A DNA stretch of 64,000 nt from Ascidiella aspersa (lineage: Eukaryota), in NCBI GenBank assembly GCA_963924565.1, contig OZ004612.1:23250001-23314000 (forward strand), given 5' to 3'. This document shows positions 1 to 64,000 of the stretch, one piece after another (within the stretch, counting starts at the first letter, position 1; every line of letters begins with the position of its first letter). A program made the translations under genes and the position numbers. The notes under the pieces are model-generated. The model had not been told where the DNA came from, searched no databases, and saw only the letters and a program-made list of their open reading frames with translations.

Positions 1-50
1 TGGTGAATGCAGATGTTGCCACCGACTTCAAAGGGTTGTTGCTCAACATT
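1..50 (-). CDS. LGR exon 11 (partial LRR, cut by window edge)
   Basis: ttcttatag / MLSNNPLKSVATSAFT... Confidence 0.88.
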
Positions 51-3000
51 CTATAAGAAAGACGAAAATGATTTTTAATAGATCGAAATTAAATATAAAA
101 TTAGTCAAGCTCAACTCGCAAGCGGAAAATCTTTTTTACATGGGTTAAAATAATAACACAAACTTTCAGTAGGTTAATCTACATTTTCTAAAGCTTTAGC
201 GAAAATCGACAATTTGTTTTACTTACAACGTTTTTAGTTTACTCATTTTGCTGAATGCGTTTTGAGGTATGTACTGGATCAGATTGTCATGTAGTTTTCT
301 GTAAAAAACACACACCTTGTTTATTACGTGAACTCCAGTCTAGGAGAAGCAAAGAACATTTCTTCAATAGACTGTTATAAACAAAGTAAAAGGACTTACA
401 GCTCGACAAGTTCTTCCAAGTGGATAAGGCTGGTTGGAAATTCGCTGATAAAGTTGTACTCCAGACTTCTGTACGTAAATATTGTGGGAATTAAACGAGG
501 TAAAACTAACATTAAAAGTAACAGGAAAGCGAAATAGTTGCCACCCACATAAAGAAGGCAAAGCATTTAATGTTTAGGTTTTCGGTTCTTTGGAAAACGA
601 ATTGAACCAGAGTCATGTCCACAACGTTAATATGTTTTCATGGCCAATTACCAAACTAACCGCTCGAGCTGTTGAGAAACGTGTCATCTGTATACAAAAC
701 GAGAAGGGCGAACATAATTTGAATGAGAAAAGCGCAACGTGTTTTACGGCAACTTGCATTTTGCTAAACAAACGTGTGTGTTCGACGTATCGCAAAATTG
801 TAGCAGCACACAAACAGGAATAACCTCGTACGAACTGCAGCCATCACGATGCTTCTTGGCTTTTCTGAACGATAGTTATACTATTATGGTCAATTGTGCA
901 GTGTATTACTGCGGCAATTTAGCTTAAAATCTAAGCAGTGGTCCTTGACATCTGCTGCACTTTTACCACTCTAGTACGTGAGCTGTAACTCGATCTTAGG
1001 CGCATTTTTTGTAATAAAAGTACAAACATATACGGTCTTCATACAAGATGTTTTTTAAAACATCCGATCAACATATAAATGTTACATAGGATTTGAAGAA
1101 AGTGTTGTTTTTTAATCTAACAAACCCTTTAACTTATTGCTTCTTGTAGACAAAGCGTAGCTTGAGATGTATATTGTTGTGTGCGTTACGAATCAGGTTA
1201 ATTTGATTAAACATTTTCTTTGCAACGTGGAGGTACGCAGTGGTGGTAATAAAAGACTGGGTGGCGCGCGGCGAGTTTGACAACTACTCCTCGAAAGTAA
1301 ACAGTCGTAAACGCAGCCAAAAAGCAAAAGTGTGCATAAAATATGTCCAAAATACCGCGGCAAAGAACACAAGCCGTGTGCGCATTTCACGAACTTAGCG
1401 GGACCGCAAAGCCACTTGTACGAGCACCGCAAAAACAGCAACAAACAACGAGGCAATGCTTGACAGATGAGATGACGACTTTGGAAGCGACGGCTCCCCG
1501 TTTTCCCGCATTTGCCACGACCGGGTTTGCGACAAAACAAATCTTCGAAGGGGTGTGGGAAAAATAAAACCACAAGGGACGTTATTGGAAAACGGAGCAT
1601 TCGAGCAGACAAGTGGATTTGAGCGGTTTGAGAGAAGAACAGGATATTCACGTGGCTTAGGCGAAAAGCGGTAAGCCTCTGCAAAAGACTATATTTTTCG
1701 ACTTCTTACATTTTAAAGAGAAAATACCGTTAAAAACGGTCAATAACGCCTTTTTGAAAAAAAGATGTTGAAGCGATTTTTGAACTGCGTATTAATCACA
1801 AAAAGCTCCTTTGGTAACTATAATTCTGGTAATTAGAGGTGCTATGAGGAGTTATTTTAAGTTAATATTTTGCCTTGTATAGCACCAGGTTATAAATGCA
1901 GGTCTATAAAATTAAATTTAAACCAATAAAACATACACACATATGTGGGCTTAACAACTGTTCTAGCCCTTCTAAAGCTGCTTTTTGGACAACGATTATG
2001 GCTATCAATAGTACACCAAAAGCTATCGCAGACTAACCGAATCTGTCAATCAATGATGATGCATGCTTGAGGTCGTGAGTTTGAACCTCAGGGAGTTTGA
2101 GATGGCTTTCGATGTAACATTTAAACCAATTTCGTATTATGTTCAAAATTAGAAAAAAAACATGAAATCTAAATTTGGACCGGCCGATTTTGAAGTGGCC
2201 AAGTAAGGTGGCCTAAGTGGACCGCCCGCAGGCTCGGCCGGGCCAAGGACCAGCGGGCGCCCTTCGGAGAGACCCCCCTGAGCCTGCCGGGCCCTTCCCA
2301 CAAGTTAGGAGCGCCTTTATGGGAACCAGCGTGCGCAAAAATAATAAGGCAGTCAAGCGCGACATCAAAGGAATATGGCAGCGGTGCTATGCCAGTGACG
2401 AATGTTTGTCGTTTTTCTTGCTTTCAGGGCGCGTCAGAAGGAGATTAAAAATTCCGCGCCCGCGCCAAGGTGGCGAATTTGCCATAAAACAACAAGTCGG
2501 GCCCCCATATAGTAATTGTTAGGCACATTCCTGTATAAAGTTGATTTAAATTTTCCGTTGTTTTTAAATAACAAACAAGGGACAGGTAAGTCTTTGAGAA
2601 ACAGTGCAGTCCTTATTTCCATATAGTAAAAAAAAATAAAGTTGTGTACCCGAATTTGACTTGAATGCAAACTTCAGCACGTGTTAAATTTATTTAAACA
2701 TATCGTATTTTTCATTAAACAGCACCTTAAACATAAAACAGAGTGGTTCAAATGAAAGGTGTATTCTTCGTAGTGTTTATTTTTTGATTAAACAGGTCAA
2801 GTGCTAAATAAAGTCATTAAAATACAAAATCACTTCTCATTAAAATGAATAAAAACCTTTATTTTCATTTAAACCAGAGTGCCAGGCACTCCTAATCAAT
2901 TTGACCTACTTTGATTATTTTAAATACCACGTCAAGTTCAACCTAAGAGGAATCGTTTGACGTAAACCCTGAACAAGGTGAACGAACGTTCCAATATTCA

Positions 3001-6000
3001 CTTAGTTTGTTTCAAAAAACGTTTATTTCACACTATACCCACGTTTTAAAGTACTATCTCAAGTTTAAGGCGGATAATAAGATCAACTTACAAGATATTC
3101 AAATTAGAAAGTCCGGCGAATCCCAGCTCACCCACCGAAGATATATGGTTTTCGCGAAGAATTCTAAAAAAGTTAAAAGGATTTACATTAATCTGATTGC
3201 ATTAAGTTTCAATGTGAATAACAAGGTTAAATAGTATGATAAAATCGACACCATCTTAACGAAGACGTTTCGTTACGTATACTTATTATTATTTTAAAAC
3301 AGTTAGATTTATACTGTGATGCATCCTCTTTGTGATAAGAATTGCCTTCCAAATCTTGCGAGTGAAATTTAATGCATCGCAGCGAATTTTTACCGACCAT
3401 GATACACTCAAGATGATGTCGATCTACTTGACGTATTTGGTCTTATTTTTCAATATTAAGCTTCTTGCCGTGCAATACGTACCCTTGTATACAGCTATTT
3501 AAACAAAGTTAACAATCTTACAATATGTCAATATACTTTTATGTTAGTGCTGATAAAACAGTAACAAATCTCCTGGTTGTTATCAATGTAAAATAAATAT
3601 ATTTACAATATATATCTAATGAGTTAGGAATAAATATAATGAAGCTAAATGCGTTGTTTGATAACTGATGTTGTTTACAAAAAAGTAATGAAATAGTAAG
3701 CAAATAGACAAAAACTTTTCTGTTTTTTATTGGATTGAAAAAAAAAGGAAACCTGTAATTATGTTCTTACAAAACACATGACACGTTTCCATTGTGATTA
3801 AACAATAATTAAAAGGTATGTCGAACTTATACGCATAACTTACAAAACACGGAGATTTCGTAATCTCTGGAATGCTCCATCCGGAATATCTTCAATGCTG
3901 TTTACGGCCAAATCACTGCAAAGAAAATAACAATATTTTTTGACACGAAATTTATACATAATAAAAAGCGGTCTTGATTAAATCCTTATATGTTAATGGT
4001 TTTCTAAAATTACATAGAAAAAAAGATGTTTCTATGTGTTCCTGTAAAAGCATATATGTGGCCTAATTTTTCAGATTTGAATATCATACTACTGTTGTCG
4101 AAAAACTTTGATTAGTTGCATTTTTTCCAATCGAGGTAGAAATTTTGTTAATCCAATCGTGATTCGAAATTTGGAAATACAAACGATAAATATTACAGTT
4201 AACAACTTTTCGTTATTTTCCAAAGGGTCTAAACTCTAAAAGGGTGCACCTAGTGATCTTGTAAAACTTTGACAAACACAAAAAGTACACTTTTGTAGTT
4301 TGTAGCGTGAACTAATGCGCCAGTTGCTTATCTACAAACGCAACACACCCGTTACTCGAACGAGTTATATACAATTAAGAGACTTGAATACCCATAGTAC
4401 TCACATTGTCTCCAAGTTACTTGTGTCCATAAGAGCTTTGGTTGGCACCTGCCTTATCCGATTGTCGTCCAACTTGAGGCTGATGAGGTTCTTTAATCCG
4501 TAAAAGGTACCGTACTCCAGATTGTTCATGTAATTTGCTCCCAGGTTTCTGCCAAAAACAAACAATGGAGGAAGAGATTAGTACCGCAATAAAGATCTAG
4601 GTAGTGTTACTCCGATGAACAAAGACAGATATCAGGTTCACGTCGTTTTTTGTAGATGCTTGTCACAGGGCGGCCATAGTCACCTCAAAATGAGGCTCCA
4701 GTGTTGCAAACAAGTCACTTGAGTCCCAGTCAAGTCATTTGAAAAATAACTCAATTCTAAGTCAATTTGTTTGCAAAACTAACAAGTCAAGTCCCAGTTC
4801 AAGTCATCGGTTGCCCAAGTCAAGTACCGGTCAAGCCATAGTGAGAGCAAGTCATTTTCAAGTCATGTCATTGGCATATAAGTAAACAGTTAAACTATTA
4901 CAATTGGTAAACTCGTCCAAAACAAGCAAAAAATGACAAACGTAATATACAGCAATAAAAGTGTTCAATGTGCAAAACTTGAGATAAACTTTAATAAAAA
5001 AAATTAATTTAATCTCAAGTTATGACAAAATGACTTAAAGTCCAAGTCTAGTCATTTGTCCAAAATACTTAAGTCAAGTCAAGTAATTTGAAAACAGTGA
5101 CCTAAGTGCACGTAGTCGTAAGTCAAGTCAATGACTTAAGTCATTACAACAATGTAAGGCTCTGTGCAGTTACCAATCATCGAATTTAAATACAGTTTTT
5201 GGAAAAAACAAATCTTTTTTGGTCAGAATGAGGACCCAGATTATTTATTCGCGTGTACTGAAACGAAACCTCTATCAATAAAATGTGATCGGCCGCAAAT
5301 GACCCTCGCGCGTGCTGAATACGTTGTTATTAGATATTCCAGTTCAGTGGCAGGTGCTTTGGGAATCGCCTTACTCGCCGTGATTCAATTTGGCCGCATT
5401 GTGTCCTTGCGATAAATCGCTGCAAATTCGATAAGGCACGAGTTTGTTTACACCGATATGCCCGCGACCCGCCTATAGGAAGGACTGGGGTTTGTTTCCA
5501 TTTAAGGTAAAATTGGATTAGAGTCGTGCAACTACAAAGGGGAAAGAGTCATTATTTATGTGTTTGATATTGAAAACAAAAACAATAGTTTGTAACTGCT
5601 ATGTTGAAAACGATTAAAAACTATAGTTTGTAACTGCTATGTTGAAAACGATTAAAGAGTGATTCGAAACGTTCAAAATGCCACCTACTTGTGTATGGGC
5701 TTTGATATTCTTACTACTACAACCACCAACCATTATGCTCCAAAGTTTGCAATTTATTTTCGCTTTTTAATATTGATCGTTACATCAAAGCGAACTTTTT
5801 CCTGGATTGAACATTGCTGTTTTGATAGGTTTCGGTATAGTTGGTAAATAAAAACAGTTCAGGAATACGGTCGAAAGGCTAAATATGAGAAAACATTTTG
5901 TTTCAGTGTTGTGTTTAAAGTACAGAATGTGAATTGTAAAGCTAAAATTATAAAGGTGATTTGATTAATTAGTTAATTTTTTTTCGTTAGAAATTTTTTT

Positions 6001-9000
6001 CTTAGTCTGCTGCCTTGAATTTTTGTCTTGCCTAGCAAATTGATAATTTGGCCGAATCAAACCACTATGTTGCGATTCTACATTCAAAAGTAAAACTTTC
6101 AATATTATTAGGTTGTCAACTATAGATGGAACAGTAAACTTCTTAATGTTAATGCAAATTTTGTGCTTATAACCTTGACACATTACCTTTGAACGTTTAA
6201 ATTAATCTATTATACTTTGAGCGTGGTAGTCATGTAACTTGTTATCGGATCGGATCGCGATAGTTTTTGTCCAAAACATCGGGAATCGGTATCGGAATAA
6301 AATGTCAAGTACCTCCTACTTATATGAGGTGTTGGAATGCATGACAAGCTAAAAAGGTTAGACATAAAATCGTGTATTGTTCAAGTAAAAAGTAATTAAT
6401 TTCCAAGAAATGTTTCAATCGTTGTTTCTAAAATTGAACCCGCGTGATTATACGCGACAGATGCGCGCGTATTCTTCACTTAACGTTATAGTGACTCTAC
6501 CAGTGTTGTAACCAATCATTTCGAAATGACTTAAGTCCCAGACGAGTCATTTGAAGAATAACTTAAGCCCAAGTCAATTCTTTTGCGCAAATAACAAGTT
6601 AAGTCCAAGTCATCGGTTGTCCAAGTCAAATCCCAGTCAAGTTATTAGGAGAGCAAGACAATTTTAATATACTGTTAAACTATTAAAATTGGTAAACTCG
6701 TCCTAAGCAACAGTTTAACTAAAAAAACACAAACGCAATATACAGCAATTAAAAAAGTGTTTAATGTGCAAAAGATAAATTTTAATGAAAAACACTTAAA
6801 TTAATCCCAAGTTATTTGACAAAATGACTCAAGTCCAAGTCAAGTCATTTGTCCAGAAGACTTAAGTCCAGTCATTTTAGTCAAAAGACTTAAGTCAAGT
6901 CAAGTCATTTGAAAACAGTGACTCAAGTGCAATTAAGTCAAGTCAATGACTTATTACAACACTGGTGACTGCGATGCTACCATACTTACAGCGATCGTAG
7001 GTTGGTGGCTTCTACGAAGAGCTGCGGTTCAATGTTTTCGAGGCGGTTGGTGTGAAGCGTTCTGTGGAGCAGAAGTATAAGATTTGCAAAGAATCGTGGG
7101 GCGTTAAAAGCTTTTGAATCACAGGGGGTGAGCCAGTAGAAATGCGAACCCTGACCCTGGAGGTCGAATGCTTGACCGCATGGGATAAGCCATCTCTCCG
7201 GCAGAAAGATTTTGTGATGTTGGCGTGAATATGGTTCTCTGCTTTGTTTACAAGTAGTTTTGTATTTCGGAAAGATTTAAAATAAGGAATGAACTGCGTT
7301 AGGTTTATACTGCTATACTGTATACATTAACCAACGCACATTTTATTCATAAGAGTTGATAAACGGCCTAGAAAAAAATAACCTCAACGAAAAATAATTA
7401 TTATTTAATCACAATCACAGACCGTGGTCAAATAAAGGAAATCCAGCAGCTTTAAAACAATTTTTCTAAGCCAGGTTCTCGGCTAACCAAATACTACAAA
7501 AGCAATAAAGTTTTGTTGACCCATTTATCTAAACGGATTTTAATAAAGCGAGCAAAACATAAGAATTCAGCAAAAAATACGGCAAGTTACTTTTCCAAAC
7601 ACCAAATCACACTTCAACGTAATTTTATCATAATTATTTTTCGCGTATCGTTTATACCAAGTTTTTAACCGAATCGAACAAGTAGAGAACACTTTTGCGA
7701 TTTAAACAAGAACACTTTTGCCTTACGATATACCTTAGCGTATTTAAATTTGTGATCCCTCTTTATCCTTGTACTCCCTCAATAAGTCCGAATTAATAGG
7801 AAAGAAAAAGCTTTAACCCTTCTGAACCGCGAGCAGGTTCAAAGATGCTTAGAGCCTTTGCGGTGGTTTTACGGCCTAAACCGGTTTACGGTTCAACGTT
7901 TTATGACCGTGAAACGAGCTCGCGGTCGCATAAACTTTATTGATGACATCATAAAAAACGCGCTGGTCAAAAAGGGCGCGAAGCCACACGTGGCGCCAAC
8001 ACAGACGAAGCTTGACGGGCAGGGCACCAGTCGAAGTGTTTGTGCTTTTTGCAATTAAAACGTTTAAACAATTTCTTGTGTGTTTTTCTTTTGTGAACAT
8101 GTTGCAAAGTTTAGGGAATACGTCACAGCCTGAATTTCATTCAAACTTTTTTATATCCCTACAACAAGCCATTCCAGTAACTGCATTGTTTCGTACTGTA
8201 AATGAGAATGATTTGCTAAACTGTTTACTGATTTGTGCTCGCTTTATGATTTATCGATGTTAATACGCCAAAACTTTGCTTTCATTAATAATATTCGAGA
8301 ACATGGTAAAACAAATACCATATTGCGCTAGGAAATAAGAATCTCGCAGCATTTCGAGTGAAATGTACCAGTCTTTCAACATATATCTGTCGCTTCTTAT
8401 TGGGTGGTGCCATCTATCTTTTATCTCTCGACTCTCGTGAGTATTTTTCTTCGGCCGTGTAACTTAAATTATCGCGCGATAAAAAAAGGTTTCTGCGAAA
8501 AAAAGTCGAAGCGTTTGAGCACCGGCAGCTCGACGGCGTTCGGTCGATCAATATTGCTGGCAAAGAAAACAGCGGCTTTGTTTCGGAAAGTCGCCGAAAC
8601 AACAACGCGCCTGCGTCATTTCATTTCCACAAAAACAGACGACCCCGTAGCTTTGGGGGTGTTGAGACGTGCACGCCCCTCTTCCCCCTACACAGGCGCT
8701 ATGGCATGCTCTTGTTGTTTCAGCACGCGGCTAAATCGGGATAAGACGAAGTAATATGCACCAGCAGGGAACGGCTGAGCCCAGCATCTATTCTTCTCCA
8801 TTTTCTGGCTGTTTTTTCGGAAGGTAAGAAGGGTTGGAACCGCTCGAAAGTGAGCAACGTGTTTATATAGCAGAAAACTTGTTTGTTTTTTCCATGAAAA
8901 CAAACCGGGTGGCCATTCGCCTTTATAGAATTTAAAATTGCCTTGCTTTATTCCTGAAGAATTGCGTAAATGGGTAATTATCCTCGATTACATCATTACA

Positions 9001-12000
9001 CCATTGCAAGATAACAAGAAGGTTTAGCTCGGGAAAGTTTAGTCAAAAATAAAAATAGCCTCTTTCGATATGGCCTTGATATAAAGCGGCGCGCCCTATA
9101 GAAAATAATCAAGGTTCACGAACGGCCAACACAGAACGGCAAGCCACTTTCCAAGCGCAAAACGAACGCGATTTGGTCAGGCGGCATATGTTTATGGCAA
9201 ATACTGGGGGAAAGCGACAGAAAGCACACATGGGCGGCTGTTACGCACATCCGTCAACGCCATTCGCGTCATATTCGTAACCGAGGCCAAAGACTGAGAT
9301 AAGAGAGAAATATAGAAGGGCGGATTGTAATGATCTAAAGCGGAAAGTGACTTTGCTTCCGCGCGGTTTCGCACAAGTGAAGATATAAGACCGCGTCAAT
9401 CAGGTGAACATATCGCAAGAGGGAAGTGAAAAAACATTTATCGCACACATCATCATTGAAAACTAAGTTTTTATCAGTGTACAGAAATTTATTAATACAC
9501 AAAGGCTTATCAAGTGGATTCATATCTTAATTCGAGTGGGCACAATTTTTTTTTTTGAAACAGAAATAGCATCAGTGTAAATTAAACATCATCACTAAAA
9601 ACTTTGAAGTAACGCACAATATTAGCTCCTACCGCGACAATTAAGATGGTAACACCACTACATTGTCAAGGCATCATGTGCTCTTTACCGTATGACCGCA
9701 AGTAATAGAATGCTTACACAATTAAATATGTCATAAAGGACTCATCAAAATGCGCTTTGGCAAACTCACTGTTAATCTTAATATTTGTCACCGGCAAGAT
9801 TGCCCGCAACAAAACGAATGGGCGCAAGGCAATTTCCGCATTCCCGGAAAAACGGCGTCCTGAGTATAAGCGCCCCCTTCGCAAATGTGTGTGGTCCCCG
9901 GCACGATATTGGGGTCGAATTCGACGGGGTTCTTTGAAAACCGACACCTGGGGCCGACGGGCGGGGTGCCCTTTTACCCACGACTCGCGCGCATAAGTCG
10001 CTCCCCCGATTGTTGCTTTTGCGTGAACCTGGCGAAGCCGCATAGTGGCACATTAACACTTTCGCCCGAAAACTTGGCGCTCGCTTCAACCGCAAAACTA
10101 TATTGCTTACGAAAGGGGCACTTGCGCCTAAAAGCCCGCGCCACGAACTGGTGAGGGCGTAAGTTGCGACCCGAGAGTTACCAACATTCCTTTCCGTTTA
10201 ATTTGTTGTGAGCACTCTGCCATTTTCACTCATTTGGAAATCGAAATTCGCGGTTCCGTATTTCGATAATAAGCCGCTCCAAACCAAACCGCGAGCAAAA
10301 CGAACGTTTGTAAGATTTACAATTAAAATAAAATGTGGTCCAAAATGGTTGGAGGTTGCAGTAAGGCGTAGTAAGAATATCAAAGCCCATACAGAAGTAG
10401 GTATCATTTTGAACGTTTGGATTAACGCTTTAATCATTTTCAACACCATGTAAAATCTGTTTAACCGAAAGCCCTCGAAGCAGAAGATCGCAATCTGAAA
10501 ACAAGCAATCGATTAGGCAAATTTCGTCGGCGGCCAAGACAACTGGAAACGCGTTATGGCTACACAGCACGAAATCAAAACAAGCAGGCCGAACATCAAA
10601 GTGGGACGCCATGCTTGCTTGTCCGACTGGCCACCGCTTGTTGAACGAAAAATAGCCGCTAGCCCCGTGTTTAGGGGTCGCTGCGAAACGCGATATCACC
10701 CCACACCGGCCAGCAGCGCCCTTCGCGCTTATAAGAGCCCAGGCAAGTCGCGCAAGAGGCGCTGTCACAAAGCCGCTAACCCAATTAGGCAGCCGATAAG
10801 ATAGCGGCAGGTGAGTTATACAGCAGGGCTGTTGTATGCGGAAGCGTCGGCCCGGGAATGTAGCGCTTATCTGGCCGCAAAGACAGCGACAAGACGCCGC
10901 CGCCGCCGCTGCTCGATCAATGTAGAAGGTCCCTGACAGGTTCGATCATTCACTCTTGACGTCGGCGACGGAGGTTTGTGTTCCGAGGGCTTCGCGGAAC
11001 GCGACTCGTTACCCTCCGCTGGGCACAACGCGTGCCGAGAAGCGACCCCAGAAAAATCGGGTGAAAATTAATTTATATAAACCAGTGGTTGCATTGGTTT
11101 TGTTATATTGGATATTACCGTGACCCTTGAATATCGAACTCAATTCCTGATCAGTAACAGCAGAATAATAGTCTAGCAAATCTAGTAATTCAGGTCTGAC
11201 ACTTTATATACATGTGGACAGTTTTTTTATGTATATTTCACCAATGAAGGAGTTATCGGTATTTCTGTCTTGAATAACTAGCTTTGCCAGTCAATTCTGC
11301 TGACAAACCGGTGGTTTGTAACCGTTTTCCAATCCCCTTTTTGTAATTGCCCCGTGCCTTGCGCCCAACCAGATACAATAAACAATTGGGGCATAACAAA
11401 CAACTAGATTTCAAGCGTGATAAAACTTTATAAATTGACAGACAATAGTCTTTTTTAACATTTAGCCTATTCTGCCTAACAGTAGCCTTAATGTGATTAA
11501 AAATATGTTAATCCAAAGTAAGACAAATTGGTTGTAAACAATAGGAAATCAAGTTTAAAGTACCACAATCAAAATAAAACAGCAACCCCAGAGCCCGGAA
11601 ATTCATAAATCACAAAACCATTTATAGTAAAGCACGTGCCCCATTGAGAATTGATTGACGACCTTTAGAACCACTGGTAACTGTCGATGTTGGAGGTGAT
11701 ATCAACGTAATAGAACTCTTCGGTAAATAACGATTTGTGTCTGGACCCGATGCAACAAAAATGTGTGTTTTTCTGCGTTGTCTGGTCGCTCTTTGAGTTG
11801 CAGGATACAAGCGAATACCGCGTTTTTACAAAGACCCCCGATATGAAACTACAAACAGAATGACGTTCCTTCAAGTTTTAATGCGATTATACTCTGCTAT
11901 TAAATCGTAAAGCACTTAGTTTTTGACGCCTGCCAAATATGACGCTACACAGGTATGACGTACGATGCTACACACACCCGTTTAATTTACACAAATTATA

Positions 12001-15000
12001 ACCCCTTAAGGGCTTAAAATTTGGCGTGTTGTTGTCGTATACATGTCCTAATGTCATGAACGTTTCAGTGAAACGGATCCAGAACGAGCGTGAACAAAAC
12101 AAACGCACGAAAGAGTCGCCAACTTTGAGCCTCGCGCCAACATCAGTCCGAATTAAAAACTCACGAAAGATCAAAACTCCCCTCTAAACAGCGGCCTGCG
12201 GATCGGCGCGGAAACCAAAGGGCCGACCGTTGGAGGTATACGGTCACCAAAGTGCCGGCTCATATCGTGACAACTGTCCCCCGGCGACTTTGCCGAGCGT
12301 CGCTTTCTCCCGTGGCTCCGGGGAGCGCGACTTTATTAACCCCCGCCTTTAATGTTCCTGGACCGCGAGCACTTGGCGAGCCCGCGCGTTATTGCGCCCA
12401 TATAGTTAACCAACGTGTTTGGTTGCCCTTTACTGGCCAAGCGTTCTTCGGCGTCAGTTTTCCCAAGCTTCAGGTAACCTGACGGCGAAGAGCGGTCAGA
12501 AGGTTGGTCAAGGGGTGACCAAATGCCGAAAACGCTCTTGGAAAACGCGATACTTTCACTGCCCACCCTATAGCGATGTGATTCTCAAACTGTATGCCGC
12601 GGCACATCATTGTATGTACCTCGAGAGATTCACAAGTGGAAATGGTTGTAATTTACAAAACTAACCTATTGAAATTTCAAACAGGCGTTAAGGCAAGCAT
12701 GCAATAGTTGAATAAGCAACATTCATTAGATAACTAATAATGTAGCGTTATTAACCGTTTACCATGTCTTGTCGTAATCATGAAATTTGAAGGATCAATT
12801 TTTTTAAGCAACTTTCGTTAAAATTGTGTCCTGAATTTCCTTTAAATATGCCACTAGCGTAATAAGTTTGAACACCACTTCCCTGCTGTAATCATAAAGT
12901 TAAAATACCCCCCTCCCCCGGAAAAAAGCGGAAAAAGAACAGTTAGGCAACTTTAAACAGGCCTGAAACTCGCGATCGCCGATTTCGACTTTTGCGCATT
13001 TTTATGACAAATGACAAAAGAGGATAACTTACAGCGACTGAAGCTCGACCAGGCCTTGGAACGAGGTCGGGTGGAGAGTCGTCATGAAGTTGTTCGCCAG
13101 GTCCCTGGAGATGCAACAAAAGAGCTTCAACGTAACGTAATGGACACGACTGCCATGATGGCATAGATTGGTGAATGGGTATAACTCGTTTTCGTAAAAC
13201 GGAACGAGTTTCGAGCAAGATTAGATTTAAGGTAGGCCTGTACTACTCAAAATAGTAAGAGGGGCGCGACTTAAGGTCCATGTAACCATCATAACGCGCA
13301 TACAATTCAGTATAACCTATGAGATATGGCCTTAAAAAAAAAACATTTTTAAGGCATCAAAATATTATATCACACGGTGGGCAAAATTCAGCAGTTAAAC
13401 TAAAAGTTATGCATGCCATAATATAAAGGAGTGTCTGTTGTATGACATTCTTAACGAGTTACCTACATGGCCATAACGGCCAAATCGCAGTTTTTAAGTA
13501 AGCAAGGCAGACAGTCAGTAAGAATGCCAAAATAGTCAATATCGATATACTGTAAAATGGTTGCGTTTCGAAACAATATTAATCCACATTATCCACATTG
13601 TCATGGTTTTACCAAAAAACTCATTAGGCATAGAGTCGTAGTAATTGTTAACTAAATAGATATTTTAGTAGTCTTATTAAAGGGTTCATTGGATCAATGT
13701 TTAGTGACACTAAAATCATAGGTTTTTTGATGTTTTTTAGGTATACTAAATGCTACTCGCGTATGACGAGTTTTGCGGAAGACACTTCAAAAAAAGGCAT
13801 GTTGCCTGTATCAATCGCGCTCTGGAGGCAGTTATATAAGCTTGTTTATAATTTTATGCCGTCGCTTCATAAGCAGACAATCCCTTTATTGTCAACCCAG
13901 TTCCTCGTAAATTTCGCACATATAGTTTAGTGATAGGCGCCAGTCTGTGGCTATGCATACTTGCCTAGAAATGTCAATAACTGGCCGACGTTCCGCAAAA
14001 GCACGGCGGTACCTTGCGGTTTCTTATGCGGGCGTGGAAGCGTATTCGATCGGAAATAGCGAACTGATTGTAATCCGACGTGTACAGGATGGCGTGGCCA
14101 AACCGCGACGGGATTTGTACAAGCTTAGTAAGCAGGGAAAACACGATTTGCTTGCGTTTAATTGAAAAGCGGATTTTCAGGCCCGTGCATTTGTCAGAAG
14201 TGACCAAGTCGTCACGACTTATCCGGGATGACACTTCGATCGTGATTTAAAGTCGAAACTGAAAAATCTGTGACGGGCGAAAAAGCTGATCGGAGTTTAC
14301 CAAGTTAGGAAATGGTACCGTGCAAAATGCAATTGACGCCACTCTGTGTGTAACAGAATACGTGTTAAATGCCATATGAAGCTTGTGTTGCCATTATCGT
14401 GACTGCTGGAAATTTTATTTTTGAAAAAAGGGTCAATCGTGATGGTCAAATAAGTATTTTCTTACAAAATCACAAAAGAAACTACTCTATAATATAGTGA
14501 TTTAATCCCATGTAACTCCTTGTTTTTTTATCCTTAAACAGTCTGCAATTGCGGACATCTGTTTATCACGATCAAGGTGCACAACTTTTCAGCTATTGAC
14601 AAACGCATAAACCGATTTGAAGGCGATACCTGATGTAATAGTAGCCGTATTCTCCCGATACTAGGTTGGTATCGGCCGCGATCCAATAACAAAATAATAA
14701 AACTATTTGGGCCATAAATATATTCAAAATCACCGGTTTCTCCCTTTAAAGGCAATTTAAAAATATATATATATATTAGGTTAACAAATATCGGTAACTA
14801 AACTTTGCCAACGCTAAAGCGATTTTTGCCTCAACCTGGATCCTAAAAAACGTGCTGTTTTTGAACGAACTGCTTTGCAATTATTAAGTCGGATAGGTGT
14901 TTCTCACGTTCACGATGAAAGCATTAAATTTACCAACGTTAAGAATTAAGTTTACCAACTCCAAATGTCAAGCGCTGTATCAAACCACTGTGTCCATCTT

Positions 15001-18000
15001 TCAATGCAGAACTATAACGACATGTGTTTTTAGCAGTCTGAACGTTCGGTTTTACAAGTCTTCAGCAACCTAAGCAAAGTTTTCCAAACAAACCACTTTT
15101 ACTGCTAGTCGCTTATTGGCTAGCAAACAAAATATCATAAAAAAAATCTTAAATGCTTTATGTCACGCAGGCATTTGTTATCAGAAACGAAATAGCATTA
15201 CTGAAATACTTAAACAGGATGCGGCAGGCATCAAGTACACAACTTTGTGCAAGGCAAACGACATGTTTGTATTACTATAAATTGCCATTAATCAACAAAG
15301 CAAAAATATAATGTGAAATTTAATTATCGTCGATGCTGCGACGGCAAATAAATTTGCCACATTGACAAGAGTTAAAATTGACGAACCTCAGTAAATTTAA
15401 AGAATGTGTAAATCAACAAATGCGATTTGGTGTTTATTTTAAAGTTAGAAGGTAACTACAATTTTGTTCAACTTAAATAACACATAGGATTTATTATTTT
15501 ATATTTTCGTGTAACGCCTATATACGTGAGAAAGACCAACAAGTATGATGTGATCCTGCTTAGATTTCTCAAATAAGCAATTAGTTGATTGCGTTTGAAC
15601 CACGTTGGGTATTTACTTTAGGAATTAAGATTTAAGCAAGATTCAGAAGTGTAAAGGTGAGGTTCTGTCATCTGTAAACGCGTCTCGATGTACCAAATGT
15701 TGTTTTATCTGCGTGACCTATACTAGATTATGAAACTATAGCTTCTGTTCGCTATTGTATTAAAAAGATCCGCGATGGAACCAGAGAATCGCACATTAAC
15801 TTAGATTTCACGCCGGGCGCTATAATAGATTAAATGGCTGCCCTGAAGATATGCCCTGAAGAAGACAACCTGGATAGGTTATCGAAACGTCGGCACAGAA
15901 TAAATAATTGTCGAAAGAACCCTCTTTATAATTGAAATAATGCCTGGCAGCAACAGTATATTCATTAAATGGCTATCACTAAATTTATTTGGGGAGTAGG
16001 TTCCCTACGAAAATGTGAAAATCTTTGACAATAGGTCATTACGAAATCTTTGATCCCACGACGAAAATGTTAGAAAATCGATTTACGAAGGAATTAAATA
16101 TGCTGTTTCTAACGGATACAATAAATAAGAAACCGGATAAGTTACGAAGAAATTGTCGCTGACGCGCAGGTTTCAAGACTTCTCTAGGCCAAAAGGCTCG
16201 GGATCCAAAAATAGATTAATGTGGCAAACGCAACTTGGCGGCACGCATATATGGATTCGCGGCATCATTATATAGTGGCAGCAAATGCCGAGTTAGAACA
16301 GCGCGGCCTTGAAATGTAAATGGCCGAAGGAAGTAATCCGATATCTATCCCGAAGTGTATGGGAATGAGGTGGCCTGCTGGCACGCCGGTCACCGTCAAC
16401 CATTCCTCCCAGGCGAATACAGTGATTAAGCGTTGAACGAAACGAAAGAACGCGCAGCTACAACTGGATACCGACTGCGAGCCTGCTGGATAAATAACAC
16501 GGCGCGTTTTGAAATGAAAATGAAGTCTGACCGGTTAGTTGTCTTTGCTGTTTGGCAGGCAACGCTGGGATACCGACTTCCGCCGCGAAATGTGCACCTT
16601 GGGACGTGTTCCTATTTACAATTGCTCGCCATTGCGGCGTCCGATTTCTATTCCGGCTAACCTTGTTTCCTCAATGAGTTAACATAAAAACTTATAAAAA
16701 TTCGACTGAGTTAATTCCCAAATGATGGACACTCAGGTCTCTCTTGCCACATATTCCCACGTTTACGGGCTAAGTGACCAGCGATGGATAACGCAGGCCT
16801 AGCAAGGCTGCCGCCAGTCTTGTGTATACGATCGTCGGCTGCAGTAAAGTGCGGCATATGGTTAATGCCGTGAAATCGTATTAGCTTTTCCACCTTTTGC
16901 ATAAGGGGACCCGCGACGCTTCTCCGATTCTTACAGGCGCATACCGCTAAATGAATGACGAGATAGATCGATAGCCGAAACGCAATTAAGCTCGAATCAT
17001 GCCGCCTACGTTCTATAGTTGCAAAATCACGACAAACACCAAGCACTGCTATTCTATTTTCAGACGAGCTTGCAACATAACATCTCTCCCCACGTTCACA
17101 TTGCAGCTTTCAAGTGGCGAGTAAACCGGCGATTCAAAATGTAGTTACAGTGTTAAAAACCTCCCTAAAATGCTGCCAACTCTCCTGTTTTACTTTAATC
17201 AGATTCACCTTAAGCCATTATAGGTATACGCGACTACATTGGAATATAAGTGACTGTTTTGTGGCATCGTACAAAAGTTATTAATGACACGCAAAATGGT
17301 GTGCGTGTTTATACAATTTACAAACTAATCCATTAAAAAAGAATACGAAAAATGTTTATAATTACTGACCGGAAAATAAACACTAGCAGCGTTACACTTA
17401 ATAACAATCCATCAGTCAGAAATATACGTTTTAACTATTGCATAACGAAATATTCGCTGCATGAGTTATTTGTCACTAATTTGGATTTTCGCTCTAGAGC
17501 AGTGGTTTCTCAAACTGGGATAAAGCGATTCGTTAGAGGTTAACATAGCCGAGCTGATAGCAAAGAAGAAATTGCACCCGTCGCATTGACACCTTTAAAA
17601 ACAACGTGTTATTTTGTGTTTATTTGTGTATATTTTTAAGGAGACCGCATCAGCTATTTAAAAAATTGCTAAGGGACCGTTGTGTAATTTTTTTAGAAAA
17701 GGTTTGACAACCACTGCTCTAGAGGCTTAGTTTTACGATACGTCATTGTCAATTTTTAAGTTGCAAAACATTCATCCTATACCTTTCTGATTTGCAAAAA
17801 GTTTGACATCGTTGGACTAGCAAGTCCGCTTGAGGAACTTTGTGAGCTTGATGTTTATACTTTTCGGACCCTATATTGGATATTGCCTTTTACATCTTTA
17901 TTTAGTTATTTTTCAGCCATGATGCATGTTAGGGTGAAGGAAACATAAGGGTTTCACATTGATTTTCGTTATAGTGTCCCAATCCTAATTTAGTTGTGAA

Positions 18001-21000
18001 ACAACTTTTAAACTTACAAATCTTCAAGGAAATGTAGATGATTGAAGGCCTTGGGAGGAATTACGCTGATGTTGTTGATGCTCAGGTCTCTGAAATTAAA
18101 AAGTACGGTTAGTTTCTTGCTGGCGGCCATACGCGTAATACAGGTGTAACAAAATGTCAAAGACGTGTTCTTCCGCCTGTAGCATTTAGAGATATCTTTA
18201 TCTTCCCATCGCAACACATACTTGGCGTCACTATCACACCTCATGTGTTATTGTTAGACGTAGGAAGGTCTACCAACACTCCTATCATCGCGACCGTTGT
18301 GGAAACAAGATGAAATCTTTGTGAAAAACGACCCAATTAAAGTGTGGTGGGCAACCCGTGAAGTCTGCAATTGTTTGTGTGCGACATGGCTGTAACAGCC
18401 TGGAAGTTTCAGTGTTTGGTGAATCAACACAACACCTGTCTGATCAAAGCTCGTGTAGCATCAACAACAAACATGTTTAACCTTTCGCATTAGTGACTTT
18501 TTGTGATGACACAGCTAGTATTTTGCAACTGTCGTACGCGATTTATGCCTATAGCACAAACTATATTAGAAATGGTATTATCTTAAGTTATATTATAATC
18601 CACGCTGTCAATATTAAGATATCTAAAAAAGCATAAAAATGCAAAGCGCTATCACTGAAATTCAAGCAAAATTTATATAATAATATGTAAAACCTTGACA
18701 CTACGACGAATTTAAGTTTTTAGGAATGTATATGGTGTAAATAATAATACGCGAAAGGTCCGCTTTTCGAACATAATTATAGACAAACTAAGTTGGTTAC
18801 CTATGAAAAGTATGATACAAAGATAAATTGTGCGTGACGTTAAAAAATCTGTTTTAGATTGGAGTTCGAAAACACAAAGGTTCAACAATGTTGAAAAAAA
18901 CAAGTTTGATTTGGCGTCAACCAGTGAACTGAGAATGATTCTATACACTGTTCCAGACAAAAGCGAAGATATTTACTGAAACGTAGCTACCACGGTGTGA
19001 ATGCTTCCATTTAGGAGCGACAGGTACCAGATGTGTTTCGCGACTTCGTCACGCCGCTGACACCATCGCGTCACAACGGCTCATTCCTCCAAGTCACCCC
19101 TGTCGCGAAGCGATAAACAAAAACGACGCGTCGGGGGGTAAAAGGCGACGGAAAAGCGCCCGGGGGCCGCGGCGATCGTCGACCGGTAATCGTGTAAATG
19201 ATTGCAAGGCAAGACCAAACAAGAGGCGATTTGTTTGGATACGTGAGCTAGCGGCGTTTCGCACGCGACAAAATGCGATAGTCGACCGGCCAAGCGTGCT
19301 TTCCGGCCCACGAGATGATTCCGTCGACCACCTTACATGACAAACGCGTACGACGTATTACGAGGAAGCTTGTGGAGGAAGCACAAAGCGATTTTTGTAC
19401 ACGATTGCGACAGAAACATTTTGCGACCTTAGAATGTTCAAGAACGTGTGGGTTGGCACAGCGATCTTTTTCAGAGCCAAAGTTGTAAAAAAGTTTGTGT
19501 TCAAGTGTATATAATTTTGTGTGTGCGTGTGGCGGGAAGTGGGGATTTAGGTTTGAATGTGTGCGTATGTGTTTAAGAAGTACAAAATGTATTTCCAAAC
19601 ATATGTTAACTGTCGCTTTTTACAAGATCATAAAAAGCGAAACTTCATAATGTTAAAACGATAACAATCAAAACCACCGATACATTGTTGGCTACATAAA
19701 AGGGAACAAAAAAGCGAACTCCCTCGATTACAGGTCTGTTTGATATTGCGGAAACATACGCTGCGGTTTATTAAAAAAAAAACAATTCAAGAGAGAAGAA
19801 ACAAACAACCCCCCCTCGCACACTTGCGGGCGCCCACAGTCATCCAACCCTAAACGAATGAGCGATTCGCTCCCCGCACCTAAATGTACGAAAAAACGAA
19901 CATTTTTCAACACCACACCAGAGTGTATAGGGTTGTCAACACCCCGAAAGAAAGTGCAGCATCGAATGTCGCACAAACACGAGACCCGGGTATGGCCATC
20001 AGTCATCTCCCGCCAAACATGCCGGGATTTAAAGGATTAGCAGCACCCAGACCGTGTCGCCCCACCGGCGATATTGCGACCCCTACGCGGCACAAAGGCC
20101 AAGTTTGGGGCGGGATTTCGCAATCTGCAAACCAACATTAGCTGTGTAGGATACCCTGTGGGTCGCGCTCCCAGCGACATGGTCTAAACACAGCGGAAAT
20201 CCCTTAGGGTATGAAGTTCACGGGTAGACCGGCGATGAACGCCATTTTCAACACCCTGGGCTTGTATTCGATATCAAACGCCTCTTAGATTATTTTTTTT
20301 GCCCGCTCGCTGCACGTAGCAGTAATCCAGATAGGGATTTCATGAAGGCCCCAGTTATGCGGCAGACGTTGAAAGATCAAGAGCAACCTAACTTCATCCA
20401 GTGTCGTCTAATATATTGAGAAAATGTCGGTCGGCGAACGCGATCGCTATGCTGGATAAACATCAATGCTGAAACTATAAGGTTGTTCAACAGAATCGTG
20501 ATAACCCCTATTGCTTTCGCATACGTGATAAATTAACTTTGGAGCATAATGGTTGAAGGTTGTAGTAAGACGTCAACGTCGCTAAAATTGAATAAAGAAT
20601 AATTCGAAACGTTTAAAATGATACCTATTTCTGTATGCTTTGATATTCCTATTGCGTGATAAAATAACCTTGGCTGGTTTACTAAACACCCTCTTAAAGC
20701 TCATAGTAACATAGAAGTGATCTTTCTACGAAAAAATGACCGATGTATAAGAAAAAGCTCGATCCATGACGTAATTGATAATACGCAAACGATTTTTACC
20801 GAATGCTTATACAAACAAAAGTGAACGAGGGTTGTGAGCGGGGGCGGGGTTAAAAGGTGCGAATAGAGTGGCCGCATAGCTGGGGAAGCAGTCGGGCCCT
20901 CGCTTATATATGTATACATACAACAACGAGTCATGCGCCAAGTCAGGCGGCCCAGATGTTCCGGGTACCATTTGCGAGGTGAATGCATTTCGGTCGCTCG

Positions 21001-24000
21001 CTTCGTTTGCGCCGCTTTTCAATAAAATGACAACAACGAATTGTCGGCTGTCCGTAAAGATTTCGGATGAAAGAGCTTGTCCGAGTCAGAGCCATGGGAA
21101 CTAAATGACCCGCTGTCACTTGAGTTGCATAAACGTGACGCGATTAATGTGATTCATTTCAGGACGGCATTTTTAGTCTTATGAAGGAGTGTTCTGGTTT
21201 TCGTAGAATGATGTAAGATCTCTTTTTGTTATCGAAAGAGACTATTTTGTTTTATTGTAGTTCACGCTATTTACTCAAAAGCTGCAACACTACTCTCTTG
21301 TAATAAAAACTGACTTTCCAAAAATAAAAATCACGGGGTTTAAAATGTTGCTATCAAATGCTACAAGTGCATTATTGAGGCTGTCGCAAGTCATTGAAAT
21401 TGTGTACAATCAGCATCGATACAATCTTCAATCTATATAAAATCGTCGTTTTAACGCCCATGATGCCTGCGATGATTTTGTAGAAATCACCTCACCTAAC
21501 GTAAGTGTCTCGACCCGAGTTGGTTCTTACTTTTAAGTTTCAGTAATTTCACGGCGATTGTATTGGTGCTATTTTAGGGATTTAACATGGCAGGGAACAA
21601 CAAGTATAGTCACATGCATGTTTTACAACAACAACGGCAACAACTATTTTAGGAATCTTTGTATATGGCCGTATTTGTCCTAATTACAGTGCCACCTGAT
21701 TTCTCTATTTTAGGAATGTGCATCTCAAAACTCGTACTTTGCAACACTTGCCAATTCACCAATTTGGTTCAGGTTACCGTCGTAAAAACAAGATACGAAA
21801 TCGAGGACATGTTGGCGTAATCGATTTAAAACAGATAAGAGCCGCTTATCAACATTACACAAACGTTACCCTCTTTCAGCTGTCGCCATTTGTTACAAAG
21901 AAACGGACGCTGAATTGGGCTGAAACGACGATATGGAAAGCTCGTAAATTGTCGAGTTAGTTGCGGGTACAGCACAAACAAATCGCTAATCCGGCACGGA
22001 AGAGTAAATATATTAAGCGCGGGATTATCGACTTCGCAGACCTCCGAGATAATATTTTGCGTGCGGTTCATACGAACAGGAAGTCGCCACGCAAATTGTG
22101 GGCCAGTGTTTTTTAACTGTTGCCTTCGTAACCCTTGTGGGTTACACTTGCAAGCGCATATATTTTTAATTATTATCTAGTCAGTTTAAACTCAGACCTG
22201 TGACTTTTGTTGTAACCTCAGATATCTTCTCATTTGTTTGAAACGTGGGGGCAAGAAACTGTTGGGAGCTCGTGTAATGGAGTCCAGCCATTGTAAAAGG
22301 TTAAGAATCACTGCTTAAAGGCTAACCAGTAGACAACCTTGAACGTGTTTTGGTGTTCCTTAGCGTACCACATTTTTGCAGAAGACACAAAAAAAGTCTA
22401 ATTGTCGATTGGGTTATACAGTACACGTTAAAATATGCCGTTCATCTAAACTTGCCCAATATTACTCGTTTAATTCTTTGTTAAGTGCATGTGATCAACT
22501 GAAAAATTAACACATGTATCGTTTTGGTTGTTTTGTGAAAAGTTTTCACATAAATATATTTTCTAAAAAATAATCGTAATATCGCGATGATTACAGAAGG
22601 GTTGATACTTTTCCGTTAATTTTCATTAAAGTCAACGTTCTTTATGTGGAACGCAACCCGATTTTCTGAAAGACAACGTGATTTATCTGAATGAAAAACA
22701 AACGATCACCGAAACTATAGCCGAGACATCGGAAAGTATTGCAAGAAAGCTCAACGAGGTCAGCCAAAAATTGTTGAGAAAACAATCACAGCAAAATTCT
22801 TGCGCCTATCACTCATTTTTAATAGAGCGTCAGTGATGCATAGCTCGGTGCGATTCAATTAAGTTGGATTTCCAACGCCTAAGGTAAGCTATTTCTTTAT
22901 GCTTAACTACTACACTATGAGGAATCTAATGAGTTTTCGTTATGCCCGTTCGCAAGTTTTTGGTGTGTTTTAATTTCGTACACGGCTATATTGTCACGCG
23001 TGTGCGCGCGAATGGGACTCACCGCAATAAAAAAATTGCTCTTTGGCGGCCAGTTGAGATTCCAAACTTATTGGATGTTTTTTCTCAGTGTCCACGTAAC
23101 TTGACCTTTTTATTAATTGAAAATCTGTTACTGTTTATGGACTTCATGCACCGATAAATCAAAAATCAACATAATTATATTTGAACTCGGGTTTCATCTA
23201 AGTAAAATTAGGAACGCTTTCGAAGTTAATATCAGTGGACAGGTCTAACTTTAATTATTAAGTCAAACTTTCTCGAATTCTGTGTTAAACTTAAAAATAA
23301 TCAATGAATGGTGGGTATTGTATATCAGTTTGAAAAATGAATGAGATAAATAACGCAAATTTTTACGAAAACCTTTGGGATGTTTGTGTTTTGCAATTCT
23401 AACATTCTTCCTATTAAAGAGGGTTGTTCTATTGTACATGTACGCCATGATGGAGGCTATGCATGACGGATCACAATAGATTCATATCCTGTAGAAAATA
23501 ATAAAAAGATGACCCCAAAAAGCAGTGCTTGGAAAAGTTAGCATTACGAGGCTATTTAGCCATGTGCTTCACCAACAACGGTCTCCGTTACGAGCATTTT
23601 TAAAAATGGAACGCTAATCCACTTATGAAATTCGTATTAAAAGCCAGCTGGTTGGTTGGCAACACTACACATTAGGCTGAAACCCAACAGTTTACAAAGG
23701 CTAGTAAAAATGGGTTGGCTCACGCCTCGTGTTATTTTCGCACTGCTAAGTTCAACTTAGCAGCCTGACAACAGTAAAAGAAAGGATACAGGGTAGAAAA
23801 TAGGGCGCGACAAGACCCTTGTGTTTTTCGACCAGCGGTCTTCGCTATAAACTGGTCGGCCGAAATTGTTGCACACCTTCCCAACTCAAATAAGCGTTTT
23901 ATTCTATTTTTTACCAACTAAAATAAAAAAAAAAGTAAAATAAGTGGTGAACGTGTAGTGGCTTTTTCTTCCCATTGGCCAAAAGTAGGCCGGGAATGGC

Positions 24001-27000
24001 TGATATGTCAGTAATGTTCAGACCCAGTCCTCAGGACATCCATTCTCCGATAAGGAAACGGTGCCGCCACTTGGAGGTACGTCCAGAGTTGAACTGCGCA
24101 TCGCAAGAAAGTTAACGTTTTTACTTTTTTGTTTATGGTGTAGCGTGTAGGTAATAATATAAGTGTCGGTGTAAGTAATAATTTTAGAAGTGTACTGCCC
24201 CCCAAAAACCCGGTGTTACCCAGGAAAAATGGAAGGATACTGCCCTTAAGGAATCCTGTTAAAGACCCCCGTCAGGTAAGTACTCGAATAAGCGGGCGCG
24301 GTGCGTATGTTGTGAAGGCGACAGACAACAGCCGTTCTCGTTTATACAGGCGCTGGTACGCTGCGGTGCCATCACGTGACGCGGAAACCACAGCGGTGCT
24401 GCGCCCGCGGACCGAAATAGCATCGCATTAATAAGCGCAAGGAGTGGGACTCGCAGGCTGCCATCAGGGGTTGGTATACACTCTCATTGGTATAGTAAGC
24501 GACGCACGGTCACTTTATGTACGAATTCGCCAGTAAATAAGCACAGCGTCCCAACGGAGCAGCAGCAACGCAGCGCGCTATGCTTGTGTCAGCCAGGGCA
24601 CTGGTTAGGTACCAACAACTGCTTCGACATTATTTAATTAGGCTACAGCGCGCGCCCATCTAGCGTTTAGCATATGCACGGGCTGCGGCCGAGCGATATT
24701 GCAAGGGGGTGAACGCTGATTGATATTTCGCCGTCGCGTGCCGCCCAATGTGACCCGATCTCACTTGGCATACCGCCGCTGCCACAGAATCATCGCAGTA
24801 CGGCACAGCTGGCGCCTTACTTTCCGCTTTTCGTGCACGGCGCGGTTCATAACTGCCTGCCTGCGTTTGTCGTGGGTATTTCCCTATTTTAACGTTTCCA
24901 AACTTGTTTAAGTATACGAAATCGGAGCGTCTTAAGAGGGTTCACATCGCAGATACATTAAATGACTTGTACGCCTACGAAAAGTCTCTTATTCTTGCTT
25001 TAATCTTCTACCGCGAACCGTAAAATGCAGTCAGCTAAAGCCTAAAGGCGAAGCGTTTTCGATTTTACCTTTTTTCGATTTTTATTTTACCGTTTCCAAA
25101 CTTGTCAAAGCATACCAAATCGGGGCGACTTGAAAAAGTTCACATCGCAGAAAATCGAATGGTTTGTGATCCTTCGGAAAATCCCTTGCTCTTGTCTTCA
25201 GCTTTCTAGGGCAAACCATAAATCGCCAGCAGCTAAAAGCGCCGTTCAACTTGTATCGATGCAACAACTACGCTTGGCGTGAATCGTCGCCCCGACGAAG
25301 CCTATTCACTATTTGTCTCATGTTTTTTTAAAAGGAATACACAAGCCAAATACACAACGCATTACTTTCGTTTCGAGGCGGTATTTATCAGCGTTTGTCT
25401 TTCTGCCATGCTACATGTGGAGAATAGCGTCACATTCCAAATATTTTGCAAGAGAAAAATAATTTAAAAAACTTAGGGTTCCCCACAGCGGTTTTCACAC
25501 AAATATTCCACTACGGTATTTCAGCGATATAATCATAATACGTTCGTTCAAGCAACTTTTTTCTTTCACAAAATCAAAGTTGATGCGATAAAACTACTGA
25601 AAGACTACTGCCAATAAACTACATTATCGTACGAAAACCAATAATTGGATTTACCAATAACAAATAAAGAACGTTTTTGAGAATATTTGCAACCAAATAT
25701 CCAACAGGCTAACCAACAACCCTATTTTTCTGGGCTGTTCGATTTTACGCCAATTTTAAGACTTCAGGAGCATGGACGTGGACACACCTTATTCGAGAAC
25801 AACTTCACGCCAAACATCTCAAAATACATGGGCAGCCTATGTGTTTAAAATGGGTCATGGCCCAGCAAAGCTAACATGAAGACCTGTAAAACCAAACAAG
25901 TAGGAATGTATATCGCACTGCGACTCTTTGAAGTCCGTCCGGGCATAAGCAACGGGCACATAATCCGCAATCTCTACTCACTTCTAGTTCGGCTGTTTGT
26001 CAGCGTAAACACGAAATTCTACTCGCGATGAAAGTCAAATTGAGCGGCTTGCCGAGTTTGGACACGATGAAAAATGACGGCCACGCAGAAGGGTCATCAC
26101 TCAGCCGAATGCCACCCGCGCTGATCAAGCTAATACCAAAGCACGGCGGCTCTCAGAACTCTGAAGCGCTATACTTAACACGCTTGAGAGAGGATTAGGT
26201 AGCGTTTGATCGAACGGGATTTGGCACCTTGGTTTTACGACCAAGAAAGCAACACCATCGCCACATACATGTTGAATAGCATAGTACAGCATAGTCGATG
26301 GCGACTCTTAATTAGTATGCATATACAGAGTGGGCCAAAAGTAGGCTTACAGTTATAAAAAGTAGGGTTTGGGTCTAAAAGTAAATTTATTGTTTTGGGG
26401 TTCTGCTCATACACCTTGTCCTTTACAACACCCCAAAACCTAAAACTATTGGTGTCAGGTCAGGTGAGCGTGGTGGCCATTCAATATACCCCTTCTTCCA
26501 AGCCTACGCTGTCGAAAACCTGTAAGCCTACTTTTGGCCCACCCTGTACATAAACATGAATATGATGTTGTGAGTCAGAAATAAAATAAACGCTCTTATA
26601 GTGTAAATAAAGTATTGCGTGTCGCACAATCCATTGTAAGATCGCCTATATTTTGCTCTAAATTCCATCAGCGCATTTTTGTAGCAATAATTACTGCCAT
26701 AAACTGGTCCCGCAAACACTAGGCGCCGAAGAGATTTTAATGATCGATCATACCAAAAACAAAGACGTTAATCCGTTTTTCAAAGAAGCTAATTCGTGTG
26801 GATATCATCAGGTGGGCAAAGGAAAAAAAGTTACACGCTTTGTGGGCAGCGCTCGCCTTTTCGCGATTAACGCCAGCTTCGGGGCTGTGCAAATTCGCCG
26901 AGGGGTTTGAGCAAATAGGGCGACGCCGCGCGGGCGCTGACCCATTTAGGACCTCAAAACCAGGTTCAGTCGCACGGCGAAGGTCGCTCTTGGCTCTGAA

Positions 27001-30000
27001 AGCACCCGACGGTCATCGGATAGCCGATCGCCCCCCGATGGTAATCCGGTGGAGCCACAATCAACAAGCCTTGTTGCGAGCTGCAACACGCGTGCTGTTT
27101 GCCCAGTATTGCGTTCCCTAGACTTGGAGCGTGCCAAAGAAACCGAAAAGCAACTTGACTAATATATATATATGTCGGGCGGACCTTCGACAGTCGTAAT
27201 CTCCCAGCGTTTTTTCTCCCTTTTCGAAACCCAAGTCCGTCTCGTTTGTTTGTAGGTTATACGCTTTTCTGGCTGTGCTCGTTCCCTTGAGACTCGCTTA
27301 TTAAAACTAGGACGAAACGGGCGACATGTGGTGCTCAGATGCGCTTAACCTGTGTACAATTGCCAGCTCTTGAGGCAAAGGATATTACGATATATTAGAA
27401 TGCCAGTTTTTTACGATACCTTACGATCTGGTACGATACGTAACGATACCAGTCTAGTTTATATACAATACAGGTGCCACACATGTTGCGTGGTACATAT
27501 GTTACTCTGCCTGGTTAACAAACGATACTCGCATCTCGTGAATAGATTACGGTATAGTACATTACGATCCGTTACGATTTAAAAGAGCCCCACACAAGCT
27601 AACGATATCAGTGTTACGCCGCGCACAAATCACAAATATGCTGACCAACACTTTAGGTACCATCTCGTCAGAGTGATACACATAACGGTCGTTAAGAGCT
27701 ATTCACAACCAGGCGCCCACATAGAATAGTAGGAGAAGCGCAAAACGGGCTCCGTCTCCACAGTACATCGGCGTCCAATGCACGCCCGTTGCTTGATTAC
27801 GATAGAGCTGCTGCTATTAAATTAACATTCCACATGGGGCTGTTGTCACCGCCTTTCGGCGACTTCAGGCAACGTTGCCTATTTAGTATTATTCAAAATA
27901 CTTCCTTATTTTTGTATCACTTCTAACCTGTTGTTAATTAATTACCCGAAAAGACTAATTTGACAATCCCAGGAGGTAATTGGCGGTTCAGCAAAAAATA
28001 TCCAGTCGTTTAGAAGCATTCAATTTTAATGCACCTAAAGGCAAAGTATATGATCTTTGTAGTTTTGCTTTATGAAAGAAAAAGGGAACGTTGATTAAGT
28101 CCTACTGGGAGGTAACAAATATGAAAAGGTTAATAAACGCTAATTTAGAGTGACGTTGGTGCATCGATGTCCGTTCGTTCACCAAGAGCCTTCGAACTTA
28201 ACCGCGGTCTGGCGGCGTTCCAAGTCAAGACGCAAATCGAAATCCAATAATGCGTCGCTCTGAGGCCTTACCGCCTTTCCCTGACGAGCTGCGTGTGGCA
28301 TTTTACGATGGCTCATAACGCTTTGCGCAAAAGGGCGGCGAAATAGATTAAGGCCTTCGGCTTTTTGCGTTTGTCCATAGATTTTGGCAAAATATCGCCG
28401 GTTGAAACATCGGCGCAAAGGGCATTGGGCGCATTTACTGGGAAAAGCGCAAACGCGGTGGAATAAAGTGTGTGTGAAGGCGGCGGCGCGGTGACCGTTT
28501 TAAGGATAATCCGACGCTTTTCAATCCACTTTATGTTCAGGGTCGCCTTTCCTCTTCACTTATAACACGAACCAACGCATAGTTCGACAAGACAATAACT
28601 TATGCAACACTTAGATGTGACACGGTCAGTGAAACACTCGGTCGCTAACACAACTCAAGGAATTTGGTTAATCAGATAAGTTTGGCAACAACCTCTCTGG
28701 ATGACAGAATTCAATCATTGTAAAAAGCCGAAAGGCATTTAGTTTATTTTTTCGAACAAAATGGAAGACGTTTTTTTTTTTATCATTTTCCTTTTTAATT
28801 TGTTGTTTTGACATAATTATATATCGCTTGAAAAGCTCAAACTTTTTTCGCGACTGTCCTGAAATAATGGCGGACCCATAACTTTTAAAGCGAGGAATAT
28901 AGAAAAATGTCGTACAATCAATTAAAATCAGTAATCATTCAAACTGCTACTGTATATAAACTCTTCAATTATATACGCAAACTACGTTGCGCGGACTCCT
29001 GATAATTTCCACGCGGGCTCCCGTTTGAGAGCGATTAGCTAATAGCTTTCATTCTATGCTTTGTTTTTTATTAAATTGAAAAAAAGTTGAAACAAATGTT
29101 TCGTGTGTACACTGCGTAGTTCCACCCTTTGCTCATTGATCAAACAACGCCTTCGCAAAGTGTCGAATGACATGTCAGTCAAAAGTAACGAATAGACAGC
29201 CAGATGCGCACGTGTCGAGACGAAAAAAATCCCCTTTGTTTCCCTGGCGCGGGGGCGGTGGGTGCGACCCATAGGGGCGGAAATCCTGGCTCGAACCTTC
29301 TGTCATCAGCTGCCGGCCACCGAGGATTAGTTCAGAGCGGCCTTTCGTCGCTTCTTTACACCTGTTGATGGCGACGCGGGTTTCCTTGCGAACTTTAGGC
29401 TCACATTGGAAACCTGGGCGAACTTGGCGCAAGAGATTGTTTTTGGGCAATAACTCCGAATGTTGTTACGATACAGAGTTGAAATTTTTGCACAATTCTT
29501 ATATTGATTACACCTTTCCAGCTGACACACTTTAGCCAAATACTATACTTAGCCATATTAACACCTAATTGTTGAGCTTTTTAAGCAATTCATAATTGCT
29601 TAAGTTCGACATATGGCTTTTCGAGTTCAAATGCCCAAGATAGCATCTAACATTCACGTTAGAAAACTGGAAGGCTATGGAGGAAAAAATGCAACTCCAT
29701 GGATAATCTATACGCACCATGTTGCTTAATTTACGCCAGACCTCCGGGTAGTATTTTTTCGTAACCAAAATGTTACCTTTCTACCATATTGTTAGGTTTT
29801 AAGCTTTCATGTGCGCGTTTGAATCTAACGTTGTAAGCATCACGCCGCAGAGCAACGATTTATCAACTGGTTTTATAGCAAGTAGCAAACCACACATCAA
29901 TTAAAAAATTGTCTAAAAAACGCCTTATATGGTTATCAGAAGTGTCCAGACATATGTAAAATCTCTTCATGTGTAATACTTTTTATTTTGTTTTGCTTTA

Positions 30001-33000
30001 ATAACAAAAAAGGGTAAAAAAATCAAAAAAACGACAGGCCTTAATATAGTCTACAGTACAACAGGCAATATAATTGTTGTGTCACCAGGGAAATAACAGC
30101 TCCGCAAACGCTCAAGTTCGCTTTATCAACGTCGTACAAATTACAGTTTTCGTTTCCAGAGTTTCTGAGAATTTCAAGTTTTACGCCCCAGTGAAGAATC
30201 GGCGATCTCGCATTGAGCGTAACGGGATCGGGCTCTACTACAATTTATATCCCGCTGTGCAAAACCACAAAGCCAGAAAGGCGAATTGACGTCAAGTAAG
30301 TATTTTGGGATATCCTCCCTAAGTTGGGATATGCAATACAAATGGCATAGATTTCGCGTCTTTCAAACACAACAAAACACATTCGAATTTTCACGTTTTA
30401 ACGCTGTTCTCAAATTTTACTACCAGCGCATATAAGAACTCTGAGATTTGGCTTGTGGCAATCGATTGATTTAGGTGTTTTATGCGTTAATAAACACTTT
30501 ACACTGTACAGTATCATTTGAGTCTTTCAGAGCTGAATTATTTAGCAAACATACATTTTTAACTCTCACTTTTTCACGGTAAATCGCTTTGTCTCATTTT
30601 TTGACACAAAAACCCTAAACGAATAATGACGTCTAAGAAACACCCGAGCAAAATTACTTGACATTGTTTTCAACTTTCCTAGTTATTTATTTCATTCCTT
30701 TTTAACATAGTATAGTGATAGCACTGAAACTAGATCTAGTCAGTAAGAATGCCTCTAACACCAGGTTAGAAAAACAAACAACATTTATGATGAACCTTCA
30801 CACAACGTGACATACCAATTGCTTATAGATTTTTTTAACTAATTACAACCAAGAACTTAATCTAGTGGTTCCCAACCGGGGTGCCATTTGTAACGCTCAA
30901 GGGTGCCGAGATATATTTCAAATTCTTTAGGATTCCAGTTTTTGTTTTGGTAAGCTTTTCGACACACTTTTTTGTGTACGATAAAAGTGTCAAAAATTAA
31001 AAAGGTTTTATCAACCTTGTTGGACAGTAAATTATGTTCAGTTTTAATTTCGATTTTTGTAACGTATATTTAATCACTCAGCAAAAATACGAGCAAGGGT
31101 GCCGCAAAATATTTATAATTTCTGTAGGGTGCCGCAAGCCAAACCGGTTGAGAACCACTGAGTTGGTTGATAGAGGACTTACAGTGTACTTGTCACATGG
31201 TGCAGGCCACTTGGCACGTGGACCAGGTTCCGCGACGAGCAGTCCACGTCCATCAACTGATTACGTCGCGCATCCTTCTCACAAGAACATTCTAAACAAA
31301 ATGCAAAACGTCTCATTAGCAAAACTACAAATGGTCAGCCAAAATAAAGGGATCTATCGTTAACGTTGTATACAAATGGCGTTGCCTTACACAGGGGTCG
31401 ACAAACCTGTGGCATTACGTTTACGTTTTTTGGTCAGATGGGGGGTTACAGTGTCGATTTCGTTAATTTTATTCATTAATACTTGCACGTTCTGACTTAG
31501 ATTCTAATACCGTTTGAGTATAAAGTCGATATAGCTTGATAATAAATTGCAAAGCCAAAAAGGTCGAGTAGACCGACACCATCTTGATTAAGACGTTTTC
31601 CACACATTCACAGTAGATCAGGGTTTCCCAAACTTTATTGGACCACGGACTGCTATTTGTGAATCTGTTTTTTCGCGGACCGCAATATGAATCAAAAACG
31701 AATGAACCCGAATTTTATTTATTTACAAAACTGACAATATTAATGGGATGGAAACTTTTGTGTAGGCACCAACTTTTGCGTAGGCAAACGCTTGGAATGA
31801 TCTCAACAAAACCGCAAATTCTGAATGGCGATAAGTATATCATTACGTCATAGACGAGGGATGCGTAAACAACATTTTGACTAAAACGAAGGCGCAACAA
31901 GTGAGAATTACGATACTGGATAGCAGAAGCTTTCAAAATCATTAAGTTGTGCATAACTGTAGCAATCATCTTTAAAGGGTATGTACTGTACAACAGATCT
32001 GTGTGACTTTTAAATTTCTTGCCATACCGCCACGGACCACCTGTGCAGTCGTCGCGGACCACCAATGGTCCGCGGACCACAGTTTGGACCTTTTTTGCTT
32101 TGCAATTCATTATTGAGCTACATTACAGATTCGTGTATAGTGTACCAAAAGTCAATATATATATATATATATATATATACATACATAGTTACAAGTTTTT
32201 ACATCGTGAAAGTTTTTAACTAATCTTCTATTAGGAATAACAATTAGACGAATGGTGGGTAACTTTTGAAATGACTCTAGCTGAGCAAGCGCACATGTTT
32301 AGGTAAAAAACATGGCGGTTTCTTCGCATGTATTCGGCGTATTGACTGTTTGCGGTTAATACAGGAAGTTTGTATAACAAGTGTTCCTCTCGATGGCCGA
32401 ATGGTTGACCACTCCTTGCCTTTGTGGTAAAAGGCCGTAAATTGTTGCATACATTACTGAACTTGTTGGTGATGGTTGTTTTGCCTCCGAAGCCAATCAT
32501 ATTTATAATGAAAGCCTAAAAGTTCTTATTCGGTCATGACCCCCTTACTGTGTACCAAAGCAAACCGCATTGTTTTTAATGTTGCGATAACCTTAACAAA
32601 TGTGCCGCAATGGTCCCGTCGAAACAACTTTCCAGGCCCGATAAGACGCGATACAAGCAATTCCCTTTTCGGCGGCCCGTGAAACTTCCACGTCGGCATT
32701 TAAAGTACCGCTATGACATTCAGAAACAGAAATATCGCCGTGTGTATTTGCGTGTACGCGCGGGGAAGAGTTAGACAAACCGTTTTCGGTTGCTATATCG
32801 CGGATATAAATCATCAAATTGACAAAAGGGGAAATTTCCTGAATGATAGGTCGGTAAAGCGCAGAAATTTCGATTGGGGTAAAGCCCAATCCGGCGAAAT
32901 TATGGTCGGCAACAACAGATTTTTTTTTGTATCATATCCAAATTTATTTTAAGTAGTATCGGTATTTATCCGATATTTGCGTGCTATCGGTATCGACATG

Positions 33001-33568
33001 ATATCAAACTCGCATTTTAGCCATGCTTGATATTTTTAGGAAATAATTTATTAATATCTAAAGGTAATATGTTACAAACGAATCTTCCTTATTTCATATT
33101 GATGCAGTTATCCATTTAACTTCTTTAGGTATGGCTCGGTTGGCCGAACTTTTAAGACATCGGATATCGCCCATTGCAATATACACGAGAAAGAACAACG
33201 AAAGGTGTTCATTTGAGTTTTAGGTTCGACTGTCGTCAAACGGTTTTAGAACACTCCTGCACTCCCGTCGTGTATCCACAAAAAAGTGTGTAAGAAAGCA
33301 ATAGGCGTCTCGACAAACTGCGCTTTCCTGATAAGCATCGCGGCGCATTGTACGAGCGCACGACCTTTCGGATATCCATTGTGGCTGTTTACAAACAAAC
33401 AAATTAGCGCGCGCGACGTCTATGGACCCTACCTTGGGGGCAGCGACTGGCCGCGATCTGGTCCCGCTGGCCGTCGGTCGCCGGGTCCGCGGCGTCCAGG
33501 GCCAAGACGGTCCGATTCGCACAAACCAAGAAAATCAGCGCGAGACCTTTGACGATAGACAGATGCAT
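1..33568 (-). CDS. Lgr4/5/6: Type-B leucine-rich repeat GPCR (LGR4/5/6-like), 5' part; continues beyond the left edge
   Basis: complement(join(<1..50,227..298,400..468,3092..3163,3844..3915,4405..4548,6990..7061,13033..13104,18018..18089,31183..31291,33433..33568)). All introns are GT-AG and phases are consistent. Translation: MHLSIVKGLALIFLVCANRTVLA...CPQECSC...VDCSSRNLVHVPSGL, then LRRs LDLSINNI, LDLANNFM, LTLHTNRL, LNLGANYM, LKLDDNRI, IDLAVNSI, LILRENHI, LSLEYNFISEFPT, LKLHDNLI, LMLSNNPL. Order and residues track vertebrate LGR4/5 ectodomains as recalled (LDAN/LDDN/LALN/xYNxxxEFP/xNPL). The 7TM part is outside the window, so family assignment rests on the ectodomain. Confidence 0.85.
227..298 (-). 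CDS. LGR exon 10 (72-bp LRR)
   Basis: ttacag / KLHDNLIQYIPQNAFSKMSKLKTL / gtaagt. Confidence 0.92.
400..468 (-). CDS. LGR exon 9 (69-bp LRR)
   Basis: gtacag / SLEYNFISEFPTSLIHLEELVEL / gtaagt. Confidence 0.92.
1998..2113 (-). mobile_element. tRNA-derived SINE copy with inverted 5' segment
   Basis: 2005-2066 is the reverse complement of the SINE tail at ~54680-54740. 2070-2090 is the B-box part (GGTCGTGAGTTTGAACCTCA) in forward orientation. Flanked by atggctatcaat / atggctttcgat. Confidence 0.6.
3092..3163 (-). CDS. LGR exon 8 (72-bp LRR)
   Basis: ttttag / ILRENHISSVGELGFAGLSNLNIL / gtaagt. Confidence 0.92.
3844..3915 (-). CDS. LGR exon 7 (72-bp LRR)
   Basis: ttgcag / DLAVNSIEDIPDGAFQRLRNLRVL / gtaagt. 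Confidence 0.93.
4405..4548 (-). CDS. LGR exon 6 (144 bp, two LRRs)
   Basis: tggcag / NLGANYMNNLEYGTFYGLKNLISLKLDDNRIRQVPTKALMDTSNLET / gtgagt. Confidence 0.93.
4699..5154 (+). mobile_element. AAGTC-rich non-autonomous hAT-like element, copy 1
   Basis: TIR CAGTGTTGCAA...TTACAACAATG, 8-bp TSD tgaggctc/taaggctc, many AAGTC/GACTT motifs; aligns along its length to 6501-6964. Confidence 0.85.
5585..5656. repeat. 38-bp tandem duplication
   Basis: atagtttgtaactgctatgttgaaaacgattaaa at 5585 and 5623; overlaps the 5' end of the ~120-bp retroposon. Confidence 0.9.
5639..5755 (+). mobile_element. ~120-bp dispersed retroposon-like repeat, copy 1
   Basis: atgttgaaaacgattaaag...ttcgaaacgttcaaaatg...tgtatgggctttgatattctta...aaccattatgctccaaagtt; similar to 10331-10446, 20543-20654 and 55902-56025. 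Confidence 0.8.
6501..6964 (+). mobile_element. AAGTC-rich non-autonomous hAT-like element, copy 2
   Basis: Perfect TIR CAGTGTTGTAA...TTACAACACTG; flanks gtgactctac / gtgactgc (degenerate TSD); ends 25 bp from the LGR exon 5 donor. Confidence 0.85.
6990..7061 (-). CDS. LGR exon 5 (72-bp LRR)
   Basis: ccacag / TLHTNRLENIEPQLFVEATNLRSL / gtaagt. Confidence 0.92.
10331..10446 (-). mobile_element. ~120-bp dispersed retroposon-like repeat, copy 2
   Basis: Reverse complement aligns to 5639-5755 and 55902-56025. Confidence 0.75.
13033..13104 (-). CDS. LGR exon 4 (72-bp LRR)
   Basis: ctccag / DLANNFMTTLHPTSFQGLVELQSL / gtaagt. Confidence 0.93.
15840..15963 (+). mobile_element. Short Penelope-like (pseudo-LTR-type) insert carrying a hammerhead motif
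   Basis: Flanked by the exact 11-bp direct repeat attaaatggct (15829-15839, 15964-15974); contains CTGAAGAAG...CGAAACGTCGG followed by AATAAA at 15899. Confidence 0.7.
15852..15895 (+). ncRNA. Minimal type I hammerhead ribozyme motif
   Basis: Stem I TGCC/GGCA; core CTGAAGA (15856-15862) plus an extra A; stem II GACAACCT/AGGTTATC (one mismatch, GGAT loop); GAAA (15884-15887); palindromic ACGT stem III; GTC cleavage triplet at 15889-15891. Confidence 0.75.
17500..17716. mobile_element. hAT MITE
   Basis: TIR CAGTGGTTTCTCAAAC / GTTTGACAACCACTG; perfect 8-bp TSD ctctagag. Confidence 0.9.
18018..18089 (-). CDS. LGR exon 3 (72-bp LRR)
   Basis: tttcag / DLSINNISVIPPKAFNHLHFLEDL / gtaagt. Confidence 0.93.
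20524..20673 (-). mobile_element. ~120-bp retroposon-like repeat, copy 3, internally inverted
   Basis: 3' half on the minus strand (~20535-20573), 5' half on the plus strand (~20581-20656); flanking 19-bp direct repeats cgtgataaattaactttgg / cgtgataaaataaccttgg. Confidence 0.7.
22104..22313. mobile_element. Degenerate hAT MITE
   Basis: Ends CAGTGTTTTTTAAC / GTTAAGAATCACTG are imperfect inverted repeats; no TSD recognisable. Confidence 0.5.
24885..25240. repeat. Old tandem duplication, period ~198 bp
   Basis: cgtttccaaacttgt...aaatcgg...ttcacatcgcaga...cagctaaa recurs at 24893 and 25091 with many substitutions. Confidence 0.8.
26326..26546 (-). mobile_element. Internally deleted Tc1/mariner element
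   Basis: 27-bp TIR CAG(A/G)GTGGGCCAAAAGTAGGCTTACAG, TA target duplication; the minus strand retains transposase motifs EWPPRSPDLTP and FWGVVKDKVYEQNP. Confidence 0.92.
30863..31160. mobile_element. hAT MITE
   Basis: TIR (T)AGTGGTTCCCAACCGG / CCGGTTGAGAACCACTG, subterminal GGGTGCC motifs; TSD eroded. Confidence 0.75.
31183..31291 (-). CDS. LGR exon 2 (LRRNT)
   Basis: tttgtttag acceptor, CSCEKDARRNQLMDVDCSSRNLVHVPSGLHHVTSTL, gtaagt donor; 109 bp. Confidence 0.92.
31619..32088. mobile_element. hAT MITE with truncated right terminus
   Basis: Left end CAGGGTTTCCCAAACT, repeated CGGACC subterminal motifs at both ends, right end stops at AGTTTGG. Confidence 0.65.
32155..32179. repeat. (AT)n microsatellite
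   Basis: About 12 AT units. Confidence 0.9.
33433..33568 (-). CDS. LGR exon 1 (signal peptide, start of LRRNT)
   Basis: ATG at 33568; MHLSIVKGLALIFLVCANRTVLALDAADPATDGQRDQIAASRCPQ+G then gtaggg; phase 1 joins exon 2 to give CPQECSC. Confidence 0.85.
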
Positions 33569-36500
33569 ATTATCCGATCCACGTGAAGTACAAGTGTGCC
33601 TGTCCTATACTCGCGCGTGCTTGTGTTCTTGTATGTGGGGGTTGGGTTGGCGACGTCTTAGGTTCGCGTTACGGATGGCATCGTATACACAGCTATACCA
33701 GGATGTTTAACGGGGTATTGTTTACAGTTTTGTTTTGCGTATCGCGGTCTGATATCTGCTGACGAAAAACAGAGTTATTTGCGATTAAACTTTTCACGAG
33801 TAAATTCGGCAAAGTAAAGCAACAGAACATGCCACGACAATGCGTTAAACGTTATTGTCGCTAATACATGCATAACTGCGGTAATCACAAAGGGTTATAC
33901 GGGTTTGTCACAAATGAAGGAACATTTTTCCCGTAATTAATACAGTTTTGCTTTTACTTTTTTCCCGACGCCAATTTGCCTAACATGATTTTGGCTTTGA
34001 ATAAAAAAAAATGTTTGGGTTAAACTTGAGCAACTGCGGCTAATGGCATGACCCATCTTAACGTGAGCATCAACAGTTGTCGTCCCCCCTTGCCGTAACC
34101 GTCATGCTTTGGAATTTCCGATTCGAACGGCAAGGGAAGACGGCGGATACAATTTCAACGGGTCCTTGTTGGTTTTTACAGTTTTAGGCTCTCGTAAACT
34201 CAAGATAATTAAATGTTTACATACATTTGCGGAAGAACAGAATATGAATTCTCTAAATACTTTGACTTAGTTCTGCAATTGACCTTGGCCGACTATCAGT
34301 TTAGAGCAGACAACGCATTTAAATCATCACGCTTTCCCAACATATTTCTGGTCTAGAAATGACTCGATAATTTCCAAACCTTAAAGTGAAAAGCTAAAAC
34401 TTTGCTTAGATAATAATCAACCAACGCTTTTATGCATATTGTTTTCTTCATTGCAATTCTACTTTAATGGCGAAAGACCTAAGCTTTACAACCCCCTAAC
34501 ACTGAAACTGAAGTAAAAACGGATGTCTCGTTTCTGTCCCGTGACGACCTTGGCTACCCTTGTTAAGTTCAGAAACGACGCGGTGCGACATTTCGACCTC
34601 CAACGTGGACAGAGACTGGCAATGATAGCGTTCCCTGGCAAAGCAACACTCCACAAGAAAATGTATACAGTTCGACACATACCAAACACGGCGCGCCACA
34701 GAAAGCAAGATAACACAGCCTGTTTGGAAGTTTAGCTTACATGTTTTCACCAGACTGTCGGGTATCTATCAAACACATTTTAGCTGCTATCAGCTGACGT
34801 ACAAATCTTGGCCTGCCCGTCTGTTGGTTCCAAACGCCTTGACCTTTGGTGTGACACTTCCCGACCTAAACGCGAACCTTGAAAGATCCCATAGGACGCA
34901 GCTTTTAACTTAAGTACTACTATATAGTTCTAGTCTGGTGTGCAAGTACACGGCGCCGATTTGAATCCTTCTCCGCAAAGCTGAACGCAAATAAATCGGT
35001 CTAAACTGATTAAAGAGCAAGCACTAAACACCCAAAAGCAAACTACAGGCTCACAAAACTAAACAAGGTCGCGGCGACGCCATTTTTATTTGCGAGAAAG
35101 CCTCTCTCATATAGTATCCTCCGCGCGGAAGCCTACGCCGCTCTGAAATTAAACCATGAGCGGCGACGTCGCTGCGCAAAACCCAAGGGGCCGATATCGC
35201 GAACGCGCTCTCAACTTTTTTCCCTTTTCAGTCGCGCTGCTGACGTCACGTGCGTCCGGCTTTCTGGGATTGTCGCGGCGTTTTTGTCGCCTTTTGCGTG
35301 TCGCGCGAACACCGCTTCCGCTGCGCGCGACAAACGACACGGCGGTTAAGTAACGAGTGTAAAGATTTGCAAACAACAATGCCTTTGTTAAACTTGAAGT
35401 TTGATCTATTTTGATGAGTTCAAAGTTGCCACAGACGTGGGCTGAATTCCTCTTGGGACGGTCGCTAAAATCCGACCGCGGAAGACTATTTGCAAGACAC
35501 GGGAAGTGGACAATTGATAACACCCGGATTTTTATTATACATTTCCCCTCAATAAGCGCCTTTCAAACTGAATTGGCAACATTGCCTTAAAGTGCTTCAC
35601 ACAGCGGATGCTCTGAAGGCAAGATTGCGCTTATTTAGACGGCACAAAACAAACACGCGTGATGCGCCAACTCTAGCGTTGTATAGTTATTACGCATCAG
35701 AGCTTATTAGATGTCCAAAAGAGTTTTTTGGCATTTTATGGACACGGCATTGAGGCAGATTCTGTAAATAAAACATGCAGCAACCGCTGGGACCTGTTCT
35801 TGTTTTTCTGCAACTTTGATAACCCTCTGTTTAACTGTCAACGCAGCAGTCACAGCTATCGCAGCGCTGTCGTGGCGCGGTGATAAAGGTGTGTGTAACG
35901 ATTGAGAGCCGCTACACGCGCACACTGGTTGTTGGAAGGGGGACAGGGGTCTTCGAAACTGTTTGTTTGCCCTCCAGCTCGAGGCATTTGCCCTCCACGG
36001 AAGGCCGACGTGTGGATAAGGCGCTTAGCAATCGTTGCTTATCGAGTAGGCGACGTGCGCCGAGCTGACAAGTGTTTACCCTCGCCCGCCTCGACAAATG
36101 TTGTTCGAATAAATCGACAACGACCACGATTGCGTTCGCCGCTCCTAACGTTGGCGGGCCGACGGCGAACCCCCGTCGCACCTGTGGCATTCTTGCGGGC
36201 TGCGCTGACAAAATCGACATGCCCTGTACACATCACCGACTGATGCCCTGCCGCAGAACGCGAACTCGTTATTGATTTATGTGTGTACGCGCTGTTTTTT
36301 TGTTGTTGACCGAGCGGATCAATTGTCCCACTGACTTGCGCCACGCCGCAACTTGGTTGGCGTATTTTTTCGAACTGTTACTGCGTATAAAATAGCGAAC
36401 CTACAGTAGGCCTACGTCGGCGTTTGTAACACTGGCTTTTGAGTAATCAAATTGTCACGCAATGCTTTCCACAATCTTTAGAGAAGGTTTGCAAGGTATA

Positions 36501-37195
36501 AAAAAGCGGGATACACAAATATTATATTTTAAAGGATGTAAAGCATTAACATCTAGGGGTGTCTTCTGGACAAGGTTGTAGTCAGCCCGAATTCGACTAA
36601 CGCCATGTGGTGATTTAAATAAAGTAACAGACACGTTTCAGAACATTAAAAACCTCTTGCGACCAACCATTAATTGACACGACGAAAACTTTCAAGTTTG
36701 TAAAACCGGAACGGCCCTGCCTGTTGAACTATTTCGTAAAGGTATACATAAGACCGTTTCGGAGAATTAGCTTTCATTTAGTTGGCGTAAATGCTTTTAA
36801 TTATGGCTAACTAAACGCATATCATTTTTGCCCGGATATATTTAAACACTTTCTAATAATCATCCTATATTGGTAATATCGAGGTTTGTTTATTGGTGAG
36901 TATAACGACCAGACGTGTAAGTGATACGAAAGGCCCTGGGGTAGCCGACCTGAAGGACATCCAATCAGCACAAATAACGTTTCACATATTACGAAAGAAA
37001 TATGTCTGGCCGCAAGTAGGCTTGATTAGTTTAGTTTAAACTGCGAATCCATTCAAAACGTTTCTTGACGAGGAGTATATAATAAATAGAAAGTGTCAAA
37101 GCCAGTACCATTCAATAAACTTTAACTATAAACACCGGTTTGAAACACTGCATTCCGTATATCTTACCACAGACTTCACAACAATCATTAGTGTT

Positions 37196-37464
37196 TCTTA
37201 CTTCATAAAATACACCTAACTATTTTAGGTTCCAAAGCTTTTTTGAAACCCACATACGCATATATTAATTTACACTATCTTACTTCATAAAATAAACCTT
37301 ACAGTTCAAGGTTCCGAAACTTTTTTGAAACCTATGTACGCTCATGTTAATTTGCGCTTCCTTAATACATAAAACATACGCTATTGACTTCTTAAAATAC
37401 ACCTTACTGTTCAAGGTTCCGAAGCTTATTTGAAACCTATTTACGCTTATGTTAATTTGCGCTC
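37196..37464. repeat. Degenerate minisatellite, ~83-bp unit, ~3 copies
   Basis: acttcataaaatacacct...aggttcc..agc..tttgaaacc...tacgc..atgttaattt recurs at ~37200, 37282 and 37387. Confidence 0.85.
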
Positions 37465-39710
37465 ATAACAACACACCAGCAAAGAGCCTGGAATGTCTTT
37501 CTGGCCTACTATCGTTTCGTCCCACTTCGACGGCGGGTTTACGAGAGTCCAGCTACAGAGCCCTGATGTTTGGTCGTTCAACAAGTAGTCACCGGTGCCG
37601 CTGGCTGACAAACAGAGCGGACTCACCACTGGCAATAATTAACTCGCAGGCAACGTGGGAATAATTAGGTGCCGATAAATCCTTGTTAGGTTATGCGCCG
37701 CGCCGCGGACCAATTTATTTCCTGCGTTCCCGGCAAGTGTTTTAATCTGTGCGTGTATCCGTACACTCTGTATGCATAATTGGTAAACACATTCTGCCAA
37801 CACATCACGCGGCTTTGATTTATCAAAAATGCTTGACACTAAACAAATTTTAATAGAACAACACGTGGTTGACCGTATTTCTATGTAGACTCACGTTAAG
37901 TTACGAATACATTGATGAGTAAATTGTGATCACCACTGTACCTTCGCCAGGTTGTCTATAAAAACGATGTTATTATTTGTAAATCCTAAACACGTTTTGT
38001 TCTGATGTTGCATTCCGACAATTTTAACAAATGTTTAAACACCCTGATTATAACGTTTTTTTATGAATCACATCAGGTTATATCTACGATTGATTTCACC
38101 ATATATGCACGATGCGGAACACTAATCATGATTTTCTTTCTACAAACCGGAATTATTTGTTTTCTATTTACTAATATTAAATGATCAAGTGGCAAACACA
38201 CATTGCATCAGGATTTTTTTTAATTTGTAATCACATATTAAGTGTAATATAAAGTGAACATAACATTGTACATAGAAAAACATCCAACCGTAATATGCTT
38301 GTTGTTGAAAATATATAAATGTTCGGAAAACATTGGTCCTTTTTAGATGTCGATACTGCCCACCTTGCCTCACGCGCGAAATGTCATTCCTCAAAGTGTA
38401 ACAGCGGCTGCTAGCGGATTTTCGTAAAAAAATACGGTCTTTTAAATATTATTGTAAAACCCAAACAACGGAGGTTGGCCTGGTAGCTGAAGTATATCAT
38501 GCATCGATACAACAGACTGTCGATATCCCCAATTCTCAGTGTTTACAAAGCATGTATATAAAAAAGCATGAAGTTACACACCGTCACGCTTTAACAGGGG
38601 CAATCGTTTGTTACCCATGAAACATTTTTTTGATATGTGTTCCGATTTGCCACAAAAATTTTAACATGCTCCACTGACAATTTGTATTTTGATTTGAGTA
38701 AGAATTGTTCTCACGTGAACTCAAATCTAGCAATATGTTACTTAAGTTCCTGTTGTACTTTCTTCTGTAGCAATCGGTTACTATTGATTTACAAACAGGG
38801 GTACTTTTCCTTGTGTTATACTTGGGATTTAATTCGACACTTATATTGTTGTTGTTGCACGTAAAACGATTAGATTGCTACATGATGCTTCTGTTTGTTT
38901 GTTATTTTGTAGAGGGTATTACACATTTGTCGAACCAGTTAAGCAATTTCAACAGTTTATATTTTCTATTAGTGAGTTGCAGTTCACTTTCTCTAATAAT
39001 AACTTTACTTGGGATACTAATGCGTGGATTGTGTTTTGACTTTAGTTTTTTAAAAGACTTGACATCTGGTGTTAGTCTATTTTACGAATAACTTGACTCA
39101 CAATAAAAAGGCCCGTGATTTCCGCTTTGTTATAATTCGTGACTGAAATGCAACGCTTGTTTGTTGATGTTATTTTGCCAATACACCAGCAGGTCTGAAT
39201 ATCATTACGACTTGAAAGCCGCCCACAAAGCAGAGGAATGTGTGTAGTCTAAAAAAGCATTCCGTCAAATTAAAATTCATATAAGAAGACGCTTTTAGGA
39301 TACTGTCCTTATAAAAGACAGTTTTCCATACAAGGCAAAATTAGGCTGAGAGGAGAAAAGTTTTGAAAAAAATTAACTTGAAATGAAACCAGAAAGGCGA
39401 CTCAGCATATATACTATTTTTGTCATTTGTTTAGGTGCGATATATCTGACAAAGGGGCTTATTTCTGAAGCCCCGATGGGCTATTGTTTATTTTGACTGA
39501 GCCGCGTCGCGAGTCTCGAATTCTAGCATTATATTTTCGATTTTGTTTTGAAGATAGGTTTTGAAATACCGTGATAACTACCGTAGAAAAATAGTGCAGG
39601 TAGCCTTTACTTCGGGATTGTGTCTTGAATTGTGGGTGGAGCGACAATGTAAATGCTCAAACTGAAAGCACATCATTTTGGGATTTGTTAGCAAGTTGTT
39701 AGCTAATATG

Positions 39711-40061
39711 CAGTGTTGCAATTGCATAGCTATACTGTACTTAAGTCAATGTTTCAAATGACTTAACTTGACAGGCAAATGACGTATAGGATGGGCTAAT
39801 TTTTAGTGTTTTAATTAAAAATATTTTTTGTAAATAAAAAATTAAGCTATAATTTAGATTAATTTTTTACTTAAAAAAATGCTTGCTGGTTTATCGTTTT
39901 TTTTGGGTTTGCGAAATATTTCTTAAATTGAGTGAATCGCTAATTTTAAAACTTAACATGAAATTGACTGGCAATGGAACTGGCTTGTAATTTACTGAAA
40001 TTGACTTGCTTTTGGACTTAGTCTCGGTCTTCAGTCATGTTAAAACTCTTTCACAACACTT
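39711..40061 (-). mobile_element. Degenerate AAGTC-family element (paralogue at 53247-53602)
   Basis: CAGTGTTGCAA...CACAACACT ends, GACTT motifs. Another decayed minus copy lies at ~38780-39100, with its paralogue at ~50530-52602. Confidence 0.6.
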
Positions 40062-40369
40062 ATAATTATATGTCTATTTCGCCGTACAAATTACTGCATC
40101 TCTTTGCTAAAAATTTGCTAGTTTTACGAGTGCCTGATCGGGAATTTAATGGAACACTGTTATCAAAGCAAATGTGTCAGGGCCATAAGAACTGGCAATC
40201 ACCCGGATTATAATTATGGTTATTAGGCAAATCGCGCATTCCTCACAATGAAAATAGCACCCGCTACGACCATGACCCTGTATAGTTGTTTGTATACCCA
40301 TTTAAAAAGATACGCCTTATTTCGATCCGTTTTGACTGTGATATACTTTATCAGTTTCAGCAGTTAAAC

Positions 40370-41913
40370 ATGTATAATGTTAAAGTGACAACTGTGTTAT
40401 GCATTGTATGTTCGATCTACTGTGCAACTAGTCGAGGCGACGACGAACTTTTGCTATGCAAACCTGCCTCATCTGTGTGGAAACCAAATTGCTCCAATTC
40501 AACGGTTGTAGCAAGACCGGGAAAGCAAGGGCCCAAAGGAGAAAAGGGCGCAGAAGGTTTAAAGGGGCCCATTGGGCCTTCGGGATCAGTAAATACAAGT
40601 GAAATCGAACAACAGAATCAAAAGATTCAGAGCATGACAGGTAAAACGTAAAGTGTGTTTGTTATTCAAATATAGTACTGAATAGGTAAAGCACTTTATC
40701 TGTGTTCAGAGCAAACTGGATACAAAGCAAGAGTTAACATGAAAAATGTATACAGCGTTTAGTTTTCCACTTAAATTCTTGGAAAGAGGTCGTGAGTTCG
40801 AACCTCACGGCCGATTAGTTATTATTGCTTGCCTTGCTTGCATGATTAAACGAACCATTCGGTAAGTCTGCTAATTGAATGGATTTGGTATTTAAGATTC
40901 TCTTCAATATGAAGTTGTTTTGTTGTTTATTACAAAAGCATGTAGCAAGCATTGGTGCCACGGTTCCATCTTGACTCTTGGCCCTTTGAACGTGTGTATA
41001 GTTCAGTTGGTAAAGCGACGTTCCTTGTATGACCGAAGGTCGTTCGAAACTCACCGCAGTCTAAACTTTTATAGCCTGCCTTGCATGCATCTATGATCGA
41101 CTAGTTGGTTTGTCTGTCGAAGGATTGAGGTGTACTACATTTGACATAGTCCCAATTTTCAGCTATAAGAGTGTCTGTTCCTTTTAGTGAAAATAAATTT
41201 TTAAGAAATAAAACAGCATGTTTACATAATGAAACAAACCTTAGCAGTGAAAATACCTTTAACGCCAATGTTTCTTTGTTAAGCTAAGCTCATGCGTTTT
41301 TTCCCTCATATGCAGTTGCTACGCTTTGTTGAAAGGTATGATTTTTGTCTTTCAGATCTTGTTATGGGAATGATATCTCGGCAATATCACGTCGATACCA
41401 CAACAAGGTCATGGGCGGCGGCAAGAGCTTACTGCAAGTCGATCGGAGCCGATTTGGTGACACACGGATTAAGAAACCCAGTTATTCGCAAGTCAGTTGA
41501 ATGTGTTTGGTACTTTAGGCCGTCGCACGTAATTGTCGCCTAAAATATCAGTTTCAACAATATATTATTACAATGTTTTTAAGGACTGTGAAGAAAAGAG
41601 TTTAGCTTCCTGATCATCACCATTGTTTGTGTTGAAACACAGGTATATCTTAGACAACTTGATCGACCCTTTGGGACCTTCGCAAAACTACTGGGTTGGA
41701 CTGACGGACTCCGCCCAAGAAGGGACTTGGGTGTGGATCGACGGGGTCGCGGTGACCCCCGAAAACAGCTTCTTTAATACAGGGGAACCCAATGAACTCG
41801 GAGGCAGTGATTGCGCCCAGCTTTACGGCTGGAACCACAAGTTGGACGACTACATTTGTACAGAACTTCGCCGCGTCATTTGCGAATGGAAGTGCCCTTG
41901 TGGGGGTGTTTAA
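40370..41913 (+). CDS. Secreted mini-collectin A (signal peptide, 8 Gly-X-Y triplets, neck, EPN C-type lectin domain), 225 aa
   Basis: join(40370..40640,41356..41491,41643..41913); GT-AG introns of phase 1 and 2; GKQGPKGEKGAEGLKGPIGPSGSV; WAAARAYC, YWVGLTD, WVWIDG, GEPN, DC, ICEW; TAA. A small additional neck exon cannot be excluded. Confidence 0.9.
40780..41145 (+). mobile_element. Two tandem tRNA-derived SINE copies in collectin A intron 1
   Basis: B box GAGTTCGAACC at 40795; second copy has an A-box-like TAGTTCAGTTGG and GTTCGAAAC; tails are shared (gc(c/t)tgccttgc.tgcat). Confidence 0.7.
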
Positions 41914-42540
41914 ACAACGTACAGCCGAGACCTGTATGATTACCATTTCTAACTTATAGTAAATCATCGTCAACGATTTTAAACGAACAGCACACAACAG
42001 CCAGATGCCCTTTGGCGTTTTCCCATCATTTTGTCCACATACATTTTTCAAATCGGTATTTATCTGAAGTCTTACCCTTAAGCAGAGCTTAAAGTCTATT
42101 ATTTGCCACGTAGCAACTGTGTGCAATTTTTTTCAGTTGTTGAACTACCTTTTCGCTGATTTGGAATTTCATTTTTTAAATTTCAAGACAATCCTTCATT
42201 TTTCATTTTCCCATTCATGCATACGCTGAAATGTATAGGTAAAGCGATTTGAGTTTTAAGCCTTCATAACAGTATACTATCCAGTTCGTTATCATCGTAT
42301 ACCTATTAAAACATTAAAAAATGGAAAGGTTTCGCCATTTGTCGCGTTCTGATAGAAACGGTATATAAGTTATTTTCTAAAAAAGAAAATTGCGTTTTCA
42401 GCTCCGAATGTTTTAAAAGAAAATCATAAACTAAATTTTTTCATGTTTGGTGTGAAAATCAAAAGAATAATTGGGACTCACAATCGCGCTCAACACAATT
42501 TCTTGTCATTTTTATTTTACAGGCAAGTATCGGTTAAATC

Positions 42541-42958
42541 CATGGTGGCTAACGTTTTTCAAGTCGCGAGAGAAAACAAACTCATAAAGGTACCTGATGC
42601 TGGCCGTTAAATTTTAACTGACAATTATGTTGTTAAAATTCGTAGTGTTTAAGCATTCTATTATAAAGACTTTTAAGTGTGTGCCTCGGTGCTTGAAATT
42701 GAAAATGGGTCAAACTAATTTTATGGAAAATTTAGGAAGGCGGCGAAAAAATTCGTTTACGCATGGTCACAATGAAAGATGAAATTAAATACATAAAGAT
42801 ACATGAACAAGAAATGTGCAAAGCGCAAAAAAATTACCTTTACGAATAGTTACAATGGCTAAAACATGAGAAACCGTCTCCTGCCCAGTTTGTAAAAGAG
42901 ATTGTTGGCCGGACGATTTACACAGCAGAGCTGTATCCGGCTCGCGGGCCGTAGTATA
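42541..42958. mobile_element. Old hAT MITE at the right boundary of duplication copy A
   Basis: Left end CATGGTGGCTAACGTTTTTC; right subterminal ccggctcgcgggccgtagt resembles the right end of the 43302-45820 hAT. Confidence 0.55.
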
Positions 42959-43581
42959 ACTAAACTTCTAAAAAATAAACCAAATTTAGGCGGAACAACT
43001 TGAAAAATTTATCTTTCAATGTTTAATTATCATAAGTTCTGCTGATTTGAACATGCTAATTTTGTAATTCGGTATCGTTTCACGAACGTTTTTGCCAAAA
43101 ATGTGGGTATCGCTATCGAAATACAATACCAAATATCAGACATCCCTAATCAAGAGTTAAAAAGCGTAATCACAACTTTGCGAACCTATATTTTGTAAAC
43201 GACAAAATTATCTGGCTTCTAAAAGTGTTCTCATTACTTTTTCGATTGGATCATGGGCTAACCTCGTAGACTCAAATTCTGCTAAACATATAGGTCTAGT
43301 GCAGGGGTGGGCATGCTTTTTGAACCACGGGCCAAATTGTTTTTTTATTTTTGATAAGCGGACCATGTGGCTAAATGAAAATACAATAGTGTTAAGCTAG
43401 AGTTCATTCGAAACATTATAGTTACAATATTTAACATGTTTCTGAAATTAAATGACACGATAAACAAAACACTGCAGTCTGAACAAAGTCATTAAGCAAT
43501 ATTTTTTGCTAAAGTATCGAAATTTGGGGTTAATTTGGTTGTTGCGATTGTCAGAACAGATTTTAGGTGTGAATCAGACAA

Positions 43582-45437
43582 CTAAGATCTATACTTAGAT
43601 TTGTTGAAATTCATCAGGCTGAAAGTCTGTTTACAAATGTATGTTGAGTCAAACAAAACCAACATTCTCTGCGCCATTTTTCGAATTTTTGGGAACCTGG
43701 CATCACTTAACGAAGAGTAGAAGTCATTCAGTTTCAGGGCTATGAACTTGTCTTTTAAAAGGTAGTCATTCTGAAGATCGATCAGTTCCAGTTGTAACTC
43801 TGGTCGTGCAGTCGTAGTAACTTGAGACAGGGGAGATAAGACGATTTTAAATGGTATTTTGAGTTTTTCAAAATCAAGAAATCTACGGCAGAATTCTTGG
43901 TGCAGATTATCCAGTAATTTGCTGTATTTATTCGCATGTTTAGGGGCTTCTTTCATCGTCGCTAGAGTAGGGAAATGCACAAAAGAATTGTTGAAAATCT
44001 GTTCTGAGAATAAAGTTAATTTAGATTTGAAAGCCTCAACATTTGTGTACATTTGGTGTGCGAAGAGATATTTTCCTTGCAGTCTTGTGTTCAACTCATT
44101 CATATGTGTTAATATGTCCACAGCAAAAGCAAAATCACATAGGGAAATGCACAAAAGAATTGTTGAAAATCTGTTCTGAGAATAAAGTTAATTTAGATTT
44201 GAAAGCCTCAACATTTGTGTACATTTAGTGGGCGAAGAGATATTTTCCTTGCAGTCTTGTGTTCAACTCATTCATATGTGTTAATATGTCCACAGCAAAA
44301 GCAAAATCACAAAGCCAATTTATGTCTTCTAGCTCAGGGAAGTCATCAGTTTTTCCGATTAAATTAAAAAATGAGCTAATGGCATCCTTCAGTTCCCAGA
44401 CACGTTTACATGCTTTCCCTAGACTTAACCAGCGAACATGAGAATGGTAAAGCAAGTCTTGATGGTCAGAATCTATTTCTTTAAGAAACTTTATAAATTG
44501 TCGATGGTGAAGTCCCTTTTATGTAATTGATCAGTGGCACCACTGCCTTCACTACATGATTAAGCTGCAATACATAGTGCCTCTTGGTGGATGATGCACT
44601 GTAAAAAAGTTATATCCATCCCAGGGCTTTCCTCTTCCATCCTATCTTTAAGTCTTTTCAGCAGTCCAATAATTTTTACCGTCAGATTTGGTGATCCATC
44701 TGTGGTGACATTTGTAAGTTTGCTTCAAGGTAGCTTCAGTCTGTCAATCACACCAGACACTTTGATAAAAAGGTCCTCTCCTCGTGTTTTCCCCTTTAGC
44801 GATTCCATGGCTAAGAGTTCTTCTATTATCTCAAAATTGGTATTAATCCCTCTGACAAAAAACAAAAGCTGGGCGGTGTCCTTAACGTCATTACTTTCGT
44901 CCAATGCCAAGGAATAAAATATAAATGAATCTGCTTTTCCTTTTAACTCTCTGGCTAAGTGCTCGTCAATTTGTTCTACACGGTTCTTCGTGATAAACTG
45001 ATTTGTTCGTATTTGCTTTTTGCATCTGGACACAAGATATCTGCTGTCTCTACCATGCACTGCTTAATAAACTCTCCATCAGAGAACGGCTTGCTTGCTT
45101 TTGCTATTCTAAAAGCCAGTAAAAAGCTTGCCTTGGTGATTGACTGATGAATGGCTCTTTGCTGGAAAAGAGTATTTTGTTAAATCCGAAAACTTGTTGT
45201 TAATCTTTGCGCAGTAGTTTCTCGTTGTTGAGTTGACTGGCCACTAAGATAGTTTGCGTGGTTGGTGTCAAATTGGCGCCGGATGTTGTATTCTTTTAAA
45301 ACAGCAACTTTATTTTGGCATATAAGACATACCGCGGTTGATCCGACTTCTGTAAAAAAATATTTTGCTGTCCATTCCTTTTTGAATGTTCTGCGCTCAC
45401 TATCCACTTTTCGCTTCTTTAATACACTCAGTGACAA
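43582..45437 (-). pseudogene. Disrupted hAT transposase
   Basis: Split over at least 4 ORFs by stops and frameshifts; the catalytic E of STYxCEQxFS reads K; the zinc-finger His reads Q (RRQF); 172-bp internal duplication. Confidence 0.92.
43968..44311. repeat. 172-bp near-perfect tandem duplication
   Basis: 43968-44139 versus 44140-44311; 2 mismatches seen. Confidence 0.95.
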
Positions 45438-45864
45438 TTTATCTAGTTATCAACAAGTTTAAAAACAAATCTTATTTAGCTTTCACACTGAAACTGTTAC
45501 GATACGTTAGCATAACTTGATTAATGTTATACTCACAAAGCTTCAAAAACTTTACTAAACGAGCTATCTTTAAATCTTTGAGTAGGCTAGCTCAGCAGAT
45601 TAATTTGTTATTAAACAAAGTTTCAACAATTGAACTGTGGCGTAACAATGAACCAAATTAACAATAAACCAAATCAACAATAAATGTTTTTTCTGTGGGG
45701 TTAATGGATACGGTAATCAAAAAATAGTAATGAACTGGTTTAAGCCAATTGTCAGACGGGCCAGATTATGCAACCCAGCGGGCCGGATTTGGCCCGCGGG
45801 CCGTAGTTTGCCCATGTCTGGTCTAGTGTATAGTTAAAGCATTTCTTACCCCCTTACCTAACGC

Positions 45865-46300
45865 GAGTGCTTCTTAAACTATTTTAGTTTTGTTCGCCCC
45901 GGCATCTATCTCCAAGTTTCATTTATCCTAGTCTCATGATATTATAAAACTATTTAATCAATAAATAACAGCACAAAATGACTTAGGTTGTTTCGATTTT
46001 TGTTAAGATCAACTCAAGTTTTACCATTGCAAATCGACAATTTCTCGAGTCTAAAGATATAAAGCTACAAAACACAGTCATCAAATTTTTGTACATAGCC
46101 TATACACTCAAGTGCAAACCAACTTTACTAATATAATGAGCACAAAAAAACACCAAAAAACAACAGTTTAGTAGTCAATTTACTGCAGAGCTATCATCCA
46201 TTTCTGACGGTTCACCCTTGTTCACCCCTTTTGGTTAGTTCACCCCTGCAAAAATTTTATTCAACTTGGGATGAACCATTCACCTGTTTAAGAAACACTG
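45865..46300. mobile_element. hAT MITE (TTCACCC family)
   Basis: TIR (G)AGTGCTTCTTAAAC / GTTTAAGAAACACTG; TSD cctaacgc/ccttacgc; same family as 55025-55268. Confidence 0.88.
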
Positions 46301-48320
46301 CCTTACGCGACTCTAAGTATTGTACCGCAAAACATGTGTGGTTTTGCGGTGGTACAAAAACTATGTTTTTCTACAGCCACAGAGCCTTTAAATGAATCAG
46401 CTCCAGAGTGACGTGCGGTGAGGTTCCTAGATGGTGAGGCGAAAATTTTTTCGAGTCACGTTTTTCTTTAACAATCACAAAAACGGTATCGTAATAATAA
46501 AAGTAAAAAAAGTTTGAACTCTTTTTGCTTAGCTTTTGGCATTGTATGAACTGCGTATCGAACACAAATAAATATGCTGGCAAACCGTTGTTTTAGCGCA
46601 AATACTCAAAAATTATTCAGAGAGCCAAAACAAAATGCTCAAAAAGTACAGTAGTAAAACCACATTAATATAGCAAACGTAATTATGACTACAACTTTTA
46701 TGACGTAACACTGCATGACATTTGATGGCTTGGCATGCCTGTGATCGACTGGTGTGGTACTACTCATAAAAGCTACAAAACAAATTATTATTAAGAGTGA
46801 AATATTTATAAAATTTTGGGTGGCCATGGCCACCCTGGCTACGCCTATGACAGCCACACATCCACTCCTTTTTTACCAATCTCTTTGAAAGTTTCGTGTT
46901 ATTTTTTTTGTCCAGTCGTCTGATGCAAAACTTTTAAATTTACAATAGGTCTGCCTTTATTTATGACTTCAACTTTAGAGCTTTACACTACATGGTCAAT
47001 GTACACGCACGGTGCGGGCATTCAAGCTCGACAAAGAAAGGTTTTATAGTGTGTCTGTCACAATTGAGGCATGCCTCAAAAGGCTCAAATCACAGCTAAA
47101 TCGTTCATAATGTTTTCCGAGAGAATTAGCGAAAGAAAAAGGCACGCATAATGCAGTGTTTGGCACTTTTGTAATCTGAAGAGAGGCACGGCTTGGCGTT
47201 TCCTCACTTTGCGTATTTCAATGATCTTGACCGCGTGAACGCTTGATAAGAATAACGCAACAGAAATAGAAGAAACTAAAATAAAGCACGCTTCAGGTAT
47301 AGAAACGTAAAATTTGCATATTTGTATACATGAGCTGTTTTTGGCAAGTATATTTAATTTAACAAAAACAAAAACACGCGCTCGGTCTGGAATCCAACTG
47401 ATTTAACCTATTAGTAAATGTTTTCACTTCCGCAAAAACCTTACGTAACCTGACTAGTTTGCAATATATGTGCGGATATGCCAATCTGATTTTTAATAGA
47501 TTGCAGTAATTTCGGTGTGTTGACTGTAATAATAATACAGGTGTAAAATAGGGTGAAAAATGATAGCAGTTTAAATTGTTTTAAATAAAAAGCAAAGGCA
47601 TAATCGGTTACGAACAGAGTTGCTATTAAGTTGGAATTTAGTTCTTACCGTGTAATAGCGCAGTTTTATTTTCTGCTAAAAGCAACCAATAATACAAACA
47701 ACAGTTGGTAAAACATTTAAGAGAGTCGGTAACATATTAACAACTAACTCGTTAGGGCAAAAAAGTTGATTTAATTGTAAAATATTCACTTGTGAATTTA
47801 TTTTAGTTTATATTAATGGCTTCAAGACTTAAACCATTGGTAATAAAGATTGTCAAATATATACAATTGTCAGAGAAGGGAATTTAGTTTTGGAGTGGGG
47901 ACATGAAATATTGTTTTGAGTGATGACGTCAAAACGTTAGCAAGACATTTTCAGAGATGATGTCATAAATTGAGCTCACTTGCTGACTTCGTTCCAAAAA
48001 GTATGTTGGTGAAATGGAGTCGAAATACATTTAGTGATAAAAGGTTTGATTTCTAATCAACCTTTTTTTTGAAAAATTGATTTCTTTTTAAATATACACC
48101 AAACATTTCAGTTAGGCACATTTCAATTGGGCCTTAATTGACACCCCAAAACTAGTTCACGGACCCCATTTTATCCCCTGCGCTAAGGGCATAGAATTGT
48201 TTCATTACCGTTTACCTAAAATAGGCAAAAATGTTTTGCAGCGGATATGGCCACGTGCTTCACAGGATCCGACCTCACGCGATGTACTGTTTTACTAGAT
48301 ACCCGATAAATTAATATATT

Positions 48321-48835
48321 ATGCAATTCTGCAAGTTGTTAGTTTCAGTTTTCTTATTTGGGCAAGTTTCTGGTACAACTTGGCATCGGTTAGAGGTTAG
48401 ACAACTTTGAGTATTACCTAAGTCCCAACTTTGCAACGAACTACACTGGAGTATTAACTGCCTGCACCGTAATAGGTGCAACTCTGGCCAAAGTCGATTC
48501 GGGGAAAATTCAACAATTTCTACAATATTTATTAGGTTTGCTGACTTTTTATCTAGTTTAGGCGCATATAATATCTAAATTAAACATAGCGCTGCTGTTT
48601 GCAGTGCCATATCATTGCTTCTTTATCGGCTTGAAGTTTGACAGATCTAGCAATGTCTTCCAATGGCTGGACGGTTCCCATGTGACCGTGTCCCAGTGGT
48701 TTCGAGGGCAACCGAATGATCATTTTGGTACCGACGATTGTGTGAGTATGGGCTGGAAACACTCCTACAGTTTGCTGTGGTTCGACATTAGCTGTGAAAT
48801 TGACTCAGCGGGATACATATGCCAGAAACTTAAAG
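48321..48835 (+). pseudogene. C-type lectin domain gene, frameshifted (pseudogene or null allele)
   Basis: Exons 48321..48535 and 48605..48835. Signal peptide MQFCKLLVSVFLFGQVSG. A 7-bp duplication at 48388-48401 gives TGA at 48408. Removing it restores TWHRLDNFEYYLS...ACTVIGATLAKVDS, splicing in phase to FFIGL..FQWLDGS..QWFRGQPND..DDCV..WFDISC..GYICQ, then gtaag. Downstream exons not identified. Confidence 0.85.
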
Positions 48836-51182
48836 GTAAGAGCGAAGTTAAGGCGCCATCTTGTAAAAGAAAAACAACATTATTCTAAACAACGAGCACT
48901 ATTATAAACCAGTACAGGACATATGTGCCACTCAAAACAAATTTACACTGCTATCCATAACTTCCTTTCTGCTAACGCGGTTGAAATTCATACTGCGTGG
49001 TTGTTATACAGCAACACGGAATCCCTAGGAAATTTCGCACAAATAAGTTTATGTAAAATTGCATGTGTAACATATTGTTTATTTTTTCGCACTGTGGTTA
49101 AAACAAGATTGATGACTTTTGCAACGATTTATTGCAGGAAATATGGCAAAACAAACGTTTCTTCACATTGTCGAAATACCGATATTAACAACACTTTCTC
49201 TTCTAACGTTCAACAGAATTTGCCGTCCTACATCCGCATGTAATTACAAATATCCAGCTGGTTTAGTGAACTGAAACCATTTTGTGTAATGTAGCCTTTA
49301 TCAAGTATTACGTACTACATCGCAATGCACGTGATGTGAGTCCACTGACGTGTGACCAAGGCGCGGGCGAGTGGGATTGGTGCTTCGCGAATTCTTTTTA
49401 TACCTAATGCTATTCGATACTATAGCGGCTTGAATCGTTATCGCGTGTACTGAGATTTGTGAATATAGTCAACCAGCAATGTCAACTGAGTGAAGTGACT
49501 CTGTCTAGGATAAGAAGTTAAGGACAGGTATTTTAGCGGCCTGCTCCTTGAAGTCATGTGTATAACAAGAAACGAGTATAATATTTAAGCAGCCGTCGGC
49601 CCTCGCCTTAAAGGAAGCGCCTTTTACTTACCCGTAGCAACATTCCCATACCTACCGCTAAACGTTAAAGTAAAAAAACATGTGTTTTAGAAGATTCAAT
49701 CGTTAAACCAAGAAATTAAAACTTCAACATGATCAAAAAATCTTTTTTTATTATTGTAGTTTGATTATATGCACCTCAAAAGATATTCAAATGTATTGCT
49801 GAACTCTTAAAAAATAGCTCTTTGTGTAGAAGTCATGCAGCCAATCACGCGAGACTTAAATGCACACTATATCTATTAAATAAGTGGTCTTCTATGAAAC
49901 ATGCCATATTTTATTTACGATTGATTTTACCATATATTCATTTACTAATATCAAACTATCAAGTGTCAAACACGCATTGCATCAGGATATTTTTTAAATT
50001 GTAATCACATATTAAGTGTAATATAATGTGAACATAACATTGTACATAGAAAAACATCCAGCCGTGATGGGCTTGTTGTTGAAAATATCTAAATGTTCGG
50101 AAAACATTGGTCCTATTTTAGATTTTGATACTGCCCACCTTGCCTCACGCGCGAAATGTCATTTCCTCAAAGTGTAACAGCGACTGCTAGCGGATTTTTG
50201 TAAAAAATACGATCTTTTAAATATCATTGTAATTCCCACACAACGGAGGTTGGCCTGGTAGCTGAAGTATGTCATGCATCGATACAACAGACTGTCGATA
50301 TCCCCAATTCTCAGTGTTTACAAAGCATGTACATAGAAAACATGTTGTAACACACTGACACACTTTAACAGTGGCGATCGTTTGTTACCCATGAAACATA
50401 AACATTTTTTTGATATGTGTTCAGATGTGCCACACAAATTTTAACCTTTGTTGCACTAACAATTAATATTTTGATTTCAGAAAGAATTCTTCTTCTTCTA
50501 TACAAATCGGTTACTATTCATTTACAAACAGGGGTACTTTTCCTTGTGTTATACTTGGGATTTAATTCGAAACTTATATTAGTGCTGCTGCACGTAAAAC
50601 GATTAGATTGCTGCATCAGGGGTCGGCAACCTTTTTTGCACTGCGGACCGGTTTAAACTAAAATTTTGTCGCGGACCGGCCTTGAAAAACAACAAATTCT
50701 CAGGAAAGTAAATTTTTTACAAACCACGGGCGGCATAGGCAAACAATTTAATTTAACCAAACCAGCGGCTCATTTAAATAAAACTTTTATGCCTTGTTTT
50801 TTCTTAAATTACACTTGTATAACATTATTGCCAATTCCCATATTCTTACCAGCTTGTCAAAATAAGGATATTTAAAGCATTCTTTCAAAAGAAGTCACAC
50901 TTTTGTATAACATATAATAATGTATGATCCTATTTTTGACCAGGCCCTACACGACACTTTCAATAGTTTGCCTACGTAATATAAAAACGAAAACAAAATA
51001 TCGGCAATATGAAAAAGTATACGAACCACAGACCGACACCTTAAAAGTATAGGATGGACATACGTACAAGGCTTGCCAGAATGGCTTTTTTGACAACAAA
51101 AATCTTTCTTTAACGTGGTTGATGCCAGAAAAATCATAAGGCTTTTTAGCCTAATTTTTTTGGTCATTTTTATAGTCGAAAA

Positions 51183-51611
51183 CAGTGGTCGGCAAACTGT
51201 GGGCCGCAGAGCCATTTTTAGTGGGCCGCGAGTTACTTTTAAATAGCTTAGTGTTAACATGTAGTTATGGGCCGCGTGATGGCCATACAGTCATTGCACT
51301 TTATTTTAAAAGTTCGAGTGGCTAAGAATTTTTATATTGTCTCATCGTGGTTTAGGCCCACGTGCCAAATATGGTCCTGAGAGCCTGTCGAACTATATAT
51401 TTGCCAACTTAAATTATTTGTAAACGCAAAATTTTCGCGCTTCGCGCGTACATTCTTCTTTTGTAGTAGGTTTTCTAGGCGCCGTAATAATTCACCTTAA
51501 AATAAAATATCCTGAATTCACCACTGTTTTCGTATGCTTTTACGTAGTGGGCCTTTCATAGCTCTGAAAAGCGTGCTTTGGGACGCGACCAAAAAAGTTT
51601 GCCGACCACTG
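51183..51611. mobile_element. Nested hAT MITE 1
   Basis: Perfect TIR CAGTGGTCGGCAAACT / AGTTTGCCGACCACTG; TSD gtcgaaaa/gtctaaaa. Confidence 0.9.
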
Positions 51612-51627
51612 GTCTAAAACTATAGAG

Positions 51628-51929
51628 CAGTGGTTCCCCAAAAATTTTCGCTCGCGGCACACTAAAAATATCTCAAATATTTCGCGACACACTTTTAACA
51701 CAACAACAATATAGTCGTTTTACAATCGCCCTGACAAACTATATTAAATGTCTCAATTTGAATTTTTTGTAATGGGTAGAGTGCGTATTCAAGTCTAAAA
51801 TGCTTGCGCGTATGCCTATATTTGTAAAACAAATACTCTATTTTCCGAAATTACAAAAAGTTTCGCGGCGCACTTGACTATTTTTCGAGGCACACTAGTG
51901 TGCCGCGGCACACAGTTTGGGAATCACTG
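51628..51929. mobile_element. Nested hAT MITE 2
   Basis: TIR CAGTGGTTCCC / GGGAATCACTG; perfect TSD ctatagag; CGCGGCACAC subterminal motifs. Confidence 0.92.
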
Positions 51930-53896
51930 CTATAGAGGCTAAAACCAATTAATATACATACGTTTTTTCGAAGCCTTTCCTGCCTAAATATCAAAATAAT
52001 AAATTATTACATTATGAGAAGTTTATAAACATTGTTTGCATGAAATTCTATTGCACTTTATAAGGTGAGCACGCTTAAAATTGAAACACATTGTATTTTA
52101 GCCCATTTTTCGATATATTGTAATACTAGAAGTTAGATTTTGTAATAAAATTATGCATTATGGATGTTGTGAACGTGCTACAACGAAGGTAAATGTGTTT
52201 TAAATATTAAAATATATTTACTTATTTTTGACTTTTTACAAGGTTTTTACGTACAGTTTGTGTTTAAACAAAATTTTAATCTGGCAACCCTGCTACGGAC
52301 CGGTAACCAACTCCTCGCGGACCGGCGTTTGCCGACCACCGTGCTACATGATGCTTCTGTTTGTTCGTTATTTTTTGGAAGGTACTGCACATTTATCGAA
52401 CGAGTTAAGCAATTTCAACAGTTTATATTTTCTATTAGTGATTTGCAGTTCACTTTCTTTAATAATGACTTTACTTGGGATACTAATGCGTGTTGTGTTT
52501 TGACTTTAGTTTTTTAACAGACTTGACATCTGGAGTTAGTTTATTTTACAAACAACTTGAGTGGGACTTAAGTCATTTCAAAATGACGTGTTTACAGCAG
52601 TGGGTTTACACAACAAACAATTAATCAAAAGGTCCGTGATTTCCGCTTTCTTGTAATTCGTGACTGAAATGCAACGCTGGTTTGTTGATGTTTTTTTGCC
52701 AATACACCAGCAGGTCTGAATATTATTACGACTTGAAAGCCGCCCACAAAGCAGAGGAATGTGTCTAAGTCTAAAAAGGCATGCCGTCAAATTAAAATTC
52801 ATATAAGAAGACGCTTTTAGGATACTATGTCCCTATAATAGACAGTTTTCCATACAAGGCAAAATTAGGATGAGAGAAGAAAATTTCTGAAAAAACATTA
52901 ACATAAAATAAAACAAGACAGGCGACTCAGTATTATATAACATTTTTTGTCATTTGTTTATGTGCAATATATGACACAGGGGTCTATGGTATTATAATTT
53001 GGTTAGGATTTGTGAAGCCCCGATGGGCTATTGTTTATTTAGGCTGAGGCACGAGTTTCGAATTCTAGCATTACATTTTCGATTTTCTTTCGGCGATTGG
53101 TTTCGAAATCCCGCGAAAACTACTGTAGCAAAATAGTGCAGTTATATTCGGGATTATGTCTTGAATTGTGAGTGGAGCGACAATGTACATGCCAAAACTG
53201 AAAGCACACCATTTTGTGATTTGTTAGCAACTTGTTAGTCAATATGCAGTGATGCAATTACATACCTATACTGTACTTAAGTCGAGTTTCAAATGACTTA
53301 ACTTGACAAAATTTATTTACGCAAATGACGTATAGCCTGCGCTAATTTTTAGTGTTTTGAATAAAAATATTTTGCTATAATTTAGCTCAATCTTTTACTT
53401 AAAAAAATGCTTGCTGGTTTATCATTTTTTTTTTGGTTTGCGAAATATTTCTTAAATTGAATGAATCGCTAATGTTAAAACTTAACATTAAATTGATTTG
53501 CAATGGAATTTACTATAAGGAAAGTAACTTGCTTTAGACTTGACTTATTTACAAGTGACTTGTCTCGGTCTTCAGTCATGTTGAAAATCGTTTTACGGCA
53601 CCTATAATAATATGTCTTATTTTACACAAACGTTTCTATTTGCTAACATTTTGCGAGTTTAACGAGTGCCTGATGGAAAATTTAATGTAACACTGTTAAC
53701 AAAGCAAATGTGTCAGGGCTATAGCAACTGGCAATAACCAGATTATGATTATTAAGCAAATCGCGCATTCCTTACATTAAAAGTAGAACTCGCTGCAACC
53801 ATGACCCTTTAAGTTGTTTGTATACCAATTTAAAAAGATACTTCTTTCGTCCCGTTTAAACTGTGATATATACCTTATCAGTTTCAGCAATTAAAC

Positions 53897-55672
53897 ATGT
53901 ACAACTTTAAAGTGATAGCTGTGTTATGCACTGTATGTTCGATCTGCTGTGCAACTAGTCGCGGCGATGATGAACTTTTGCTATGCAAACCTGCCTCATC
54001 CGTGTGGAAACCCAATTGCTCCAATTCAACCGTTGTAGCAAGACCAGGAAAGCAAGGACCCAAAGGAGAAAGGGGCTCAGATGGTTTAAGGGGGCCCATT
54101 GGGCCTTCGGGGTCACTAAATGCAAGTGAAATCGAACAGCAGAATCAGAAGATTCAGAGCATGACAGGTAAAACGTAAAGTGTAGGTGTTCTTCAAATGT
54201 AGTGCTGTATACGTAAAGCACTTTATCTGTGTTAGAGCAAACTGGTTACAAGCGAGAGTTAACATGAAAAATGTATACGGCGTTTGGTTTCCCACTTAAA
54301 TTCATATATATGACTGTTTTTCGGCTAGCTCTCCTTTAAAATTGTGACTCAGTTGGTAGAGCGATGATCCCATAAGACTGGATCGTGAGTTCGAACCTCA
54401 CCGCAGGCTGATTTTTCTAGCTTGCCTTGCTCATATCATTAAACGAACAATTCTGTAAGTCTTTTAATTGAATGGATTTGCTATTGTAGATTCTCTTCAA
54501 TAGAAAGTTGTTTTATTGTTTGTTACAACAGCATGTAGCAAGCATCGGTGCTATCGTTCCATCTTAACTCGTGGCCCTTGCGTGTGTAGTTTAGTTGATA
54601 AAGAAACGTTCCTGGTATGACCGAAGGTCGTGATTTCGAACCTCACAGCAGTCTATAGCTAATTTTATAGCCTGTCTTCTTTGCATCATTGATCGACTGG
54701 TTGGTTTGTCGGTCGAAGGCTTTTGGTGTCCTACATTTGACAGTCACAATTTTCAGTGTAAATAAAATATCTGATGAGGGCAAGTGGTTCACAACGCATT
54801 TCAATTTAGAATTTTATATATAAAACTTATATTTTATCTAACACGTGTAAATAATTAGACCTGGTTATGGGAATGATATCTCGGCAGTATCACGTCGATA
54901 CTACAACAAGAACTTGGTCGGCGTCAAGAGCTTACTGCAAGTCGATCGGAGCCGATTTGGTGACACACGGATTGAGAAACCCGATTATACGCAAGTACGT
55001 TGCATGTGTTTTGGCACTTTAGTCCAGTGCTTCTTAATTTTTTTAGTTTTGCTCACCCCTAGCATCAATTTCCAGATTTCATCCACCCTTGTCTCGATAT
55101 GATAAACTATCTCCTCTAAATGTAACAGCACACCCGTAATATCAGCCCTGTTCGAAAGGCATCATCCATTTCTGACGGTTCACCCTTATTAAACCCTTTT
55201 GGTTGATTCACCCCTCCAAAAATTTTATTCATCCTAGGATGAACCACTCACCTGATTAAGAAACACTGCTTTAGGCCGTCGCACGTATAATTGTCGCCTA
55301 AAATATAAGTTGCAACAATTCATTATTACAATTTCTTTGAGGACTGTGAAAAAGAGAGCAGACCATCATCATTGTTTGTGTTGAAACAGGTACATCTTGG
55401 ACAACTTGATTGCACCCTTGGGACGTTCGAACGATTACTGGGTCGGACTGACAGACTCCGCCAAAGAAGGGACCTGGATGTGGATCGACGGGGTCGCGGT
55501 GACCCCCGAAAACAGCTTCTTTTATCCAGGGGAGCCAAACAACATTGGCGGCACTGGTGGAACGGTCGATTGTGGCCAGCTTTACGGCTATCACCACAAG
55601 TTGGACGACTTCAGTTGTTCAGGACTCCGCCGCGTCATTTGCGAATGGAAGTGCCCTTGTGGAGGTGCTTGA
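53897..55672 (+). CDS. Secreted mini-collectin B, 229 aa (paralogue of A)
   Basis: join(53897..54167,54859..54994,55390..55672); exon sizes 271/136/283 versus 271/136/271 in A; open frame to TGA; GEPNNIGGTGGTVDC. Confidence 0.9.
54340..54740 (+). mobile_element. Two tandem tRNA-derived SINE copies in collectin B intron 1
   Basis: A box TGACTCAGTTGG (54345) and B box GAGTTCGAACC (54387); second copy from ~54580. Confidence 0.75.
55025..55268. mobile_element. hAT MITE (TTCACCC family) in collectin B intron 2
   Basis: TIR CAGTGCTTCTTAA / TTAAGAAACACTG; TSD ctttagtc/ctttaggc; a single ctttaggc in copy A at 41513. Confidence 0.92.
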
Positions 55673-55901
55673 TGAACGTGCAGCCGAGACTAGTCTGATT
55701 TCAATTTCTACATTATGTTAACTTGTCGCCTATCATTTATTTAATCAAACAATTAAAGGGCCAGATGCCCTTTGGGCGCTTCTATAGTTTTTTCCACATC
55801 CCATTTTCGACTCGGCTTTTAGATGTAAACCATACCCTTAAGAAGAGTTTAAAGTGTGTTGTCTACAACGCAGCTATTGTGTGCAAATCAGTTTTTTAAT
55901 T

Positions 55902-56025
55902 AAAAATGATGTTGAAAAATGAATAAAGACTTATTCGAAACGTTCATAATCATACCTACTTCAGTAACCTATGGGCTTTGATAATCTTATTACGTCTAAC
56001 TACAACCTCCAACCATTATGCTTCA
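55902..56025 (+). mobile_element. ~120-bp retroposon-like repeat, copy 4
   Basis: Perfect 13-bp TSD cagttttttaatt (55889-55901, 56026-56038); absent from copy A. Confidence 0.85.
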
Positions 56026-56569
56026 CAGTTTTTTAATTGTTTAACTACCGGTAGGCCTACTGTTTCGCTCATTTGTTATTGCATTTTTCCAATTGTAAGA
56101 CAATATCCTTTATTTTTCAATTTGCCATCCATGTATACGGTGAAATGCATAAGCCAAGCGATTTGAGTTTTAACCTCCACAACATTATGTTATCCAGTTT
56201 GTTATCATCACATCCTTATTACAACATTAAAAATGTAAAGGTTGCGCGTTTTGCTTGCGTTCTGACAGAAAGGATATAGGTTATTTCTTAAAAAAGAAAA
56301 ATAGCGTTTTCAGCTCCGAATGTTTTAAAAGGAAATCATAGATTAAATTATTTAAGTTAGGTGTGAAAATTAGAGGAATAATTAAGACCCATAATCGTGC
56401 TCAACACGATTTCTTGACATTTGCGTTCACAGCCAAGTATCGGTTAAACCAGGATTAACGACCTTTTCCAAGTCGAGGGCAAAATCTAAACTCTGAACAG
56501 TATTTGTTGGCCTTAAATTTTAACTGTCAATTATGTTGTTAAAATGCCTAGTGTTTATTCATTCTAATA

Positions 56570-56939
56570 CAGAGGTTCTCAACCAATGGGCCATGTCTCA
56601 CTGGTGGGCCATAAGAACATTTGAGGGGGGCCACAAACCAATTTAAAAAAGCTAGACTTAGTTTTATTTGTGTCACTATATTTAAATTTACAGGAATAAT
56701 GGCTTGGGGAGGAATTAAAAAGGAATGTAAATTTATTGTTCAGCCGCAGGTATAGCACTAATGGTTCAGTCGCAAGTATCACTAATGCCAGTTGAATAAA
56801 TAATTTGTTTTGATATATGTTCTGCTGTGTTTTGTTCTAAACATACTTTACAGTTATTTCTTTCATAAAAAATTAGTGGGACACAGAATTTGTTTGCAAC
56901 GTAAAAAGGCCACGAAAGAAAAAAGGTTGAGAACCACTG
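56570..56939. mobile_element. hAT MITE nested in an older MITE
   Basis: TIR CAGAGGTTCTCAACC / GGTTGAGAACCACTG; TSD ttctaata/ttataata; empty site in copy A at ~42656. Confidence 0.9.
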
Positions 56940-58525
56940 TTATAATATAACGACTATCAAGAGTAAGCCTCGTTCTTTTTGTTGAAAATGAGTCTAACTA
57001 TAATTTTATTTAAAATTTAGGAAAGCGTTCGGGCGAAAAAAGGCGTTAAGCGAAAAAATGCGTTTACGCATGGTCACCATGAAAGGTGCAATGGAAATAC
57101 ATTGAGTTAAAGATACCTGGACAAGATAAGAGCAAAGCGCGAAAAAATTACCTTTACGAATAGTTAAAATGGTAAAATACGAGGAATGGTCTTCTACCCA
57201 GTTTATATATTTATGTTTTGCTTTTTAATGTCAAACGCTCATATTTTTTGCGCTTTTTAATGTTTCTATAGATCCCTATATTTTATGCTAAATTAAAAAT
57301 AATCCTAGATCCGCGCCTGTATTACAAACATATACAGTGTGGTTTTATTTACAAAACTAAATAGCTAACAAAAATGGTACTGCAACTATTTTAGCAAACT
57401 CAAAAAGCAACAATCAAATATCACACTTAGACCCATGCTGTTCATCGTTTATTTTTATTATATAGGGCCAAATCAACAAGCGCAGCACAGAACAGAACAC
57501 ACAGGAAAGTATCAGCCGTTAATCAACTTTACAGTCGGGTATGCATTGTCACTTCCACTAACATTAACCTATTGCAACAAATCTAAGCGTCGCTCTGTGT
57601 ATGCACGATTGCATCAATTTACGCCGATTTGTCACAAAATACGTGTAGCCCACATAAGCATAACTAGGTAAATGATTTTGTTTACTGTGCTCTCTAACGG
57701 CACATGTTTCGAGGGCTAAAATATTGTATTGTCTGTTTTATTTTAGGAATAATGAGATTTTACTTCTCGATATAGTTTTTGGTCTACAGTACGATCAAAA
57801 TGCAGCAAATCACGAAAGTTCTTTCTACCTTGTGCACAGTCGATGTTTGATGTTTTATTTGTTTACTGTGACATCACATTGAACCACTTAGTAAAAATAC
57901 TAGTAACGGTACAATGGTCAAGTTCGCACGTAAGAGTTATACATTGTGTTAATTTTCGTGATTGGTATTCTAAAAATTAAATTGTTGCGTCATGTAAACG
58001 TCATTAGACGACTGCTTGCTTTTTAGTGTGGCTATTAGCAGTGATGGGATTCAGCCAGTGGCACCATCGCCGGAACCTGGGGTTGCATCCTTTTCTTGCA
58101 ACTATTTTAATTTTAAGAATAGGTTGCTAGATAGTTTGGTTTTAAAGAATGTGATAGTGAAAGAAAGCTTTTGTCAGCAAGTCCTGGAGTGATAGAAAAT
58201 AAGACTTTTTGTTTCAGAACTGGCTAAAAAGTATGACTTTTTGGCGCTGGTCTGGAATCCTACCTCGACGCACATTATTTGGGTTAGGGTGGGTCAAGTA
58301 TTATTAATAAAGAATGAATATAACAATACCTGAACCACCCGCACCCAAACACTAACTCGCCCCCTAACTCAAATTTTCTGCGTTTATTTTATAACTGTGG
58401 TAGGATTCTAGACCAGCGCCGAATTTTGTGATAAAACCAACTGACGAAAAAAATTGAATCCACCGGTTAAGAACCACTGGTGTAAGCCTTCGCTTTGAAC
58501 AGGTTAACTTTGCAATATAAGAAAA

Positions 58526-61500
58526 ATGGAGTTTGAAACGTTGCACTTAAACGTGTTAACGTGGTTGAGTGCAAAAAGCGCATTGCTGATGTTTCTACCA
58601 TTGTTGTGGCTCTACTGGTACAGAAGACCGAATTCGAGATTTCCTCCTGGACCAAGGGGTGTTCCCATTTTGGGAGCCATACCCTACCTGTCTAAGTATC
58701 CAGCGAAAGACTTTAAAAGATGGAGTTTAGAGAAAGGGGAACCTGTCATTTCTGTTCGCCTCGGTCGCGAAGAAACTGTCGTGTTAAATACATTCGATTC
58801 AATTAATCAAGTAAGTACATGTTTGATTCAACGAGGACGGATTAATATTGTGTGCAATTTGCTTACTGTGGTGTTGAACACATTTACTGTTATGTTAAAC
58901 ACATTTGATTCAATTAATCAGGTACAGGTAAGTATACGTTTGACTCAATAAGGATGGATTAAAATTGTGTGCGAATTTATTCTGTTTTTTCAGTGTTTTG
59001 TCAAAAACAGCTCTAAAAGCTCGGGTCGGCCGCGTAACGAGGTGTTCAATATAGTAAAGCAGGGAAAAGGATTTGTTAATTTGGATTACGGCGAAGTCTT
59101 CAAAGCTCAAAGGAACTTCGGATTAAAATGTTTGAAAAAGTAAGCATTTGAAAACTTTTAAACAAATCTTAAGAGATGACAAACGTTCAAGCACCACTTT
59201 TAATATAGTTTGTGTTATTTGTCGGCAACTTCACAATTCGAGAAATGTTGAACTTACAACAGTAAAGTTTTTTACCAAAAATATTTTAGAATATAAATTT
59301 ATATTTGTAAGATATACTAATTATTTTTTTGGAAATTAAATATGTTTAATATGCTTTTATAAATTACCTAAATGCCTGGCACTATGTATGTCAATGGCGA
59401 CCAGCGCAGTCGCTATGCTGTACCTATCAGTACCACTGCTATAGTCAATTATTGAGCATTAGTTTTACTAAGACGTTCTTTTAATTTTAATAGAAAATGT
59501 TATTCTATATTACTAAATAATCCTTGACCTTCACACCTAACAGCACCAATTAAGAAGAAATTAAAACTTATCTAGACGGAATTTTCGTATATTTTTCGCT
59601 GTGATTTACTTGCTGAGACTATACTCCAAATCCACGAGTCTCAGTTAAAAAACGCAGCTGTCCAATTTTAAAATAAAACGCTTCTCCTTTTTTATTTTTT
59701 AAAAACTAAATATGCTTTGCGTGGTGATAATCCGACACTTTTAGACTAGGGGCCGCATGAGAAACAAAAAAAATGTTGCGGCGAGCCAAACCAAAAAGAG
59801 AAGCTAAAATAAATTAATAATATTTGTACAAAACATTAAACATATATGTATTTTATTGTTTAAAAAGTTGTAAAATGAAGGCAAAGATGATTTTTCCTTA
59901 CAAGTGACAAACATTCAATAAAAAATAAATTCAAGGTAACAAAACGTACGTCGGCCTGGTTTTACAGAAAAACACATTAAGAAAAAAGTCATGGCGCGGG
60001 TTTTTTTGTTTGACGTACCTCCCGCAAGCCATAGTTTTTTATAGTCGAATGTCATGCTCTGTCCAGATATTAAACTCTATTATAAACAACGTTTTCAATA
60101 TCAGTCACGCAAGAAAGCAGTTAGAAAATCAATATCTCTATTGACAAAACTTGCTAAATAAGTTTGTCCTTGACATACGTGACGGGATGGTACCTAACAA
60201 ACGCTTAGGTGCTTCTCATAGTATCGTTTGCTCCTCTTCAATAACCATTTACTCACTCACACGTTATGTACTAACTTAAATCTAATTTAGTCATCTGTTT
60301 GCAGCAAAGGTTTGGGAAAGAAATTGCTCGAAAATGAGGTAAACGCGGAAGGAGACATTTTCGTTGAATATATAAAAGAAATTAAAGGACCAGTTAACTT
60401 TAAGGTAAACACAAACATTCTCAACTAAGTTTGCTTCGTATGAAATAGAATGTTCAATAAACGCGATATGCCTTTCAGAAATATCTTTATTTCGCAACGG
60501 CAAACGTGATATCCAAAACAGCGTTGGGTAAAAGATATCAGTATGACGATCCGGATTTTCAAAAGCTCCTGTTAACGATGGGCCATCTGTAAGTTTTCTT
60601 GTAATATTTTTACTTGCTTTGAAATATTTCATTACGATAATTATTCCCGATATTTTGGGTATAAGTCGTCCGTTCAGATACCACATCACGTTTTTAACAT
60701 TAGCCCGTCAGATATACCATGTTACTAAACTTGTTTAGGCAAACGGTATGTTTTCCAGGTGACACGCCAAGATTTGTTCCTGGGCTAGAAACGTAGGCAC
60801 GTTGTTGTTTTCAAATAAACCGTTTTAAAGTGAAAATCTATACTGTGATCGTAAGCCATAAATGAAATGCACGCATCACAACCGATATCCCCTTATATGG
60901 AACGAATTCTTATATGATTACTTGGCATTGTAGGTTTAGGCTTTGATTCTATATTATCTGACATATTATCTGATGATGTTTTTTAGTACTTTAATGCAGT
61001 AAAAACAATAGATCATAGAAAATGTTTGAGATCACGTTTTCACATGTTTAAACCTATCCAGTTTTGAAATTACTAAAAAAACGTTTTCCGGAATAATGGA
61101 AAATGTTTAAGCCTTTTGGTAAGAAAAGTTTATTTTCAAAAAAGTTTACGGGAAATTTTTTTATATTTTCTCACCGGAAAGGCTTGAAACTTTTTTTTAG
61201 TAATTCTAAAACTGATTGCGGAAAAAAGTTATACTATTCTTGGGAGATGAGATCATAAATTTACGCAATAACAGTTTAAAAAAGCAACCCCAGGAAACCT
61301 GAGGCTGTCGTTTGATGTCGTGCATAAATATGCTACTTAAATGTTGGTTTAAATATATTCAATGGCTCAATGGCTTGGTAAAACAACACTATTTTTTACG
61401 GGCACGGTAATCTTCCAAAAATTGTTTATTTTACTGGAACGAACACAGCATTTCTAATAGCTGAACGCCGTTCCGGACCCTTTCGGCTTACTTTCACCAA

Positions 61501-64000
61501 TCAATATGTCCCATCGTAATATTTTTATTTTTAGATTTTCTCACCCCAATGATTCCCCGAAAGTGGCATTACTCTCGAGGTTTCACTCACTCCGCTTCTT
61601 TTCTTCCTTTTCCGCTGCGTTACATCGTCACAGCGAAAGAATGAAACTCCTATTTGGTATAAATCAGGGGTGTCCAACTCAAACATGCCGGCGTGACAAT
61701 TTTTATTTTATAACTTCTTCCCGTGCCAAAGTTTCGTAACCGAACCAGTTCTTTTTAATCATAAAAGGTCTTTTTTACCAAAAATAAGAACGTTTATTTA
61801 AACTTGAAAATATATTGTGAACAAACAATGGTATATTGTGAACAAACAATGGTATATTGTGAACAAACAAATTGGCTGTATAACAATTTCTTTGTTCACA
61901 ATATACAATTGTTTGTTCACAATATACCATTGTTGGTTCACAATGTCGCGTGCCACATTTGACACGCGTGCCGCTTGTTGGACACCCCTGGTATAAATAG
62001 ACACACGTATTCAATGTCGTCAATTGGTTTGTTCGTTTGTTAATAAAAAGTTTTGCTACAATTAAATGGCGTGGCAGACTTCAAAGTTCCATGAGCATCT
62101 AATCTCAAACAACTTAAATTTGGGTAGAAAATATAAGGCTGTTATATTCTAACGGATGTTTAGAATAAAAATGGTATGAATAAATAATTAATTTTAAAAC
62201 AATTCTAGTAAACTTGAAAAAAAAATTAAAAAAACGTGTCGCTTGTTAAAAATAGTTCCGAAGCTGCTGTGCTGTAAACTTATAGTTGAAAAAACTTTGC
62301 TGGCTGCCAAAAAGTAATTCTCGTGTATTGTGTAACGTACCATTGCACAGGTTGGATATTAAACTAATTACAAATATAATTACTGTAGATGTATACAGCC
62401 GTAGGTTCATGTTCCGAAATTTGGATAGGGCCTAGAAAATATCCCAGATTTATGATATAGAGATTGAAATAAGAATTAAGGTCTGTCTATCCTTATACGA
62501 AATAATACCACGTCGATCGTGATCTTGTACATTTTTGCAGACGTAATGCAACAGAACATTGAAGAACATAGGAGGAATCTTGATGAACATAACCCTGGTG
62601 ATTACATTGATGCTTTTCTGGTAGAACAAAAAACTGGACAAAACTCAAAAGAAAGAGGATTTACTGTGAGTAGCCTAGTTTAATACCTTTTTTAGCGAGA
62701 CATCAGAATATACTACATTACTACGCGCTACTCAGAACACCATTTAAATCAATGTTACACCCTTTCAGTCCGCGACCGACTTTCAATTGTCATTTCTTCT
62801 ATTACTAAATCAGTAAACCCGTTTCATTGTAAGCTAAATTTCGCATAGCAAACAATGAAAATATATGAATAGTATGTAATAGGTTTTTGTGACTATTATT
62901 TAATGTGATTAAGCCGATTTGGATGAAATATATTTCATTAAAGCGCTTCAGTCATTTTTCCCGCTTTCAGTCATTTTTTTTCAAACACTGAACGGCAAAT
63001 TTCGTTAAAAACAGTCACTTAGGGGGGCACTTAGGTCATTTCTCTGCAAAAGCGTAGAGAAAAGAAAACTTAAATTGTTTGTCAAAATAAAACGTAAAGA
63101 GTTGCGAAAAGAATAAAATATTTTATGACTAGGTTTTGAAATACCTATATTGTATAGCGAATAACCACCTTGTTGATGGCGTGTAATGGTTGGCGCTGTG
63201 TTTAGCCTGTTGTCTATTCGCAGGATCACCAGCTGGCAATTGCCTGTCTTGATTTGTTTATTGCTGGATCCGAGACATCCAGCACAACCCTTTGCTGGTT
63301 GTTTGTATATTTCCTAAATTTTCCGAAATATCGCGAATTGATTAAAAATGAGACTCTAGAAGTGTTAGGTAAGTACTTAGGGTCAAAATCAATCATTGAG
63401 TGAATCAGTAAACCAATTAAAGATTGTTTTGTGTCATGAATCACGTAATATGCAACTAAACTGAATGAAAAAGAACAGCTGGTTCAGTGATCTCAATTGA
63501 CTGTAAGCGTGACTTTTTAGGTTTATCAGGTTTACCAACCATGGAAAAAAGAATCGACATGCCAGTGACATGTGCTTTTATCCAGGAGGTTATGAGGATT
63601 AAAACAATCGCACCTTTGGGAGTTCCTCATAAATCAACGGCGAGCATTGAAATAGACGGATACGTTATTCCGAAAGAAACAAAAGTAATAAATCAAACCT
63701 TTTCACGACAACATTTCGATAACAAACTTAGCCAAAATTCTGAACAAAAGTCTCTGCGAGTTACAAAACATAATATAATTTCCGGAAGCTGATTGTAAAC
63801 ACGACATAACATAGCCTTTTTTCGAAAAGTTGGACAGTTTTGCTGGACTGCAATTTTCCTTTGGAGTTAAGTTTACTCAATATCTCATTTAAAAATCGTT
63901 GGTTACAAGTTGTGGTACACTGAAGGGTTGTCATTCATAATTTTTTTTCAGATATATTCCAACTTGCATGGAGCACACATGGACCCGAAAACATGGCCGA
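58526..64000 (+). CDS. Cytochrome P450, clan 2 (CYP2-like), 3' end beyond the window
   Basis: join(58526..58810,58994..59139,60305..60404,60479..60588,61535..61656,62541..62665,63224..63368,63521..63684,63952..>64000); all GT-AG with consistent phases. TM anchor, PPGPRGVPILG, SGRP, FKAQR (C helix), ATANVIS..GKRYQYDDPDF, DYIDAFL, DLFIAGSETSSTT (I helix), EVMR (K helix), GYVIPKET, HMDPKTWP. The heme Cys is not in the window. Confidence 0.93.
58775..58978 (+). repeat. Tandem duplication of the CYP exon 1/intron 1 junction
   Basis: actgtcgtgttaaatacattcgattcaattaatca-gtaagta...ggattaa.attgtgtgc recurs at ~58865-58978. Confidence 0.88.
61665..61990. mobile_element. hAT MITE with internal inverted minisatellite
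   Basis: Perfect 14-bp TIR CAGGGGTGTCCAAC; perfect TSD gtataaat; 21-bp unit tatattgtgaacaaacaatgg about 3 times forward (61811-61870), then about 3 times inverted (61891-61944). Confidence 0.93.

Follow-up and report, generated by a model that had tools for sequence, protein, structure and literature searches.

Minimal hammerhead ribozymes have been described in the pseudo-LTRs (pLTRs) of metazoan Penelope-like elements (PLEs) (Cervera and De la Pena 2014, PMC4209133). These are type I ribozymes with a helix I of 4-5 bp, an extra nucleotide before a helix II of 7-8 positions, a G10.1-C11.1 pair, and a palindrome replacing helix III. They number thousands per genome, mostly as single copies from truncated PLEs; some form pairs, 100-700 bp from each other, on opposite strands. 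No cleavage was detected for a single minimal hammerhead, and multimers cleaved weakly (PMC4209133). In EN+ PLEs of the Penelope/Poseidon type, such as Poseidon of Anolis (PMC11167929) and Pen2a of Adineta vaga (PMC3846280), a reverse transcriptase (RT) is followed by a C-terminal GIY-YIG endonuclease, the pLTR carries a hammerhead, and there can be a tail of ~30 nt that overlaps the start of the ORF, as well as an inverted, 5'-truncated arm; targets are AT-rich or ATT, target-site duplications (TSDs) are ~8-15 bp, and uncleaved RNA is the main template. The layout of tail, inverted arm and TSD has been described for PLEs elsewhere too (PMC3846280, PMC8557442). In Anolis, the tail is tied to two RT start sites, the endonuclease prefers ATT, and hammerhead cleavage required protein and was dispensable for insertion (PMC11167929). 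Non-LTR retrozymes are short non-coding units with a type I hammerhead, for which an origin from PLE pLTRs has been proposed (PMC7229834, 10.64898/2026.07.22.740005).

Here, we describe a hammerhead-bearing insert in a 64-kb stretch of ascidian DNA (the window, to which coordinates refer). A search of largely open-access literature turned up no report of PLE hammerheads from an ascidian, although tunicate motifs may appear in the supplementary tables of PMC4209133. We conclude with high confidence that the insert is what remains at the 3' end of a 5'-truncated Penelope-like RT/GIY-YIG retrotransposon, comprising the pseudo-LTR hammerhead and the tail; that it likely arose by target-primed reverse transcription; and that it is likely inert in the intron of an LGR5-like gene. 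Either in itself or through its family, it shares with Poseidon and Pen2a the domain order, the pLTR hammerhead, the tail at the ORF start, the inverted arm, the type of target, the TSD range and the uncleaved template. As a stub it is close to the median in size, its retroelement class is common, and its motif is of a kind already known.

A minimal hammerhead motif lies antisense in an LGR5-like intron

We used tblastn with Phallusia, Ciona and Clavelina LGR proteins, together with inspection of splice sites, to delimit the host gene. Two 72-nt minus-strand LRR exons, at 18018-18089 and 13033-13104, bound a 4,913-bp intron with GT..AG ends (13105-18017), and further minus-strand LRR exons lie at ~31.2 kb, ~7.0 kb and onward. 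Immediately to the left of the window lies a 7TM exon that shares 68% identity with a Phallusia protein named LGR5 and 53-55% with Ciona and Clavelina proteins; this exon succeeded as a protein query, and a single 58-aa LRR exon gave no match. The insert is on the strand opposite to this intron, and hence antisense, as an initial annotation of the window had proposed. Read in the LGR sense (15843-15870, minus strand), it includes two pyrimidine-rich CAG sites resembling candidate 3' splice acceptors. Other high-copy repeats lie in the LGR introns at ~4700-7300, 10000-11300 and 17340-18000, where read depth is 20-250 times background.

The hammerhead, which we identified from sequence, fold and covariation across 24 related motifs, spans 15852-15895 on the plus strand. 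A 4-bp stem I (15852-55/15892-95) leads into the core CUGAAGA (15856-62) and an extra A at 15863. Stem II (15864-71/15876-83), with the loop GGAU, pairs at seven of its eight positions and has one C.A mismatch. GAAA (15884-87) and GUC (15889-91) complete the core, the palindrome ACGU (15887-90) stands in place of stem III, and the predicted cleavage site is after 15891. AATAAA, part of the pLTR, follows at 15899-15904. The core, stems I and II, the ACGU palindrome and the AATAAA had been recognised in the initial annotation, and each was found where it had been placed. The motif thus resembles those of PMC4209133 in its type I form, its 4-bp helix I, its eight-position helix II, its extra nucleotide, its G10.1-C11.1 pair and its palindrome; it differs in the private C.A mismatch in helix II, and it is known here from sequence.

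A search for the core hammerhead pattern gave two overlapping matches at this position and none elsewhere in the 64-kb window, compared with a mean of 0.13 in shuffled sequence; the window therefore has no second hammerhead motif detectable by pattern search. An Rfam scan of 12000-20000 at E<=10 found no match. Given that the folding energy alone is also not significant (z -1.04), the case for a hammerhead is based on the motif and on comparison among copies. An ACGU/ACGU duplex contributes only -3.1 kcal/mol, and the cofolding algorithm of ViennaRNA is unable to represent a hammerhead dimer fold.

The insert has an exact TSD and a short junction duplication

The sequence ATTAAATGGCT flanks the insert as an exact 11-bp TSD, with the left copy at 15829-15839 and the right copy at 15964-15974, both as initially annotated. 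It occurs nowhere else in the window on either strand, and the chance of such an exact repeat is ~2e-5, allowing for 30 possible positions. The first three bases of the right copy, ATT, are also the element's own continuation, such that the boundary is ambiguous by 3 nt. At the 5' junction, TGCCCTGAAGA is present twice, starting at 15839 and 15852 (15839-15849 = 15852-15862), which bears out another feature of that annotation; bases 15840-15848 are a micro-duplication of the element's own first bases, which we infer to have originated by slippage or repair. Junction stutters of a similar type occur at two other loci (L006 and L157). Homology to a natural longer copy begins at 15848-15849, and so the annotated 124-bp insert, although correctly flanked, consists of an element proper of ~115 bp (15849-15963) preceded by the junction duplication. 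We ruled out the possibility that the duplication is a second half-ribozyme, since there is only a single GAAAC-GUC arm.

The insert belongs to a Penelope-like family

We scored 40 of 601 genomic candidates for the 124 bp and found at least 39 other near-full matches, all with the same tail end and with 91-97% identity. Exact matches to a 22-nt pattern from stem II number 112 in the genome and zero in the control, indicating at least 112 copies of the family motif. In four longer copies (L023, L043, L044 and L047), GIY-YIG and RT coding DNA lies directly upstream, and we recognised RT/GIY-YIG motifs in these and in L048, including YVDD in the RT and VVYCIPC..C..VYIGETGR in the GIY-YIG region; the order in the parent element is RT, then a C-terminal GIY-YIG endonuclease. 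Pfam matches to RVT_1 (E 1e-4) and GIY-YIG (E 0.007) are both below curated cut-offs. Protein relatives number 357 at E<=1e-20, and most of the 120 matches listed have the RT domain PF00078; the closest database proteins are only ~41% identical to the family protein, suggesting that the family may be unnamed. Because longer copies continue into coding DNA for the RT and GIY-YIG domains, the window insert is established, as judged from sequence, as a PLE family member. The initial annotation had taken it for a retroposed fragment of a Penelope-like or a retrozyme family. The first of these is supported, with the same pLTR and tail ending RT + GIY-YIG elements in the genome; of the two kinds of linkage that had been suggested as worth looking for, that to an RT/GIY-YIG ORF was found and tandem arrays were not seen in the fetched loci.

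None of the 14 long loci has an intact full ORF or an intact pLTR-ORF-pLTR unit, all copies seen being broken or truncated; L048 has an inverted arm, the tail and an ORF, but neither of its ends has a complete direct pLTR. In L048 (415-3885, minus strand) and L054 (667-2975, plus strand), PLE copies have LINE-like RT and ORF1-like frames as neighbours. A CX2-5CxxC zinc finger is found in the RT-EN linker of Neptune and Nematis (PMC8557442), and inspection by eye of the sequence before the GIY-YIG motif in L047 and L044 revealed no such finger. The missing linker finger and the domain order, rather than a tree, point to membership of the Penelope/Poseidon clade.

The last ~28 nt of the insert (15936-15963) correspond to the PLE tail, as delimited by two classes of 3' end and by the reading frame of L048, in which the insert's last 23 nt are in frame with a 271-codon open frame upstream of the RT. 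This in-frame run makes ATG 15940 (MPGSNSIF) the likely start codon of the element. It would lie in the tail, ~48 nt downstream of the cleavage site, whereas the ORF of the Anolis element starts at stem II; the Anolis RT also starts 111-118 nt into the ORF, unlike the start proposed here (PMC11167929). L002, a sister minimal copy 97% identical to the window copy, is laid out in the same way but is flanked by a TSD of its own, of 14 bp. This identity, together with the perfect TSD, suggests that the window copy is young.

Family copies are usually made from uncleaved RNA

The 3' ends of 125 distinct segments with a hammerhead fall into two main classes: 57 are at the tail (0 to -5) and 60 lie 22-36 nt short of it, with the other eight elsewhere; in head-to-head pairs, the tail is on exactly one arm in 37/37. 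To avoid selection on the ribozyme, we also took all 55 matches to a tail pattern. Copies in this tail-selected set are inverted (head-to-head) in 37 cases and simple in 18; an adjacent TSD of >=8 nt is present in 42/55, with lengths of 10-17 nt in 37/55 and a mode of 13. Tailed ends are followed by A in 46/50 and by ATT in 16/50. The window arm, at 116 nt, compares with a median of 120 nt. The cleavage site is spanned in 41/55 copies and a start within 2 nt of it occurs in 1/55, which shows that the usual template in the family is uncleaved RNA, in line with the dispensability of cleavage in Anolis (PMC11167929). A footprint of cleavage in the genome, which we had sought, was rejected on the same count.

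We considered whether 5' ends cluster at the edge of stem I. Such clustering was apparent in hammerhead-selected copies (13/57, scan-corrected p 0.04) but not in the tail-selected set (9/38, p 0.22), and we rejected it; palindromic ATAT microhomology could be a cause. Separately, 5' breakpoints may be depleted inside the hammerhead (7/38 versus 12.9 expected, p 0.03, post hoc); the hammerhead zone is also less AT-rich, such that microhomology is an equal explanation.

Two groups of loci bear on the history of inverted copies. Three head-to-head hairpin inserts of ~255 bp, all at 34.6-36.4 Mb of one contig (G000:C3; L020 ~1350-1615 on the minus strand, L111 ~1455-1715 and L112 ~1430-1690), have unrelated flanks and the same internal junction, with 91-93% identity, whereas the junctions of other pairs vary. 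It thus seems that the hairpin junction itself was copied on at least two occasions, which is relevant to the formation of head-to-head PLE ends. In addition, L009 and L010 (G000:C7:11.29-11.31 Mb) arose by segmental duplication and share their flanks and TSD, but their inserts measure 543 and 264 bp; the difference in length is an internal loss from the hairpin after insertion.

Related motifs are abundant and their stems covary

A general minimal-hammerhead pattern matches the genome 2,163 times, compared with once in the control, or ~0.45 times per 64-kb window. As in PMC4209133, motifs of this type here run into the thousands, chiefly as lone copies of truncated PLEs alongside some opposite-strand pairs. 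The matches belong to several families, and a similar tail-like sequence follows related motifs in L134, L135, L136, L144, L145, L147 and L148. Within the family itself, 66/111 motifs are identical, and variation is too low for covariation. We analysed 24 motifs: the window copy, three other fetched copies, and 20 picked by hand from the first 100 of the 2,163 matches. Pairs are formed in 82.2% of 287 cells, compared with 76.8% in shuffles and 25-55% in slid controls. Double-sided stem changes number 25, compared with 10.6 in shuffles (0/500 shuffles), a figure that kinship among the 24 motifs can inflate; the core is invariant by construction. The G15864-C15883 pair is GC in 24/24 aligned rows, but the search pattern fixed GC in 20 of them. 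Related copies with covarying stems, which the initial annotation had called for, are thus present in the genome. The window copy's own C.A in stem II contrasts with U-A in 109/111 family copies, and an A-U pair common to the window copy and L002 contrasts with U.U in 108/111.

RNA and DNA reads at the locus

The RNA evidence comes from ~6% of one run, in which the reads mapped over 20 kb are dominated by other repeats. The bins flanking the insert have no RNA depth; LGR exons are also essentially uncovered, and so this absence weighs little against transcription of the insert. No RNA read in this sample could be assigned to the window copy, with 17/17 reads at 15866 carrying the family letter rather than that of the window copy. 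LGR splice joints and empty-allele joints were both absent among the joints listed (1,390 further joints were recorded). RNA from the family is present in both orientations at low depth, with 22 reads on one strand and 7 on the other at 15914, as judged by the first mate.

In one DNA run (X7), 7/531 reads lack the family T at 15866, the window copy's private position, corresponding to approximately single-copy depth, and a contig from X2 starts at 15941 and continues into the right flank. Both observations fit with the insert being present in other samples.

Discussion

We propose that the window copy was made by the route described for Anolis Poseidon. The element's endonuclease would have nicked AT-rich DNA at ATT, and the RT would have started inside the RNA at the tail, just past the start codon (by analogy with PMC11167929). 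Copying would then have continued through the intact GUC site of an uncleaved RNA template, the kind of template documented across the family, and synthesis would have stopped ~115 nt in, just beyond stem I. The join would have acquired a 9-11-nt stutter, and repair or fill-in of the staggered nicks would have generated the 11-bp duplication. The resulting lone antisense copy would not be expected to cleave anything, since it has neither a helix III nor a partner motif in cis.

An alternative is that the insert is the monomer of a non-LTR retrozyme, a small, non-autonomous tandem repeat that forms circular RNA. Indeed, the insert is short and non-coding with a type I hammerhead, and a recent preprint traces animal retrozymes to PLE pLTRs and also reports solo monomers (10.64898/2026.07.22.740005). 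Nevertheless, we consider this extremely unlikely. Among all fetched loci there is only one same-strand motif pair, 1,300 bp apart; inverted copies, which make up 37/55 of the tail-selected set, are head-to-head rather than head-to-tail; 5' ends fall anywhere between -400 and +71 and define no constant unit length; a single copy of the 55 starts at the cleavage site; and the sequence is directly continuous with RT/EN coding DNA. The retrozyme half of the original interpretation is therefore unsupported. Deletion or recombination within a longer insertion, leaving a solo pLTR, is a different way to arrive at a short insert without abortive reverse transcription. Solo pLTRs derived by recombination are mentioned in PMC3846280, and internal loss after insertion has occurred within this family at L009 and L010, but both copies of the TSD are intact and abut the element, the insert comprises only the last ~115 nt rather than a whole pLTR, and its length is near the family median, with the sister copy L002 having the same layout between a different 14-bp TSD. 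We find this origin hardly credible for the window copy, and favour truncated, target-primed insertion.

A very unlikely alternative to an inert stub is that the copy has been co-opted to cut or terminate an antisense transcript of the LGR5-like gene, either by trans pairing to family RNAs or aided by the PLE protein. Its catalytic core is intact and stem II keeps 7/8 pairs, family RNA is present in both orientations, and the Anolis PLE hammerhead is cleaved with the assistance of protein (PMC11167929). Against this, a motif of this sort is expected in ~0.45 of 64-kb windows by abundance alone; the copy is young and has a private C.A mismatch where 109/111 copies pair; the window offers it no cis partner; and the adjacent bins have no RNA depth, with all 17 reads at 15866 matching the family. 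Several related motifs, such as L137, L145 and L150, lack the AATAAA, which here lies 36 nt ahead of the start codon of the element itself; a role as a terminator is therefore doubtful. With no second hammerhead in the window, no flanking RNA depth (in ~6% of one run) and the AATAAA placed as it is, the suggestion that the insert could cut or terminate an antisense transcript has no support, and a regulatory role of the window copy is unsupported.

We give almost no credence to a more specific version, in which the stub would be a trans-activated ribozyme switch, with antisense RNA across the LGR5-like intron being cut at 15891 only in the presence of family RNAs, through the ACGU palindrome, or of PLE protein. 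If true, this would tie a Wnt-pathway receptor locus to transposon activity, and many other transcripts could be subject to such a switch, given the ~2,000 motifs of this kind genome-wide; a lone copy cutting host antisense RNA in trans would be a new transposon route to gene regulation. Nothing here supports cutting.

The single insertion is of little importance in itself. The family data, by contrast with the single copy, illustrate published PLE mechanics in an ascidian, with 3' ends ~28 nt apart, the tail confined to one arm in all 37 pairs, and an uncleaved template. A young, RT-encoding family with many junctions would also be a convenient system for studying the role of PLE hammerheads in vivo.

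Other features of the window

Broken frames at 43585-45063 on the minus strand are transposase-like and, by their motifs, probably hAT/SPIN-like; a Pfam search of these frames gave no match. On the plus strand, the exons at 58508-63789 resemble what is presumably a CYP2-type cytochrome P450, and the first of these exons had no Pfam match. At 40286-41910, 48562-48885 and 53867-55669, also on the plus strand, are genes duplicated in tandem that contain short collagen-like and C-type lectin exons. These genes are probably collectin-like, judging from their exon content, and the segment at 41614-41910 has a Lectin_C Pfam match (E 2e-13).
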